A stretch of DNA of 64,000 bases, from positions 18,697 to 82,696 of the forward strand of contig CAKOPW010000005.1 in the NCBI GenBank assembly GCA_934101115.1, in the 5' to 3' direction. This document shows, piece by piece, positions 1 through 64,000 of this stretch. The notes beneath the pieces are model-generated. The model worked only from the letters and a program-made list of their open reading frames with translations, was not told the DNA's origin and made no database searches. The first letter of the stretch is position 1. Every line of letters begins with the position of its first letter. The translations under genes and the position numbers were made by a program. This DNA is from an uncultured Bacilli bacterium. GTDB lineage: Bacteria > Bacillota_I > Bacilli_A > RF39 > UBA660.

Positions 1-627
1 TTATTAGAAATATAAACGTTTATATCTTTCATAAAGTTATTACGATAATCATAAAGTTTAAGTCCTAAATCAACTAACTGCTCGGTTAAGATATCCAAAT
101 AACTTATCGGAGCTGTTCCATTTAAATAAAGAGTTTTTAAATATAAATTTCTTTGTTTTAAAACTTTATTATAAAGAGTTAAAACTTTCAAATAATCATT
201 GCTAAATTGGCTTAATTCAATATTAATAAGCTTTCTTCTAACACTAGGAGTATCTTTTATTAACAATAGATCATGTGAAGTAAATAAAACTATATTGATT
301 TTCGATAAATAATCGCTTAATTTATCTATCTTATTGTTGTTTATCTTAACAGTCTTATCATTTTCTTTAACGATTACCTTATAATCGTTTTTATACTTTT
401 CCTCTACTGTTCCTTCTACTCTAGTTAAATCAGTATTATATCTTATTATTACATTTTCTTTTGTTCCTCTAAAGGACTTTGTAAATGCAAGAACATAGAT
501 AGCTTCAACAATATTGGTTTTCCCCATACCATTTTTACCAATAATTAAATTTTTCTTAGGGTCAAAATCCAAACTTAATTTTTCATAGTTACGAAAATTC
601 AGTAACTTCAAATTCAAAATTTTCATT
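1..627 (-). CDS. recF: DNA replication and repair protein RecF (C-terminal part cut by window edge)
   Basis: Minus-strand translation starts MKILNLKLLNFRNYEKLSLDFDPKKNLIIGKNGMGKTNIVEAIYVLAFTKSFRG, a RecF N-terminus with a Walker A motif. It lies downstream of dnaN in the canonical origin order. Confidence 0.8.
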
Positions 628-730
628 TTTACCCCCTAATTTCAATTTTAAAAGATTTTTAGCATTTTGTGTACTCCTATACACATATTAATTATACCAT
701 AATTTAAGGTACAAAAAAAGAAAAAGTATC

Positions 731-1183
731 CTAATTTAGGTGTTTTTTCTTATATTCAGCTACTAATCTAAGCGTGTTATTATATTGATTATTTAAAATA
801 TAAAAAGATATATCGGCCTCAAAAAATATTCCATTAGAAAATTCAATTATTCCCCTATTACTTTCACTATCTTTTAAGATATTTTTAATATTAATAAAAT
901 TAATCCAAATACAAGATCTAAGCCTTGGAGATTTGGTTGGAAATAATATAATATCGTTAATTTCACTGATAACCAATGGTTGTTTATATTTATGTCCAAC
1001 GTGGTAATTAGTGCTTTCTAATCTACCGTCTAATGAACTACCATACATAAGTGAATTTTTATTTATAATAGTTCTTGGACTGATTTCAACATCAAAAGTA
1101 CTATTTTTTTCAATAATTGTTGCTTTACCCTTTCCATTTGGACATATCGCCAAAGTATCATCTGTAATCATATAATCTTTCAT
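731..1183 (-). CDS. hypothetical protein between dnaN and recF
   Basis: 150-aa ORF at the position where small S4-domain or DUF proteins usually sit in Firmicutes. No motif recognised. Confidence 0.4.
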   Translation of the reverse strand: MKDYMITDDTLAICPNGKGKATIIEKNSTFDVEISPRTIINKNSLMYGSSLDGRLESTNYHVGHKYKQPLVISEINDIILFPTKSPRLRSCIWINFINIKNILKDSESNRGIIEFSNGIFFEADISFYILNNQYNNTLRLVAEYKKKHLN

Positions 1184-1287
1184 AAAACCCTCCTGACGAG
1201 GTTGTATACTAGCATACGTTTTTCAAAAAAATTGTCGAAAAAAAAAGAAAATTACAAAAAATTGCAATTTTCCTTAAATTTATCGGC

Positions 1288-2409
1288 TTAATAAGTCTTT
1301 ATAGGTAATATTAATTGAATTAATGACTCATCAGTAGCTGATTTCAATATAATAGGTTTTGAATCTCCATTCATAAATATTGTTATATCATCACTTGAGA
1401 AAGTTTTTAATGCATCCATCATATATTTAGCACTGAAAGATATTGAAATATCCTCAGAAGTATTCTTATCTATTTCAATATAATCCTCAACTTTTCCAAT
1501 TTCAGAAGCAAATGATGATATTTCTAACATATTTTCTTTAGTTTCCATCTTTATAATATTTTTTTCTTTGCTTTGAGCAAGTAAAGCAGCACGATCAATA
1601 GATGAGAATAAATCATTAAGTTTAGTAGTAATTATAAATATGAAATCATTTGGAATAAATGATGAAGTATTTGGATAAGTTCCATTTAATAAGTTAGATT
1701 GGAAGTCAACATGCTCATATCTAAACAATATTTTGTTATTAAATACATGGATTTCAACATTTTCTTCATTATCTTCTAATATTTTATCTAAATTATCAAC
1801 ATTTTTTCCAGGAATAACGATATCCACTGGTTCACTTATAGTTTGATCTAAAATAATTGTCTTTTTAGCTAAACGATATGAATCAGTTGCAATTGCTTCT
1901 AAGACATTGCCATTAACTTTAATATTAATACCTGTAAGTAATGGACGTGATTCTTGAGTTGATATAGCAAATATTACTTGTTTAATTAATGTTTTTAATT
2001 CTGTTGCTTTTAAATTAATATATTCATCCTTTGTTTCTATATCTATTTGTGGATAATCTAAACTATTTAAACAATTTAAGTTATATTTACTATGTTCAGT
2101 GTAAATCATTATCTTTAAATCGTCAATAACTTCAAAGTTTACAACATCACTTGGCATTTTTCTAATGATATCTATTAAAAATTTACTTTGAATAATGATT
2201 GTTCCTGTAGAATCAATGCTTTCTATTTTATCACTTGGGATAAACGATTTAATAGTTAAATCTGTATCACTTGCCATTAATGTAAGTCCTTCATTAGTAA
2301 GTTCAAACTTTATTCCATTAAGTATTGGGATAATATTTCTACTTGATATTGCTTTGCTTACATTCACTAATTGGTCTAAAATAATATTTTTCTTAATTTT
2401 AAATTTCAT
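1288..2409 (-). CDS. dnaN: DNA polymerase III beta sliding clamp
   Basis: 373 aa. N-terminus MKFKIKKNIILDQLVNVSKAISSRNIIPILNGIKFELTNEGLTLMASDTDL is typical DnaN. Lies immediately downstream of dnaA. Confidence 0.92.
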   Translation of the reverse strand: MKFKIKKNIILDQLVNVSKAISSRNIIPILNGIKFELTNEGLTLMASDTDLTIKSFIPSDKIESIDSTGTIIIQSKFLIDIIRKMPSDVVNFEVIDDLKIMIYTEHSKYNLNCLNSLDYPQIDIETKDEYINLKATELKTLIKQVIFAISTQESRPLLTGINIKVNGNVLEAIATDSYRLAKKTIILDQTISEPVDIVIPGKNVDNLDKILEDNEENVEIHVFNNKILFRYEHVDFQSNLLNGTYPNTSSFIPNDFIFIITTKLNDLFSSIDRAALLAQSKEKNIIKMETKENMLEISSFASEIGKVEDYIEIDKNTSEDISISFSAKYMMDALKTFSSDDITIFMNGDSKPIILKSATDESLIQLILPIKTY

Positions 2410-2550
2410 ATAATATTCCTTCTTTCTTTTTTTATATTATTTTTATTATTAGTGTTGAAAATGTTGAAAACTATGTTTACACCTTTATTTCCATACATTT
2501 TACACATTATTTTTCACTTTTAAGTGTTAATAACTTACAACTTATTAACA
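2410..2550. promoter_or_regulatory. oriC DnaA-box cluster between dnaA and dnaN
   Basis: Tandem TGTTGAAAA 9-mers at 2454-2462 and 2462-2470 (complement TTTTCAACA) in an AT-rich spacer. Confidence 0.5.
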
Positions 2551-3900
2551 TTAATTCATGATTTTATCTTTAATTTTATTAATTTCTTCTCTTAGTTCTT
2601 CATCTTTTTTAAATGATTCCCCTATCTTATCACATGCATGGATAACTGTTGCGTGATCTCGGTTGAATTCAAGTCCTATTTTATCCAGTGTTTCCTCAGT
2701 TGTCATTTTACATAAGTAAATAGCAACTTGCCTTGCATGATTGATAATCGCGGTTCTTTTCTTGCTTTTTAATGATTCTACTGTCAAGTCATAATACTCA
2801 GCAACAGCTTTTTGAATCTTTTGTATATTATTCGTGATATACACGGAAGAACCTATATAATCTTTTAAAGCATCTTTTGCAAATTCTAAGTTGATTTCTT
2901 TTGGTGAGTACATTGCTGTTACAGCATATAAACGATTAATCGCACCTTCCAAGTGTCTTACGTCATTTTCACAGTTATTTGCAATATACTCTAAAACTTC
3001 CGGAGCTATAAGTTTACTAACTTCATGCCCAGCAATCTTATTTTTAACTATCTTTAATCTAAGTTCATAATCTGGAGGCATTATATTAACTGTAAGTCCC
3101 CAAGTAAACCTTGTTCTCAAACGCTCTTCTAGTACTTTTAAGTCATCTGGACTTCTATCCGAAGATATAATTATCTGTTTATTTAAGCTATATAATTCAT
3201 TAAAAGTATTAAAAAATTCATCTTGAGTTTTATTTGCACCACCTAAGAATTGAATATCATCTATTATTAAAACATCAACACTTCGATATTTTTCCTTAAA
3301 ATGAGCAATCAGATCTAAATTATTATCATCTTTTCTATTTATCTGTGTAAAATCGGTAATAAAGCGTTCACTAGTAACGTAAAGCACGGTTTTATTAAGA
3401 TTTTCCTTAACAAAATTACCAATTGCATGCATTAAATGTGTTTTGCCTAACCCACTCTTTCCATATATAAAAAGCGGATTATAAAGTTTTCCAGGCTGCT
3501 CAGCAACAGATAAACCAACTGTTTGAGCAAGTCTATTTGAATTTCCTACCACAAAATTATCAAAAGTATAATTCGGATTTAAATTGCTATTATTATCTTT
3601 AAACTTCGGAATATCTATAACCGGTTCTTCAATAATAACCTCTTCTTCTTTAATATCATCCTTACAAATTACTTCAAAATCAAATTCATCATCACTTATT
3701 TCTTTTAAGACATCTTTAATAATATTTTCATAATAATTATTAATGTAGTCCTTTTTATACTTATTTGCTGCACATATCACCAAATTATGGTTATCCAAAC
3801 TAATAATTTCAGCATCTTTAAACCAAGTGTTAAATGAAATATTATTTAACTTACTGCTAAGGACATTCAAAAAATTGTTCCAAAAATTCTCCTTCTCCAT
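2551..3900 (-). CDS. dnaA: chromosomal replication initiator DnaA
   Basis: 449 aa. AAA+ Walker A GKSGLGKTHLMHAIGN and a C-terminal DNA-binding domain. Flanked by DnaA-box clusters. Confidence 0.95.
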   Translation of the reverse strand: MEKENFWNNFLNVLSSKLNNISFNTWFKDAEIISLDNHNLVICAANKYKKDYINNYYENIIKDVLKEISDDEFDFEVICKDDIKEEEVIIEEPVIDIPKFKDNNSNLNPNYTFDNFVVGNSNRLAQTVGLSVAEQPGKLYNPLFIYGKSGLGKTHLMHAIGNFVKENLNKTVLYVTSERFITDFTQINRKDDNNLDLIAHFKEKYRSVDVLIIDDIQFLGGANKTQDEFFNTFNELYSLNKQIIISSDRSPDDLKVLEERLRTRFTWGLTVNIMPPDYELRLKIVKNKIAGHEVSKLIAPEVLEYIANNCENDVRHLEGAINRLYAVTAMYSPKEINLEFAKDALKDYIGSSVYITNNIQKIQKAVAEYYDLTVESLKSKKRTAIINHARQVAIYLCKMTTEETLDKIGLEFNRDHATVIHACDKIGESFKKDEELREEINKIKDKIMN

Positions 3901-4174
3901 TTAACCACCCTAATTCAAATTCGATTTTGTCTAACTAAGTAAATTGTAAATCACTTTTGTTGAAAAATAAAGTACAATATTAAAAAATTATGTTATCAAC
4001 ACGTTATCAACAAACTTATTAACAATTTATGTACTATAATAACGTAAAAAAATTGACTTTTCAACACTTTCAACAAATTATTTAAAAAAGTTTTCAAACG
4101 GTGGAAAAAGTTTTAAACAATTAACGTTGAAAAGTTGAAAACTGCTAAATTTACCGAAAATAACGCAAAAATAA
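3901..4174. promoter_or_regulatory. oriC region upstream of dnaA with DnaA-box-like 9-mers and AT-rich unwinding region
   Basis: TTATCAACA at 3993-4001 and 4004-4012. TTTTCAACA at 4058-4066 and CTTTCAACA at 4068-4076. GTTGAAAAG and GTTGAAAAC at 4126-4143. Confidence 0.6.
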
Positions 4175-4237
4175 TTGACTTATACAACCTATTATTATAT
4201 AATAACCTTGCTTTTGAGATGTGGAGGTGGAACAAGA

Positions 4238-4360
4238 ATGAAAAGAACATTTCAACCAAATAATCGTAAAAAATCAAAAAAACATGGATTCTTTGCACGT
4301 AAAAATTCTAAGATACTAAAAACTAGAAGAGCAAAAGGAAGAAAAATTTTAAGTAGATAA
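4238..4360 (+). CDS. rpmH: 50S ribosomal protein L34
   Basis: [40 protein letters not shown]. The ORF-track start is upstream; the internal Met matches the L34 N-terminus. Confidence 0.9.
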
Positions 4361-4363
4361 TAT

Positions 4364-4386
4364 AAGCCACTTTTGTGGCTTTTTAT
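4364..4386 (+). terminator. hairpin plus T-run after rpmH
   Basis: aagccacttttgtggctt followed by ttttt. Confidence 0.45.
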
Positions 4387-4411
4387 TCTATATAAAAAAA
4401 GGAGGGTAATT

Positions 4412-4729
4412 ATGAAAAAATATGAAACAATTAAAGAACATAAGGAATTTGATTATATAATCCATAAATGCCCTTACAAAAAAAGTAATAGTTTTATTAT
4501 ATATAATAAGGAAAGCAATTTTAATTATCCACGATTTGGTATAGCTGTATCAAAAAAACTTGGAAATGCGGTTACACGTAATCGAGCTAAAAGGGTAGTT
4601 AGAGAATTAATTCATAATAATAAAAAGTTGTTTAAAAATAATAAAGATTATATTATAATAATTAAAAAAGGTCTTCTTGATTTATCTTATAAAGAATTAA
4701 CTGATGAATTGATTAAGACATTAAGATAG
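4412..4729 (+). CDS. rnpA: ribonuclease P protein component
   Basis: Basic small protein with RFGIAVSKKLGNAVTRNRAKRVVRE (the RNase P protein RNR motif region). Position after rpmH. Confidence 0.85.
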   Translation: MKKYETIKEHKEFDYIIHKCPYKKSNSFIIYNKESNFNYPRFGIAVSKKLGNAVTRNRAKRVVRELIHNNKKLFKNNKDYIIIIKKGLLDLSYKELTDELIKTLR

Positions 4730-4737
4730 GTGGGAAT

Positions 4738-5667
4738 ATGAAAAAGAAGATATTTATTATAGTTGCAATCGTGTTAGTAACGTTGACTGGTTGTAATAAA
4801 ACTTTAGTTGATGGAGACAAGAAAAGAGTAATTGATGAAAAAACTGGACAAAGCTTATCAGCAAATATTCTATGTTTACCAGAAAACGAAGAAATCCTAG
4901 CAAATTATCAAAAATATGAAGAATACATGGATGTTAAATTAAGTGATTTACCTAAATGTTCAGCAATGAAAGTTTACGATAAAAAAGCTTATAACGGACT
5001 TTGGGTACAATTATTTGTCCGTCCACTTGCTTGGGTAATAATTAATCTTGGTAAGCTTTTAGGAAATTATGGTGTATCTGTTATGGTAATCGGTATTATC
5101 ATTAGATTAATAATGATGCCATTCAGTGCCAAAACAATTAAACAACAAGAAAGCTTAAAGAAAGCTCAACCAGAACTAGAAAGAATTGAAAGAAAATATA
5201 AAGATTGTACAGATCAAGAAGCTATGATGCAAAAGAGTCAAGATACCTTAGCAGTTTATAAAAAATATAATATAAACCCAATGAGTAGTTGTTTAGTATC
5301 GTTTATTCAATTACCTTTATTCTTTGCATTCCTAGAAGCAATAAATAGAGTACCTGCAATATTTGAAAACAACTTCTGGAAATTCCAATTGGGAACAACA
5401 CCACTTGTTGGTATCAAAGAGGGAAATTATTATTACATAATTTTAATAGTTTTAATTGTATTGTTTACAGCTTTATCATTTAAAATGACAATGTCTCAAA
5501 CAAGTGCTACTACAGAAAGTGGTATTCAATCAAAATACATGATGATATTCATGACAGTGTTTATTGGAATAGCATCAATTCAACTACCATCTGCTATTGC
5601 ACTATATTGGGTAGTAACAAATGCATTTAATGTATTCCAAACAATATTGTTTAAGAAAGTAGGTTAA
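4738..5667 (+). CDS. yidC: membrane protein insertase YidC/SpoIIIJ family (lipoprotein)
   Basis: Lipoprotein signal ending LTGC, multiple TM segments, conserved position after rnpA. Confidence 0.85.
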   Translation: MKKKIFIIVAIVLVTLTGCNKTLVDGDKKRVIDEKTGQSLSANILCLPENEEILANYQKYEEYMDVKLSDLPKCSAMKVYDKKAYNGLWVQLFVRPLAWVIINLGKLLGNYGVSVMVIGIIIRLIMMPFSAKTIKQQESLKKAQPELERIERKYKDCTDQEAMMQKSQDTLAVYKKYNINPMSSCLVSFIQLPLFFAFLEAINRVPAIFENNFWKFQLGTTPLVGIKEGNYYYIILIVLIVLFTALSFKMTMSQTSATTESGIQSKYMMIFMTVFIGIASIQLPSAIALYWVVTNAFNVFQTILFKKVG

Positions 5668-5671
5668 AATT

Positions 5672-6286
5672 ATGAAGTATGAAGTATTTGAAGGAAAAAC
5701 AGAAGAAGAAGCAAAAGAAAAAGCATTAACTGAATTAAATATAAGTGAAAATGAATGTTTAACTCGTGTAGAAAAAATTCATACAGGACTTCTAAAAAAA
5801 GAATCAGTTAAGTTATATGTCTACAAACTAACAGATATAGTTGATTATTTAAAGGAATACCTTGAATCAATTATAAGTGGTATGGGAATAAAAGTTACTT
5901 TTGAATCAAAGATTAGAGATGAACAAATAACTATAAAGATGTATTCTGATAATAATAAAATACTTATCGGTCATAATGGTCAAACATTAAACTCTTTAAC
6001 AACTATTTGTAAACAAGTAGTTATGAATGAAATAAAAAGTTATCCATATTTAATATTAGATGTAGAAAACTATAAAGAAAAACAAGTTAAATATTTAGAA
6101 AGACTTGCAAAAAATATTGCACGTGAAGTTAAATCAACTCATGAACCAGTTGAACTTGAAAATATGAATTCTTATGAAAGAAGAGTAATTCATAATATTT
6201 TAACTGATGATAAATATGTTTATACTGAAAGTACTGGAGAAGAACCAAATAGACACGTAGTAATTAAACCTAAAGAGAATAAATAA
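5672..6286 (+). CDS. jag: Jag/KhpB KH-R3H RNA-binding protein
   Basis: 204 aa. R3H-like C-terminus YERRVIHNIL. Follows yidC as in other Firmicutes. Confidence 0.75.
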   Translation: MKYEVFEGKTEEEAKEKALTELNISENECLTRVEKIHTGLLKKESVKLYVYKLTDIVDYLKEYLESIISGMGIKVTFESKIRDEQITIKMYSDNNKILIGHNGQTLNSLTTICKQVVMNEIKSYPYLILDVENYKEKQVKYLERLAKNIAREVKSTHEPVELENMNSYERRVIHNILTDDKYVYTESTGEEPNRHVVIKPKENK

Positions 6287-6347
6287 TTCTCTTTTTTTTT
6301 TCAATTGTAAGTGTTAAAATATGAGTGTGTTTGAAGGAGGCCAAGTT

Positions 6348-7703
6348 ATGAACGAAAATATATGTGCAATATCCACTGCTTTAGGTGTTGGAGCAATTTC
6401 AATAGTTAGATGTTCTGGACCAGATGTAATAAGTATTGTAAATAAAATATTTAAGGGAACAAATTTAGAAAATGTCTCCAGTCATACTATTCATTATGGA
6501 CATATCGTTGACGGTTATGATGTAATTGATGAAGTACTTGTAAGTGTAATGCGCGCTCCTAAAACTTTTACTAAGGAAGATGTAGTAGAAATAAACTGTC
6601 ATGGTGGAATTTCTACAACAAACAAGGTATTAGAATTATTACTTGTGAGTGGTTGCCGTATGGCTACTCCTGGTGAATTTACTAAAAAAGCTTTTTTAAA
6701 TGGTAGAATTGATTTAACTGAGGCTGAAGGAATTCAAGAACTTATTTCTTCAGAAGGAGAAGAAGCTAGAAAATATGCCATGAATAAAGTAGAAGGAAAT
6801 CTAAAAAATATTATAAAATCCATAAGAGAAGAACTTGTTAATTTAAGTGCTGTTCTTGAAGTTAACTATGATTACCCAGAAGAAACTGATAATCCAGAAA
6901 TGACTTATGATTTATTAAGTACTAAATTAAAAGATATTGATACGTCTTTAAAGTCTTTAGTGAGTTCAACAGAAAACATTCAATTTGTCTCAAATGGAAT
7001 AGATTTAGCAATAATTGGAAAACCAAATGTAGGAAAAAGTAGTATTTTAAATCATTTAACTAATGAAAATAAAGCAATAGTTACCAATATTGCCGGAACA
7101 ACAAGAGATGTTGTGTATGGATCCATATTTTTAAATGGGGTTAAATTCAACTTAATCGACACAGCTGGAATAAGAGAAAGTGATGATTTAGTAGAACAAA
7201 TAGGTGTAACACGTAGTAAAGAAGCGATTATGTCTTCAGATTTAGTTGTTTTTGTTTTAAACAACAATGAACCAATAACTCAAGAAGAATTAGATGTTAT
7301 TAACACTGAAACTTCTGCTAAAAAAATAATTTTTATCAACAAATGTGATCTTGAAGAGAAAATCAATTTGGATAAATTAAAGGATTATACGATTTGCTAT
7401 GGAAATACAGTAGAAGCAAATGGTTTGGATTCATTAAAACAAACTATAATAGAATTGTTTAATCTTGATGAATTAAAAAGTAAAAACTATAATTATTTAT
7501 CAAATGCAAGACATATTGCTTTAGTAAAAGAAGCCGTTTCCGCTGTGGAAAACGGAATAGAATCTGCAGAAAATGGACTTCCATTTGAAATGATTTCAGT
7601 CGATATAAATGAAGCATATGATCTTTTAGGAGAAATAATTGGAGCAGTTTATAAAGATGAATTGTTAGACACTTTATTTTCTAAATTTTGTCTAGGAAAG
7701 TAG
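6348..7703 (+). CDS. mnmE: tRNA modification GTPase MnmE
   Basis: G domain GKPNVGKSSILN and DTAGIRE, C-terminal CLGK. Confidence 0.9.
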   Translation: MNENICAISTALGVGAISIVRCSGPDVISIVNKIFKGTNLENVSSHTIHYGHIVDGYDVIDEVLVSVMRAPKTFTKEDVVEINCHGGISTTNKVLELLLVSGCRMATPGEFTKKAFLNGRIDLTEAEGIQELISSEGEEARKYAMNKVEGNLKNIIKSIREELVNLSAVLEVNYDYPEETDNPEMTYDLLSTKLKDIDTSLKSLVSSTENIQFVSNGIDLAIIGKPNVGKSSILNHLTNENKAIVTNIAGTTRDVVYGSIFLNGVKFNLIDTAGIRESDDLVEQIGVTRSKEAIMSSDLVVFVLNNNEPITQEELDVINTETSAKKIIFINKCDLEEKINLDKLKDYTICYGNTVEANGLDSLKQTIIELFNLDELKSKNYNYLSNARHIALVKEAVSAVENGIESAENGLPFEMISVDINEAYDLLGEIIGAVYKDELLDTLFSKFCLGK

Positions 7704-7712
7704 GAATGACTT

Positions 7713-9587
7713 ATGAAATATGATGTAATAGTAGTTGGAGGCGGACATGCCGGTTGTGAAGCTGCATCTGCAGCCGCAAGATGTGGATGTCTTACAGCGC
7801 TTATCACTTCCAATTTAAAAAATATAGCTGATATGCCTTGTAATCCAAGTATTGGTGGAACAGCAAAAGGAATTGTTGTAAGGGAAGTAGACGCTTTAGG
7901 TGGTTTAATGGGACGTGTAGCTGATATGTCTCATTTACAAATAAAAATGCTAAATTCTAGTAAAGGTCCAGCTGTTAAAAGCCTTCGTGCTCAAGGAGAT
8001 AAAATTACTTATCCTAAAAATATGGTAAATGAATTAAAAAAATTAGAAAACCTTGAAATAATAGAAGGAATGGTTGAGGATTTAATTGTTGAAGATAATT
8101 CTATTAAAGGAGTAATCTTGGATAATGGAGATAAATACTCTTGTACATCTTTAGTATTAACAACCGGAACATACTTAAAAAGTAAAATTTTAGTAGGGGA
8201 TACTCATAAATACGAAGGACCTCATGGAGAAGTTAGTAGCAAACATCTTTCTGATAAATTAAGAGCCCTTGGATTAGAAATTCAAAGATTAAAAACTGGA
8301 ACTCCTCAAAGAATAGACCCAACAACAGTTGATTATTCAGTTTTAACTGAGGAATTAGGTGATGATGAATTACTTGCATTCTCTTTTGATAGAAAACCGG
8401 ATTATGATCCTAAAAAGCAAAGAAAATGTTATTTAGTTTACACAAATGAAGAAACTCATAAAATAATAAGAGATAATTTGGAAAAATCAGCAATGTATGG
8501 TGGTTATGCTGAAGGAATAGGTCCACGTTACTGTCCAAGTATTGAGGATAAAGTAGTTCGTTTTAAAGATAAAGAAAGACATCAATTATTTCTAGAACCT
8601 GAAAGTGATTTTTATCCAGATTTATATTTACAAGGTTTTTCAACATCTATGCCAATAGACGTTCAAGAAAAAATGGTTCATAGTTTAAAAGGGTTAGAAC
8701 ATGCTAAAATATTAAAATATGCTTATGCAATTGAATATGATGCAATCAATCCGTTACAAATGAAACCATCTTTGGAATCTAAGGTTATAAATGGATTATT
8801 TACAGCTGGTCAAATAAATGGTACAAGTGGGTATGAAGAAGCTGCTGGTCAAGGTATAATTGCTGGAATTAATGCAAGTCAAAAAGTAAAAGGTGAAGAA
8901 CCTCTAATTTTAAAAAGAAATGAAGCTTATATCGGTGTATTAATTGATGATTTAGTAACAAAGGGAACAAAAGAACCTTATAGATTATTAACTAGCCGTG
9001 CTGAATATCGTTTAGTTTTAAGACATGATAATGCTGATTTAAGATTAAGAAGTATTGGCTATAAATATGGTTCTGTAACCGAAGAACAAATGAATAATTT
9101 AAATCGAAAGAAAGAAAGTATTGCTTGTTTAAAAGATGAGCTTGCAAGCATTAAAGTTAATGCTCATAATGTTACAAAAGAAATACTAGAATCTTTAGAA
9201 ACTGATACTTTTGAAGTAGGAATGAGCCTTTTAAATTTACTAAAAAGACCACAAATAAAAATAAGTATGTTAAAACCATACTTAGAAAACACTTATACTG
9301 ATGAAGTTCTTGAAATAGTTGAAGTAGAAATTAAATATGCTGGTTATATTGAAAAAACAAATCGTGAAATAGAAAAAATGTTAAAGTTAGAAAGTAAACA
9401 AATTCCTGATGATATTGATTATGACAAAGTATCAAATATTGCCAGTGAAGCTAAACAAAAATTAAAACAAATTCGTCCTCAAACTTTAGCTCAAGCAACA
9501 CGTATAAGTGGAGTAAATTTAACGGATATATCTGTACTTTCAGTTTATCTAAAAAAACATTATAGTAAGGATTTAAAAGATGAATAA
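7713..9587 (+). CDS. mnmG: tRNA uridine 5-carboxymethylaminomethyl modification enzyme MnmG (GidA)
   Basis: FAD motif VIVVGGGHAGCEAA. 624 aa. Confidence 0.95.
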   Translation: MKYDVIVVGGGHAGCEAASAAARCGCLTALITSNLKNIADMPCNPSIGGTAKGIVVREVDALGGLMGRVADMSHLQIKMLNSSKGPAVKSLRAQGDKITYPKNMVNELKKLENLEIIEGMVEDLIVEDNSIKGVILDNGDKYSCTSLVLTTGTYLKSKILVGDTHKYEGPHGEVSSKHLSDKLRALGLEIQRLKTGTPQRIDPTTVDYSVLTEELGDDELLAFSFDRKPDYDPKKQRKCYLVYTNEETHKIIRDNLEKSAMYGGYAEGIGPRYCPSIEDKVVRFKDKERHQLFLEPESDFYPDLYLQGFSTSMPIDVQEKMVHSLKGLEHAKILKYAYAIEYDAINPLQMKPSLESKVINGLFTAGQINGTSGYEEAAGQGIIAGINASQKVKGEEPLILKRNEAYIGVLIDDLVTKGTKEPYRLLTSRAEYRLVLRHDNADLRLRSIGYKYGSVTEEQMNNLNRKKESIACLKDELASIKVNAHNVTKEILESLETDTFEVGMSLLNLLKRPQIKISMLKPYLENTYTDEVLEIVEVEIKYAGYIEKTNREIEKMLKLESKQIPDDIDYDKVSNIASEAKQKLKQIRPQTLAQATRISGVNLTDISVLSVYLKKHYSKDLKDE

Positions 9588-10302
9588 AGAAGAATTTGTA
9601 AATGAATTATCTAAATTTGATATCAAAATAGCTGCTGAAACATTAGAAAAATTTAATATTTATATAGAAGAACTCTTAAAATATAATGAACACACAAACT
9701 TAACAGCAATAAGAGATTATGATTCAGTTTTACTAAAACATTTTTTTGATTCTCTTATGATAGAAAGATTTTATGACTTTTCATCAGTAGAAACCTTACT
9801 TGATATTGGAACAGGTGCTGGTTTTCCAGGCATGGTTTTAGCTATAATGCATCCAAATATTAAAGTAACTTTATTGGACTCAAATAATAAAAAGTTGAAA
9901 TTTCTAGAGTTATTAACAATAAAATTAGGTATAAAAAATGTTGAAATAGTTCACGAAAGAGCTGAAGAATATGCGAATAAACGAAGAGAATATTATGACG
10001 TTGTTACATCCCGTGCTGTAAGTGACTTACAAATTTTATCTGAACTAAGTATACCTTTTTGTAAGTTAAATGGATATTTTATACCTCTTAAAGGTAATAT
10101 TGAAGAAGAATTAAAAAGAAGCAACAAAATAATAGCTACGTTGGGTGGAAACATTGAAAAAACATTTACTTATAAATTAATAAAAGAGGATTCTCTTAGA
10201 AATATTATTTTAATTAAAAAGATAAAGAAAACTCCTGATAAGTATCCTCGTGCATATTCAAAAATTAAAAATGATGTTGAAAAAAGTAGTAAAATAAAGT
10301 AA
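9580..10302 (+). CDS. rsmG: 16S rRNA (guanine527-N7)-methyltransferase RsmG (GidB)
   Basis: SAM motif LDIGTGAGFPG. Follows mnmG. Confidence 0.9.
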   Translation: MNKEEFVNELSKFDIKIAAETLEKFNIYIEELLKYNEHTNLTAIRDYDSVLLKHFFDSLMIERFYDFSSVETLLDIGTGAGFPGMVLAIMHPNIKVTLLDSNNKKLKFLELLTIKLGIKNVEIVHERAEEYANKRREYYDVVTSRAVSDLQILSELSIPFCKLNGYFIPLKGNIEEELKRSNKIIATLGGNIEKTFTYKLIKEDSLRNIILIKKIKKTPDKYPRAYSKIKNDVEKSSKIK

Positions 10303-10323
10303 TATTAGTATAGAATAATTGGG

Positions 10324-11442
10324 GTGAAGAACATGAAAATGGAATCACAAATACAACTTATTAATATGGAAGATATAATTCCCAATAGATTTCAACCAAG
10401 ACTTCGATTTTCTGAAGAAGGATTAGATGAACTTGCTGAATCTATAAAAGAACATGGAATTATTCAACCACTTGTTTTAAGAAGAGTTGGAAATAAATTT
10501 GAAATAATAGCTGGAGAGAGAAGATTTAAAGCATCAGAATTAGCTGGATTAACTGCAGTTCCTGCAATAATAACTGATTTAGATGATAATGAATCGGCTG
10601 AAGTAGCTATAATTGAAAATACACATAGAAGAAATTTATCAGCAATCGAAGAGGCTAGATCTTATAAAAAACTTTTAGATAGAAAATATGTAACTCAAGA
10701 TCAACTTGCCAAACGTTTAGGTACAAGTCAATCAACTTTAGCCAATAAAATTCGTCTTTTAAGCTTGGCTCCAGAAGTTCAAGATGCTTTGATGAATGAA
10801 AAGATAAGTGAAAGACATGCAAGAAGTTTGCTTAAAGTAACCGATAAACTAAAACAAGTTGAATTATTAAATAAAATCATTAATGAGAGATGGACAGTAA
10901 AAAGACTTGATGATGAAATTCAAGATATTTTATCCAGTTATCAAAACAACAAGAACATAACTGGTGAGGTTCATGCCAACAGCCAACTTGATGTTAATGT
11001 TAACAATATTTTAAACAATTCTACTGATATTGGTACATCTAATGAAGTAAACTACTCATATACAAATGATTTTAGTAATCAAACATCTGGAAAAAAATCT
11101 CTTTTCTTTAACAATTTAGAAAACGAATCTGTTAATATGAACCCTGAAGCATCAATTGGATTCAATCCATTTAAAACAAGTGGAGTTAGCACAAATCCTC
11201 TTTTGAGCGAATTAGACGTTATTGATATAGATGAAGATGAAGAAAATGAAACTAAACCTAAAGAAGAACAAAAAACTAAAGTATATGGTGAACCAATAGT
11301 TGAAACAACCGACGAAATTGAAAATGAATTAAAGAAAATTATTAATCTTGCTAATAAAAAAACTCAAAAGGTTAGATTTGAAGAATTTGATTTTGGAGAT
11401 ATGTATCAAATAGTTATTAAAGTAGACAAAAACGGCCATTAA
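10324..11442 (+). CDS. parB: ParB/Spo0J-family partition protein with long low-complexity C-terminal tail
   Basis: ParB N-terminal motifs IIPNRFQPR and GERRFKA, plus an HTH. No adjacent parA/soj ORF. Confidence 0.8.
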   Translation: MKNMKMESQIQLINMEDIIPNRFQPRLRFSEEGLDELAESIKEHGIIQPLVLRRVGNKFEIIAGERRFKASELAGLTAVPAIITDLDDNESAEVAIIENTHRRNLSAIEEARSYKKLLDRKYVTQDQLAKRLGTSQSTLANKIRLLSLAPEVQDALMNEKISERHARSLLKVTDKLKQVELLNKIINERWTVKRLDDEIQDILSSYQNNKNITGEVHANSQLDVNVNNILNNSTDIGTSNEVNYSYTNDFSNQTSGKKSLFFNNLENESVNMNPEASIGFNPFKTSGVSTNPLLSELDVIDIDEDEENETKPKEEQKTKVYGEPIVETTDEIENELKKIINLANKKTQKVRFEEFDFGDMYQIVIKVDKNGH

Positions 11443-11450
11443 GGTCGTTT

Positions 11451-13367
11451 TCATTTTATATAAGGAGTTTGAGTTCCATCAATAAAGTAAAATAATTCTT
11501 TAGATTTAGCATCATATTTTCCTGTTTTAGGATTCATCGGAATTGCGATAACATTTTCTGGTAAAGAATACCATTCATCATCTATTATATCTTCAGTAAA
11601 TGCATTAACGCTTCGAAGCCATATATCTTTTATTATTTTAGAATAAGCTTTAGGTGTATCTTCATTTTGATCATTTCCCGCCCAAAATATCGATAAAACA
11701 TTGTTGTTATAACCACTTATCCAGTAATCATTATCGGTAGTTCCGCTTTTTAAAGCATACTTTTGATTTAATTTTCCATTTAGATAAATAACGGTAGGTG
11801 AGTTATAATCAACATAATTATAGTTATATGTATTTCTCATCATTTCATTTAAAATATATAAAGCATCATCATTTAAAACTTTTTCTTCTTTATTTTTATG
11901 AATATATAGGACATTACCATCAACATCTTCAATCTTATTTATAAAATAAAGTTCTCTTTTGTAGCCATTGCTTGCAAGTGTTGTGTAAGCTGTTGCATAA
12001 TCTAACATATTGATTTCACTTGCACCTAAAGCAAGAGAAGGATTAGGAGCAAGAGTTTCTTTTAACCCACAAGTTTTTAAAGTATCAACTAAAGTATTTT
12101 CTCCTAAAAATAAATGTGTTTTAACTGCATAGATATTATCAGAATAAGCTAGTGCTAAAGCCATAGATATATCTTTATTCGCGTATTTATTTCCATAATT
12201 AGTTGGATTATAAACCTTATTTTCTTGAAATACAAAAGAAGTTTTTTCTGACTTAAAGGTTGATGCTTCCGTCATACCACTATTTAAAGCTGCATAATAT
12301 AGAAAAGGTTTTATCGTTGATCCAACTTGACGTTTTGATTTTAACACACGATTATATTGGCTTTTAGAATAATTTTTACCACCAGCTAAAGCAACCACCT
12401 TACCATTTCTTGGATTAACAACAATTCCAGCAACTTGATTATCATCATCAAGTGTTTTAGCTTCTATTTCCTCATCCATCGCCTTCTGAGTATCTAAATC
12501 TAAATTAGTATAGATTCTAATTCCTCCGGAATTTATTAATTTTTCTGGAATTGAAGTAATTTTAGAAAGTTCATCCATAACCGCATCTTGATAATACATT
12601 AGAGTATTTAGATTATTTGTACTCTTTTTTCCATATAAATTCAAGTTATCAAAATTAAGATTATTATATAAATCGTCTGTTATAGTACCGTTTTCTTTTA
12701 ACACACTTTTTACTACATTTACTCTTTTCATACAAGCTTCCATATTGGAAATAGGATTATAGTTATTTGGACTTTTAGGAATACCTGCTAAAATAATTGC
12801 TTCTTCATCTGTTAAATCATTAGGTTCTTTATTGAAATAATAGTTAGCTGCATTTTTTATTCCATAAACTCCTTCTCCAAAATAAATTGTATTTAAATAA
12901 CCCTCTAAAATTTCATCTTTAGAATAATGAGTTTCTAATTTTATTGTTAAAAAAGCTTCCTCAATTTTTCTTTCCCAGGTCTGATCAAAAGTTAAGTATA
13001 AGTTCTTTACATATTGCTGACTTATAGAAGAAGCTCCAGCCAGTATTTTTCCTGATTTTATATTAGTAAATAAAGTTTTTAAAATTCTTGGAACATCAAA
13101 TCCTAAATGATGATAAAAATGTTGATCCTCTATAGAAATAATATATTTTAAAAATTTAGGATCTATTTCTTTTAAAGATACCCAGGCACTTTTATTACTT
13201 CCTTGATAAACAACATTATCTTTATTATCATACAAGTAATAAGAATTAGCCGAATTTAAGGACATTGCTGGCATAAAATATGAATAAACATATATTCCAA
13301 TAATTATAACTAAAGTACTGATGAAAAGAAGAATAGATATTTTAAATAGGTTTTTTATATGTTTCAT
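11451..13367 (-). CDS. class A penicillin-binding protein (transglycosylase/transpeptidase)
   Basis: N-terminal TM. Glycosyltransferase motif EDQHFYHHLGFD and SISQQYVKN. Transpeptidase STIKP. Confidence 0.8.
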   Translation of the reverse strand: MKHIKNLFKISILLFISTLVIIIGIYVYSYFMPAMSLNSANSYYLYDNKDNVVYQGSNKSAWVSLKEIDPKFLKYIISIEDQHFYHHLGFDVPRILKTLFTNIKSGKILAGASSISQQYVKNLYLTFDQTWERKIEEAFLTIKLETHYSKDEILEGYLNTIYFGEGVYGIKNAANYYFNKEPNDLTDEEAIILAGIPKSPNNYNPISNMEACMKRVNVVKSVLKENGTITDDLYNNLNFDNLNLYGKKSTNNLNTLMYYQDAVMDELSKITSIPEKLINSGGIRIYTNLDLDTQKAMDEEIEAKTLDDDNQVAGIVVNPRNGKVVALAGGKNYSKSQYNRVLKSKRQVGSTIKPFLYYAALNSGMTEASTFKSEKTSFVFQENKVYNPTNYGNKYANKDISMALALAYSDNIYAVKTHLFLGENTLVDTLKTCGLKETLAPNPSLALGASEINMLDYATAYTTLASNGYKRELYFINKIEDVDGNVLYIHKNKEEKVLNDDALYILNEMMRNTYNYNYVDYNSPTVIYLNGKLNQKYALKSGTTDNDYWISGYNNNVLSIFWAGNDQNEDTPKAYSKIIKDIWLRSVNAFTEDIIDDEWYSLPENVIAIPMNPKTGKYDAKSKELFYFIDGTQTPYIK

Positions 13368-13439
13368 TTCATCACCTTTTATTATAATGAGACAAAATAA
13401 AAAAAATATGATAAAATATCGGCAAGTAAGGAAGATTTT

Positions 13440-13775
13440 ATGGAAAAACTAAAATTTGTTCTTCAAAGTGATGGAGTAGATGCCATTAATCGTGAAGTAA
13501 ATTATTATATAAAAGATAATGTAATTAAATTTAAAATAGATAAAACTTTATATGAATATGACTTAAATAAAGATGTACTTAAAAAAAGTGATGAAAGCTT
13601 GTTAACAATGGATTTTCAAAATCCTTTAATCATTGTAACTTTAAAAGAAAACAATTATAGCTTCGATATTCCTATAATTAATGTTTTAATTGAAAAAGAG
13701 GAGCACATAATAAAAATTAGTTATGATATAGAAGAGGATAAAATGACTAATAAACGTATAATTATAGAATATTAA
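13440..13775 (+). CDS. hypothetical protein (possibly DUF1934/YwiB-like)
   Basis: 111-aa ORF immediately upstream of rpoE. Assignment by context and size only. Confidence 0.35.
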   Translation: MEKLKFVLQSDGVDAINREVNYYIKDNVIKFKIDKTLYEYDLNKDVLKKSDESLLTMDFQNPLIIVTLKENNYSFDIPIINVLIEKEEHIIKISYDIEEDKMTNKRIIIEY

Positions 13776-13886
13776 TCATTTATATTGACAAGCAATAATT
13801 ATATGATAAAATTATTATTGTTTTAAGTATTAATGACAAATTATTTTATTCCTGCATATAATGCAAGTGAATATAAGGAGGAAAAT

Positions 13887-14318
13887 ATGAAAACAATAAA
13901 ATTAAGTGATGAAGAATTAGAAACTATGTCACACACTGATGTAGCATATATGATATTAAAAGAAAATGGAAGTAAAATGACTATTCAAGACTTATTTAAA
14001 TCAGTTATTGAATTAATGCATCTTCCTGAATCTTATTTTGAAAGTAAAATAGCTGACTTTTTTGGTCTTCTTACTACTGATAAAAGATTTATAATGTTAG
14101 AGAAAGGTTATTGGGATCTTTCAGATAATCATTCAAAGAAAGTAGTAATTGAATCTGACGATGACGATGAAGAAGTAGTTGCAGATGAAGAAGATGATGA
14201 ATGCTTAGATGAAGACGATGTTAACTATGATGAAGCAGTAGTTGACGACGATGATGAAGATGATGATTTAAAGGATTTAGTTATAATAGATGATGTAGAA
14301 GAAACAGAAGCAATGTAG
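13887..14318 (+). CDS. rpoE: DNA-directed RNA polymerase delta subunit
   Basis: N-terminal HARE-HTH-like region followed by a long Asp/Glu-rich acidic tail (DDDDEEVVADEEDDE...DDDDEDDD). Confidence 0.75.
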   Translation: MKTIKLSDEELETMSHTDVAYMILKENGSKMTIQDLFKSVIELMHLPESYFESKIADFFGLLTTDKRFIMLEKGYWDLSDNHSKKVVIESDDDDEEVVADEEDDECLDEDDVNYDEAVVDDDDEDDDLKDLVIIDDVEETEAM

Positions 14319-14336
14319 AAAAATTTAGGTGGGTAT

Positions 14337-15392
14337 ATGATAGATAGATTAAATATAATAGTTAGTAGATATAATGAAATTCAAGAAGAGTTATTAAAGC
14401 CTGAAATACTAGGAGATTACTCTAAAATGAAAACATTATCTAAAGAAAAAAGTGATCTTGAAGAAATCGTAAAAAAATATGACGAATATAAAGAAACACA
14501 AAAAAGAATAGATGATGCAAAAGCATTAATAAATGATCCAGAGATGCATGATTTAGCTGAAATGGAATTAGATGAAGCAACTGAAAGTTTAAAAACTATC
14601 ACTCACGAACTAGAAATCCTTTTAATTCCTAAAGATGAAAATGATGGAAAGAATATTATTATGGAAATTCGTGGAGCTGCTGGTGGAGACGAAGCTAATA
14701 TATTTGCCGGAGATTTATTTAGAATGTATTCTAGATATGCTGAAAAACAAGGCTGGAAAATTGAAGTAACAAATGAAGTTGAAGGTACAGCTGGAGGATA
14801 CTCACAAATTGAATTTATGATTAAAGGTGAAAATGTTTATTCCAAGTTAAAATTTGAAAGTGGTTCTCACCGTGTTCAAAGAGTTCCTGAAACGGAATCA
14901 CAAGGAAGAATTCAAACATCAACAGCTACTGTTGCTGTAATGCCAGAAGCTGAAGAATTTGATTATGAATTGGATATGAATGAAATTAGAATTGATATAA
15001 CTCGTTCAAGCGGATGTGGTGGACAAGGAGTAAATACTACTGACTCTGCCGTTAGACTTACACATATTCCAACAGGTATAATTGTTTATAGCCAAACAGA
15101 GAGAAGTCAAATCAGAAATAAAGAAAAAGCTATACAAATTATGAAGACTCGTTTATATGATTTAAAACTTCGTGAAAAAGAAGAAGCTGAAGGACAAGAT
15201 AGAAGAAATAAAATTGGAACTGGGGATCGTTCTGAAAAGATAAGAACATATAATTATCCACAAAATCGTGTAACTGATCATAGAATAGGTTTTTCTGTTA
15301 TGAATCTTGATCGTGTAATGGACGGAGACTTAGATGCCATAATCGATGCTTTAATAACTGAAGATCAAAGAAGAAAACTAGAAAATAATTAA
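14337..15392 (+). CDS. prfA: peptide chain release factor 1
   Basis: GGQ motif SGCGGQGVNTTDSAVRLTHIPTG. RF1-type tripeptide region RVQRVPETESQGR. Confidence 0.93.
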   Translation: MIDRLNIIVSRYNEIQEELLKPEILGDYSKMKTLSKEKSDLEEIVKKYDEYKETQKRIDDAKALINDPEMHDLAEMELDEATESLKTITHELEILLIPKDENDGKNIIMEIRGAAGGDEANIFAGDLFRMYSRYAEKQGWKIEVTNEVEGTAGGYSQIEFMIKGENVYSKLKFESGSHRVQRVPETESQGRIQTSTATVAVMPEAEEFDYELDMNEIRIDITRSSGCGGQGVNTTDSAVRLTHIPTGIIVYSQTERSQIRNKEKAIQIMKTRLYDLKLREKEEAEGQDRRNKIGTGDRSEKIRTYNYPQNRVTDHRIGFSVMNLDRVMDGDLDAIIDALITEDQRRKLENN

Positions 15393-15397
15393 TTTTA

Positions 15398-16210
15398 TTG
15401 GGACTGATAACTTTGAAAATAAGTGAATATAAAAAATTAAAAGCGAATGAAATAAGTTCAACGTTGTTAAATACACTTATTTCAGCACATTTTTATAAAA
15501 AAGATGATAACTATGAATTAACAGAAGAAGATATAACTCTTTTAAATAGCAAAATAGAAGAAATAAAAAGCGGAAAACCAATACAGTATGTTATTGGAAA
15601 TGTTGATTTTTATGGTTATATTTTTGATGTTAATGAAAACGTTTTAATTCCACGATTTGAAACTGAAACATTAGTTGAAAAAACAATTAACTATATAAAA
15701 AAGTATTTTAATAGAAAAGTGGATATAGTAGATTTAGGAACTGGTTCAGGGTGTATTGCAATTACTTTAAAGAAAAAAATTGATTGTAATGTTGATGCCG
15801 TTGATATTTCTTCCTCTGCTTTAAAGGTGGCTAAGTCAAATGCCAACAAAAATAATGTTGATATCAATTTTATTGAAGGAGATATGTTAAAGCCTTTAAA
15901 CAAAAAATATGATGTGATCATTTCAAATCCACCATACATTGATCCAGAAGAAGAAATTATGGACATTGTTAAAAATAATGAACCTAGTTTAGCATTGTTT
16001 GCTTTAGATCATGGAACATATTACTACAAGGAAATAATAAAAAATGCTAAAAAATATTTAAATGAAAGCTTTATAATTGCTTTTGAAATTGGATATAAAC
16101 AAGGTGAAGAACTCCAAATGTTTGCCAAAGAATATTTTTCAGATGCGATTATTTCCGTAGAAAAAGATTTATCAGAAAAAAATAGATATTTATTCATTAT
16201 AAGTGAATAA
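15398..16210 (+). CDS. prmC: release factor glutamine N5-methyltransferase
   Basis: DLGTGSGCIAI SAM motif and catalytic NPPY (ISNPPYI). Follows prfA. Confidence 0.9.
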   Translation: MGLITLKISEYKKLKANEISSTLLNTLISAHFYKKDDNYELTEEDITLLNSKIEEIKSGKPIQYVIGNVDFYGYIFDVNENVLIPRFETETLVEKTINYIKKYFNRKVDIVDLGTGSGCIAITLKKKIDCNVDAVDISSSALKVAKSNANKNNVDINFIEGDMLKPLNKKYDVIISNPPYIDPEEEIMDIVKNNEPSLALFALDHGTYYYKEIIKNAKKYLNESFIIAFEIGYKQGEELQMFAKEYFSDAIISVEKDLSEKNRYLFIISE

Positions 16211-16243
16211 ATTTTTTTATTTTACCTCATATAGATAGTAGAG

Positions 16244-16780
16244 GTGGAAATAATGAAGAAAATATTAATTATAGTAGCTGTATTCATGATTTTAATTGTA
16301 AATAATAAATCAAAGGACGAATTAATAATACCAGATGCATCAATACGCTTTAGAGTTATAGCTAATAGCAACACTTTAGAGGACATAAGTGAAAAAAATA
16401 AATTGAGTAATTATTTAGATTCTAAAATATTTGAATTTATTAAAAATAGTAGTTCAGTAACAGAAGCTAAACAAACATTAACTGCAAATAAGACTAAAAT
16501 ATCATCAATTATCGATGAATATTTATTGAATAACAGGATAGATTATGGATATGACTTATCAATTGGAGAAAATTATTTTCCAACAAAATATTATAAAGGA
16601 GTAAAATATAATGCCGGATATTATGATTCTGTTGTAGTAAAATTAGGAGAATCAAGTGGAATGAATTGGTGGTGTGTAATTTATCCTCCTCTTTGCTTAA
16701 TAGATGAAGAAAACAATGAAGATATTGAATATACATCTTTAATAAAAGAAGTAATGGAAAAGTACAAAAATCGTTTATAA
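16244..16780 (+). CDS. spoIIR: stage II sporulation protein R-like
   Basis: Signal/TM N-terminus, IRFRVIANSNTLEDI and NWWCVIYPPLC motifs characteristic of the SpoIIR family. Confidence 0.65.
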   Translation: MEIMKKILIIVAVFMILIVNNKSKDELIIPDASIRFRVIANSNTLEDISEKNKLSNYLDSKIFEFIKNSSSVTEAKQTLTANKTKISSIIDEYLLNNRIDYGYDLSIGENYFPTKYYKGVKYNAGYYDSVVVKLGESSGMNWWCVIYPPLCLIDEENNEDIEYTSLIKEVMEKYKNRL

Positions 16781-16865
16781 TTGACAAATTCATTCATCAT
16801 ATTCGTCTTGAATAATAAATATATTAATAATATAATTATATTAAGATGAAATTAGGTGAAAAATA

Positions 16866-18119
16866 TTGAAAAAATTAGTTATCGAAGGTTGTAAAGATAT
16901 AAGTGGCACAATAAAAATAAGCGGAGCAAAAAATTCGATAGTTGCTCTTATCCCTGCAAGTATACTAACCAATGGAAAATGTGTTATCACAAATGTTCCA
17001 GATATATCTGATGTTAGAATACTTATTGATATGATGAAAGAATTAGGCTCAATTATTACATTTGAAAATGAAACTATCACGATTGATAACTGTAAAGTTC
17101 AAAACAAAAAAATAACTGAAGAATACGCTAGTAAGTTACGTGCTTCTTATTACTTTATGGGTTCTTTAATAGGAAAATACCATGAAGCTGAAATTGCTTA
17201 TCCTGGAGGATGTGTCATTGGGTCAAGGCCAATTAATTACCATATAGAATCTTTTAAGAAGATGGGAATAAATGTTAAAAATGTTGACGATCATTACATA
17301 ATGAAAACAGATGAATTAAAAGGCAATGAATTTTATTTTGACTTTCCATCAGTTGGAGCAACCATAAATATAATGTTAGCAGCAGTATTAGCAAAAGGTA
17401 AAACAATTATTTATAATGCTGCTAAGGAACCTGAAATCGCAAATGTTGCCTCATTCTTAAATTCTATGGGTGCAAAAGTATTTGGTGCTGGAACATCAAC
17501 AATTGAAATAACTGGAGTAGAAGAATTGCATGATGGTTTTGTCGAGGTTATACCTGATAGAATAGAAGCTGGAACATATATCATGATTGGTGCTTTAATT
17601 GGTAATAATTTAAAAATAGAGAATATAATTGAAAAACATCTAGAGTCATTGCTTTATAAATTAAAAGAGGCAGGAGTAAAATACGAAATAAAGGATAATT
17701 CAATCACATTATCAAGAGTAGAACATTTAAAACCGGTTAATATAAAAACAACGGTTTATCCAGGTTTTCCAACAGATTTAGGTCAACCAATGTCAACATT
17801 CTTAACTCAATGTGAAGGTGAGTCTTTATTTGAAGAAACAATCTATGAGAATAGATTAAGACACGTACCACATTTAAATTCTATGGGAGCTAAAATTCAG
17901 GCCTTTGATAAGAAAGCTATTATTTCTGGTAAGACACCACTTATAGGTCGAAAGGTAAAAGCAACAGATTTACGTGCAGGAGCAAGTATGTTAGTTGCTG
18001 GACTTATTGCTGATGGAACAACCGAAATTCAAAATATCGAACATCTTTTAAGAGGGTACGAAAGAATCGTTGAAAAACTTGAAAGTGTTGGTGTAAACAT
18101 AAAGCTCATAGATGAGTAA
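16866..18119 (+). CDS. murA: UDP-N-acetylglucosamine 1-carboxyvinyltransferase
   Basis: 417 aa with an apparent TTG start. ISGAKNS N-terminal motif and EPSP/MurA fold features. Confidence 0.92.
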   Translation: MKKLVIEGCKDISGTIKISGAKNSIVALIPASILTNGKCVITNVPDISDVRILIDMMKELGSIITFENETITIDNCKVQNKKITEEYASKLRASYYFMGSLIGKYHEAEIAYPGGCVIGSRPINYHIESFKKMGINVKNVDDHYIMKTDELKGNEFYFDFPSVGATINIMLAAVLAKGKTIIYNAAKEPEIANVASFLNSMGAKVFGAGTSTIEITGVEELHDGFVEVIPDRIEAGTYIMIGALIGNNLKIENIIEKHLESLLYKLKEAGVKYEIKDNSITLSRVEHLKPVNIKTTVYPGFPTDLGQPMSTFLTQCEGESLFEETIYENRLRHVPHLNSMGAKIQAFDKKAIISGKTPLIGRKVKATDLRAGASMLVAGLIADGTTEIQNIEHLLRGYERIVEKLESVGVNIKLIDE

Positions 18120-18209
18120 AAAATAGTTGAAAATTATTTCATTTATGTTATACTATTAACTAGTGAATTTCTATAACTATGTTTTAGTTATGGCGGAAGG
18201 AGGATTTAA

Positions 18210-18416
18210 ATGAAAGCAAATTTGCATCCAAAACAAGTTAAATGTACTTTTAAATGTGCATGTGGAGCTACATTTGAAGCAATGAGTAACAAAGAAGAAC
18301 AATTACTAGAAGTATGTTCTGAATGTCATCCATTCTATACAGGAGCTCAAGGAAATCGTAAAAGAAAAGGTAAAATTGAACAATTTAACAAAAAATATAA
18401 TATTAATAAAGATTAA
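18210..18416 (+). CDS. rpmE: 50S ribosomal protein L31
   Basis: MKANLHPK... with zinc-ribbon cysteines CxxC...CSECHPFYTG. Confidence 0.9.
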   Translation: MKANLHPKQVKCTFKCACGATFEAMSNKEEQLLEVCSECHPFYTGAQGNRKRKGKIEQFNKKYNINKD

Positions 18417-18427
18417 TTGTAAAGAAT

Positions 18428-18453
18428 TAGACACTTATGTGTCTATTTTTTTA
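18428..18453 (+). terminator. rho-independent terminator after rpmE
   Basis: tagacacttatgtgtcta followed by tttttttt. Confidence 0.6.
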
Positions 18454-18475
18454 TTGTATGGTAAAATATGGATAG

Positions 18476-19480
18476 GTGATTATTTTGAGTAAAGTAACAT
18501 ATTTAATTAAAAGAATAAGAAAAATGAACTTTGGTAATATGTTTAAAACAATAGATATGGTTCATGAAAAAAATCATAAGTTTAAACCTTTTATCTTTTT
18601 TGATGTTGTTTGGTGTGGTTTAAAGTATCAAGCTGGTTATGTAGATTATTATCAATTTGAGATGTATAAAATGAATGGTAAAGAAAGAAAAACGATTATT
18701 ACTAGAGGAATCAACAATGCCATTTGTAAAAAATATAATGATCCATCATCAATCTATAAATTTGAGGATAAATGTGTATTTAATGAAATATTTAATGAAT
18801 ACTTAAATCGTGATTGGTTAAAACTAACAGGAGATAATCTAAATGAATTTAAAAAGTTCATAAGGAAACACTCAACTATCATTGTAAAACCTGTTGGGCT
18901 ATCTTGTGGTAAAGGTGTCGAAAAAATCGATACTACTAAGTTCAGTGCTGAAGAATTATACAATAATTTATTGAAAAATAATCAAATATTAGTGGAAGAA
19001 GTAGCTAAGCAAAACAAAGTTTTAAATGATTTATATCCGCTTTCAGTTAACACTTTAAGAGTGGTAACATTAAATAAGAAAGTAGTTACCGCATACCTTA
19101 GAATTGGAAATGCTGGTAATGTAGTAGATAACTTCAATCATGGTGGAATGGTTACTGCAGTTGATGTAGAAACTGGTGTAATAAACTATCAAGCTATCGA
19201 TAAAAGTAAAAATGTTTTTTCGGTTCATCCATACACTAATAAGAAAATAGTTGGAGTAAAAATACCAATGTGGGAAAACGTAAAAAAGCTATGTGTAGAT
19301 GCTTGTGAAAAAGTTCCTGAAGTAGGATATATAGCTTGGGATGTTTGCTTAGGAGAGGATAAACCATGTTTAATAGAAGGAAATGATTTTCCAGGACACG
19401 ATTTATACCAACTACCAGTTCACAGAGATGGTAATATAGGACTATTACCAGTATTTAAAAAAGCAATGGAGGAAAAATAA
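18476..19480 (+). CDS. ATP-grasp domain protein (sugar-transfer-associated TupA-like)
   Basis: ATP-grasp-like STIIVKPVGLSCGKGV. The true start may be the internal Met (MNFGNMF). Confidence 0.45.
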   Translation: MIILSKVTYLIKRIRKMNFGNMFKTIDMVHEKNHKFKPFIFFDVVWCGLKYQAGYVDYYQFEMYKMNGKERKTIITRGINNAICKKYNDPSSIYKFEDKCVFNEIFNEYLNRDWLKLTGDNLNEFKKFIRKHSTIIVKPVGLSCGKGVEKIDTTKFSAEELYNNLLKNNQILVEEVAKQNKVLNDLYPLSVNTLRVVTLNKKVVTAYLRIGNAGNVVDNFNHGGMVTAVDVETGVINYQAIDKSKNVFSVHPYTNKKIVGVKIPMWENVKKLCVDACEKVPEVGYIAWDVCLGEDKPCLIEGNDFPGHDLYQLPVHRDGNIGLLPVFKKAMEEK

Positions 19481-19920
19481 TGAAAATAGGAATTGCCACA
19501 GATCATAATGGAGTAAATGAAAAAAAAGTAATAATTGATCACTTAAAAAGTTTTGGAATAGATGTTGTTGATTATAGTAAAGAAAATTATCCAACTGATG
19601 ACTATCCCGTTTTTGCTTTTAAAGTAGCAAATGCTGTTAAAGATAAAGAAGTTGATTTAGGTATTTTATTATGTGGAACAGGAATAGGTATGAGTATTGC
19701 TGCCAATAAAATACATGGAATTCGTTGTGCCAGAGTTTGCTCTGTAAGTGATGCCCATTTAGCAAAATTTCATAACAATGCCAACATAATTGCAATGAGT
19801 TATAAAGAACCAATGGCAAACATCTTGGATATGATAGATGAATTTATAAAAACAGACTTTGCCGGAGAAGAAAGACATGTTAGAAGAATAAAAATGATTG
19901 AGGATATTGATCATGACTAA
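19480..19920 (+). CDS. rpiB: ribose-5-phosphate isomerase B
   Basis: MKIGIATDHNG and LLCGTGIGMSIAANK motifs typical of RpiB/LacAB. Confidence 0.9.
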   Translation: MKIGIATDHNGVNEKKVIIDHLKSFGIDVVDYSKENYPTDDYPVFAFKVANAVKDKEVDLGILLCGTGIGMSIAANKIHGIRCARVCSVSDAHLAKFHNNANIIAMSYKEPMANILDMIDEFIKTDFAGEERHVRRIKMIEDIDHD

Positions 19921-20104
19921 ACTAATGCTTTATGCCATTTCTATTCTTGCATCAACTTTTGCAGTATCAGGAATTAACTTTGATCCACTAATAAAAAAGA
20001 ACCATATTTGGGAAGCAAGATTTTTGTCGATCATTTTTATTCTATGTTTAAGTTATATTTTAGCATCTTTTTTATATGATTTAATGAGTATATCAATTAT
20101 ATAG
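19898..20104 (+). CDS. small hydrophobic protein
   Basis: 68 aa with two predicted TM segments. Overlaps the rpiB end. Confidence 0.3.
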   Translation: MRILIMTKLMLYAISILASTFAVSGINFDPLIKKNHIWEARFLSIIFILCLSYILASFLYDLMSISII

Positions 20105-20108
20105 GAGG

Positions 20109-21020
20109 ATGCTTATGAAAATATTAACTTATTCGTCAGTACCAATCTTAGTAGTATATCTAGGGTTGTTTTTTTATAATTACAATGCTTCATTTAAAAA
20201 AGATGATTTCTTTGAAAGTATGCCAAAATTAGAAGAAAAAGTAAAAGACACAGAAAAAACTCCAGTAGTAGATGAAACATTAGAAAACTATATCATTGGT
20301 GTAGTTTCTTGTGAAATGCCAGCATCTTTTAATATCGAAGCTTTAAAAGCCCAAGCAGTTGCTGCAAGAACATTTGCTTATTATAAAATAAATAAAGAGA
20401 ATTTTAATGAGGCAAATCTAACAACAGCAACCGATCAATGCTATATCGATGAAAATGCAATGAAAGAAAAATGGGGAGATACTTATGATAAGTATAAAGA
20501 AATAGTTGCATCAGCTGTAAAAGCTACTGAAGGAGAAATCATAAAGAAAAACAACGAGTTGTTTAAAACATATTACTTTTCAACATCAAATGGCTATACA
20601 GAAGATGCTTTAACTGTATTTAAAAATAATGATATTACATCAGTTTCTTCTCCATGGGATAAAGATACAAGTGGATATAAAAAAGTAACAACATTTACTA
20701 AAGAAGAGTTAACTCAAAAACTAGGATCATTTAATACAATAACTATTCAAAAAAGAAATAAAACTAATCATGTTGAACAAGTTTCTGTTGATTCTAAAAC
20801 CTATACTGGTATCGAATTCAGAAAGCTACTTGGCTTAAGAAGTACTGATTTCACGATTGAATTTAGTGAAGATAAGATAAATATAACTACATATGGTTAT
20901 GGACATGGAGTTGGTATGAGTCAAACTGGAGCCAATGAACTTGCCAAACAAAATAAAGATTATAAGTATATTTTAAGTTATTATTATAATACTCAAGAAT
21001 TTTCCAATATTTATGTATAA
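20109..21020 (+). CDS. spoIID: SpoIID/LytB-domain protein
   Basis: ALKAQAVAARTFAYYK motif of the SpoIID family. N-terminal TM. Confidence 0.8.
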   Translation: MLMKILTYSSVPILVVYLGLFFYNYNASFKKDDFFESMPKLEEKVKDTEKTPVVDETLENYIIGVVSCEMPASFNIEALKAQAVAARTFAYYKINKENFNEANLTTATDQCYIDENAMKEKWGDTYDKYKEIVASAVKATEGEIIKKNNELFKTYYFSTSNGYTEDALTVFKNNDITSVSSPWDKDTSGYKKVTTFTKEELTQKLGSFNTITIQKRNKTNHVEQVSVDSKTYTGIEFRKLLGLRSTDFTIEFSEDKINITTYGYGHGVGMSQTGANELAKQNKDYKYILSYYYNTQEFSNIYV

Positions 21021-21055
21021 TTTTTAAATATTCGCGAACACTTTCTATTAGGAAG

Positions 21056-21697
21056 GTGGAAAATATGAAGAGAAGAAGATTAAAATCTTGGGTTGTAACT
21101 AGCTTATTTATTTTACTTATTGCAGGGTTAGTAGGAATAACTATAGGAGTATCAAGAAGCATTATCAAATCAATGAATGTAGATAATAATTCATATGTTT
21201 TAAGAGATATTGCTAACTACTATTTACCAGTAAATTCAGAAATTGAAAATATAATTAAACGTCCATTCAGTGATGAAAGTGTAAAAATACACATCAATTT
21301 CTACGATGCAAATAGTGATGAAGAAACTAAAAGCCAATCTCTAATAAAATATGAAAGAACATATTTACCAAATACTGGTGTATTATATGGAAGTGAACAA
21401 TCATTTGATGTACTTGCCGTATTTGAAGGTGAAGTAATAAAAGTTGATGAGGATGAAATGTTTGGTAAAACAGTCGAAATCAAACATAAAAACAATTTAA
21501 CTAGTAAATATTCAAGTCTTTCAAGTGTAAATGTTAATGTTGGAGATACAGTACAAACTGGAGAAGTAATAGGTAAAAGTGGAAACAATAAAATCGTTTC
21601 AGTAAGTCAAAATATGTTATTATGTGAATTAATATATAATGGTGAGTATGTAAATCCAGAAAAATACTTCAATACTAAAATTGAAGAGATGAACTAA
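21056..21697 (+). CDS. M23/LytM-family protein with degenerate active site (SpoIIQ-like)
   Basis: N-terminal TM and an M23 fold (GKTVEIKHKNN...GDTVQTGEVIGKSG). The usual HxH has become LLCELIYNG, so it is probably non-catalytic. Confidence 0.55.
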   Translation: MENMKRRRLKSWVVTSLFILLIAGLVGITIGVSRSIIKSMNVDNNSYVLRDIANYYLPVNSEIENIIKRPFSDESVKIHINFYDANSDEETKSQSLIKYERTYLPNTGVLYGSEQSFDVLAVFEGEVIKVDEDEMFGKTVEIKHKNNLTSKYSSLSSVNVNVGDTVQTGEVIGKSGNNKIVSVSQNMLLCELIYNGEYVNPEKYFNTKIEEMN

Positions 21698-22414
21698 TAT
21701 AAAAAATATATATGTAAAACTAACTGATAAATACATATATACATACTCCGATAAAATAAAAAAATATGATTCTAAATACATTAAAAATGGAACTGTTGAT
21801 GACGTATTTAAACTGATAGACTATTTAAATAAAATATTAGAAAAAAATATCTTTAAGATAAAATATACTTTTATTTTAGATACTCTTCTTTCCAACAGTG
21901 ATCTTTTCACTTTTAAATATGTATTTGAATCTATGGGATTAATTAACTATAAAATAATAAATGACTTAGATATAATAAAAAATCATGTAACAGATAATAA
22001 TATAATAATTATGAATTGGTCTAGTTCTATAAATTATTGTTTTAAATTAAAAGATGAAATAGTTGTAAATAAATATAATACTAATGTAATAAATAGTTTG
22101 GATAAAGATTATATTTTAATGATTGGAGATACAAATATTTCAACTAAAATAAAAAAGCCCATATATAAATATGAGCATGAAGAATTGGTAATATTTAATT
22201 ATTTATAAATATTATCTTTTTTTTGGTATAATAATTATAAACAAAAAAACGAAGCAGTCCCCCTGAGAACTGCTTCAAAGAATAAAAAGGGGTTGGCTAG
22301 TGTGATACTAGCACCAATTCGCCTGTAAGTGAATTGGTACTACATATACTAATCGATTTGGGTATTTTTGTCAACACTTTTTTGACTTTTTTTAAAAAAT
22401 TTTATGGAGGAAAT

Positions 22415-24400
22415 ATGGAACTAGAAAATGTGAAAGGAATTGGTCCAAAAACAAAAGAATTATTGAACAAATTAAACATATATAATGTGGATGAATTAGT
22501 AAGATATTATCCTTATCGTTATAACGTTTATAGTCCAACTAATATACTTGATCATGAAGATGAACAAATATGTATAACAGGGATTATTGAAAGTGTTCCA
22601 AAGTTAAGTTACATAAAAAGAAACTTAAATAAAATTGGATTCACGTTTTTAACTTCAAATATTAGATGTAATGTTGTTATTTTTAATCGAGCTTTTATAA
22701 ATAGATTTTTAACAGTTGGAAAACCTATTACTTTAATAGGTAAATATAAAAAAGATAAAAATCAATTTATTGCTAGTGATATAAAACTTACACCAATATA
22801 TAAAACAGAAGTAGAACCAGTATATCATTTAATAAATGGATTAAAAACATCAACACTTGAAAATAGTATAAAATCAATTCTTCAAAGTGATATAAAAATA
22901 AATGAAATAATACCTGAATATATAAACGAAGAATATAATTTTATTTCAAGTAAAGCTGCTATTAAGGAACTACACTTTCCAACAAGTTTAGAAGAAACAA
23001 AGAAAGCAAATTTAAAATTGAAATACGAAGAATTATTTGAATTCTTATTTAAAATAAATATTATCAAATATCGTGATCAATTATTTAATGATTATGTGAT
23101 AAAACACGTTGATGATGAAATGCTTGCCAATGTAAAAAAAATGATTCCTTTTAGCTTAACAAAAGATCAAGAAGAAGCTTTAAATGAAATAGTAAAGGAC
23201 TTTAATAGTTTTAAAAGAATGAATAGACTTGTTATGGGTGATGTAGGTTGTGGTAAAACTATAGTTGCTTTTATAGCAGTTATTTTAAATCTAGAATGTG
23301 GATATCAAAGTGCCATTTTAGCTCCAACAGAAGTTTTAGCAGTTCAACATTATGATAACTTTAAAAAACTTTTTCCAAATGTAAAAACTGAATTGCTTGT
23401 TGGAAGTAAAACAAAAAAACAAAAGGAAGTAATAAAAGAAAAACTTAAAAATGGAGAAATAGATGTCCTTATTGGAACTCATGCCATGTTAGAAGATGAT
23501 GTAGAGTTTGAAAACATTGGATTAGTTGTAACTGATGAACAACATCGTTTTGGAGTTAATCAACGAAAAAGTTTACAAAACAAAGGTGAGTTTGTTGATG
23601 TGCTTTATCTTTCTGCAACACCAATACCAAGAACCTATGCTTTAACTATATATGGAGATATGGATATATCTATAATTAAAGAAAAACCAGCAGGAAGAAA
23701 AGAAATAAAAACTACTGTTTTGAAATTTAGTGAGTTAGATAAAGTCATATCTTCAATCGAAGAAGAAGTAAAAAATGGACATCAAGTGTACGTTGTTGCT
23801 CCTTTAATTGAAGAAAGTGAATCAAATCTTAATGATGTAAATACAATATATGATTTATTAAGTAAAAATTTAAAAGACATAAGAATTGATATATTACATG
23901 GTAAAATGAAAAATGTTGATAAAGATAAAGTTATTAACAATTTTAAAGAAGGAAACTTAGATTTAATAATTTCTACAACGGTAATTGAAGTGGGAGTAGA
24001 TGTTAAAAATGCAACACTAATGGTTATATTTAATGCTGAACGTTTTGGACTTGCAACTTTACACCAATTAAGAGGAAGAGTTGGAAGAAACAGTTTGGAA
24101 TCAAAGTGTATTTTAATAAGTGATCAAGAGAAGGAAAGACTTCATGTACTAGAAGAAAGCAATGATGGCTTTTACGTATCTAAAATGGATTTTAAAATGC
24201 GTGGAAGTGGAGATTTATTTGGTATTAGACAAAGTGGAGATATGATATTTAAAATAGCTGATATTAAAAAAGATTATAAAATTCTTGTTCAATGTAAAAA
24301 AGATGTTGATGCTTTTATTTTAGATAACATTGAAAATAGTTTTAGAAATTATAAATACTACAATACCATTTTAAATAGTTTAATGAACAATAATGATTAG
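22415..24400 (+). CDS. recG: ATP-dependent DNA helicase RecG
   Basis: Wedge domain, Walker A GDVGCGKT, DEQHRFG, QLRGRVGR. Start taken at the internal MELENVKG. Confidence 0.9.
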   Translation: MELENVKGIGPKTKELLNKLNIYNVDELVRYYPYRYNVYSPTNILDHEDEQICITGIIESVPKLSYIKRNLNKIGFTFLTSNIRCNVVIFNRAFINRFLTVGKPITLIGKYKKDKNQFIASDIKLTPIYKTEVEPVYHLINGLKTSTLENSIKSILQSDIKINEIIPEYINEEYNFISSKAAIKELHFPTSLEETKKANLKLKYEELFEFLFKINIIKYRDQLFNDYVIKHVDDEMLANVKKMIPFSLTKDQEEALNEIVKDFNSFKRMNRLVMGDVGCGKTIVAFIAVILNLECGYQSAILAPTEVLAVQHYDNFKKLFPNVKTELLVGSKTKKQKEVIKEKLKNGEIDVLIGTHAMLEDDVEFENIGLVVTDEQHRFGVNQRKSLQNKGEFVDVLYLSATPIPRTYALTIYGDMDISIIKEKPAGRKEIKTTVLKFSELDKVISSIEEEVKNGHQVYVVAPLIEESESNLNDVNTIYDLLSKNLKDIRIDILHGKMKNVDKDKVINNFKEGNLDLIISTTVIEVGVDVKNATLMVIFNAERFGLATLHQLRGRVGRNSLESKCILISDQEKERLHVLEESNDGFYVSKMDFKMRGSGDLFGIRQSGDMIFKIADIKKDYKILVQCKKDVDAFILDNIENSFRNYKYYNTILNSLMNNND

Positions 24401-24408
24401 GTGAATTT

Positions 24409-24852
24409 ATGAAAGAGATAGAATTGGAAATAAATGACTATAGAAATAGATTAGAGGAATATTTACTATCAATTGATGGAATATTAGATGTCAAAATAAA
24501 AAATAAAGAATATAATTTTTTTGTTACAATTACATATGATGAAACAAAGATGTTTATTGAAAGAATAGAAAAAGAAATTAAATTATATATTGATAGATTG
24601 AATGAACCAATAGTAGTATCTTTTAATAAGTTTGAGGATAATGAAACAATAAAAGAAATAGTAATTGAAGATGTCTGTTGTGAATATTGCATGGAAGGTA
24701 GTGTAGAAAAATTATTACAAATAGATGGAATAGGTTCGTTTTCATTTGATCAAGATACTAACTATCTAAATATCCCTGCTAAACTTGGATATAATCCAGA
24801 TAAAATAAGTAAAGAAAAATTAAAAGAGATAGAAGCAAGTTTAGAATCTTAA
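24409..24852 (+). CDS. hypothetical protein with C-terminal HMA-like CxxC region
   Basis: VCCEYCMEGSVEKLLQIDGIGSFSFD resembles a heavy-metal-associated fold signature. Confidence 0.35.
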   Translation: MKEIELEINDYRNRLEEYLLSIDGILDVKIKNKEYNFFVTITYDETKMFIERIEKEIKLYIDRLNEPIVVSFNKFEDNETIKEIVIEDVCCEYCMEGSVEKLLQIDGIGSFSFDQDTNYLNIPAKLGYNPDKISKEKLKEIEASLES

Positions 24853-24995
24853 CGTCAATAAGAATAAAATAGTTGTTAAACATATTGACAGATTTTTAAA
24901 ATTTGTATATCATTATATATAGCATGATAGTCTCCCTATCGTGCCGATATATCTAACGATTTTAACAATGTTAGTATATCAACCAAAACCCCCTG

Positions 24996-25027
24996 GCCAT
25001 CCTTTATGGATGGCACTTTTTTTTTTA
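24996..25027 (+). terminator. rho-independent terminator
   Basis: gccatcctttatggatggc followed by a run of ten T residues. Confidence 0.65.
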
Positions 25028-25465
25028 AAATAATTTATTTTGTAGTGTAATATATTTTTGGTCACTACTTTATTCAATGAAAAAATAGGAATTAATTTAA
25101 TTCAATATTTATATGGGTTTACAAGCATATAGGAGAATGAAAACAATTCTTGGAAACAACTTGGGAACGAGTTTTGTTAAAAAAGTATAGTATAATATAA
25201 TTAATAGAGGTGTTTCACGTGTGTAAATGGGAAGATATTCAAACTAAAACTGAATTAGAATTTGTATTTGAGATTATAAAAGAAAAAAATAGGAGATAGT
25301 AGTATTAAAAGAATTTTTTCCTTTGATGATGCTATTCCTAGAAAAAATAATAATAAAATAGAATATAACACATTAGAAGAACCATTATATATTTTATTTG
25401 ATAATGATTATTGCTTAATAATAGAGTTTACTAATTATTCAAACATCTACCTTGATTATAGAAAA

Positions 25466-25876
25466 ATGACACCAGAAAAAATAAAACAAGCTATTGGAAG
25501 TGTTTCAAATAAAGATATTGATTATTTAAATAATTATCATAGAATTCACGGATGGGATTTTGATGATAATCGAAATAGAATTGAAGATAGTTTTGGAATG
25601 AAAGAAATTATTGAAATACATGGAAACTATGATAAGATAAGGGATATTCAAATAGATGGATTCAATGATTCATATGAAAAATGGATAAGTGATGGTAGTA
25701 GTTCATCAATGATTACTATTCCGGCTGGTGGTGATTATTTTAAGTCCATAAAATTTATATTAAATAATGGCATTAAAATAAAAATGGGTCCTCAGGATGC
25801 TGAAATGGATGGATATTATGATTTAATAATAGAAGATGGTAATAACATAATAAAATATAGAAGTGATGAAATATAA
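25466..25876 (+). CDS. hypothetical protein
   Basis: 136-aa ORF. The frame is open upstream without an ATG and a poly-A tract nearby suggests a possible frameshifted longer gene. Confidence 0.3.
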   Translation: MTPEKIKQAIGSVSNKDIDYLNNYHRIHGWDFDDNRNRIEDSFGMKEIIEIHGNYDKIRDIQIDGFNDSYEKWISDGSSSSMITIPAGGDYFKSIKFILNNGIKIKMGPQDAEMDGYYDLIIEDGNNIIKYRSDEI

Positions 25877-25957
25877 CATATCGTAAAAAACAAAACTAAA
25901 ACTATGTTTTAATTGCCTATCTGATAGTTCTGTAGTATTCTATAAGACAGGTGAAGG

Positions 25958-26150
25958 TTATAGAATCTCATGACCTAAAAATGCTTTTTTGTTGGCAATT
26001 GAGTTGGCAAGCTGTAGTGCGAATAATGATTTACCGACTTTAGGTTTAGATACTAATAAGTAAACACCTTTAGACCTCATTATCCCATCGATTATGATGT
26101 CTTTTTTTTATGGTTTCTTTTAGTTCTTCAAAAGCCTTCATATCTATATG
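25958..26150 (-). pseudogene. fragment of a P-loop (AAA_25/RepA-type) replicative helicase or primase-associated ATPase gene
   Basis: Minus-strand reads DIIIDGIMRSKGVYLLVSKPKVGKSLFALQLANSIANKKAFLGHEIL followed by a stop. Only a Walker A fragment survives and the rest is truncated or frameshifted. Confidence 0.4.
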
Positions 26151-26159
26151 TCTCCTTTA

Positions 26160-26390
26160 TTTGATTAGCTCTAGCTTCTAAGTATGGAATATCTATATTT
26201 AAGTATTTAACAACCTCTTGCATTAGTACTGCATTATTTGGAACATAATATTTTTCACTTTCTAATTTTTTCTTTATAGTGCTTTTAATAACTAATGCAT
26301 TATTTCAACCAACACATGCTAGTTTCATTAAATCACTTAAATTACACCATTGTTTTGCTATTAATTTTAATGATTCACTTGCTGTCACAT
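26160..26390 (-). pseudogene. fragment of a DNA-binding (excisionase/HTH-like) gene with an internal stop
   Basis: MTASESLKLIAKQWCNLSDLMKLACVG, a stop, then NNALVIKSTIKKKLESEKYYVPNNAVLMQEVVKYL in the same frame. Confidence 0.3.
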
Positions 26391-26407
26391 ATTATCACAT
26401 CCTTTCC

Positions 26408-26657
26408 TATAATTCGTATTCTTCTTCATTCCATTTATCGTATGGAACAGCATTTGCTTCTAACATATTAGTTTCTGAGTTATATCTTATATACTTAGCG
26501 ATTCTTAATTCCAATAAAGCATCTTTAATATCTTCTTTTGTATCAGAACAATATTTTTTACTTCAAATTTAGTAGTAATATTATTAGTTAATACCATTGT
26601 TAAGAATCCTTTGGCTCTTAAAGATATATTTGGATCTTTTAAAAATTTATCAAAAAC
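26408..26657 (-). pseudogene. RepA_N-like replication initiator fragment, frameshifted
   Basis: FLKDPNISLRAKGFLTMVL... and IKDALLELRIAKYIRYNSETNMLEANAVPYDKWNEEEYEL lie in two different frames. Confidence 0.35.
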
Positions 26658-26866
26658 TATATAAATGCTTTAAAGTTTCCCGTTTTATTACTTCCTTTCT
26701 TCTAAAATAGAGTAGAGTTATCCCTGGGTTCGCCCATATATTCGAAATTTTAGTTATTTCGTAACTTCCGTGCCAATAGGGTTATCATTTCGATCTTGCA
26801 TTTTTATAAGTTCAACATATCGGTGATTTTCACAACTACTAAGTTATAATTAATCATCTCCTCTCT

Positions 26867-26942
26867 GAACGATAACATCAATCGTTGCAAATATAACATT
26901 CAAAAAAGTTTAAGTTGATGATTTTGAACGAAAAATTCGTTC
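26867..26942. promoter_or_regulatory. pair of related palindromes (candidate C-box operators) plus promoter upstream of the controller gene
   Basis: GAACGATAACATCAATCGTTGC at 26867-26888 and the perfect palindrome GAACGAAAAATTCGTTC at 26926-26942. The second lies just upstream of -35 TTTACA (26948-53) and an extended -10 TGgTAAAAT (26969-77). Confidence 0.4.
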
Positions 26943-27020
26943 TTTTTATTTACAATAATTTTTTTTAATGGTAAAATGGTTATAGAAGAGAATAGAAGGT
27001 TTTTAAAAAGAGGTGTAATT

Positions 27021-27542
27021 ATGGCATTAAATGATTTTAAAGATATGGTTGAGAATGCTAGAAAAATAAAAGGTTATTCACAACGAGAATTAGCTAAAAT
27101 GATTGGAATGAGCCAAAGTACATATAATGATACAATTAATGGTAAAATTAAAAAACCAGATATAGATATATTAAAAAAAATTGCTGAGGAGTTAGATTTA
27201 TCTTTAGATTTAATGCTTAAAGAATCAGGATATGGTGAATCATTTTCTATATACGGAATTGATAAATATAAAAATAAATCCACTAAGGATTTAAAAAATT
27301 TAATTGATGAATATAAGAAGTCAGAACTTAAATTATTAGAATTTGATAAACAAAAAAGAGATGTTACTAGGAAAGCAAGGCAAAAAATGTTCACTACAAT
27401 TGAACATATGAAAATAATAAAAGATAGTAAAGATGGTTTATATACAATTGATAAAGCAATTGATGATGTTCAATCTGCATTTGATCAATTAGAAATGGTA
27501 GAACATAAATATGATTATAAAAAGCTACCTAAAGACTTATAA
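27021..27542 (+). CDS. XRE-family HTH regulator (candidate R-M controller protein)
   Basis: HTH GYSQRELAKMIGMSQSTYNDTINGK. First gene of the R-M operon, with a coiled-coil C-terminal extension. Confidence 0.7.
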   Translation: MALNDFKDMVENARKIKGYSQRELAKMIGMSQSTYNDTINGKIKKPDIDILKKIAEELDLSLDLMLKESGYGESFSIYGIDKYKNKSTKDLKNLIDEYKKSELKLLEFDKQKRDVTRKARQKMFTTIEHMKIIKDSKDGLYTIDKAIDDVQSAFDQLEMVEHKYDYKKLPKDL

Positions 27543-27556
27543 TCAGGAGGTACAAC

Positions 27557-29605
27557 ATGAAAAAGAAAAAATATAATGTAATTGATTTATTTGCAGGATG
27601 TGGGGGATTATCAGAAGGATTTCTACAATCCGAAAGATTTAATTTTTTAGCTCATATTGAATGGGAAATGCCAATGGTTGAAACTTTAAGGAATAATCTT
27701 GTTAAAAGATGGAACTACTCAAAAGAAGATGCTGAAAAATCAGTAATAAGATTTGATATACAAAAAACTGAGGAATTATTTAAAGGTAATTGGTCAGACG
27801 ATTCAATAAAAGATTATGGTGAAGATAATAATAAAGAAATAGTTGAAAAAGGAATGGATAACTTGATTGGTGATAAGAAAGTTGATGTTATTATTGGTGG
27901 ACCGCCTTGTCAAGCATATTCACTAGCAGGAAGAGCTCAAAGCCCAAATTCAATGAAAGATGATTATAGAAATTACTTATTTGAGAGCTTTGTTAAAGTA
28001 GTTGATCATTATAAACCTAAAGTTTTCGTTTTTGAAAATGTTCCAGGAATATTAAGCGCAAAGCCAGGAGATAAATTAGTAATAGATAGAATTTATGAAG
28101 CATTTGAAAAGATAAATTATGAAATAAGAAATCCAAAAATGCTTAAAAATGCGATTTATTCTGCTGCAGATTTTGAAACGCCTCAAGATAGACATAGGGT
28201 CATTATAATAGGAGTAAGAAAAGATTATAAAGATAATCCGGAAGATTTTTATCTAGCTTTAGATGAATTAAAATCAAAGCATCCAAAGAAAACAGTTAGA
28301 GATGCCATTGGAAATTTACCTAAATTCAAGCCTTTGGTCGAACCTAGAAAAGGTAAAAATGGTAATATATCACATGAATTAATTGGTAATGAAATTATTC
28401 CTGATCATGAAGCAAGATATAATAATTTAAGAGATATTGAAGTATTTAAAAAATGGATTAAAAATAATATGAATTCTTATACTACTGAAGAAAAGCTTAA
28501 ATTTTATACAGAAACAACTGGTAAAAAGAGCAACCATAATAAATATAGAAATTTAGATTGGGATAAGCCATCTCCAACAATTGTATCTCATTTATATAAA
28601 GATGGTTTAATGTTTATACATCCAGATGAAAAACAAGCTAGATCAATAACTGTTAGAGAAGCTAGTTTACTACAAGGATTTCCTATAGATTTTGAATTTC
28701 TTGGTTCAAATGCATACAAATACAAAATGATAGGAAATGCTGTACCTGTTCAATTTGCTAAAAATATTTCATTAGCATTATGTAATGTTCTTGATGAAGA
28801 TGATTCTAATAATATTTGTTGTGCAAAAAAGAAAGATGATGTTTTAACACTAAAAAATAATAGACCAAAAAGAGTATTAAACGTTTTGGTTGCATGTGAA
28901 GAAAGTCAAAGAGTTTGTACAGAATTTAGAAGATTAGGACATAATGCATATAGCTGTGACTTACTTAATTGCAGTGGTGGACATCCTGAATGGCATTTTA
29001 ATATGGATGTTTTAAAGGTAATTAAAGATAAAGGTGGAATTTTAGAAAATGGTGAAAAGGTAAAAATAGATGGTGATTGGGATTTAATGATAGCTCATCC
29101 ACCCTGCACGTTCTTAGCTGTAAGTGGTGCAAAATGGTATTATCACCCTGATGATAAAGGTTTACCAATTGAACAAAGAAGACCTCATCCCAAATTTCCA
29201 AATAGAGCTCAAGATAGAGAAGATGGTGCTAATTTCTTTATAGCATTAGCTACTGCTAATATAAAATATATTGCAGTGGAAAACCCTATAGGTATAATGA
29301 GTAAAAGATTTAGAAAACCGGACCAAATAATTCAACCATATTGGTTTGGTGATCCATTTTCCAAAGCAACATGTCTATGGTTGAAAAATCTTTCGCCATT
29401 AAAGCCAACAAAAATGGTTGATAAAGGTGAATATGTGGAATTAAAAAGTGGTAAAAGATTACCAAAATGGTATTCAGATGCATTAACAAAAGCAAAAACA
29501 CCAGAAGAAAGAAGAACTTTAAGAAGTAAAACATTCCCAGGCTTTGCTAAAGCTATAGCAGAACAATGGAGTAAGGAGATATTAGAAAATGAAAGTATAT
29601 GTTAG
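27557..29605 (+). CDS. DNA (cytosine-5)-methyltransferase with a second, minimal C5-MTase-like catalytic core fused at the C-terminus
   Basis: Domain 1 (aa 1 to about 410) carries motif I DLFAGCGGLSEGF, IV GGPPCQAYSLAGR, VI FVFENVPGIL and X IGNAVPVQFAK. Domain 2 (aa about 440 to 682) carries DLMIAHPPCTFLAVSG, IAVENPIG and FPGFAKAIAEQW. Confidence 0.85.
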   Translation: MKKKKYNVIDLFAGCGGLSEGFLQSERFNFLAHIEWEMPMVETLRNNLVKRWNYSKEDAEKSVIRFDIQKTEELFKGNWSDDSIKDYGEDNNKEIVEKGMDNLIGDKKVDVIIGGPPCQAYSLAGRAQSPNSMKDDYRNYLFESFVKVVDHYKPKVFVFENVPGILSAKPGDKLVIDRIYEAFEKINYEIRNPKMLKNAIYSAADFETPQDRHRVIIIGVRKDYKDNPEDFYLALDELKSKHPKKTVRDAIGNLPKFKPLVEPRKGKNGNISHELIGNEIIPDHEARYNNLRDIEVFKKWIKNNMNSYTTEEKLKFYTETTGKKSNHNKYRNLDWDKPSPTIVSHLYKDGLMFIHPDEKQARSITVREASLLQGFPIDFEFLGSNAYKYKMIGNAVPVQFAKNISLALCNVLDEDDSNNICCAKKKDDVLTLKNNRPKRVLNVLVACEESQRVCTEFRRLGHNAYSCDLLNCSGGHPEWHFNMDVLKVIKDKGGILENGEKVKIDGDWDLMIAHPPCTFLAVSGAKWYYHPDDKGLPIEQRRPHPKFPNRAQDREDGANFFIALATANIKYIAVENPIGIMSKRFRKPDQIIQPYWFGDPFSKATCLWLKNLSPLKPTKMVDKGEYVELKSGKRLPKWYSDALTKAKTPEERRTLRSKTFPGFAKAIAEQWSKEILENESIC

Positions 29606-31172
29606 AAAAATTGATGATCAATGTGTAACTCATCAAATTAGTTTGAAAAATATTGTATTTAAGGAATTCTTTAATGAGTTAAATAAATTCGAAGTTTCAG
29701 GAGTAAAAAGTGGTTATAGTGAAATGGTCAGTATTTTACCAGCAACTGATTTGAGATTTGATTCTGGATTGAAACATGTAATATCAAGAGAAGGTAATCT
29801 AGAAGTTGGCGATGTTATTGTTTTATATAAAGAAGCTGATAAGTATGAATTAGAGCTAATTAAGCCTACTGATTCAAAGTATACTTTTGTACAAGAATTA
29901 TGTGAGAGAGACAAAAGACATACTTTGCTTGATATTGAATCCAATGAAATCAAAAATGTTGATAGAAAAGAAGAATATAAAAATTGGTTAGTCAATAAAG
30001 GTAAATATACTGATGAAACTATAAAGAATTATGTAAGATATATATCTTATATTTATGATAAAGGTTTAAGCGATAAAGATTTATATACAATTAAGGATAC
30101 ATTAATCATTGATGAATTATTATCAAAATTTAAAAATCAAGAAGAATATATTCAATATAATGAACAAAATAACAGAAATCCATATTATGCTTTGTTACAA
30201 TATAAAGAATTTATTGAAAATACAAATACGCATAAGATTGATGATGTTGATAGATTAGTTGGAGCATATAATAAAATTTATTATGGAATTCCTGGAAGTG
30301 GAAAAAGCTATACCGTTGATGCTAAATTTAATGAAGAAGAATATAAAGTATTTAGAACTACTTTTCACCCTGAATATACAAATAGTGATTTTGTAGGGCA
30401 AATTATTCCTATGGTAAAAGATGATAAAGTAAAATACGAATTTCATCCTGGATCATTTACGCTTGCATTAAAATATGCATTAGAGAATAAAAATAAAAAA
30501 GTATGCTTAATAATAGAAGAAATTAATAGAGGTAATGCTTCTGCAATCTTTGGTGATATATTTCAGTTGCTAGATAGAACAGAAAAAGGAAGAAGTAAGT
30601 ATGAAATATATAACGGTCCTATTCTAGATTATTTTGAAAAAAATGGTATTAATATGAATAAAATATATATTCCATCTAATATGTGGATTATATCTACTAT
30701 GAATACAAGTGATCAAAATGTATTTACTTTAGATACTGCATTTAAACGTAGATGGAAAATGGAATATATAAAAAATGTATTTGCTGATGATGAAAAATCA
30801 AAAGAATTAAGAAATAAGGTTATTCCTTTAGGAGAAAAATATCCTAATGTAACATGGGAGAAATTTGTTAACAAAATAAATAATCATATTATTTCTGATA
30901 CATCAGGAATAAATGGTGAAGATAAACAGCTTGGTATGTATTTTGTTTCTGTTGAAGAAATTAATGATCCAAAAGAATTTGCTGAAAAAATTTTGTCTTA
31001 TTTATGGGAGGATGTTGCAAAATTAAATACTTCATATTGGTTTGGATCAATATCTTCCTATGATGAATTAATCGATTTATTTAACAAAAATTCTTTAGAT
31101 ATATTCAATTCACTATTTGATGATGAAATTAAAGTAACAGAAGAATATACAATTAAAACCGTAGGAGAATAG
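29589..31172 (+). CDS. McrB-family AAA+ GTPase restriction subunit (LlaJI R1-like)
   Basis: GIPGSGKSYTV Walker A, IEEINRGNASAIFGD, and the McrB signature WIISTMNTSDQNVFTLDTAFKRRW. About 230 aa of N-terminal DNA-binding region is unassigned. Confidence 0.8.
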   Translation: MKVYVRKIDDQCVTHQISLKNIVFKEFFNELNKFEVSGVKSGYSEMVSILPATDLRFDSGLKHVISREGNLEVGDVIVLYKEADKYELELIKPTDSKYTFVQELCERDKRHTLLDIESNEIKNVDRKEEYKNWLVNKGKYTDETIKNYVRYISYIYDKGLSDKDLYTIKDTLIIDELLSKFKNQEEYIQYNEQNNRNPYYALLQYKEFIENTNTHKIDDVDRLVGAYNKIYYGIPGSGKSYTVDAKFNEEEYKVFRTTFHPEYTNSDFVGQIIPMVKDDKVKYEFHPGSFTLALKYALENKNKKVCLIIEEINRGNASAIFGDIFQLLDRTEKGRSKYEIYNGPILDYFEKNGINMNKIYIPSNMWIISTMNTSDQNVFTLDTAFKRRWKMEYIKNVFADDEKSKELRNKVIPLGEKYPNVTWEKFVNKINNHIISDTSGINGEDKQLGMYFVSVEEINDPKEFAEKILSYLWEDVAKLNTSYWFGSISSYDELIDLFNKNSLDIFNSLFDDEIKVTEEYTIKTVGE

Positions 31173-31173
31173 T

Positions 31174-32433
31174 ATGAAATTTTCCGATAAAGTAATTTTC
31201 AAAAATGGATATGAAGAAGACAATTTTGTTGGTATAAAATATAGAAAAGATAAAATTAATATCTTTTTACCTATCGGATATAACAAGGATTATTTTAGCA
31301 CAGATGATGAGTTAAGTCCTGAACAAAAAGTGGATTTATTATTATTACTAAAGACTATTACACTAGTTAAAAATTCTAATAATGAAAAAACTGATTTTGG
31401 TGATGATATAGGGAATAACGATGAAGTCCCATATAATTCATTAATATGGATTATAAATGACTATTTTAACAATGGATTATATCAAGAAATCGAAAAAAAA
31501 TACTCTCAAAAAAGTCATGGTAAAATTAATTGGAAAAAAACACTTAATTCAGAGCATTACTTTGAAAACAATAGTGTTACATATATTAATCCTTATTATG
31601 AATCAAATATACAAAGGAGTACTTTAATAACTGAACTTAATAATTATTGTGTTCATAAAAGTTATAAATATATAGGATTTCTATTTGGAAAAGTATATCT
31701 TCCGGAATGTAATATTAGAGAAGAAAGAATTAAAGATAATATTAAATACTATATTGATGTTATTAATAAAGAATTAGCAAAATCTTTTAATGATAGAAAA
31801 AAAATGTTGTTAACTAATATGAAAAGGATTTTTGAAATGTCTTTTGAAGATAGTTTTGAGAATCAACCAACATATGGAACAAGGCGATATGAATATGCTT
31901 GGGAAAAAATGGTAAATGAAACTCTTGGATCTAAAATTGATATTAGTAAGTTTTTTCCTAATGCTTTTTGGAATATACAAGGTAAGATTGAAGAAGATAA
32001 ATCAAAATTAAGACCAGATTCTATTTTGATAGATAATAATTCAAAAAAATTATATATACTTGATGCAAAGTATTATAAATATGGAATTACTAGTAATATT
32101 TCTGATTTACCACATACTGATTCAATTCAAAAACAAATAACATATGGGGATCATATATCAAATAATCCGCACACATATGGTTTTGAAAAAAATAATATAT
32201 ATAATGCATTTATTATCCCATTTAATAAAAACAAAGAACCTTTTAAATGTGATGAGAGCATAAAATATATGGGATTTGCAAATAGTGCATGGAGAGATAA
32301 AAAGGAAACATATAATTATGAACGAATTTCTTTATTATTAATTGATACAAAATATATGATAGATTGTTTTTATCAAAAAGAACGTGCTAATCTTGAACAA
32401 TTAATTGAATTGATAGAAAAATCTTCATTATAG
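31174..32433 (+). CDS. McrC-like PD-(D/E)xK nuclease subunit (LlaJI R2-like)
   Basis: LRPDSILIDNNSKKLYILDAKYYK, a PD..D-x-K motif. Translationally coupled to the McrB-like gene. Confidence 0.7.
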   Translation: MKFSDKVIFKNGYEEDNFVGIKYRKDKINIFLPIGYNKDYFSTDDELSPEQKVDLLLLLKTITLVKNSNNEKTDFGDDIGNNDEVPYNSLIWIINDYFNNGLYQEIEKKYSQKSHGKINWKKTLNSEHYFENNSVTYINPYYESNIQRSTLITELNNYCVHKSYKYIGFLFGKVYLPECNIREERIKDNIKYYIDVINKELAKSFNDRKKMLLTNMKRIFEMSFEDSFENQPTYGTRRYEYAWEKMVNETLGSKIDISKFFPNAFWNIQGKIEEDKSKLRPDSILIDNNSKKLYILDAKYYKYGITSNISDLPHTDSIQKQITYGDHISNNPHTYGFEKNNIYNAFIIPFNKNKEPFKCDESIKYMGFANSAWRDKKETYNYERISLLLIDTKYMIDCFYQKERANLEQLIELIEKSSL

Positions 32434-32624
32434 ATGTTTTGCGTCACTCGCGTCACTTAAATGTATAGGGTGCTCACCTAAAAATAAGTGTCATAAAAAA
32501 ATAGATATGTTAAAAAAACATAACATATTTAATAAGTACGTTAAAAAAGCATATATAAGATTAATTTATATATGTTTTTATATGTTATAATATATATAAT
32601 TATTTATTCTTAGGGGGAATTTGT

Positions 32625-35345
32625 ATGGATGAAAGTATTAACTTCATTAATCGGAAAATTAATGATTTGAATATTAAGATAGAAAAAAATATAGACGATT
32701 CTGTTGATAATAGGGGCTATATGTCTCAAAATATCATAAAGAGTTTAAGAGATTTAGTAGAATATATAGCATTTAAAGTATATGTAATTGAGAATAGAAA
32801 GTGTTATCTTGATTATAATCATGTTAATACTGGCTTAGCAATAAAATATATTAAATGTTTAAGTAAACATGAAATACTAAAGAACTTTCATGCTTTATTA
32901 GAAATTGGTCCTTCACATAATAGTTATAGTGAGGATGGCTCAATTAGATTAATGGTTAAATATCAAGAGTATCTTATTGATCTAAAAAGATATTATTTTG
33001 ATTTGTTTAAAGAAAAAATATTAACAAATTTATATAAATTTCCCATATTTAAAATAGACTCATCTTTATACGATTATTATAAAGAAATATATAATAAGTT
33101 AATTCAAATAAAATTTGATAATAGTGAACGAGTTTTAGGTAACGCATATTATATTAAGAAAACAAAACCTGTCGCAATAGAAGATAGAGTTTTTTATGAA
33201 TTAACATTAACACCAGCTACCGACTATGTTAATAAATTTAATAGAATTATTTTTTATTCCCCAGTTAGAATTCCGGATAATTATGCTATTAAAATAGGCT
33301 ATGTAAGGAAAAATATAAAATCATTTAAATCAGAAGTAGAAATCAAGATAATTAATAATTATGAGATATTTATCAAACCGGCCGAAATAAATAGTTTGTA
33401 CAAAATATTTGGTATTAATAAAAGAGTATCATATCGTGCAAATGAATATGATTATTTTATGCGATTATTAAAAAATAATCGTTGGACATTAAATCATATT
33501 ATTAATTTGAATGATGATGGATTTGAAATAATTAGACAGGAGTCATCAGTTTATAATACTCATCATTTGTTTGAATTGTTAGAAATGATAAGAAATGTTA
33601 TTACTAACAATAAACCTGGTCACAATGTTTTAAACTACTTAATACATGTATTGAGAAATTCTGTAGTTATTGATCAAATAGGTGATGAGCAATGTAAAAT
33701 ACTATCAGATTTATATCTAGAGTATGGATGTAATGTTTTTGAAACTATGCCATATGCTTCTTCATTAAATGGTCATAAAATATCTGTATCAGATTTATTT
33801 GAAATAATTGATCCAGTAAATAGAGAACATGAGTTCTTTGGAAGAAAGATAACTGATTTATGCAATTCGACAAATAGGATTTATTTTTCTTTTAAGGAAT
33901 TAGGTTATGATTCAGAATATGGTAAAAAACTTATAAAAGAATTTAATAAGCGCGTTTATTACAAACATACAGATAGATATTTAGAAACAATTGGAAATAA
34001 AGTCTATATAAGAGGATTTGAAGAAAGTACGATAAAAATTATAGATGTTTTAAAAAGTAAAACTAATGAAAAATATTCTGATTATAAAAATATGTATGAT
34101 ATGTTTTCAATTTTTAGCGATTATGAATTTACTGATAGTATCAAGAAAAATATTTCTGAAAAAATATATATTAATTCAAAAGTTGGTTTAATATATGGCT
34201 CTGCAGGAACAGGCAAAACTGAAATGATTAAAATAATATCTAAAATATTTGATGGTAAAAGAATTGCTTTTTTAGCCAAAACTAATGCTGCTCTAAACAA
34301 TATTAAAATTCGAGTTGGTAAAGAAGCAATGGATAACTATGAATTTTATACTATTGATAAATTTATTGATGATTCTATAAGAGATAGTTATGATTTAGTT
34401 GTTGTGGATGAGTGTAGTATGGTAGAGAATGATATAATGCTTCAAATGTTAAAGAAAAACAATTATGATTGCTTACTATTAGTTGGTGATATATATCAAA
34501 TTGAAGCAATTGAGTTTGGTAACTGGTTTAGATTTGCAAAGGAATTGATTCCTGAAAATTCATATGAACTAACTGAAAATTTTCGAACTACGAATCATGG
34601 ATTAAAGAATTTATGGTCTAAAGTAAGAAATTTAGATGATGGCATTACCGAGAAAACAATTGATGAAGCTTATTCAGAAATATTAAGTGAATCAATATTT
34701 GAAAATAGAGAAGATGAAGAAATTGTTCTATGCCTTAATTATGATGGCCCATATGGGATTAATAATATAAATAGATATTTGCAGATGACAAATAGAAATG
34801 AACCAATAGAATGGGGAATAAATACATATAAGGTTGGAGATCCAATTATATTTAGTGATGTAAGGAGATTTTCTAATGTTTTATATAATAATCTTAAAGG
34901 AAAAATTCTAAAAATTGAAAAGAATGAAGACAGCATAACTTTTGAATTATTTGTGGAAAGAAGAATTTCTGATTTCGATGCCTTTGCAAATAACATTAAA
35001 GTTATTTCTAGGGAAGATGATGGATCGGTTATAGAAATAAAGGTATTACGAAAGGATGATGATGATAAAGATGATGAAGTAGGATATATTGTTCCTTTCA
35101 CGGTATCCTATGCTACATCTATACATAAATCGCAAGGTTTAGAATTTGATTCTGTTAAAATTATTATTTCTGATGAGTCCGAAGAATTAATTACTAAAAA
35201 TATATTTTACACTGCAATAACTAGGTCTAAAAATCATCTTAAAATATATTGGAGTCCAGAATGTCAAAATAAAGTAATAAAGAACATGAGGGATTATACT
35301 TTAAAAGATGATTTAATTATTATAAAAAATAAAATGAAAAACTAA
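32625..35345 (+). CDS. SF1 helicase (RecD/TraA-like, AAA_30 plus UvrD_C) with about 500-aa uncharacterised N-terminal region
   Basis: Walker A GLIYGSAGTGKTEM, Walker B LVVVDECSMV, and C-terminal motif VSYATSIHKSQGLEFDSV. Nothing recognised in aa 1-500. Confidence 0.7.
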   Translation: MDESINFINRKINDLNIKIEKNIDDSVDNRGYMSQNIIKSLRDLVEYIAFKVYVIENRKCYLDYNHVNTGLAIKYIKCLSKHEILKNFHALLEIGPSHNSYSEDGSIRLMVKYQEYLIDLKRYYFDLFKEKILTNLYKFPIFKIDSSLYDYYKEIYNKLIQIKFDNSERVLGNAYYIKKTKPVAIEDRVFYELTLTPATDYVNKFNRIIFYSPVRIPDNYAIKIGYVRKNIKSFKSEVEIKIINNYEIFIKPAEINSLYKIFGINKRVSYRANEYDYFMRLLKNNRWTLNHIINLNDDGFEIIRQESSVYNTHHLFELLEMIRNVITNNKPGHNVLNYLIHVLRNSVVIDQIGDEQCKILSDLYLEYGCNVFETMPYASSLNGHKISVSDLFEIIDPVNREHEFFGRKITDLCNSTNRIYFSFKELGYDSEYGKKLIKEFNKRVYYKHTDRYLETIGNKVYIRGFEESTIKIIDVLKSKTNEKYSDYKNMYDMFSIFSDYEFTDSIKKNISEKIYINSKVGLIYGSAGTGKTEMIKIISKIFDGKRIAFLAKTNAALNNIKIRVGKEAMDNYEFYTIDKFIDDSIRDSYDLVVVDECSMVENDIMLQMLKKNNYDCLLLVGDIYQIEAIEFGNWFRFAKELIPENSYELTENFRTTNHGLKNLWSKVRNLDDGITEKTIDEAYSEILSESIFENREDEEIVLCLNYDGPYGINNINRYLQMTNRNEPIEWGINTYKVGDPIIFSDVRRFSNVLYNNLKGKILKIEKNEDSITFELFVERRISDFDAFANNIKVISREDDGSVIEIKVLRKDDDDKDDEVGYIVPFTVSYATSIHKSQGLEFDSVKIIISDESEELITKNIFYTAITRSKNHLKIYWSPECQNKVIKNMRDYTLKDDLIIIKNKMKN

Positions 35346-35479
35346 TAAGTATATACATATGTATGTGCTTTTTTGTATTAAAATATATTCATTGAATATT
35401 ATAATAATATACCGATAGCGGTATAAATATATTGAAAAATCATACTGGCAACGGTATAATGTAATTAGAGGTGAAAATT

Positions 35480-36406
35480 ATGGAATTTATGACTACAAAA
35501 GAAGCTGTACAAAAATGGAATGTTAGTGAAAGAAGAATACGAAAATTATTACTAGATGGAAGAATTGAAGGTGCTGTAAAAGTAGGTAATAATTGGAATA
35601 TTCCTATTAATGCTAATAAACCAGCTGATAAAAGAAGCATGAAATTAGATAATACTGAATTTAAATTTGATTTACCTGATAATTATTTTGATAAAGTTGA
35701 TGAATTAAATAAAGAATTAAATTCTAAAAGACCTATATCAAAAGAAACATTAAAATCTTTAAAAGAATCTATAAATTTAGAGTGGACTTATAATAGTAAC
35801 GGTATAGAAGGAAATACACTAACTTTAAGAGAAACACAAGTCGTTTTAGAAGGTATTACAGTTGGTGGTAAATCTTTAAAAGAACATTTGGAAGCTATTA
35901 ATCATGAACAAGCAATATTATTCTTAGATGATCTTATTAAGGATAAAGAACCAATCACAGAATGGAATATTAAAAATATTCATCAATTAGTATTAAAAGA
36001 AATAGATAATGATAACGCTGGTAAATATAGAGATGAAAATGTAAAAATAAAAGGTGCTACACATATTCCACCAGATTATTTAATTGTTCCTGAATTAATG
36101 GAAAAATTAATTATTAAATATGAAGATTGGAAAAAATATCATCCAATTATTAGAGCAGCATTATTACATGGAGAATTAGTTAAAATACATCCATTTGTTG
36201 ATGGTAATGGCAGGACTTCAAGATTAGTTATGAACTTATCTTTAATGAATAGCGGATATCTTCCAGTAATTGTAAAAAAAGAAAAAAGATTAGAATACTA
36301 TAATGCTTTAGATAAAGCACATACTACTGGGAATTATACAGATTTTGTTAAATTAGTTAATGAATTAGAAATTGAAATGTTAAATAAATATTTAGAACTG
36401 TTATAA
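35480..36406 (+). CDS. Fic/DOC-family protein with N-terminal HTH
   Basis: Fic motif HPFVDGNGRTSRL. N-terminal excisionase/MerR-like HTH KEAVQKWNVSERRIRKLL. Confidence 0.85.
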   Translation: MEFMTTKEAVQKWNVSERRIRKLLLDGRIEGAVKVGNNWNIPINANKPADKRSMKLDNTEFKFDLPDNYFDKVDELNKELNSKRPISKETLKSLKESINLEWTYNSNGIEGNTLTLRETQVVLEGITVGGKSLKEHLEAINHEQAILFLDDLIKDKEPITEWNIKNIHQLVLKEIDNDNAGKYRDENVKIKGATHIPPDYLIVPELMEKLIIKYEDWKKYHPIIRAALLHGELVKIHPFVDGNGRTSRLVMNLSLMNSGYLPVIVKKEKRLEYYNALDKAHTTGNYTDFVKLVNELEIEMLNKYLELL

Positions 36407-36817
36407 AAAATAGCGAGAAAAAATATTTCTTGCTATTTTTTTAAATAAACAAAACAAATGTTCTGATACATGTTGCTTAAAACTAATTTGTGTGTTAATA
36501 TGATAGTGTTATAAGCGGACACGAAAAAAACATGTTATAAACATGTTCGCTTGTACTGGTAGCTGGTAACTACCGATAAGAATTAAATTGCCTTTCGGCT
36601 TACACAAAACGAGAACAATGAATTGATTAACAACACGACTCCTATTCTCATTTATAATGATACACAAAAAATGTTTTTGTGTCAATGGGTATAATAACAG
36701 AAGTTTACATATTAGTCAATTCTGAAAGGAGGATTAATATGTTTTTTAATTATTTATTATAGTATTTAGGTAAAGTAGTTACCAGTTATCTCAAATTTGA
36801 AGTAAGGAGAGATAAAC

Positions 36818-37567
36818 ATGACAAGAAAAATTTTAAAAAATATTTTTGATAACTTAGAACAGTCATTATTTAATGATATGAATATACGTATTGAGCATGA
36901 TTTAGAGGATGGTAAATATAGAGAATATTTAGTTAAAAATGTCCTTGAAAAAATTATACCTTCAAAATATAGTATTACAAATGGTTTTATTATTGATAGT
37001 GATAATAATATATCCGATGAAATGGATATAATTATATATGATAGAAATTATGTGCCACCTTTTTTTGATGAAACTTATACTGTAGTACCAATAGAGGCAG
37101 TAATTGTAGTAATACAGGTTAAAACCACACTAACTGCATCTACATTAAAAAATAGTATCACAAATTTAAACTCAATTGATAAACTTAATGCTAAAACTGG
37201 TGGAAAAATAATATCTGCAACATGTGACTTAATTGAGGAAAAGAGATATATTTGTCCATACAAAGTTATAGTAGCTTCTAAGACTGATTATGTTGATGAA
37301 CATGATTTTGCAAGTGATATGAAAAATATTGATATTATTTATATTGTTGAAAAAGATAAATCATTAACCGTAAAGCATAAAAAAAATATAAAAGCTGTTG
37401 TTTGTGAAAATAAAGAAGAACTAATAAAAAATCAAAGCAACTATGAATTAGAAGTGATTAAAGAAAGTAGATTAGCATTTTTTGCTTTGAATTTATTGGA
37501 AAAGATGAAACTAATAAATAATTCAATCATAATTAATTATGAAGAATATATAAAGGGGGCTAAATAA
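36818..37567 (+). CDS. PD-(D/E)xK-like nuclease-fold protein (candidate effector)
   Basis: DIIIYD...IEAVIVVIQVK resembles a restriction-endonuclease-like core. About 130-aa C-terminal region is unassigned. Overlaps the next gene by 1 nt. Confidence 0.35.
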   Translation: MTRKILKNIFDNLEQSLFNDMNIRIEHDLEDGKYREYLVKNVLEKIIPSKYSITNGFIIDSDNNISDEMDIIIYDRNYVPPFFDETYTVVPIEAVIVVIQVKTTLTASTLKNSITNLNSIDKLNAKTGGKIISATCDLIEEKRYICPYKVIVASKTDYVDEHDFASDMKNIDIIYIVEKDKSLTVKHKKNIKAVVCENKEELIKNQSNYELEVIKESRLAFFALNLLEKMKLINNSIIINYEEYIKGAK

Positions 37568-38490
37568 TGAGTAATTCATTGACTGAAGATTTTAATAAGT
37601 TTGTAGAAATTATTTCGCTAAATAGTAAAGAAGAAGAGGATATTAAAAGTAAACATAATAGTCTTATCAATATGATTATTGCTGATCCACCAAAAGGCTA
37701 TAATATTGTTAAAACAAGGCTTAGTGGTTCATATGCAAAGCATACAGTTTTAAATGAATATAACGTGGATAAACTACCAGATGTTGATATTATTACAATT
37801 ATAGATTCTTGTGATAAAAGTGTAGATGAGATAAATGCTGATTTTTTAAACTATTTTGAAGATAAAAAAGGTAAAGTAACTTCAAATATTAGGCAGCAAT
37901 CTAATTCTATTGGAATAATATATTCTAATATAAGCGTTGATATGGTAATTGGTATTCTTAAAGATGACAAATTAAAAATATGTTCTAATAAAAAACATGA
38001 TTGGATATCATCGAATGCCTTGATACATATTGATTACATGATAAAAAAGAATAAAGAATATGAAGGATTCAGTTATTATAGTTTAATGAAACTTTTCAAG
38101 TATTTAAATAAAGAACAATTGAATAATAAATTAAAGTCATATACATTAGAACAATTGATTCATAAATGTTGTCCAATTCCAACAGTAGGATTAAGATTAT
38201 ATCAAGCATTTGCTAAGACACTTGATAATATAAAAGAAATATCATTAATTACGGAAATTAGAGATTGTTGCGATGAAGATAAGGATGGTTATGATGAAAA
38301 AGATGTATTGATATTTGATTCCTTTAAAGAAGAAATTGCAAATTACTCTAGTTTAGCAAAAGAAGCATTAGATGGTAACAGAAAAAAATGGCAAGAGATA
38401 TTTGGAGATAGGTTTCCATGCCAACCAAATGAAATAGTAAAGAATGAGGCAAATTATGACAAAAGTCATACACCATGGTGTTATAAATAA
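37567..38490 (+). CDS. SMODS/CD-NTase-like nucleotidyltransferase
   Basis: Pol-beta NTase signature LSGSYAKHTVLNEYNVDKLPDVDIITII, i.e. GS...DxD. Confidence 0.5.
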   Translation: MSNSLTEDFNKFVEIISLNSKEEEDIKSKHNSLINMIIADPPKGYNIVKTRLSGSYAKHTVLNEYNVDKLPDVDIITIIDSCDKSVDEINADFLNYFEDKKGKVTSNIRQQSNSIGIIYSNISVDMVIGILKDDKLKICSNKKHDWISSNALIHIDYMIKKNKEYEGFSYYSLMKLFKYLNKEQLNNKLKSYTLEQLIHKCCPIPTVGLRLYQAFAKTLDNIKEISLITEIRDCCDEDKDGYDEKDVLIFDSFKEEIANYSSLAKEALDGNRKKWQEIFGDRFPCQPNEIVKNEANYDKSHTPWCYK

Positions 38491-38941
38491 AAAAAATATA
38501 GAAATATCTATAAAAAAATATGACTTTAAGATTCTTGATTATAATGAAAATAATGAATACATAAAAACAATTATTGAAAAAGATTACGCAAAAAGTTTTA
38601 ATATAGATTTTAATGGGATAATTAAAGTAGAATGTATAATAATGCGTAAGATGTATGATATGTTTTGTGTTTATACGTATCCAAAATTTAAAGAAATATC
38701 TAATATAATTCCAAAGAAGGCATTTTATCATATGTACGAAGATGGTAGTATTTGTTATGCGCCTCCTAAAAGACCATTGGTTGAAAAATGGAGTTTAGAA
38801 GATTTTATAAGTTCTATAGATTCCTTTTTTCATAACTATTTTTCGATTGAATATATTGGAGAAGGCGAATTATTTCAACTTGAACATGGTGAAAAAGGAT
38901 TAATACAATATGAATTTATTTATAGAGTTTCAGAAAATTAA
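38444..38941 (+). CDS. small E2 (UBC-fold)-like protein
   Basis: HMYEDGSICYAPP resembles the E2 HPN...G.IC active-site region. 165 aa. Overlaps the upstream gene. Confidence 0.4.
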   Translation: MRQIMTKVIHHGVINKKNIEISIKKYDFKILDYNENNEYIKTIIEKDYAKSFNIDFNGIIKVECIIMRKMYDMFCVYTYPKFKEISNIIPKKAFYHMYEDGSICYAPPKRPLVEKWSLEDFISSIDSFFHNYFSIEYIGEGELFQLEHGEKGLIQYEFIYRVSEN

Positions 38942-38949
38942 GTGTTGAT

Positions 38950-38998
38950 AAAAAAAGAGCATATATAGCTACGTGAGCTATATATGCTTTTCTTATGT
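38950..38998 (+). terminator. rho-independent terminator after the three-gene cassette
   Basis: agcatatatagctacgtgagctatatatgct followed by tttctt. Confidence 0.55.
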
Positions 38999-39402
38999 CT
39001 GCTCAGTTTCTGCACAACAATTTAGTTACATTTTGCTGTGCAAGATTGAATATTTTTAAACTATTTATCTTGAAGCAGTTGATTTTAAAGGGATTATACA
39101 GGTATGATTTATCCATTGCATTATGCCCATTGGAGAGAGCGAAAACTCTCATTTTGGAAGTATAATTTCTTCTTTTATTTATATAAACAACCATATTTTT
39201 ATCATTTAAAGAAACAAGAATTATTATAAAATTGTTCAATTTTTAGAAAGTCATTTTTTTTTACACTATATTCCGAGTTTCTAACTTGCTTATATCTTGC
39301 TTAAATTCTATCTAAAGTACAATATTCCATATCTATTGCTATGTTTATACGTATTTAAATAATGACTTTTTGCTAAAAAATTGATACAATAAAATTAGAA
39401 AG

Positions 39403-39657
39403 TTGGTTATTATGAGAGAAATACAAATTAACAGAATTTATAAACATTTTAAAGGAGACTATTATTTAGTTGTTGGTGTTGGAACTTATTCAGAAACACA
39501 AGAAAAATGTGTTATTTATAGAAAATTATATGAAGATGGCTCTTTATGGATTAGACCAATGGACATGTTCTTAAGTGAAGTTGATCATGAAAAATATCCT
39601 GATGTTAAACAAAAATATAGATTTGAACTTCAAAATATTAAAAGTGTAGCTAAATAA
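39403..39657 (+). CDS. DUF1653-like small protein
   Basis: YKHFKGDYYLVVGVGTYSETQE...WIRPMDMF pattern. Confidence 0.45.
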   Translation: MVIMREIQINRIYKHFKGDYYLVVGVGTYSETQEKCVIYRKLYEDGSLWIRPMDMFLSEVDHEKYPDVKQKYRFELQNIKSVAK

Positions 39658-39669
39658 AGAGGTAAAAAT

Positions 39670-39978
39670 ATGAAAACAATTACAGTATGTGGAAGTTTAA
39701 AATTTTATAAAGAGATAGTGGAAATAGCTTTAAAAATGGAATTAGAAGGAAATTGTATGTTAGTTCCAATATACAATCCATACAATACGGACAAAGATGC
39801 ATTTACTGACGAAGAAATAAAGATGATTTCAAAAATGCATTATGAAAAAATAAAACTGTCCGACGCAATTTTAGTTGTAGATGTTGATGGTTATATCGGT
39901 AGCAGTACAAGTAAAGAGATAGAATACGCTAAATCACTTAATAAAGAAATCCTTTACTATAGTGATTTAACTAAATAA
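39670..39978 (+). CDS. hypothetical protein (possible nucleoside 2-deoxyribosyltransferase-like fold)
   Basis: TVCGSLKF...ILVVDVDGYIGSSTSKEIEYA. Weak pattern only. Confidence 0.25.
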   Translation: MKTITVCGSLKFYKEIVEIALKMELEGNCMLVPIYNPYNTDKDAFTDEEIKMISKMHYEKIKLSDAILVVDVDGYIGSSTSKEIEYAKSLNKEILYYSDLTK

Positions 39979-39995
39979 TGAAAGAGTGAGTTTAT

Positions 39996-40760
39996 ATGAA
40001 TAAAAAAAATTTAGAAACAATAATTTTATTAATAATTATACTTGTCTTAATTTCAATTATTTTTGTTTTAATTAAAAATAAAAATGATAATAAGCAAGAA
40101 CCAAAACAAGAAACATATGTTGCATACGTAAAAATTAATCCTTTGGTAAAACTTACATTTGATGTGAATTATGAATGTAATAAAGAAAATAAATGTGAAC
40201 CAGTAGATAATAAAATCACTAACATTGATTTACTAAACGATGATGCTAAAAATATATACTCTGATTTAGAATATAAGAATAAAAGTTTAGAATTAGTAAT
40301 TGCATCATTAATAGATGTTGCAGATCAAAACAACAAAGATATCAGTAAAGTAACTGTTACTTCAAATTATGAATTTGACAAAGAAGATTTAACAAAAAAA
40401 ATATTAGATAATTTGACATCGACTAAAAGTGTTGAAATAGGTTATAACTATCAAAAAAATATTGATGAAAGCAGTTTGATGGAAAAAACTTCTGCAAAAA
40501 CAACTACAACAACTACAGAAAAAACTACAACTAAATGTGTAAGTAAAAAATTTAAAAAGAAATTCACTTATGCTTATAAAACACAAGAAGAATGTAAAAA
40601 GCAAGGAAATAATGACTTCAATAATATGACTGACAATGTTGATGATAGCATTTTCTCATATGGATGTGAAGCTGTTAAAGATGACTGTGGAAACACATGG
40701 TATGGAGTAGTTTTCTATAAATGGTCAGAAGAAAAAGGAGAATATCCATATTATTACTAA
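39996..40760 (+). CDS. membrane-anchored secreted protein with Thr-rich linker
   Basis: N-terminal TM, TTTTTEKTTTK tract, C-terminal Cys-containing domain. Confidence 0.4.
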   Translation: MNKKNLETIILLIIILVLISIIFVLIKNKNDNKQEPKQETYVAYVKINPLVKLTFDVNYECNKENKCEPVDNKITNIDLLNDDAKNIYSDLEYKNKSLELVIASLIDVADQNNKDISKVTVTSNYEFDKEDLTKKILDNLTSTKSVEIGYNYQKNIDESSLMEKTSAKTTTTTTEKTTTKCVSKKFKKKFTYAYKTQEECKKQGNNDFNNMTDNVDDSIFSYGCEAVKDDCGNTWYGVVFYKWSEEKGEYPYYY

Positions 40761-40827
40761 AATTAGCTTAATCGCTAATTTTTTTATATTTTTATGTTAT
40801 ACTCTAAATATAAAAGGAGAATCATAA

Positions 40828-41268
40828 ATGAAAAGTGTCGAATTAAGGAAAGAACCAAATGACAATTTTAGAAATTGGATTATAGAAGAGTGGAAGCATC
40901 ACAATACGGTTGATCCATTTTATCAATTAAAAATAATAAAACCACAGGATTTAACTTTTAATGATAATGAAGAATATTATAAAATCATATATGAGAAACA
41001 AGAAATTGGGTTTATAGGCTTAAAAGTATATGATGATGAGATTTATATATATCGTTTTCTTATTGATAAAAAATTTAGAGGAAAAGGCATTGGAACCGAA
41101 GTATTAAATTTAATAATTGATCGCGCAAGGTATGAAAACAAAGATATTTCATTAGATGTATTTGAAAAAAATGAAGCAAAGAAATTATACGAACGAGTTG
41201 GATTTAAGAATCGTTATACAAACATGGTAATAAAAGTTAATGATAATATTGAATATAAAGAAAGGTAA
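40828..41268 (+). CDS. GNAT-family N-acetyltransferase
   Basis: FRGKGIGTEVLNLIIDRA acetyl-CoA binding motif. Confidence 0.7.
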   Translation: MKSVELRKEPNDNFRNWIIEEWKHHNTVDPFYQLKIIKPQDLTFNDNEEYYKIIYEKQEIGFIGLKVYDDEIYIYRFLIDKKFRGKGIGTEVLNLIIDRARYENKDISLDVFEKNEAKKLYERVGFKNRYTNMVIKVNDNIEYKER

Positions 41269-41271
41269 AAT

Positions 41272-42351
41272 ATGAAAAAGAATATATTAATAATAATTAT
41301 AGTTTTAGTAATTCTAGTTGGAGGTATTTATCTAGTCTTTATTTCAAAAAAACAACATGCTAATACAGAAACCACTGGAGTTTTAGTAGTACCAACATTT
41401 ATTGATAAAATAGATAATGATGCTGCTTGGTGTGCAACTTTTAATTTAATATGGAATGATTTGAAAAATGATCTAGTGAAACAAGACATTAAATTTGAAC
41501 AAGATAATACTTATGTTAACAATTTAAATAAAGAACTTTTTAAAGAAAGCGATATTTCAAACGACTACTATTATAAAGTATATGGAAAGAAGACATTAAA
41601 ATTAAAAAGTGAAATAGAAAAGAACATTAAAGAAAAGTTTGATCAAACTAGTGATATATTAGATAAATTTGATTGGAGTGAAGATTCATTAGATAATGGT
41701 AGCAGCGGTCTTGAAAGATATATTTTCTACACTATGCTATATCGTGAATTTAAATATAAAACAAAGTTTGTGAAGTTGAACGAAGATAAATTTAATAATG
41801 TAGAAAATGTTAAATATTTTGGTGTTAAAGATAATAAAGAGTCTTATAAGAATCAAATAAACATTATTTACTACAATAACGAAGATGATTTTGCAATTAA
41901 ATTAACTACAACAAGTAATGATGAAATTATTATAAATAAAAATCCAAAAGGAGATAATTTTGAAGAAATTTATAACAACATTATAATCACAGGTTCAAAA
42001 TATAAAGGAAATAAAGAATTTACTAAATTAGATAATTTTAAAATGCCATATATTAATTTAAATGTATTAAAAGAATATAATGAGTTAGAAAATAAAAAAT
42101 TTTATGACAAAGATAATAATACCTTAATCATAGATAAAGCTTTACAAACTATAAAATTTGAACTTGATGAAAATGGTGGAAAAATTAAAAGTGAGGCAGG
42201 CATGGATGTTGTTAAATTTTCGGCATCGAATCCTAAAGAAAAATCAAAAAATTTAAATGTTACTAAAACATTTGCAATATTTTTAAAAGAAGATTCTAAA
42301 GATAAACCATACTTTGCAGCTAAAATAGGTGACATTAGCAAATACCAATAA
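41272..42351 (+). CDS. membrane-anchored protein, possibly serpin-like
   Basis: N-terminal TM. C-terminal ...KTFAIFLKEDSKDKPYFAAKIGD resembles the serpin C-terminal signature. Weak. Confidence 0.3.
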   Translation: MKKNILIIIIVLVILVGGIYLVFISKKQHANTETTGVLVVPTFIDKIDNDAAWCATFNLIWNDLKNDLVKQDIKFEQDNTYVNNLNKELFKESDISNDYYYKVYGKKTLKLKSEIEKNIKEKFDQTSDILDKFDWSEDSLDNGSSGLERYIFYTMLYREFKYKTKFVKLNEDKFNNVENVKYFGVKDNKESYKNQINIIYYNNEDDFAIKLTTTSNDEIIINKNPKGDNFEEIYNNIIITGSKYKGNKEFTKLDNFKMPYINLNVLKEYNELENKKFYDKDNNTLIIDKALQTIKFELDENGGKIKSEAGMDVVKFSASNPKEKSKNLNVTKTFAIFLKEDSKDKPYFAAKIGDISKYQ

Positions 42352-42481
42352 TACCTTAATTTATAAACAATTGTAAGTAGTCTTTACATTTTAGTATAAA
42401 TATGATAATTTAATATTGACGACGAGAGCAATGCAAAAAGCATTTATGTTTTGCATGCTCTCTTTTTTGTGAGGTAAAAGT

Positions 42482-43267
42482 ATGTTGATTATATTGTTTT
42501 TATTTATAGTTTTTTCTATTTTTTTTATAAAGTATGTAAAAAGATGTGATTATATTGAAAGGTTAATAGCATTAGCGCTTGTTTTTTCTACGCTTGTTCC
42601 TCTAGCAATATATTATTCAGATTGGTTTAATTTACCTGGCAGATTAGGTTTTTTAGACAATATTGATTCAAATCGATGGTTTAATTTAGCTTCAGACTAT
42701 ATCATAACAATAATTGGAACTATTCTGAGTAGTTCTGTTGTAATTTTAACGACAATTCATCAGTTTCAAAAACAAACTGAAGAAAATAATAACAATAACA
42801 GAATAGCAAACATGCCTTTATTCAGATATGAGATAATGAATAAATATGAAAGTAATAAAGTAAATAGTGTTGACATTACTAATGAATCAAGTGATGAAAT
42901 AAAACTTTATTATTTAAACATAAATGTAAATAACGTAGGCCTAAATCATGCTAGAAATATAAAATATATTATATATTTAGATGATAAAGAAAAGACTCAA
43001 AATAATCTAATTAATCCACAATCAATTTTAAAAAACAATGATGATTGGAATTTAAATATAGTATTAAATCTTCCATTTTATAGAAAAAATAGTACAAACG
43101 AACATAAGGCAAAAATTATTTTTTATTATGAAGATTTACTTAGTAATAGATATAGTCAAGAGTTAACTTTGTATGTGGAAACCACCTTAGAATCGGCATC
43201 CTCATTTTCTGGATATTTGTTGTATATAACAAATATAGTAATAGAAGAAGAAAAGTATTTAAAATAA
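42482..43267 (+). CDS. membrane protein, hypothetical
   Basis: Three predicted TM segments at the N-terminus. No motif recognised. Confidence 0.35.
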   Translation: MLIILFLFIVFSIFFIKYVKRCDYIERLIALALVFSTLVPLAIYYSDWFNLPGRLGFLDNIDSNRWFNLASDYIITIIGTILSSSVVILTTIHQFQKQTEENNNNNRIANMPLFRYEIMNKYESNKVNSVDITNESSDEIKLYYLNINVNNVGLNHARNIKYIIYLDDKEKTQNNLINPQSILKNNDDWNLNIVLNLPFYRKNSTNEHKAKIIFYYEDLLSNRYSQELTLYVETTLESASSFSGYLLYITNIVIEEEKYLK

Positions 43268-43298
43268 GTATAAATAATAATAAAAGAAGGGTAAAAAA

Positions 43299-44966
43299 AT
43301 GAAAAAAATTGATAAATCAAAATATGTTGTTTTGGATGTTGAAACAAATGGACTATCATCAATAAATTGTGATCTATTATCAATCTCAATTTATAGCCCA
43401 GATAATCAAAAAAAGTATAATAGATTTTTACCACTGGAATTAAATGATTGTGTTTTAACAACCGGAATTAACGGAATAACAGAAGAAATGTTATTAAATA
43501 AATCTGCAATGAGTCAAGAAGAATTTAATATACTTATTAAGGATTTTGACTTAGAAAATCGTATAATTCTTCATTATGGTTCTATAGACGAAAAGTTTAT
43601 AAAAAATTATTTAAAAAGGAAAAAAATAAAAGGTTTTGAAAAATTAAAATTTTATAATATTAAACACAATATTATCTCTTCTAAGTTTTCAGAAGGTAAT
43701 ATTACAAAAGATAATCTTTGTGAACTTTATAGTATAGAAAATGTAACAAAAGTTCATTCAGGAATTAATGATTGTATTCTGGAGTGGAAACTTTTTGAAA
43801 AAATGAATGATAATAAGCTATTGGTAACAGGAAATAATGTTTATGAGTTTAATGAAGATTATATAATCCCAGCAAACTTTTTGCAAAATTATCCGAATTT
43901 TAAGTATCAAATTAAAAATTATCCTTGTATATATTATAATCTTGAGAAACTTGAGTCATTTATAGTTGATTCTAACCTTGTAAAAAAATTTAGTACAAAT
44001 ATAAGCGGTATAACAATAGAACATTTAATTAATAGCATGTTACATGTTGATGATAAAAGTTATGAAAATTTTGAATTTCTTGTGAATAATAAAACTAAGT
44101 TAAAAAAAATTGGAAATTTAAAATCCAATATAAAAACTATTTATATTATGAAAAATGAAGATGGTACAATTTCCGCACAAAATAAAAAAGATGGAAAAGA
44201 AGTAGAACAAATAAATCATGTTACAAACATTATTAAAGAGCAAATTGAGCCGTTAATTGATTATATTAAAATAAATATTTTTAACAATAAAAAAGTAATG
44301 TCTCAAGAATTAGTAATTAATTATGAAGATAATGTATTAGCAATGTGTGATTTATCAACGGATGACAAAATTTTAGAAATAAAAATTAGTAATATGGATG
44401 TAGATAAAATTAGATATCAGTTATTTTATGAGTCAAAGGGTAGAGAAATATTTTTATTGAAAACAAATTGGGAATTTTCATCAAAAAATAGACTAAAGTT
44501 TGTTATATATAAAGCTATACCTGTTTACAATAAAGTATATACAACTAAAAAAAATAATAATAAACTAAGACGTCAATTAGAATCTAAAATTAGAAATAAA
44601 AACGTGGAAATTGTTGAATATACAAATCAGCATTCAAATATAAAACTAAAATGTAAATTATGTGGAAATGAGTGGATATCATCTTATGACAAAATTTTAA
44701 AAAAACCATATTGTTTAAATTGCATTGAGGTAACGCGACCATCAAATTATGAAGAGCGATTAATAGCAACTGCAGAAAAAGGTAAAAAAGGGTTATTAAA
44801 GTATCAAAATGAATTAAAATATAAAACTAATGGAAATTTAATAGCTATTAATTATCACGGTGAAAAAGAAAAACTAACAGTTTTCTGTAATAAATGTGGA
44901 AACTATTGGAAAGCAAAGGCTAACAAATTATTAGAAGATCCAAATTGTCCAAAATGTAAAATTTAG
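43299..44966 (+). CDS. DnaQ-like (DEDDh) 3'-5' exonuclease domain protein with two C-terminal C4 zinc ribbons
   Basis: Exo I VLDVETNG and Exo III HSGINDCILEW. C-terminal CKLCGNEW...CLNC and CNKCGNYW...CPKC. Confidence 0.6.
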   Translation: MKKIDKSKYVVLDVETNGLSSINCDLLSISIYSPDNQKKYNRFLPLELNDCVLTTGINGITEEMLLNKSAMSQEEFNILIKDFDLENRIILHYGSIDEKFIKNYLKRKKIKGFEKLKFYNIKHNIISSKFSEGNITKDNLCELYSIENVTKVHSGINDCILEWKLFEKMNDNKLLVTGNNVYEFNEDYIIPANFLQNYPNFKYQIKNYPCIYYNLEKLESFIVDSNLVKKFSTNISGITIEHLINSMLHVDDKSYENFEFLVNNKTKLKKIGNLKSNIKTIYIMKNEDGTISAQNKKDGKEVEQINHVTNIIKEQIEPLIDYIKINIFNNKKVMSQELVINYEDNVLAMCDLSTDDKILEIKISNMDVDKIRYQLFYESKGREIFLLKTNWEFSSKNRLKFVIYKAIPVYNKVYTTKKNNNKLRRQLESKIRNKNVEIVEYTNQHSNIKLKCKLCGNEWISSYDKILKKPYCLNCIEVTRPSNYEERLIATAEKGKKGLLKYQNELKYKTNGNLIAINYHGEKEKLTVFCNKCGNYWKAKANKLLEDPNCPKCKI

Positions 44967-45121
44967 TTATTCTAGTTAAATCAAAAATATAAAATATTTT
45001 TAAAAACTTGCATTATAAAAAATGCATGATATAATTTAATTGTAAAAGAAAGCGCTAGTATAGGCTTCCCTTAAAGGACTTATACTGCGCTTTTTTTGTT
45101 GTAGTAAGGAGGTGTAAAAAT

Positions 45122-45328
45122 ATGTATGATTTTAAAGATGTTGATTCTAGCAATTTGCAATCAATTGCTATATCAGGTAACGACTTAATAATAAGATTCG
45201 TTAATGGAAGAATATATAGATATTATGGAGCAGCAAAAGAATATAACAATCTTTTAAACGCAAATAGCAAGGGAACCTATTTTGCAAATTATATAAAAAA
45301 TGAATATAAACCAAAAGAAGAAAAATAA
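45122..45328 (+). CDS. KTSC-domain protein
   Basis: SSNLQSIAISGNDLIIRFVNGRIYRYYG...SKGTYFANYIK pattern. Confidence 0.5.
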   Translation: MYDFKDVDSSNLQSIAISGNDLIIRFVNGRIYRYYGAAKEYNNLLNANSKGTYFANYIKNEYKPKEEK

Positions 45329-45336
45329 GAAAGTTA

Positions 45337-47244
45337 GTGAAGTATATGATTTTATTTAATAGTAATAATTTTGAAAGTCCAGACGTTGATTATTTAAGAT
45401 TTGATACAAATTTTTCAGTTGAAGTTAATACCGATAAAATAAAAATAATATTGGGACCAAATGGAATTGGGAAGTCTTCAATTTATAGAAATATTCAAGC
45501 AAGGCACCCTGAATATAGCTATATTGACTACGACAAAGTTGAGGAAGCAGTTTTAAAATCTAAAAATAGTATTATTGTCGCCTCTAAAATTTCGAAAATA
45601 GAAGAAAAAACTAATGAGTTAGAATCTATTAAAAATGTTATAGGAATAAAAGATTCATTTAGTTATTTTAATTTGGGAAATGCCACTAAACGAGCAAAAC
45701 AATTTAAAGATTTGAAAGGTGATCAAATAAATTTAATTACCGAATTTGATGATGAAAAATTAGAAGACTTTTTTGAATTAGGAAATAATTTAAGCCTGTT
45801 TATAGTAAAATACGGTAAAGATCTAATTGATCAAGTACAAGAAGAATTAAAAATTGAGGAAATAAGAGATTCATACAAAAAGAAATGCTTAAATTTAATT
45901 GATAACTATCTTTTAGATGATGAGCATATATGTCCAGTGTGTAACACAAAATTTGATGTTCCTATAAAAGAAAAAATTAAAGAAACACTTAGTAAAATAC
46001 AGGAGTCTAGTAATAAAATTGTAAATGACTATATTGCTGAGAATCCTAATGAAAGACCAACGGAAGTTTTTAATAATATCACTAAGCTCAAAAACGTAAT
46101 AGCCAACAATAAAATTACTATAAAAGATTTAGAGAACTTTATTATTTGTGGAGGAAACAGAGAAACTGCACAGTATATCAAAAATAATAAAGAAAGAATT
46201 ATTAGTTTAAATATTGAAATTAAATCTTTAAAAAGTGAAAAGGAAAAATTTTATAAGAATATTAAAAATATAGAAGATAGAATAAGGAGCATATTTGAAG
46301 GTCAGCTAAAAATACCACGCGAATCTATTATTTTTGATGATGAAAATAGTGAATTAATAATAAAATTGACTAGAAGTATTTCAAATTATAGTACAGGAGA
46401 GATTAACTTAATAACATTTATAGTTACTTTATTAAGTTTTATAAATAGTGATCAAGATACCATTATAATTGATGATCCTTTAAGCAGTTATGATATACCA
46501 AATCAGTATAAAATAATGTATGAAATAACTAAAGCAAATAGTAATAAAAATTTTCACATTCTAATTTTAACCCATAATATTGATTGCGTAAATATTGCCA
46601 ATTCACAAGATAAAAAATCTTATTCTATGGAACTTATGGATAAAATTGATGGAACAGTTTATTTAAACTCAATTAGTAGATTAGGAGACAATGGATTTCA
46701 AATTGAATATTTGTTAAAACAATTAGAAGATAGAAATGATTACAAATATACAGAATATTTGAAATTGTTGTCTAAAAAAGATGAGCTAGATAGAAATAAT
46801 GAAATTCACCAATTATTTCACTATGATGCCTTTTATGAAACTCCTAACGGTTTATGTAGTAATGAAGAATTAGTAAAAATTATAGAAAATATTGATAAAT
46901 CAAAAATAAAAAATAATGATTCGGTAATAAATTCTGCTAATAAAATTCTTTATCTGGCTGCATTGAGGGTTTGGATTGAAAAACAACTTTATGATAACAC
47001 TGATGACAAAGAAGGACTAAAAGCAAAAAAATATTTAGCTGCAAAAATTTCCTTTATCTTAGATGAAAATCATTGGACTGGTTCAAAAAAAATAAGCAAA
47101 GAATTTTTAATGAGTAAAAAAGTCCTTCTTAATCAAAATGATCATGCTACTAGCCAAAAAGAGCCTTTCTATTATGCTTTAAGTATATCTATGGATGAAA
47201 TTCAAAATGAATTAGTGGAAATAAAAAATCATTTTAATCCCTAA
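45337..47244 (+). CDS. ABC/Rad50-like ATPase with coiled-coil insertion carrying a CxxC zinc-hook and about 200-aa unassigned C-terminal domain
   Basis: Walker A ILGPNGIGKSSI, Walker B TIIIDDPLSSYD, H-loop ILILTHN. HICPVCNTKF sits in the middle of a long helical insertion. Confidence 0.6.
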   Translation: MKYMILFNSNNFESPDVDYLRFDTNFSVEVNTDKIKIILGPNGIGKSSIYRNIQARHPEYSYIDYDKVEEAVLKSKNSIIVASKISKIEEKTNELESIKNVIGIKDSFSYFNLGNATKRAKQFKDLKGDQINLITEFDDEKLEDFFELGNNLSLFIVKYGKDLIDQVQEELKIEEIRDSYKKKCLNLIDNYLLDDEHICPVCNTKFDVPIKEKIKETLSKIQESSNKIVNDYIAENPNERPTEVFNNITKLKNVIANNKITIKDLENFIICGGNRETAQYIKNNKERIISLNIEIKSLKSEKEKFYKNIKNIEDRIRSIFEGQLKIPRESIIFDDENSELIIKLTRSISNYSTGEINLITFIVTLLSFINSDQDTIIIDDPLSSYDIPNQYKIMYEITKANSNKNFHILILTHNIDCVNIANSQDKKSYSMELMDKIDGTVYLNSISRLGDNGFQIEYLLKQLEDRNDYKYTEYLKLLSKKDELDRNNEIHQLFHYDAFYETPNGLCSNEELVKIIENIDKSKIKNNDSVINSANKILYLAALRVWIEKQLYDNTDDKEGLKAKKYLAAKISFILDENHWTGSKKISKEFLMSKKVLLNQNDHATSQKEPFYYALSISMDEIQNELVEIKNHFNP

Positions 47245-47349
47245 ATAAAATTGTGTAGACCTATTTACTATAGTATTATTATATACTTTTTCTTGCACCA
47301 CTCATGACTTTGATATATAATGAGTACACGATAATGAAAGAGTGGTATA

Positions 47350-47898
47350 ATGTTTGAATTAGTTAAAGTAAGTCCCGATGATATAAGAAGTATAGAATTA
47401 CTAATTAAATATAGAGGTAAAGATTTTAGAAATAAATATCTTTACAAATGTGTTCGTGCTCATTATAACGATCCAAAATCTGATTATTTAAATCAACTAT
47501 CCGATATAGAAGCGATGATTTATATCGTAAATAAAGAGAATAATTGGAAGTATACACCAATTGAATATTTGTTATTACATGATGGCGTTCCTGTATCTTC
47601 ATGTGTAATAAGATTTGTAAACTCTTTAACTGGTGATGCTGATTTTGAAACCATTGAAAGTGAAAGACATAAAGGATATGCTCTTGAATGTTTAAAAAGA
47701 GTTGAAGAAGATTTATTTAAAAATACCGATCTTGTATTTTTAACAATGAAGGATTTAACAACTACTGGTGCCTCTACTAAAATAGCTATCTCTTTAGGAT
47801 ATAAGCTTGCAAATACAGGTTATTATATAAAGATGAATCCTTATATTTCTTTAGAAGAGGCAAAAGAAAGAGCTAAGTCTAATAGAAAAGCTATGTAA
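47350..47898 (+). CDS. hypothetical protein
   Basis: 182-aa ORF. No motif recognised. Confidence 0.3.
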   Translation: MFELVKVSPDDIRSIELLIKYRGKDFRNKYLYKCVRAHYNDPKSDYLNQLSDIEAMIYIVNKENNWKYTPIEYLLLHDGVPVSSCVIRFVNSLTGDADFETIESERHKGYALECLKRVEEDLFKNTDLVFLTMKDLTTTGASTKIAISLGYKLANTGYYIKMNPYISLEEAKERAKSNRKAM

Positions 47899-47974
47899 AT
47901 AAAAAAAAGATAAACATTTTTGTTTATTATTAAAAAAAATATAGTATAATATTTATAGAAAAGGAGTTTATATA

Positions 47975-48430
47975 ATGGCAAAGAATGAAGAAAAATCTTT
48001 TATGGATGTAAAAGATGAAACTAATAACTTTGATAAAAAGGATATCCAATCTGGAAAGGGTATGTCAGTTCTTTCTTACTTAGGAATTTTATCTTTAATT
48101 CCTTACTTTACAGAAAAGAAAAATGCGTATGTTAGATTTCATGCAGTTCAAGGATTAAACTTATTTATTTTTGAAATGATTTATTCAGTTCTTTATGGAA
48201 TTCTTACATCAGTTATCAAAGTTAATGGTAGTTGTGGAGCAGGATATTATGGAAGTCTTGCAGATGTACTTGGTGTAACTTGTAAAGTGACTCCATGGTG
48301 GGTAACACTTTCACTTTCTATAATTGGACTTGGATTTACTGCACTTGCTATTGTTGGTATCGTTAATGCTTGTCAAGATAAAGCAAAAGAATTACCAATA
48401 GTAAACCAAATTAAAATTATTAAAAAGTAG
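47975..48430 (+). CDS. DUF4870-like membrane protein
   Basis: SVLSYLGILSLIPYF...VRFHAVQGLNLFIF pattern. Confidence 0.5.
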   Translation: MAKNEEKSFMDVKDETNNFDKKDIQSGKGMSVLSYLGILSLIPYFTEKKNAYVRFHAVQGLNLFIFEMIYSVLYGILTSVIKVNGSCGAGYYGSLADVLGVTCKVTPWWVTLSLSIIGLGFTALAIVGIVNACQDKAKELPIVNQIKIIKK

Positions 48431-48520
48431 TTATACTTTTTAGACAACTGTAAAAAGTTGTTTTTTTATACTTTATAGCAGTAAATTTATGCTATAATAA
48501 TTCAAGAAAAGGAGAAAATT

Positions 48521-49060
48521 ATGGAATTAAAAGGAAGTAAAACAGAACAAAATTTAATGACTGCTTTCGCAGGAGAAAGTCAAGCAAGAAATAAATATAC
48601 ATATTTTGCAAGCAAGGCTAAAAAAGATGGTTATGAACAAATTGCAGCTATTTTTGAAGAAACTGCTAACAATGAAAAAGAACATGCAAAATTATGGTTT
48701 AAAGAATTAAATGGAGGTAATATTCCTTCTACACTTGAAAACTTATATGCAGCAGCTGAAGGTGAAAACTATGAGTGGACTGATATGTATGATGAATTTG
48801 CTAAAACAGCAAGAGCTGAAGGTTTTGATAGAATTGCTGAATTATTTGAAGGTGTAGCAGCAATTGAAAAAGAACATGAAGCTAGATATAGAAAACTTAT
48901 TGAAAATATTGAAGGTGGTTTAGTATTCTCTAAAGACGGAGATCGTATTTGGAAATGTAGAAACTGTGGACATATTTGTATTGGTTCATCAGCTCCAGAA
49001 GTTTGTCCAGTATGTAATCATCCACAAAGCTTCTTTGAAATTAAAGCTGAAAATTATTAG
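48521..49060 (+). CDS. rbr: rubrerythrin
   Basis: Ferritin-like diiron E..H motifs plus a C-terminal rubredoxin-like CRNCGH...CPVCNH. Confidence 0.9.
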
Positions 49061-50427
49061 AATGGTTCGCCATTCTTTTTTATTGTAATAAATTCTTTAT
49101 AATTTTTTCTTAACTCGCGAACAAATATACTTTCATGATTACTAACCATGATATAAATCTTTTTCTTGGTTCTTGTAAGAGCAACATAAAAAAGTCTTCT
49201 TTCTTCAGGATATTTAATTCCTTCATTGGTTTTTAAAAAATAGTCCAAAAGTACATGACTTTTATGTTTAAAAGGAATATTATCTGAATTAACAAGTATT
49301 ACATTATCTGCTTCAAGTCCTTTTGATTTATGAATTGTATATTTGTTTTCCCATTTAATGTTTTCTATGTCTTTATTACATCTTCCAATAATCATGGTAT
49401 CTTCAGTTATGTATTTTAAAACCTCAGTAAGTTGATAATTATATAAAATAACAATTGGTCTATCTTCATGGATACGTGATATAATATCTTTTCGAAGTTG
49501 ATACTTATTTCTCATAACAAATTTGCCACTTGCAGTAATTAGTTCTTGAGAATTGCGGTAAGTATACTTGAGTTGACGATAACTAACATTATCTAAATAA
49601 TCTTTTATATTAACAAAAATATCTAAAGTGCATCCAGAAAAAGCATAAATGCTTTGCCAATCATCGCCAACTAAAAATAATTTTATATCATTATATTTCA
49701 TAATATTTCTAATCAGATTTAGTCTTAATACGCTTGTATCCTGAAATTCATCAATAATTATATATTTATAATTAACATAAACTTTTTTACATGATGAATT
49801 CTTTATCATATCATCAAAATCTATTTTGCCGCTTGAACTTAATTCTTCAGTATATATTATATATATTTCTAATATCATTCTTAATATTTCCCGATTTATA
49901 TAACCAAAATTTTTAAACTTTAAATTTCTAATATCTAAATCATTACTTTTAATATATTTAATAAAGGTGATAATAACTTTTTTTAATTCTAAATAATCAT
50001 GCGTTTTCATGATTTTTTCCATATTACTTTCAGTAAAAAATATTCTTTTAAATATTTTATTTCTTAGTTTGTTATTCCTTATAAATGAAAGCATATATTC
50101 ATCAATTATATAGCTTAAATAGTCATCACTTACAATGCTTACTTTTTCATCCATTAAAGATAAACCTAATTTATGAAAAGTCATTACATTAACTTTATAG
50201 TTCATTTTTTCTAGTTTAACTTTTAAATTATTAACAGTTTCATTGGTTAAAGATATACACAAAATTTCATTTTCTTTTATATCTTTTTCTTCTATTAAAT
50301 ATTTTACTTTACCCAAAATTGTTTGGGTTTTACCAGAACCAGCACCAGCTGAAACTATAACTGTTTTAGCTTCATCTTTAATTGCACTCACTTGAGCATC
50401 GTCTAAATTAACTCCAAATATTTCCAT
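49057..50427 (-). CDS. UvrD/Rep-family helicase (short)
   Basis: Start taken at MEIFG, which follows a [23 protein letters not shown] Walker [11 protein letters not shown], motif [11 protein letters not shown]. Confidence 0.7.
49060..49082. terminator. hairpin plus T-run shared by convergent genes
   Basis: gaatggttcgccattc followed by ttttttt. Overlaps the last codons of the convergent helicase gene. Confidence 0.5.
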
Positions 50428-50479
50428 TGGATATCCTCCTAATAAATATATTAACAAAAAAAAGAAGAATTTCTTCTTC

Positions 50480-53400
50480 TTAATCAAGTTTCTTAAATAC
50501 GTCTTTATTTATTGAATATAAATAAATATTTGTTGGTTTTGAATAATTTTCTTCTATATATTTTTTATATCCATCAAGTTGAATTTTATATTCATCGCTT
50601 TCAAGATTAGAAAGTTTGTAATCTATTATATCAAAATGATCATCATATTCTAAAAGTAAATCAATAAATCCGTGATATGTATTTTCACCATCAGTAAAAC
50701 GAATTTCATGTTCTTTATATATTTTAGCATTTTTTATATTTTTTACTTCGTCATGTTTCAAAAAGTTCATAACCTTATTCTTTTCAACATCTCCAATTGG
50801 AAGAGTATCTAAATTGTCATTTTTAAAATCGTATACTTCAAAGACATAGTGCATAAAAGTACCAAAATCAAGTTTCTTTCTTAAGTTATCATCAATTATA
50901 GTATTTATTGCTTTTGAAAAATGCTTAGTTTCTAACATTTGATTATCAATGCTTAAATTTTCTGTATGAATTAGTTTATCACTTCTAGGAATCATTTCTT
51001 TATAATTGCTTAGTTTAATAACATTATAATTCTTATTAACATCTAATGTCTCTATATCTTTTTTTTCTTCTAATTCAGATAATCCAAGAGAATTTATAAT
51101 CTCTGCAAAACTTTTAAATTTTAATAATGATGATACTTCATTGATATTTGGAACTTCCAACTTTGGAGAAACCATTATAACTTTCTCTTTAGCTCTTGTC
51201 AAAGCTACATAATATAATCTAATTTTCTCAGAAAGTGTTTCTTTCATTTCATTAACAGCTGAAGCTGTAGAAACAAAGGAAGTACCAACACCATTATTAT
51301 AAAATGGCAAAAGTATACCGTAGTTACTTGATAAACTAAATAGATCTTTACTTGGCGATTTATAAAAATTAGATGTTAACATTGGGAGATATACATATGG
51401 AAACTCCAATCCTTTAGAAGTATGAATTGTCATAATCTTAACTGAGTTATCATCGCCAGAACTAATCTTCATTTTTATCTCACTTTTATCTTCAAGTATT
51501 TGATCAAAATAGTCATTTAAGGCATAGATATTCATACCAAATTTGTTTAAATCTGTTGAGTTATTAACAAAATATTCTATCTTTATAAGACGTTCATTGA
51601 TATTATCAACTCTTAAAAGCTTTGTATAAAAATCAAAATCAGTTATTATTCTACTAAGAATATCACGATTAGATAATGCATCTATTTCTTTAGAAATATT
51701 TAAACATTTAAAATAAATATCAGTTTCTTCATATTTTTTATTTGTAATGATATCAAATAATTCATCGTCATCCATTTCATAAAGATATGATCTTGCAATA
51801 CTAGCAAAAGCATGACTAAAATCCGAATCAAATACGCGTTTTTTTATTTTTATAATCAAAGTAATAATATTTTTAAGTAAATGAATTTCATCTTCATCTT
51901 TAATGTTGATATCTTTTTTTATTGTAGTAGGAATATTATTTGCTTCCAATATCTTTTTAAAATCATCAAATGATGTTGATTTATCAATTAATATGGTAAA
52001 ATCTTTAAAATCAATATCTCTAGTACACATCTTATCATCTTTATAATAAGTAACTTGTTCTTTATTTTTTATATGTTTTTTTATATCATCAGCAATGATA
52101 AATGCTTCTTTTTCAACACGAGAATATTTACCCTTATCCTCATATGTTAAAATAGATGTTGAGTAGTAATCATTGTTTGATGCTTCATAAGCTTTATTTC
52201 CATACACCATCATATGTTCTCTCTTATAGTCACATCCACCTATATCATCAGACATAATGTTAGAAAATATGTTATTGATAATTGTAACAACGCTATTTCG
52301 TGAACGAAAGTTTTCCATTAAATCTATTTTAAAACCATTATTTCCAATCTTATAATTATCATACTTAGTTTTAAATATATATGGATTGGCATTTCTAAAA
52401 CGATAGATAGATTGCTTAATATCTCCAACCATATAAACATTATTGTTTTGAATATAAGAAATAAATTCTTCTTGAATATCATTTGTGTCTTGATATTCAT
52501 CAATCATAATTTCTTTAGTTTTATACTTAATTTCATTTCTTACATCTTCATGGTCTCTTACTAATTCAATTGCTTTTAAAGCTATATCAATAAACTCATA
52601 AGCATTTTTTTCTTTCTTATACTCTTGTAGTTTTTCATGTAATGTCTTTAAAATATCAATAACACAATAAGCATAATCTTTTGTTGATAAGTAATTGTTT
52701 ATCAACATTTTTTTATCACCAAAAGAACAAGCTAGTTTTAATTTCTTTCGAGCATCAGCTATTTTTGGTGAAATTTCTTTAGCTTCATCATCATAAGCAC
52801 CATTTCGATTTTGAGCTAGTCTAAATGATAAAGTATCAAGAAGTTCATCATAAGAACTTGCAGCTGCAAATTCAACAATAGACTTTTCATTTTTTTCAAC
52901 TGTCTCCGGTAAGGCATAATCGTTAAGCTTGTTAATTAGTTCCAATACATCATCTCTTAAACTGAATATATAGTCTTCAAAAGAAGTAAATGTTTGATTT
53001 ACAAAATCCTCACTATAAAAAGTATCTATATAGCTATCTAAAAATCCTTCTAAATCTATTTTATTTTGAATACTTTTATAAACAGATTTAATACTGTTTC
53101 TTATTTGTTTGTCATTTTTTAAAGTTTGTTCACGAATAAACTTACAGAAGTTTTCATCACTTACATATTTGTTTTCAAATATTTCATCTATGATTTTATC
53201 AATCTCTAAATTAACAATATTGGCATCAATTATAGTAAAGTGATCGCTCATATTTAAAACATTAGCATATTTTTTAACCATACTTTGAGCAAATGAATCA
53301 AAAGTAGTTATATAAGCTGAATCAACAAACTCTTCCATATGAGCAATACTTTTATTTTTCTTTATAACTTTTCTTATACGATCTTTCATTTCAGCAGCAG

Positions 53401-53578
53401 CCGCGTTAGTAAATGTTAATATGATAAGTTCATCTATATTAACTCCCTCAGTAAGCAGTCTTTCAACTCTAGTTTTTAAAACTGTTGTTTTACCAGAACC
53501 AGCTCCAGCGGATACGATGATGTTAGTATTACTTTTATTTACGGCTAAACTTTGTTTCTCTGTTAAATTTGGCATCAC
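50480..53578 (-). CDS. addA: ATP-dependent helicase/nuclease subunit A (AddA/RexA)
   Basis: UvrD N-terminus [13 protein letters not shown] and a C-terminal RecB-type nuclease GFIDLLLEYDDHFDIIDYKLS. Confidence 0.85.
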   Translation of the reverse strand: MMPNLTEKQSLAVNKSNTNIIVSAGAGSGKTTVLKTRVERLLTEGVNIDELIILTFTNAAAAEMKDRIRKVIKKNKSIAHMEEFVDSAYITTFDSFAQSMVKKYANVLNMSDHFTIIDANIVNLEIDKIIDEIFENKYVSDENFCKFIREQTLKNDKQIRNSIKSVYKSIQNKIDLEGFLDSYIDTFYSEDFVNQTFTSFEDYIFSLRDDVLELINKLNDYALPETVEKNEKSIVEFAAASSYDELLDTLSFRLAQNRNGAYDDEAKEISPKIADARKKLKLACSFGDKKMLINNYLSTKDYAYCVIDILKTLHEKLQEYKKEKNAYEFIDIALKAIELVRDHEDVRNEIKYKTKEIMIDEYQDTNDIQEEFISYIQNNNVYMVGDIKQSIYRFRNANPYIFKTKYDNYKIGNNGFKIDLMENFRSRNSVVTIINNIFSNIMSDDIGGCDYKREHMMVYGNKAYEASNNDYYSTSILTYEDKGKYSRVEKEAFIIADDIKKHIKNKEQVTYYKDDKMCTRDIDFKDFTILIDKSTSFDDFKKILEANNIPTTIKKDINIKDEDEIHLLKNIITLIIKIKKRVFDSDFSHAFASIARSYLYEMDDDELFDIITNKKYEETDIYFKCLNISKEIDALSNRDILSRIITDFDFYTKLLRVDNINERLIKIEYFVNNSTDLNKFGMNIYALNDYFDQILEDKSEIKMKISSGDDNSVKIMTIHTSKGLEFPYVYLPMLTSNFYKSPSKDLFSLSSNYGILLPFYNNGVGTSFVSTASAVNEMKETLSEKIRLYYVALTRAKEKVIMVSPKLEVPNINEVSSLLKFKSFAEIINSLGLSELEEKKDIETLDVNKNYNVIKLSNYKEMIPRSDKLIHTENLSIDNQMLETKHFSKAINTIIDDNLRKKLDFGTFMHYVFEVYDFKNDNLDTLPIGDVEKNKVMNFLKHDEVKNIKNAKIYKEHEIRFTDGENTYHGFIDLLLEYDDHFDIIDYKLSNLESDEYKIQLDGYKKYIEENYSKPTNIYLYSINKDVFKKLD

Positions 53579-55920
53579 TCATCATCTCCTTTAATTTCTT
53601 TTATTTCATAATCGCTTGGTACTTTAAAACATATATCTTTATATGGACAGAAGTTACATCCATCAACTAGCTTTTCGATTTTAACTGGTTTTATTTCAAA
53701 ATTACCATTGCTTACATTATTTATACATTCTTCTATACGATTTTTAACTAAAAGCTTAAGCTCTTCTTTTTCTTCTACAGTTTTAACTCTAGCTCCATAT
53801 TTTAAATCACATTCATCTTTATCATAAGCAAGTCCTTTAATAACACTTGATTTTTCATACGTATCATCCATATCTTTAATATTTTCAAGTGGACCAAAGG
53901 TGATTCCATCAAGACGTAAACTTTGTTCTTTTGGCTCTGAATTACCAAGAGAGAATACTTTCTTTTGGCTTAAAAGATGTTGTAAATAAATTCCTTGAAC
54001 AGACGTATCTGCTTCAAGTTCATTCAATAAGTATAAATAAATTGGTAATTGTAGATTAAGACCGAATTCAAATAATTTACTATTTATTTTATCTCCACCG
54101 GTTTTATAATCAATTATAAAAGCTTTATTATCCATATAAATAATTTTATCTACGAATCCTTTAATAGTTGTATTGAAAGGATGTTTTACTTCTAAAACCT
54201 TACTTGCCTCAAATTTTTGTCTAGTTATATTAAAATGTTCGTATTGTTTTTTTATAACATCATAAATAAACAATATTTCTTCTTTTAAAGTACTAATGAA
54301 AAATTTATCTTTATTGTTAAGTGGCATATCAACATTTTTTACATATTCATCATATATAAAACCTGGATCAACATCATCTCTTAAAGAAACTTCTAAAGTA
54401 TGATGAAAGGTATTTCCAATTAGAGTATCTAACGTATCATTATATTCATCAATTTTAAGAACACTTTTTAAATAAAATTTAAAGGGACATTCATAATATT
54501 TTTCAATATTAGAATATGAAAAATTAAGTTTACCATCTATAACATTTATTAACTTATCTTTGCTTACATTTTTGTACTTATGATTATATTCATTGTAAGG
54601 AATATTATAGTTATTGCTTAAAGCAATCGTATTATCATCAAGTTCGTTAAATTTTATCAATTTATCCAGTTTATTAGCAAGAATAATTTTGTTATTTAAG
54701 TCCGAATATGCAGATATAGTCGTGAATCCCTTAATAACTGAAATATTTTCACTTTCAATTAAAGGAGATGGAAGTATCTCTCCAGAAACTGTATTCTTTT
54801 TATATGTAATAGTTAAATTTTTTATATTAGATATACTATTCAATAAAGAAACTTTTATATCACGATTGTATTCATAACTTTTACTTAAAAAAGCTGGCTT
54901 TATATCGTCATTTAAGTAATCAATATCTTTCTTTATTTTTGGAATACTTCCTTGATTAAAGTTTATTAAGAAGACGTATTCATCATCCTCAAATATATTA
55001 TTAAGAAGTTCCGTGGTAGTGATTTCTTTTTCATAATGATTAACTCCTATACGAGCTCTTTTGGTTTCTTCGATAAATAAATCTAATATATCTTCGTCTT
55101 TAACCCAATAATAAGTATCAAGAATACTTTTTATTTTTAAATATACTTTATTATTAAATTCATTGTTATCAACATCAAATCTAAGTTTTATTTTAGCAAG
55201 CAAAGAATAGAAATTATTACTAAAATTATTTATGGCATATTCTCCAATAGCTGTATCATAAACACAGGTTTCACTTTTTAAATAATAAGGGATTCCTAAA
55301 CAACCAAATATTCTTTTCATAGTAAAAAAGTATGAATCATCAACATTTGCAATATATATTTTATCCAAGCTAACACCAGAAGAAATAAGGTCAGCAATCC
55401 TTTCTCCAACATATGAAATTTCATCTTGTATATTGTTAAATTCTATTGCTTCATGTGTAATCTTTTTACAAGGATGCTCCATAATAGTGACGTCTTCTAG
55501 CATACTCAACATATATCTATTAAAAGAATCAATATAATCAAAACCATATACATATATTTTTTTATTTGCCAACAAAGATTTAAATAAAGGATCTTTAATA
55601 AGCAAGTTCAATTCATTTAAAAAGTCTTTGATATCACATAAAAACTTATATTTAGGATTATCATATGTTTTATTCTCTAAATAATAAAGATTCATAATAT
55701 ATTTTCTTGCAAGATCATAATCAAGATTAAATTTTCTCATAACACGAAATATTGCTTCATTTGAATAATCAAAAAACAAGCCTTTTTTTAACTCTGTAAA
55801 ACTCATAATTTTTATTGATTTTAATATTTTATGTTCATTGATATAATCTAATACTTTAAATTTTATATTGTTATCTATAATTAGAATAGAATTATCTTCA
55901 ATTGAGTTTAAAAAGTCCAT
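53575..55920 (-). CDS. addB: ATP-dependent helicase/nuclease subunit B (AddB/RexB), compact form
   Basis: C-terminal PD-(D/E)xK with Fe-S cysteine cluster (CNFCPYKDICF). Coupled to addA. 781 aa. Confidence 0.75.
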   Translation of the reverse strand: MDFLNSIEDNSILIIDNNIKFKVLDYINEHKILKSIKIMSFTELKKGLFFDYSNEAIFRVMRKFNLDYDLARKYIMNLYYLENKTYDNPKYKFLCDIKDFLNELNLLIKDPLFKSLLANKKIYVYGFDYIDSFNRYMLSMLEDVTIMEHPCKKITHEAIEFNNIQDEISYVGERIADLISSGVSLDKIYIANVDDSYFFTMKRIFGCLGIPYYLKSETCVYDTAIGEYAINNFSNNFYSLLAKIKLRFDVDNNEFNNKVYLKIKSILDTYYWVKDEDILDLFIEETKRARIGVNHYEKEITTTELLNNIFEDDEYVFLINFNQGSIPKIKKDIDYLNDDIKPAFLSKSYEYNRDIKVSLLNSISNIKNLTITYKKNTVSGEILPSPLIESENISVIKGFTTISAYSDLNNKIILANKLDKLIKFNELDDNTIALSNNYNIPYNEYNHKYKNVSKDKLINVIDGKLNFSYSNIEKYYECPFKFYLKSVLKIDEYNDTLDTLIGNTFHHTLEVSLRDDVDPGFIYDEYVKNVDMPLNNKDKFFISTLKEEILFIYDVIKKQYEHFNITRQKFEASKVLEVKHPFNTTIKGFVDKIIYMDNKAFIIDYKTGGDKINSKLFEFGLNLQLPIYLYLLNELEADTSVQGIYLQHLLSQKKVFSLGNSEPKEQSLRLDGITFGPLENIKDMDDTYEKSSVIKGLAYDKDECDLKYGARVKTVEEKEELKLLVKNRIEECINNVSNGNFEIKPVKIEKLVDGCNFCPYKDICFKVPSDYEIKEIKGDDE

Positions 55921-55981
55921 AGTATCACCTAATAATAATTATAACATAAAGGCAAAATAAAAAGTGATACAAATGTACCAC

Positions 55982-57019
55982 TTATTCACTATATTTGCTT
56001 GTTAAACCAAAGTATGATTCCATTGTTATCCAATCTCCGTTGTTATATAACTTATATGAAAGATCAGTTCCAACATATCTTAGATGCCATGATTCATATT
56101 TATAACCTGTTTCATTATTTTTATTTTTTGGATAACGTATAATAAATCCATATTTATAAGCATTTTCGTTAACCCAACGACCTTCAGCAGTATTAGCAAA
56201 AGCATCAGTTATTGAATTTAGATCAAAGCATAATCCTGTTTGATGCTCTGAACTTCCAGGTCTTGCTGAATAAGTATCAGCTTTTTCTTTTCCATCACGA
56301 GCAACATATCTGTTATATATTGTATTTTGAGTTTGATAAGGTCTATAACCAGAAGTTATTCTTATATTTAAACCTAAACTTGCAGCATCAGCTTGCATAA
56401 CTTTCCAAGCACTATAAACTGTATTATTTATACAATCATTACATGTATTTGTTTTTCCTTCACTTGGTTTATAAGTATCCTTTGGAACAAAGTCTGATGA
56501 TACTGTATATGTTTTATTAACAATCATATATCCATCAACATATGTAACTCCATTGATCGTATAAATCGTATAACCTTTGCTAGAAACTCCAACATCTTTT
56601 CTCTCACCATCAATTTCTTTTACCATACCATAAGTAACTTTACCACCATTTGTTTTTTTAGTAGTCGTAGTTTTACTTGTAGTTGAAGTGCTAACAGTTG
56701 AAGTTATTCTATCATTTGTTGTTGTACTAGCTGTAGTAGTTGTAGTTGATGTTGTTAAATTATCATATTTCACATTATCTTCCTTACATACATTATTTAT
56801 AATACAATTTATGCATTCATCTTTAAAAAAATATTTAACAATGTATTTAGGAGTAAATAAAACTAGAAAGATTATAACCATCCTTATAAAACAAACACCA
56901 TAATTTTTATTCTTCTTAACTTTATTTCTATAATATATATAATATAGAATTGGAATTGCCAAACATAATATTAAATATGTTATAGTTGTAAATTCAGAAA
57001 GTACTGAACTCTTACACAT
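55982..57019 (-). CDS. M15-family D-alanyl-D-alanine carboxypeptidase (VanY-like), membrane-anchored
   Basis: SGYRPYQTQ, SEHQTG, SWHLRYVG zinc-peptidase motifs. N-terminal TM and Thr-rich linker. Confidence 0.75.
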   Translation of the reverse strand: MCKSSVLSEFTTITYLILCLAIPILYYIYYRNKVKKNKNYGVCFIRMVIIFLVLFTPKYIVKYFFKDECINCIINNVCKEDNVKYDNLTTSTTTTTASTTTNDRITSTVSTSTTSKTTTTKKTNGGKVTYGMVKEIDGERKDVGVSSKGYTIYTINGVTYVDGYMIVNKTYTVSSDFVPKDTYKPSEGKTNTCNDCINNTVYSAWKVMQADAASLGLNIRITSGYRPYQTQNTIYNRYVARDGKEKADTYSARPGSSEHQTGLCFDLNSITDAFANTAEGRWVNENAYKYGFIIRYPKNKNNETGYKYESWHLRYVGTDLSYKLYNNGDWITMESYFGLTSKYSE

Positions 57020-57027
57020 ATTAACCC

Positions 57028-57726
57028 CTAATATTTTCTAATTGAATTAACAATAATAACAATGATACCAAAAGCTTCTATAACAAGTGAAAGTATAACT
57101 AAAATATTTGTTACTAATGAACTTAAAGTAAGTGCTTTAGAAAAATATGTTGTAATTACAAGAAGGAAAAGTCCCATAACTACAATTAATATACCTAAAT
57201 CAATACTTTTATCTTTTTCTTTAGAAATATTGCTTTTTGAAACAATTGGTTTAACCTCTTCAGCTTTTTCTGCTTTAACTTCTTCAATCTTTTTTTCTTC
57301 TTTAACCATTTCTGGTTCTTCTATAACTTTTTCAGTTTCTACTTCTTTAACTATTTCCTCTTCAACAGGAATTTCATTGGCCTTTGTTTCTTCAACAATT
57401 GGTTCTTCTACAACAACAGACTCAATGATTTTAATTTCTTGCTCTTTAGTTTCTACGTTAGTTGGCTCTGCTTTTTTAGCAGTTGTCTTCTTTGTAGTAC
57501 TAGTTTTCTTAGCTCCAGTAGTTTTTTTGCTAGCTCCTGTACTTTTGCTGCTAGTAGATTTTTTAGCTGCGCTAGTTTTAGTTCCAGTAGCTTTAGAACT
57601 TGATTTACTAGTTGTACTTCTCTTAGTTGTAGTAGTCTTTTTAGAAGCACTTGCAGTTTTTTTAGTACCAGTAGACTTTTTAGCTGTACTAGTTTTTGTA
57701 GTAGTTTTCTTTTCTTCTTTTTCCAT
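57028..57726 (-). CDS. low-complexity Lys/Thr/Ser-rich protein with C-terminal TM anchor
   Basis: Repeated TKKST-type units, then an acidic Glu/Val-rich region, then two TM helices. Opposite-strand ORFs here are shadows. Confidence 0.5.
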   Translation of the reverse strand: MEKEEKKTTTKTSTAKKSTGTKKTASASKKTTTTKRSTTSKSSSKATGTKTSAAKKSTSSKSTGASKKTTGAKKTSTTKKTTAKKAEPTNVETKEQEIKIIESVVVEEPIVEETKANEIPVEEEIVKEVETEKVIEEPEMVKEEKKIEEVKAEKAEEVKPIVSKSNISKEKDKSIDLGILIVVMGLFLLVITTYFSKALTLSSLVTNILVILSLVIEAFGIIVIIVNSIRKY

Positions 57727-57840
57727 AAATCCACCTCTTATAAATTATTATATACCAATTATAACATAAAATAATAAATATATTACTACATAATTTACTT
57801 TATCAAAATATTTTTATATAATTTTATTGGTGAGTAAAAA

Positions 57841-58467
57841 ATGAAAAAAACTTTATTGATAATTTTAACATTTTTAATGTGCACATCGTTTGTAAAAGCT
57901 GATGAAACTCGTGAATCTGTTACTTTAGTTTCCTGTGATTCAGCTGTATCGATGTGGGTGAATACAAGCACAGGTATAAAAAGAATAAGACTTTTAATGA
58001 TGGATACATCTGATGGAACTTTAAATAAAGAAATAAATGATTATGCATGTTCATTAGTTAAGAATGCAAAGAGTTTAGAAATCGAAAAAGATGAATTAAG
58101 TGATGAAAAAAACAAATATAATGAATATTTAGTTTATCTTTACGTTGATGGTAGTTTACTTCAAGAATCTTTAGTATCAAAAGGATATGCTCAAGTAAAT
58201 TATGTTTATAACGATTATAAGTGGTCAACTAAATTATGTGAGTTGCAAGCAGGAGCTATCAACAAGAATTTAGGTATATGGACTTATTCTGATATTAAAG
58301 AAGAATATTGTCAAAGTGGAATAGAGATAAAAAACGAAACTAAAAAAGAAGAAAAAGCAGAAGAAAAATCATACGACTACGAATACTTAAAGAAAATGGT
58401 TTTAATAAACTCTATAATAGTTGTATTTTTATTATTAGTGATGAAGAGGAAAAAAGATGAAAAGTAA
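57841..58467 (+). CDS. thermonuclease (SNase) family protein, signal peptide and C-terminal TM
   Basis: IRLLMMDTSD, LVSKGYAQV, NKNLGIW correspond to micrococcal-nuclease motifs. Confidence 0.7.
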   Translation: MKKTLLIILTFLMCTSFVKADETRESVTLVSCDSAVSMWVNTSTGIKRIRLLMMDTSDGTLNKEINDYACSLVKNAKSLEIEKDELSDEKNKYNEYLVYLYVDGSLLQESLVSKGYAQVNYVYNDYKWSTKLCELQAGAINKNLGIWTYSDIKEEYCQSGIEIKNETKKEEKAEEKSYDYEYLKKMVLINSIIVVFLLLVMKRKKDEK

Positions 58468-59110
58468 AAAAATGGATATCATATATGAGGACAAAGAACT
58501 CCTTGTTGTAAATAAACCTGCAGGTCTTTTATGTGTAGGTACTGATAAAGAAAAAGTTCGTACACTTTATCATGAAGCATATGAATATGTGCACAAGAAA
58601 AATAAAAATAACCGTATATTTATTGTTCATAGACTTGATCGTGATACCTCAGGTATAGTTTTATTTGCAAAATCTGAAAAACTAAAAAGATATTTTCAAG
58701 ATAATTGGAATAATATAGCAAAGACTCGTAAATATTATGCAGTAGTAGAAGGATGTGTAAAAAATGATTCCGGACATATTCAAGAATATTTAACTGAGGA
58801 TAAAACACTTCATACTTATGCGACTGATAAACTTCATGGGTCTCTTGCCATAACTGATTATAAAGTTTTAAAGAAAAGTAAAAACTATTCAATTTTAGAG
58901 ATAAATATTAAAACTGGAAGAAAGAATCAAATAAGAGTTGCTATGTCCAATTTAGGGCATCCAATTATTGGCGATAAAAAATATGGCTCAACCAAAAATC
59001 CTATACGTCACATGTGTTTGCATCATCAAACTCTTATAGTTTTGCTTCCAAACGGAAAAGAACAAACTTTTGAAGCTAAAATACCTTCATACTTTTCGAT
59101 ATTCAAATAA
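58457..59110 (+). CDS. RluA-family pseudouridine synthase
   Basis: Catalytic motif HRLDRDTSGIVLFAKS. Confidence 0.85.
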   Translation: MKSKKMDIIYEDKELLVVNKPAGLLCVGTDKEKVRTLYHEAYEYVHKKNKNNRIFIVHRLDRDTSGIVLFAKSEKLKRYFQDNWNNIAKTRKYYAVVEGCVKNDSGHIQEYLTEDKTLHTYATDKLHGSLAITDYKVLKKSKNYSILEINIKTGRKNQIRVAMSNLGHPIIGDKKYGSTKNPIRHMCLHHQTLIVLLPNGKEQTFEAKIPSYFSIFK

Positions 59111-59124
59111 AAAAGGGTTGCTTA

Positions 59125-59349
59125 TTAAAGCAATCCTTTTACATCGTCTTCAACATATTCAAGAATATCAGCAGGTTGACATTTTAAAGTTTTACAAATA
59201 GCTTCTAAAGTAGAAAATCTTATAGCTTTAGCTTTACCAGTTTTCAAATTGGAAAGATTAGCAACCGTGATTCCAACATCTTCGGCTAACTTATTTAAAC
59301 TCATTTTTTTATCGACCATAACTTTATCCAAATTAACTTTAATTGCCAT
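59125..59349 (-). CDS. XRE-family HTH regulator (YozG-like)
   Basis: MSLNKLAEDVGITVANLSNLKTGKAKAIRFSTLEAICKTL. Confidence 0.8.
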   Translation of the reverse strand: MAIKVNLDKVMVDKKMSLNKLAEDVGITVANLSNLKTGKAKAIRFSTLEAICKTLKCQPADILEYVEDDVKGLL

Positions 59350-59405
59350 AAAACACTCCCCTAACTTAAAAACATAATACCATAAAATTTACTGAATATC
59401 AATAA

Positions 59406-59657
59406 TTATTTGTTGTAATTCTCATAATAATCACGTTCAGATAATATATCTAACAAATTTTCTAAAACATCATCATCGTTTTCTTCAATCTCTTCCATTA
59501 GTTCATGAATTAAATCTTTTAGATTATTAAATTTCATATAATCTATATTATAACTTTTTAATATTTCCATTTGTTCTTCAGAAAGATATAAATTACCATT
59601 TACTTTCTTCATCATTGTATAATCAGGATTTATCTCAACATCAATATCGTCAAACAT
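59406..59657 (-). CDS. small acidic hypothetical protein
   Basis: 83 aa, between a membrane protein gene and the HTH regulator. Confidence 0.3.
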   Translation of the reverse strand: MFDDIDVEINPDYTMMKKVNGNLYLSEEQMEILKSYNIDYMKFNNLKDLIHELMEEIEENDDDVLENLLDILSERDYYENYNK

Positions 59658-59664
59658 ATTAACC

Positions 59665-59973
59665 TCATTTTAAAATAGAAGTAAAGTCAAAGTTATTTAA
59701 AAAGTAATAACCAGCTAATGTGATAATTGCAAAAATAAGAACAAAGAATAATACAGGAATAAAATCTTTAATAGATGCTTTCTTTCCAATTCTTTCAGGT
59801 TTTATAACAGCATCTTTTTTCTTAACAATTGTTTCTTCTGGAACAATGAATTCTTCATCTATATCAAAATAACTATCACCATGAACCTCTTTTAAAACAC
59901 TTTCAACAACTTGATCAAAATCTTCAGTAAGTTCATTATTAGCATCAAAAATTTTAATTGTATCCGTATTCAT
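59665..59973 (-). CDS. small membrane protein
   Basis: C-terminal TM helix. Start taken at the internal Met. Confidence 0.3.
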   Translation of the reverse strand: MNTDTIKIFDANNELTEDFDQVVESVLKEVHGDSYFDIDEEFIVPEETIVKKKDAVIKPERIGKKASIKDFIPVLFFVLIFAIITLAGYYFLNNFDFTSILK

Positions 59974-60121
59974 AACTTCACCTTTATTTCTATATTTCCT
60001 ACTATAATTGATAATATCACAAAAAAGGCCACAAAACAACAATATTTATGCTGCCAAATAGCCAAAAGAACCTTTACATAAACATATAAAATATGCTAAA
60101 ATTAGAGAGAATAAGGAGGTC

Positions 60122-61405
60122 ATGATGAGTAACGTTGTTAATGGAAAAATCAAAAAAAGTGTTGATATTTTTGTTGAAGAACTTAGAAACAAGATAAAAG
60201 ATTTATCTGACATGAGAGAACAAAATAAAAAATTAACTTCAGATTATGAACATATATGTGAAATAATTAATCGATACATTATTGTTGGATCTCCTTTAGG
60301 TCTTAGAAAAGGAGATATAATCTTTGAAGATATTCCAAAGTTTAATCCCAAAGATTTAAAAGAAATATTAGAACTTATCGGTTGTAATGATAAAAAGATA
60401 ATTGAAAGTTACGCCGAAAAAAGAACTGAATATCAAAATACAAGAAACTCTGCAAAAAAAGAAGAACTAGCAAACTATTTTAGAAATATTCTTGCTATGA
60501 TTGACCACTATATTGAAGAATATAATATTAGATTTACAAACCAAGTAAATTTTGAAAATTTTAAATTAGAAAAATATAATAGATATATAGAAATGTTTAC
60601 ATCAGAGGAGTTTTCTTATTCTTTTGGCGAAAAAGAATTAAGTGAATTAAGACAACTTGTGAGTGAATGTTCATTGGATTCTTATACAAAAGCTCAAATT
60701 TTAGAGTATGTTAATATAAAAGCTATAGACTTTGCTCTAAAAGGAAATAAAACAATCGATGATTTTGATTTTAAAAGTCATGTATATTATCTAGTTGCAA
60801 ACTATTTAAAAGATGAAAAGTATGTAAATATTGTAAGAAAAGAAATGTCTCCAATTGATTATAAATCACTTGTATTTATAAAAGAGGAAGGTGAAAGAAT
60901 AGCCGCTAAACATGGCCTTGATCCATCAAAAACAATAAATACATTAGTTGCTTTAGCAATAAACAGTCTATATATAAAATATGAATATTGCAGAGAAAAC
61001 AGTGGCGAAAATGAAAATTTAGATATTGAAACAGCGCCATTAAAAGAAGCAATAAAAATGTTAGAAGGTTTTTTTGTAAATGCAGAACAAGAAACTATCA
61101 ACATGGCGACTTCTTTGGTAGTTGAATATGAAACTGATTTAGAAGAGCATAAAGATGATGCTGATACCTTTTTAGACAAAACTATGGAAGAAATTTTAGA
61201 CCTTGGCTATCCAAAAGAAAAGGCTGTGGTTTTAAAAACATTACCAATAATAAAAGGTATAAAAGAATCAATTGATATTCTTGCAAATTTAGAATATGAA
61301 GAGGAAATAAAGGAAAGAACTACATATTTAGTAGAATTAATGAATATGTATTATGAAACAAAAATGTTGGCAGAACAAAGAGTAAATAATATGATGAATA
61401 AATAG
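60122..61405 (+). CDS. hypothetical protein (alpha-helical, no recognisable motif)
   Basis: 427-aa ORF, first of three consecutive coupled ORFs. Confidence 0.4.
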   Translation: MMSNVVNGKIKKSVDIFVEELRNKIKDLSDMREQNKKLTSDYEHICEIINRYIIVGSPLGLRKGDIIFEDIPKFNPKDLKEILELIGCNDKKIIESYAEKRTEYQNTRNSAKKEELANYFRNILAMIDHYIEEYNIRFTNQVNFENFKLEKYNRYIEMFTSEEFSYSFGEKELSELRQLVSECSLDSYTKAQILEYVNIKAIDFALKGNKTIDDFDFKSHVYYLVANYLKDEKYVNIVRKEMSPIDYKSLVFIKEEGERIAAKHGLDPSKTINTLVALAINSLYIKYEYCRENSGENENLDIETAPLKEAIKMLEGFFVNAEQETINMATSLVVEYETDLEEHKDDADTFLDKTMEEILDLGYPKEKAVVLKTLPIIKGIKESIDILANLEYEEEIKERTTYLVELMNMYYETKMLAEQRVNNMMNK

Positions 61406-62773
61406 GTGATGAGTGTGAATACTAGCAATGAATTATTATTATCAATAATTAATTCAAGGCTAAAGGAATTAACCGATAAAGATAAAATAAAAGTATATTA
61501 TGACGATATCGATTTAGTAAGGTTAATAAAAGGCATTGAAGAAAATAATGATAATATGAAATATTTGACAGATCCTTTAATTGAAGGAATAATATCTACT
61601 TCTAAGGTTAGAAATAAAGAAAAATTTATCAGTCAAATAAAAAGCATAAGAGATGTTTTTATAGGAAAACAAAAATACAAATTAAAAGTTGAATTTAATC
61701 CAAAATACATTAAAGACATAAATACTTTTCTAACAATGCTAAGAGATTATGTTGAAGAATCAGAAAGTGGATTAATAGATAATGAAAATTATATAAATGA
61801 GTTAAAAGAGTTAAAAGAAAAGATGTTCAGTAATGAATTAATTATTAACTTCTCATTTATTGAAAAAGTATTAAATGATTACAATTCTGTAGAGTTTGAA
61901 TCCAATCTATATAAAGTAATGGAGTATATTTCCTTACACAATTTAAATATATTAAAAACTCCGGATAGTATTTTACCGGTAGTTGAGACAAAATCAATTA
62001 AAACAATTGATGAAGATGAAAATATTAAAGCTGTTCTAGATAAACTAGAAATCGATTATAAAAATCTATCTAGTGAATTGATAGGTGGTCTAGTAACTGT
62101 CAATCATGAGACATTTATGGATAATTTTGGCCTTATAAGTAAAAATAAAGCTGAAAATTATGGTATTCTACACTTATTTAGCAAAGAAAATTACAAAGCT
62201 AAACTTATTGTTCTTTTGTATTCTGATGTTGAAACAATTAAAGAGGTAGTCGATTTAACAAAAGATGTTAAAGGTAAGATAAATATTCCTCTATTAAAAT
62301 CCATATGCAATAATGTTGCAACATGTTTTATAAAAAATGAAAATCCAAAATATAAACCAATGTTTGAAAATTTCAAAAAAAATATGGAACAATTAAAATC
62401 ACTTGAAGTTAATTATCCGTTGTTAATAAAAAATTCTCCATTATTTATGGTTGCTAGTGCAAGCGATATTAACTTTGCTTTAAATCATTTAGCAATGATG
62501 GGATTTGATAAAAAACAAGTTGTCAATAAATGTTATAAAACTCTTTCAATTAATCCAAGCCTTATTGTTAAAAATTCCAATGTTTTAAAAAGTAAAATCG
62601 TTGATTTAGATATGTTTATTAAAGAAAGCAAAAACTATGTCTTGCTTAAAGTTGAAAACTTGGAAGATAAAATTAATTATTTGGTAAAACAAAATAAAGA
62701 AACAACAACACATAAAAAGTTAACTAAAAATATAGAAGAATGCGTAGTAGACGCTTTAAGAAATGGTGATTAA
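61406..62773 (+). CDS. hypothetical protein
   Basis: 455-aa ORF that begins immediately after the previous stop. Confidence 0.4.
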   Translation: MMSVNTSNELLLSIINSRLKELTDKDKIKVYYDDIDLVRLIKGIEENNDNMKYLTDPLIEGIISTSKVRNKEKFISQIKSIRDVFIGKQKYKLKVEFNPKYIKDINTFLTMLRDYVEESESGLIDNENYINELKELKEKMFSNELIINFSFIEKVLNDYNSVEFESNLYKVMEYISLHNLNILKTPDSILPVVETKSIKTIDEDENIKAVLDKLEIDYKNLSSELIGGLVTVNHETFMDNFGLISKNKAENYGILHLFSKENYKAKLIVLLYSDVETIKEVVDLTKDVKGKINIPLLKSICNNVATCFIKNENPKYKPMFENFKKNMEQLKSLEVNYPLLIKNSPLFMVASASDINFALNHLAMMGFDKKQVVNKCYKTLSINPSLIVKNSNVLKSKIVDLDMFIKESKNYVLLKVENLEDKINYLVKQNKETTTHKKLTKNIEECVVDALRNGD

Positions 62774-63074
62774 TATGATAAGTTATATTAAGAATTATGG
62801 AATAAGCAACATTCAATATGAGTATATTCTAAGAGATTTAAAAAAAGAATATCTTGATATTTTGGATATTGAAGAAGAAAGCATAAAAGAAGTCCTAGCT
62901 TATTATAATGAACTAGGTATTAAAGAAAGTATATATAATATAATAATGAAAAGATTTGATCTAATTATAAATACTAAAGCTGAACTAGAAACTAAGTTAG
63001 CTGCAATAGATATAAAATTATTAAGAAAAATAGTAAAAAATAATGTGGACTCATTAGTAATGTTTGGTATATAG
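62763..63074 (+). CDS. hypothetical protein
   Basis: 103 aa. Overlaps the upstream gene by 11 nt. Confidence 0.35.
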   Translation: MVINMISYIKNYGISNIQYEYILRDLKKEYLDILDIEEESIKEVLAYYNELGIKESIYNIIMKRFDLIINTKAELETKLAAIDIKLLRKIVKNNVDSLVMFGI

Positions 63075-63154
63075 GGCAAGTTATCTTGTCCTTTTCTATT
63101 TTTGTATTGAATTAAGTATATCAAACGTGTTAAAATAAATATACATTTGTAATT

Positions 63155-63231
63155 GGTCTGTTGGTGAAGTGGTTTAACACATAACCCTCTCAAGGTTACA
63201 TACATGGGTCCGAATCCCATACAGATCACCA
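63155..63231 (+). tRNA. tRNA-Glu-like with CUC anticodon, encoded CCA
   Basis: Hand-folded cloverleaf. Acceptor stem GGTCTGT/ACAGATC, D-loop with GG, anticodon stem TAACC/GGTTA with loop CTCTCAA, T-arm ATGGG-TCCGAAT-CCCAT. It follows the recalled B. subtilis tRNA-Glu pattern but carries C34 and C55. Confidence 0.55.
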
Positions 63232-63242
63232 TTTTTAAATAT

Positions 63243-63268
63243 AAACTCCGTTGGAGTTTTTTTTATAA
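63243..63268 (+). terminator. rho-independent terminator after the tRNA
   Basis: aaactccgttggagttt followed by tttttt. Confidence 0.6.
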
Positions 63269-63389
63269 AAAATTATATATTTTGCATAATATATATTAGC
63301 AAGTATAAATTTGACATAACCTCATATATTATGTTAATATATCTTGCAACACAGAAAGAAATGTGTTTATAATTAATTAGAAAATCTAA

Positions 63390-63530
63390 TTTTTCTAATT
63401 GACGGGAGATTGTAGCCCCAGCCTATCTTCGGCGGCCACTTCGGTGGTAAAACACAAAGTAGAAGGAAATTTTGCCTATTCAGTATAGGCTGCTACTAGG
63501 GAACTTGTCGTTGATAAGTTCCTTTTTTAT
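63390..63530 (+). promoter_or_regulatory. structured 5' leader with intrinsic terminator immediately before the RBS of the downstream ORF
   Basis: Hairpins ccacttcggtgg and gcctattcagtataggc. Then ggaacttgtcgttgataagttcc plus tttttt ends 2 nt before a GGGGGA RBS and the ATG. Confidence 0.3.
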
Positions 63531-63532
63531 TC

Positions 63533-63763
63533 TTGGGGGAGATGGAATATATGTTGGATAATTTAATTAGTACTTATGAAGAATTGAAAAAATATAAGTT
63601 TATAATTGATAGAGGTGTTAAAGGCACGCTTGTTTTTAATTTTTCTAATGACAATTTTTTTCACTTAGTAGGATTACAATATTTAAATGTTACTATGTTT
63701 ATTCCTAGTTATATAAAAACTAAAGATAAGCAATACAAATACATCAAAAAAAATATAAAATAA
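63533..63763 (+). CDS. hypothetical protein (frame may continue after an in-frame stop, cut by window edge)
   Basis: 76-aa ORF. Another frame stays open from about 63770 to the window end, so the gene may be frameshifted, or a second gene may start there. Confidence 0.3.
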   Translation: MGEMEYMLDNLISTYEELKKYKFIIDRGVKGTLVFNFSNDNFFHLVGLQYLNVTMFIPSYIKTKDKQYKYIKKNIK

Positions 63764-64000
63764 TTTAATTATATTATTGAAAATCAAATTCAAGAAAAAG
63801 ATTCATTATATTTAAGAATGCAAACGTTCAATAATATAATTGATTTATTAAATGGTGAAAAAACAAATTTGTATGATATAAGAGGAAAAAATGATGGTAG
63901 TTTAATAAAAGGAGACTTTGGCTTATTAAAAATATATGAAGAAATATATTGCTTTTTAGGACTAAAAAAAATTGATTCTCCAACAAATGAGGATCTAGTA

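Follow-up and report, generated by a model that had tools for sequence, protein, structure and literature searches.

Background

Among the systems closest to the protein described here are the anticodon nucleases PrrC and RloC. Six residues that are essential in PrrC (H295, R320, E324, R349, N352 and H356) are conserved in RloC (PMC3025547), whose motif has been given as R-x3-E-x36-52-H with a serine often preceding the histidine, and PrrC is kept silent by a partner (PMC2610378). We compared with these proteins an ATPase gene in the window, that is, the whole stretch of 64,000 nucleotides analysed, which comes from an uncultured Bacilli bacterium. This one gene (45346-47244) is the core of the finding. 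The original prediction had joined it with an upstream exonuclease gene and a KTSC gene into a defence module. All features that it named (exonuclease, zinc ribbons, KTSC protein and hook-bearing ATPase) are present as listed in Table 1, and the defence setting that it surmised agrees with the gene content of the window, itself a defence island in which an LlaJI-type restriction-modification system, a CBASS system and a Fic protein are encoded, as well as with the defence-island contexts of the ATPase elsewhere.

Table 1. Positions of the features of the locus in the window
Feature	Position	Strand	Remarks
DEDDh exonuclease with two treble-clef zinc ribbons	43299..44966	+	555 aa; independent neighbouring gene
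Leader conserved 5' of the KTSC gene	45008..45098	+	promoter-like site, hairpin, RBS
KTSC-domain mini-protein	45122..45328	+	68 aa; Pfam KTSC 9e-12
Compact RloC-like ABC ATPase	45346..47244	+	632 aa (ATG 45346) or 635 aa (GTG 45337)
ATPase Walker A GPNGIGKS, aa 40-47	45454..45477	+	conserved columns in 83 representatives
ATPase zinc-hook motif C199-P-V-C202	45931..45942	+	tip of helical insert; conservation, alignment with RloC-like proteins
ATPase head, C-terminal lobe	46387..46575	+	signature, Walker B/D-loop, H-loop H413
All-helical family-specific C-terminal domain, aa ~450-635, putative RNase	46684..47241	+	AF2 model
ATPase R544-V-W-I-E548	46966..46980	+	candidate equivalent of PrrC R320-x3-E324 and RloC R692-x3-E696
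ATPase K595-x3-N599-x3-H603	47119..47145	+	candidate equivalent of PrrC R349-x2-N352-x3-H356
182-aa ORF, flank gene outside the KTSC-ATPase cassette	47350..47898	+	no family match

The region as first delimited ends at 47898 and takes in a 182-aa open reading frame that had gone unmentioned. It has no match in Pfam, NCBIfam, PADLOC or PHROG, was not found at other ATPase loci and, like other flank genes, is well conserved (85% identity) in the syntenic locus L046.

The ATPase and its family

Residues of the ATPase are numbered from the GTG at 45337; judging from its homologues, whose N-termini align at the ATG at 45346 and of which the 97%-identical P0001 has 632 aa, translation probably starts at this ATG rather than at 45337. 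In the predicted structure (AF2 model, pLDDT 84) an antiparallel helical insert, with helices at about residues 150-187 and 210-235, carries the CPVC motif at its tip, and the hook weakly matches the Rad50 hook structure 1l8d. The C-terminal lobe of the head contains the signature YSTGE (residues 351-355) and the Walker B and D-loop sequence IIIDDPLSSYD (residues 376-386, with Walker B IIIDD at 376) and matches the Rad50 head 3qf7 (8.9e-8), a Rad50 head being the best PDB sequence match. Walker A, C199 and C202, the signature, Walker B and H413 are invariant across representatives sharing at most 50% mutual identity; among the 83 representatives N42, G43 and K46 of Walker A are invariant or nearly so, both hook cysteines are conserved in 100% and P200 in 95%. 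The description of the protein as a Rad50/SMC-like ABC ATPase with a zinc hook is thereby borne out.

The ATPase has 219 full-length homologues. A profile of the C-terminal domain, run with HMMER against 1.84 billion proteins, recovered 146 clusters at 50% identity with members of about 630 aa, and 31 loci were found among 185,579 species genomes. Their spread is sporadic across phyla, mostly in metagenome-assembled genomes of gut Bacilli and Clostridia. The ATPase is mostly a stand-alone gene, in places near restriction-modification or Fic genes, and its neighbours include methylases, GmrSD, McrBC, AbiJ, AbiE, Fic, DpnII/MboI-fold proteins and, adjoining it in only one locus (L054), type I HsdR. 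Family members elsewhere carry other partners or none, a DpnII/MboI-fold nuclease lying upstream or a metallophosphoesterase downstream.

For comparison with RloC we used 40 AAA_13 proteins seeded by the E. coli APEC O1 prophage gene APECO1_RS04465; several of these go under the name 'wobble nucleotide-excising tRNase' in their sources. Full-length hhalign of the 83-representative profile against this set gave a probability of 99.3% (E 2e-20, columns 9-627 against 1-730) and aligned the CPVC hook with the CPFC of the RloC-like proteins. By this profile alignment the ATPase and hook are shown to be homologous to RloC-like proteins, a likeness that the original prediction had already noted for the hook. 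Eight of 27 family members match Pfam AAA_13 just below threshold, while the ATPase of the window has no AAA_13 match at E 0.01; the PADLOC PrrC model matches P0116 (4.7e-7), and it matches the ATPase lobe of two members. Going by these similarities, the family probably represents a small lineage, as yet without annotation, within the RloC/PrrC phage-defence ATPases, in which the ATPase is fused to a likely tRNA-cutting domain.

The C-terminal domain

The C-terminal domain is modelled as all-helical (pLDDT 86) and has no match in Pfam, in PADLOC or, by Foldseek, in the PDB. The HMMER search of 1.84 billion proteins returned only the ATPase family itself, and the domain is almost confined to the C-terminus of this ATPase. 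Its invariant residues in the 83 representatives are H495, an additional histidine within FHYD, N509, K536, R544 (100%), E548 (100%), K595 (98%), N599 (100%) and H603 (99%), spaced as R544-x3-E548-x51-71-H603 with serine as the commonest residue before the histidine; the classical HEPN motif Rx4-6H is absent. Eight near-invariant polar residues, kept whatever the neighbouring genes, are typical of an active site. A loose likeness to the PrrC/RloC catalytic triad had been noted in this domain, and an invariant Arg/Glu/His set is indeed there, but the string DRNNEIH (residues 485-491) that had been singled out is not part of it. Its R occurs in 2, its E in 12 and its H in 32 of the 83 representatives, by which measure DRNNEIH is a chance string; the conserved candidate triad follows 55-115 residues further downstream.

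When the C-terminal domains alone were aligned, hhalign paired N509 with N619 of the RloC-like proteins, R544 with R646, E548 with E650, N599 with N686 and H603 with H690. None of 150 column-shuffled controls brought five conserved polar residues into pairs, the maximum being four, in 2 of the 150. The alignment as such scores 15.8 (E 0.1), which 8 of 150 shuffles equalled, and full-length hhalign places the domain in a different register. Also, the distance from Glu to His, 51-71, exceeds the 36-52 published for RloC over nearly its whole span, and the position matching PrrC R349 is a lysine, offset by one residue. In our reading the domain most probably cleaves RNA without metal ions, in the HEPN-like manner of PrrC and RloC.

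A candidate abortive-infection RNase

The explanation that we favour, and to which we would give somewhat better than an even chance, is that the ATPase is a compact member of the RloC/PrrC superfamily whose C-terminal domain is likely a metal-independent RNase and which functions in abortive infection. By analogy with RloC, two protomers would dimerise through their ATPase heads and zinc hooks, and the head would sense an infection-linked cue, which in RloC is DNA ends or DNA damage, perceived via a DNA-dependent ATPase. This cue would release the latent C-terminal nuclease, which would then cut tRNA anticodon loops, so that translation is shut down and the infection aborted. It is from this analogy that we infer the RNase activity, its tRNA target and the trigger, and the role given below to the KTSC protein is likewise inferred.

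But does the effector reside in the ATPase itself? It is conceivable, though in our view rather unlikely, that the ATPase works, as LmuB or SbcC do, as a Rad50/SMC-like sensor or scaffold, with effector nucleases that are separate and interchangeable, and that its C-terminal domain is a docking adaptor and not an RNase. The PADLOC LmuB model matches the ATPase at 2e-8, and among its Foldseek matches are SMC heads, Lamassu LmuB (9hqx_B, E 4.9e-4) and Rad50. In addition, a DpnII/MboI-fold gene precedes the ATPase by 10-12 nt in L001, L010, L048, L050 and L051, and Metallophos genes, of the family of Mre11 and SbcD, follow it in L016, L048 and L050 and, as fragments, in L004, L007 and L015. Since nuclease genes are tightly adjacent in several members, the effector could lie in trans in at least part of the family. 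However, at most loci, the window included, there is no nuclease partner, no partner is common to the whole family, no LmuA or LmuC homologue is adjacent, and no sequence match could be detected between the Metallophos neighbour and the Mre11 or SbcD structures. Moreover, the C-terminal domain keeps pairs of His, Asn and Lys and a single Arg and Glu near-invariant irrespective of the neighbouring genes, as active sites typically do.

The KTSC protein and its leader

The KTSC gene ends 8-17 nt before the ATPase start and is preceded by a leader in which a promoter-like site (TTGCAT-16 nt-TGaTATAAT, 45008-45035) is followed by a hairpin (45045-45097) that ends in a U7 tract and then by the RBS AAGGAGG. 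With a fold of -24.4 kcal/mol (z -4.8) the hairpin forms a strong terminator between the exonuclease and the downstream genes. The leader has no Rfam match and is kept, with one compensatory pair, in L045 and L046. A KTSC gene 5' of the ATPase is confined to the window, L045 and L046/L047, and none of 37 other ATPase loci has a homologue. Identity to the L046 counterparts is 64% for KTSC and 67% for the ATPase, as against 85-95% for the flanks; judged by these values the two genes evolve together as one cassette in the lineage of the window, where they are probably co-transcribed.

Tight spacing, a common leader and joint divergence as a cassette could also mark a toxin-antitoxin-like pair, in which KTSC would hold the ATPase-nuclease inactive until infection, much as PrrC is silenced by its partner (PMC2610378). 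This we regard as improbable. What has been described for the KTSC domain is DNA binding or possibly RNA binding, not an antitoxin role, and nearly all members of the family lack KTSC, therefore the ATPase must be self-controlled, as is RloC. More likely than any other arrangement would be a self-contained RloC-like abortive-infection tRNase with KTSC as its lineage-specific accessory, most likely a nucleic-acid-binding accessory or regulator.

The neighbouring exonuclease

The N-terminus of the exonuclease (residues 10-166) matches the PADLOC DEDDh model (1.4e-13), the PDB sequences that it matches best are those of Cas2-DEDDh and the PolC exonuclease, and its catalytic motifs are intact (D13-x-E15, D97 in SIDEKF and H153-SGIN-D158). 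Of its C-terminal ribbons, CKLCGNEW...CLNC (residues 452-475) and CNKCGNYW...CPKC (residues 530-553), the latter is recognised as a treble-clef finger by Pfam DUF4379. That exonuclease, KTSC and ATPase constitute a single three-gene defence module, as first proposed, appeared plausible from their adjacency on the same strand within a defence island and from the same gene order in the near-identical contig L045, but we now consider it very unlikely. The module fails because its genes are not co-conserved in other genomes, the very test by which it was to be refuted: homologues of the exonuclease, as of KTSC, are missing from the 37 other ATPase loci, and the exonuclease belongs to a large family of its own (at least 691 clusters) in contexts without KTSC or ATPase. 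Furthermore, the terminator hairpin with its U7 tract and a separate promoter-like site split the exonuclease from KTSC. In L045, the 97%-identical relative, a 14-nt deletion removes HSGIND and shifts the frame, leaving a pseudogene, and in the syntenic L046/L047 the exonuclease is deleted save for its first 38 codons; KTSC and ATPase are kept in all of these despite the loss, and are intact in L046/L047. The exonuclease is a separate, dispensable transcription unit, unrelated to the ATPase system.

Finally, it is most unlikely that the ATPase serves in housekeeping DNA repair, like SbcC, RecN or RecF. A Rad50 head is its best PDB sequence match, and UvrD-like and AddA-like genes are found 2-9 kb further downstream, on the other strand; these AddAB-like genes would fit a repair protein. 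The family, however, is very small and its occurrence sporadic, with 146 clusters among 1.84 billion proteins and 31 loci among 185,579 species genomes. It resides in variable, defence-type neighbourhoods, diverges much faster than its syntenic flanks and has an extra C-terminal domain absent from repair SMC and Rad50 proteins.

Comparison with known systems

With Rad50/SbcC the ATPase shares the head motifs and an antiparallel helical insert topped by a CPVC hook; Rad50 is also what it matches best by sequence in the PDB, and a few relatives have a Metallophos gene downstream. It differs in its very short coil, its additional C-terminal domain and the lack of an Mre11/SbcD partner in the window, and it is neither a core gene nor located in a repair neighbourhood. 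Profile and fold matches to Lamassu LmuB, PADLOC candidate PDC-S06, MADS mad3/mad8, AriA, PtuA and GajA are weak but consistent, and a defence island is common to them; different from these defence ABC/SMC ATPases, however, it has no LmuA/LmuC, AriB, PtuB or TOPRIM partner and instead carries a putative effector domain fused in cis.

Like PrrC, the E. coli tRNA-Lys anticodon nuclease, it combines an ABC-type NTPase with a C-terminal nuclease, here a putative one, in which the essential residues H, R-x3-E, R/K and N-x3-H recur in the same order. PrrC, however, lacks the coiled-coil and hook insert and always resides within a type I hsd locus, by which it is silenced, whereas only the L054 member of the present family lies next to HsdR. 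From RloC, the wobble-nucleotide-excising anticodon nuclease of Pfam AAA_13 (COG4694), for example that of Geobacillus kaustophilus or APECO1_RS04465, it differs in size (about 630 against 720-800 aa, with a shorter coil), in scoring below the AAA_13 gathering score, in a C-terminal domain not detectably similar by profile methods, in a lysine replacing the second arginine, an extra invariant H495 and a Glu-to-His distance of 51-71 against 36-52, and in a host range made up mostly of metagenome-assembled gut Bacilli and Clostridia genomes. Then again, its homology with RloC is clear over ATPase and hook, it resembles RloC in mostly standing alone as a gene, and the two have the same plan of a head, a coiled-coil CPxC insert and a helical C-terminal domain with R-x3-E...N-x3-H.

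Genes of the locus and the proposed three-gene module

In the window, which has a G+C content of about 25%, the region 43299-47898 contains four open reading frames on the same strand, and the features that the original prediction had described in them are present in the sequence. The first protein carries an N-terminal DEDDh exonuclease domain (PADLOC DEDDh, 1.4e-13, aa 10-166) with intact Exo I, II and III motifs (D13-x-E15, D97 and H153-x4-D158), its nearest PDB sequences being Cas2-DEDDh and the PolC exonuclease, and two CxxCGxxW...CxxC ribbons (aa 452-475 and 530-553), the second of which matches the treble-clef family DUF4379. The KTSC protein matches Pfam KTSC (PF13619) over profile positions 2-58 of 58 (9e-12; 45 bits, gathering threshold 25), and the ATPase, for which the ATG at 45346 is the probable start codon, contains the complete set of ABC motifs and the sequence CPVC at aa 199-202. 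Family searches with the 182-aa product of the fourth open reading frame gave no match.

Location of the genes and other features discussed (window coordinates unless a comparison locus, L0xx, is named)
Feature	Location	Description
LlaJI-type restriction-modification system	27557-32433	m5C methylase (682 aa), AAA_5 McrB-like protein, RE_LlaJI
SF1 helicase and Fic/DOC protein	32625-36406	helicase 906 aa, AAA_30/UvrD_C_2; follows the LlaJI-type system
CBASS-type system	36818-38941	DUF6602 protein (249 aa), SMODS/CD-NTase cyclase (307 aa; PADLOC Cyclase 9e-35), E2-like protein (165 aa); reading frames overlap
Exonuclease	43299-44966 (+)	555 aa
Leader	45008-45098	promoter-like TTGCAT-16 nt-TGaTATAAT, directly followed by a very stable hairpin and U7 tract, then the KTSC ribosome-binding site
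KTSC protein	45122-45328 (+)	68 aa
ATPase	45346/45337-47244 (+)	632/635 aa; residues counted from 45337
Fourth open reading frame	47350-47898 (+)	182 aa
Recurrent cassette around ATPase relatives	L001 6479-9908; L010 5753-9314; L048 4473-8703; L050 47-3593; L051 445-3146	unknown protein (~237 aa), DpnII/MboI-fold protein (~260 aa) ending 10-12 nt before the ATPase gene, often a Metallophos protein (~237 aa) downstream
RloC-like reference gene	L049 45933-48149 (E. coli APEC O1, NC_008563 925932-928148)	738-aa AAA_13 ABC-HEPN protein with CPFC hook

The exonuclease, KTSC and ATPase genes had been proposed to form a three-gene defence module, with lack of co-conservation in other genomes named as one observation that would refute it. 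The module is not real: the exonuclease stands apart from the other two genes on five counts. First, at none of 37 loci of ATPase relatives (6 from exact-protein look-ups and 31 from a scan of one genome per species) did BLASTP detect a homologue of the exonuclease, of KTSC, of the 182-aa protein or of the products of the two upstream open reading frames. Second, the exonuclease has a family of its own with conserved architecture (at least 691 clusters); at the seven loci examined (L038-L044) its members adjoin HNH, HTH, toxin-antitoxin and resolvase genes, and in no case KTSC or the ATPase. Third, a hairpin of -24.4 kcal/mol (z = -4.8) and then a U7 tract lie between the exonuclease stop codon and KTSC. 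Fourth, in the near-identical relative L045, whose ATPase is 97% identical to that of the window, a 14-nt deletion takes out the HSGIND catalytic motif of the exonuclease and shifts its frame. Finally, the relatives L046 and L047, which are syntenic with window positions 39676-48546, retain only the first 38 codons of the exonuclease gene, with KTSC and the ATPase intact. The exonuclease gene is in the course of being lost and has no relation to the other two; in practical terms, a false module is removed.

KTSC and the ATPase, on the other hand, do form a cassette, albeit in the lineage of the window only: KTSC lies upstream of the ATPase gene solely in the window, L045 and L046/L047, and the two genes are spaced by 8-17 nt. 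KTSC is probably an accessory specific to this lineage. When the window is compared with L046, the flanking genes share 85-95% protein identity as against 64% for KTSC and 67% for the ATPase; both genes have therefore diverged, or were replaced, as one unit, as is typical of defence loci. The name of the KTSC domain derives from the C-terminus of some lysyl-tRNA synthetases. In other conflict systems KTSC has been called a DNA-binding domain (PMC9503650).

As the hairpin and U7 tract are placed between a promoter-like site and the KTSC ribosome-binding site, they constitute a terminator-like structure within what is presumed to be the 5' leader of a KTSC-ATPase transcript. This leader is almost invariant across L045 and L046, where it shows a single compensatory pair, despite an identity of only 64-67% in the coding cassette. 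No Rfam family matched the hairpin in a search of window positions 42-49 kb. It might serve as an attenuator that holds a toxic gene at low expression.

A family of compact hook-bearing ATPases

The AF2 model of the ATPase (pLDDT 84) comprises an ABC head, a helical insert (~aa 150-330, ~180 aa) with CPVC in the loop between long helices, and, following a beta-hairpin (aa 429-446), an all-helical C-terminal domain of ~185 aa (C-domain). Among 83 family representatives with mutual identities of no more than 50%, the Walker A, signature, Walker B/D-loop and switch-histidine motifs are all invariant or nearly so (N42, G43, K46, S352, G354, E355, D379, D380, D386 and H413), as are the hook residues C199, P200 and C202 in the insert between Walker A and signature motif, with both cysteines conserved in 100%. 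The C-domain has an invariant set too, namely H495, N509, K536, R544, E548, K595, N599, H603 and P610. This set does not include DRNNEIH, which the original prediction had likened to the PrrC/RloC catalytic triad; the string is present in the ATPase, yet it is not conserved in the family, and because of this we also rejected it as a HEPN Rx4H motif, a pattern that it fits as R-N-x3-H. The signature of the HEPN superfamily is Rx4-6H, located where the last core helix of an all-alpha domain begins.

The closest solved sequence to the ATPase is that of the Rad50 head (8.9e-8), and Foldseek matched SMC heads, Smc5/6, Lamassu LmuB, Rad50 and OLD at E values of 1e-4 to 1e-3. Matches in PADLOC (LmuB, PDC-S06, mad3/mad8, PtuA, AriA, GajA and, for two family members, PrrC) are all confined to the ATPase part. 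The C-domain gave no match in Pfam, PADLOC or PDB-Foldseek, the hits obtained with this domain alone in Pfam (E up to 10) and in PADLOC being noise; at the level of sequence it is an orphan. A genome scan with the full-length alignment used only generic P-loop and Walker B patterns and confirmed nothing, and was repeated successfully with the C-domain alignment. There are 219 full-length homologues of ~630 aa each. A C-domain profile run against 1.84 billion cluster representatives found only 146 proteins, almost all of them 600-720 aa long with the domain at the C-terminus. In two outlying family members (P0348, aa 673-839, and P0350, aa 194-358) the conserved C-domain is followed by mutually similar extensions of ~165 aa.

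The hosts are mostly gut metagenome-assembled genomes of 'uncultured Bacilli', Erysipelotrichaceae, Mollicutes and Clostridium, with others scattered among Bacteroidota, Cloacimonadota, Eggerthellaceae and Hydrogenedentota. Only 2 of 2.9 million viral contigs carry a gene of the family.

Relation to RloC and PrrC

Pfam AAA_13 (PF13166), the family that includes PrrC, does not capture these proteins. Eight of 27 family members match it slightly under the gathering score of 36 bits (best member 35.5 bits), the window protein gives no match at E 0.01, and the matches end before the C-domain, at about position 621 of the 713 in the profile. As a reference we used the RloC-like gene of E. coli APEC O1, whose homologues all carry PF13166 and are in several cases named 'wobble nucleotide-excising tRNase' at source. 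The reference gene itself lies in a P2-like prophage, where it fills the variable slot flanked by the genes for the replication endonuclease and the portal; in phage P2 this region harbours accessory genes, old among them. In local mode (global mode returned a meaningless alignment) hhalign matched the ATPase family to the RloC-like family over nearly the full length with a probability of 99.3% and an E value of 2e-20, placing CPVC on CPFC. Homology of the ATPase and its hook to RloC-like proteins is therefore established, which bears out the likeness originally proposed for this part of the protein.

Is the C-domain then a nuclease of the same type? The RloC nuclease motif is R-x3-E-x36-52-H, often with Ser before His, and activity needs all three residues (PMC2610378). 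Essential PrrC residues that are conserved in RloC are H295, R320, E324, R349, N352 and H356 (PMC3025547). The ATPase family displays H495 ... R544-x3-E548 ... K595-x3-N599-x3-H603, that is, the same residue types as PrrC in the same order and with identical N-x3-H spacing, and Ser is the commonest residue before H603. The distance from E548 to H603, however, varies from 51 to 71 in the family, compared with 36-52 between Glu and His in RloC. The RloC-like set displays N619, R646-x3-E650 and R683-x2-N686-x3-H690. When only the C-domains are aligned by hhalign, the residues paired include N509/N619, R544/R646, E548/E650, N599/N686 and H603/H690. Five conserved polar residues were paired in none of 150 column-shuffled controls, the maximum being four, in 2 of the 150. 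The score of this alignment (15.8, E 0.1) is not significant, as 8 of 150 shuffles scored as high, and the full-length alignment places the C-domain in another register. These observations are suggestive rather than proof; they make it probable that the C-domain is a nuclease domain of the PrrC/RloC type that has diverged strongly.

Genomic neighbourhoods and the alternative of effectors in trans

The neighbourhoods of the family are heterogeneous and of defence type, with cytosine and adenine methylases, GmrSD, McrBC, AbiJ, AbiE, Fic, Schlafen-like helicase and type I HsdR genes. No partner gene is universal to the family, and neither BLAST and phmmer clustering nor Pfam yielded a common upstream partner among the neighbours of ~200-250 aa. 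Two partners do recur: the DpnII/MboI-fold protein of the cassette at L001, L010, L048, L050 and L051, and a Metallophos protein downstream at L016, L048 and L050, with fragments at L004, L007 and L015. The recurrent cassette looks like a multi-gene variant of the ATPase system that is reminiscent of Rad50-Mre11. A kinship of the Metallophos protein with Mre11/SbcD was considered and rejected, as it has no PDB sequence match. At L054 (1-6911) an ATPase relative lies downstream of genes for type I HsdR and a T5orf172 protein, the 'restriction-linked ORF' arrangement that gave the rlo genes their name.

These partners bear on the main alternative, in which the ATPase would be a sensor of the Lamassu or SbcC kind and the effector nucleases would work in trans. 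The DpnII/MboI and Metallophos neighbours support it; the many ATPase loci that have no partner, and the invariant residue set of the C-domain, which is like that of an active site, speak against it.

The window itself is a defence island that also holds restriction-modification, Fic/DOC and CBASS-type genes. For RloC-like genes, an association with restriction-modification and DOC genes has been reported (PMC3710099). A GNAT acetyltransferase gene (40828-41268) is missing from the otherwise syntenic L046, a second presence/absence difference within the same island. The minus strand at 49057-55920 carries a 476-aa UvrD-like reading frame with TTG as its unusual start codon, a gene for a 1032-aa AddA-like helicase-nuclease, whose end the UvrD-like frame overlaps, and a 781-aa, possibly AddB-like, reading frame; a rubrerythrin gene (48521-49060) converges on the UvrD-like frame.

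Proposed function and comparison with known systems

RloC, whose ATPase responds to zinc and depends on DNA, excises the wobble nucleotide of tRNAs. [quoted passage not shown] On this basis we infer a mechanism by analogy: heads and hooks would join two copies of the protein into a dimer, and the protein would sense DNA ends or damage arising in infection, upon which the C-terminal RNase would be set free to cleave tRNAs in their anticodon loops, so that the infection would be aborted.

Knowledge of ABC-HEPN fusions, RloC among them, dates from 2008-2013. The family described here is a compact branch that lies under the Pfam AAA_13 threshold and has no usable NCBIfam name and no confident PADLOC assignment. 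Current models of all three collections miss the family, so that censuses of defence systems leave it uncounted. A more far-reaching reading, doubtful when taken as a whole, is that the ~630-aa proteins make up a distinct, so far unnamed defence system ('mini-RloC') whose fused C-domain would represent a new and very divergent offshoot of the PrrC/RloC RNase fold. The system would draw on small partners that are interchangeable, KTSC in the window and elsewhere a DpnII/MboI-fold nuclease or a metallophosphoesterase; they would determine the trigger or contribute a second effector directed at DNA. In the window's lineage the KTSC protein would serve as a dedicated subunit that binds nucleic acid and links the recognition of DNA or tRNA to nuclease activation.

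Several known systems resemble the family in part. Rad50/SbcC-Mre11/SbcD combines a long coiled coil with a phosphoesterase partner and has no extra C-terminal domain, whereas the ATPase has an insert of only ~180 aa and does possess a C-domain (~185 aa); there is no Metallophos gene in the window, and only a subset of relatives has such a neighbour. Lamassu pairs LmuB with an adjacent LmuA effector and usually LmuC, neither of which PADLOC found among the neighbours in the window or 79 neighbours of relatives, and the likeness to LmuB is limited to ATPase and coil. PrrC lacks a coiled-coil insert and its gene forms part of a type I hsd locus, in contrast to the ATPase with its hook insert; no hsd genes flank the window gene, and within the family only L054 adjoins HsdR. 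An ABC-ATPase sensor joined to a tRNA-cutting nuclease is proving to be a common design in phage defence (PrrC, RloC, PARIS, Septu/retron PtuAB, OLD). Small size and invariant residues make the ATPase family a tractable model for the control that a Rad50-like head and a zinc hook would exert over a fused putative RNase, and to the known designs it would add a minimal, single-polypeptide, hook-bearing version from poorly studied gut Bacilli and Clostridia.
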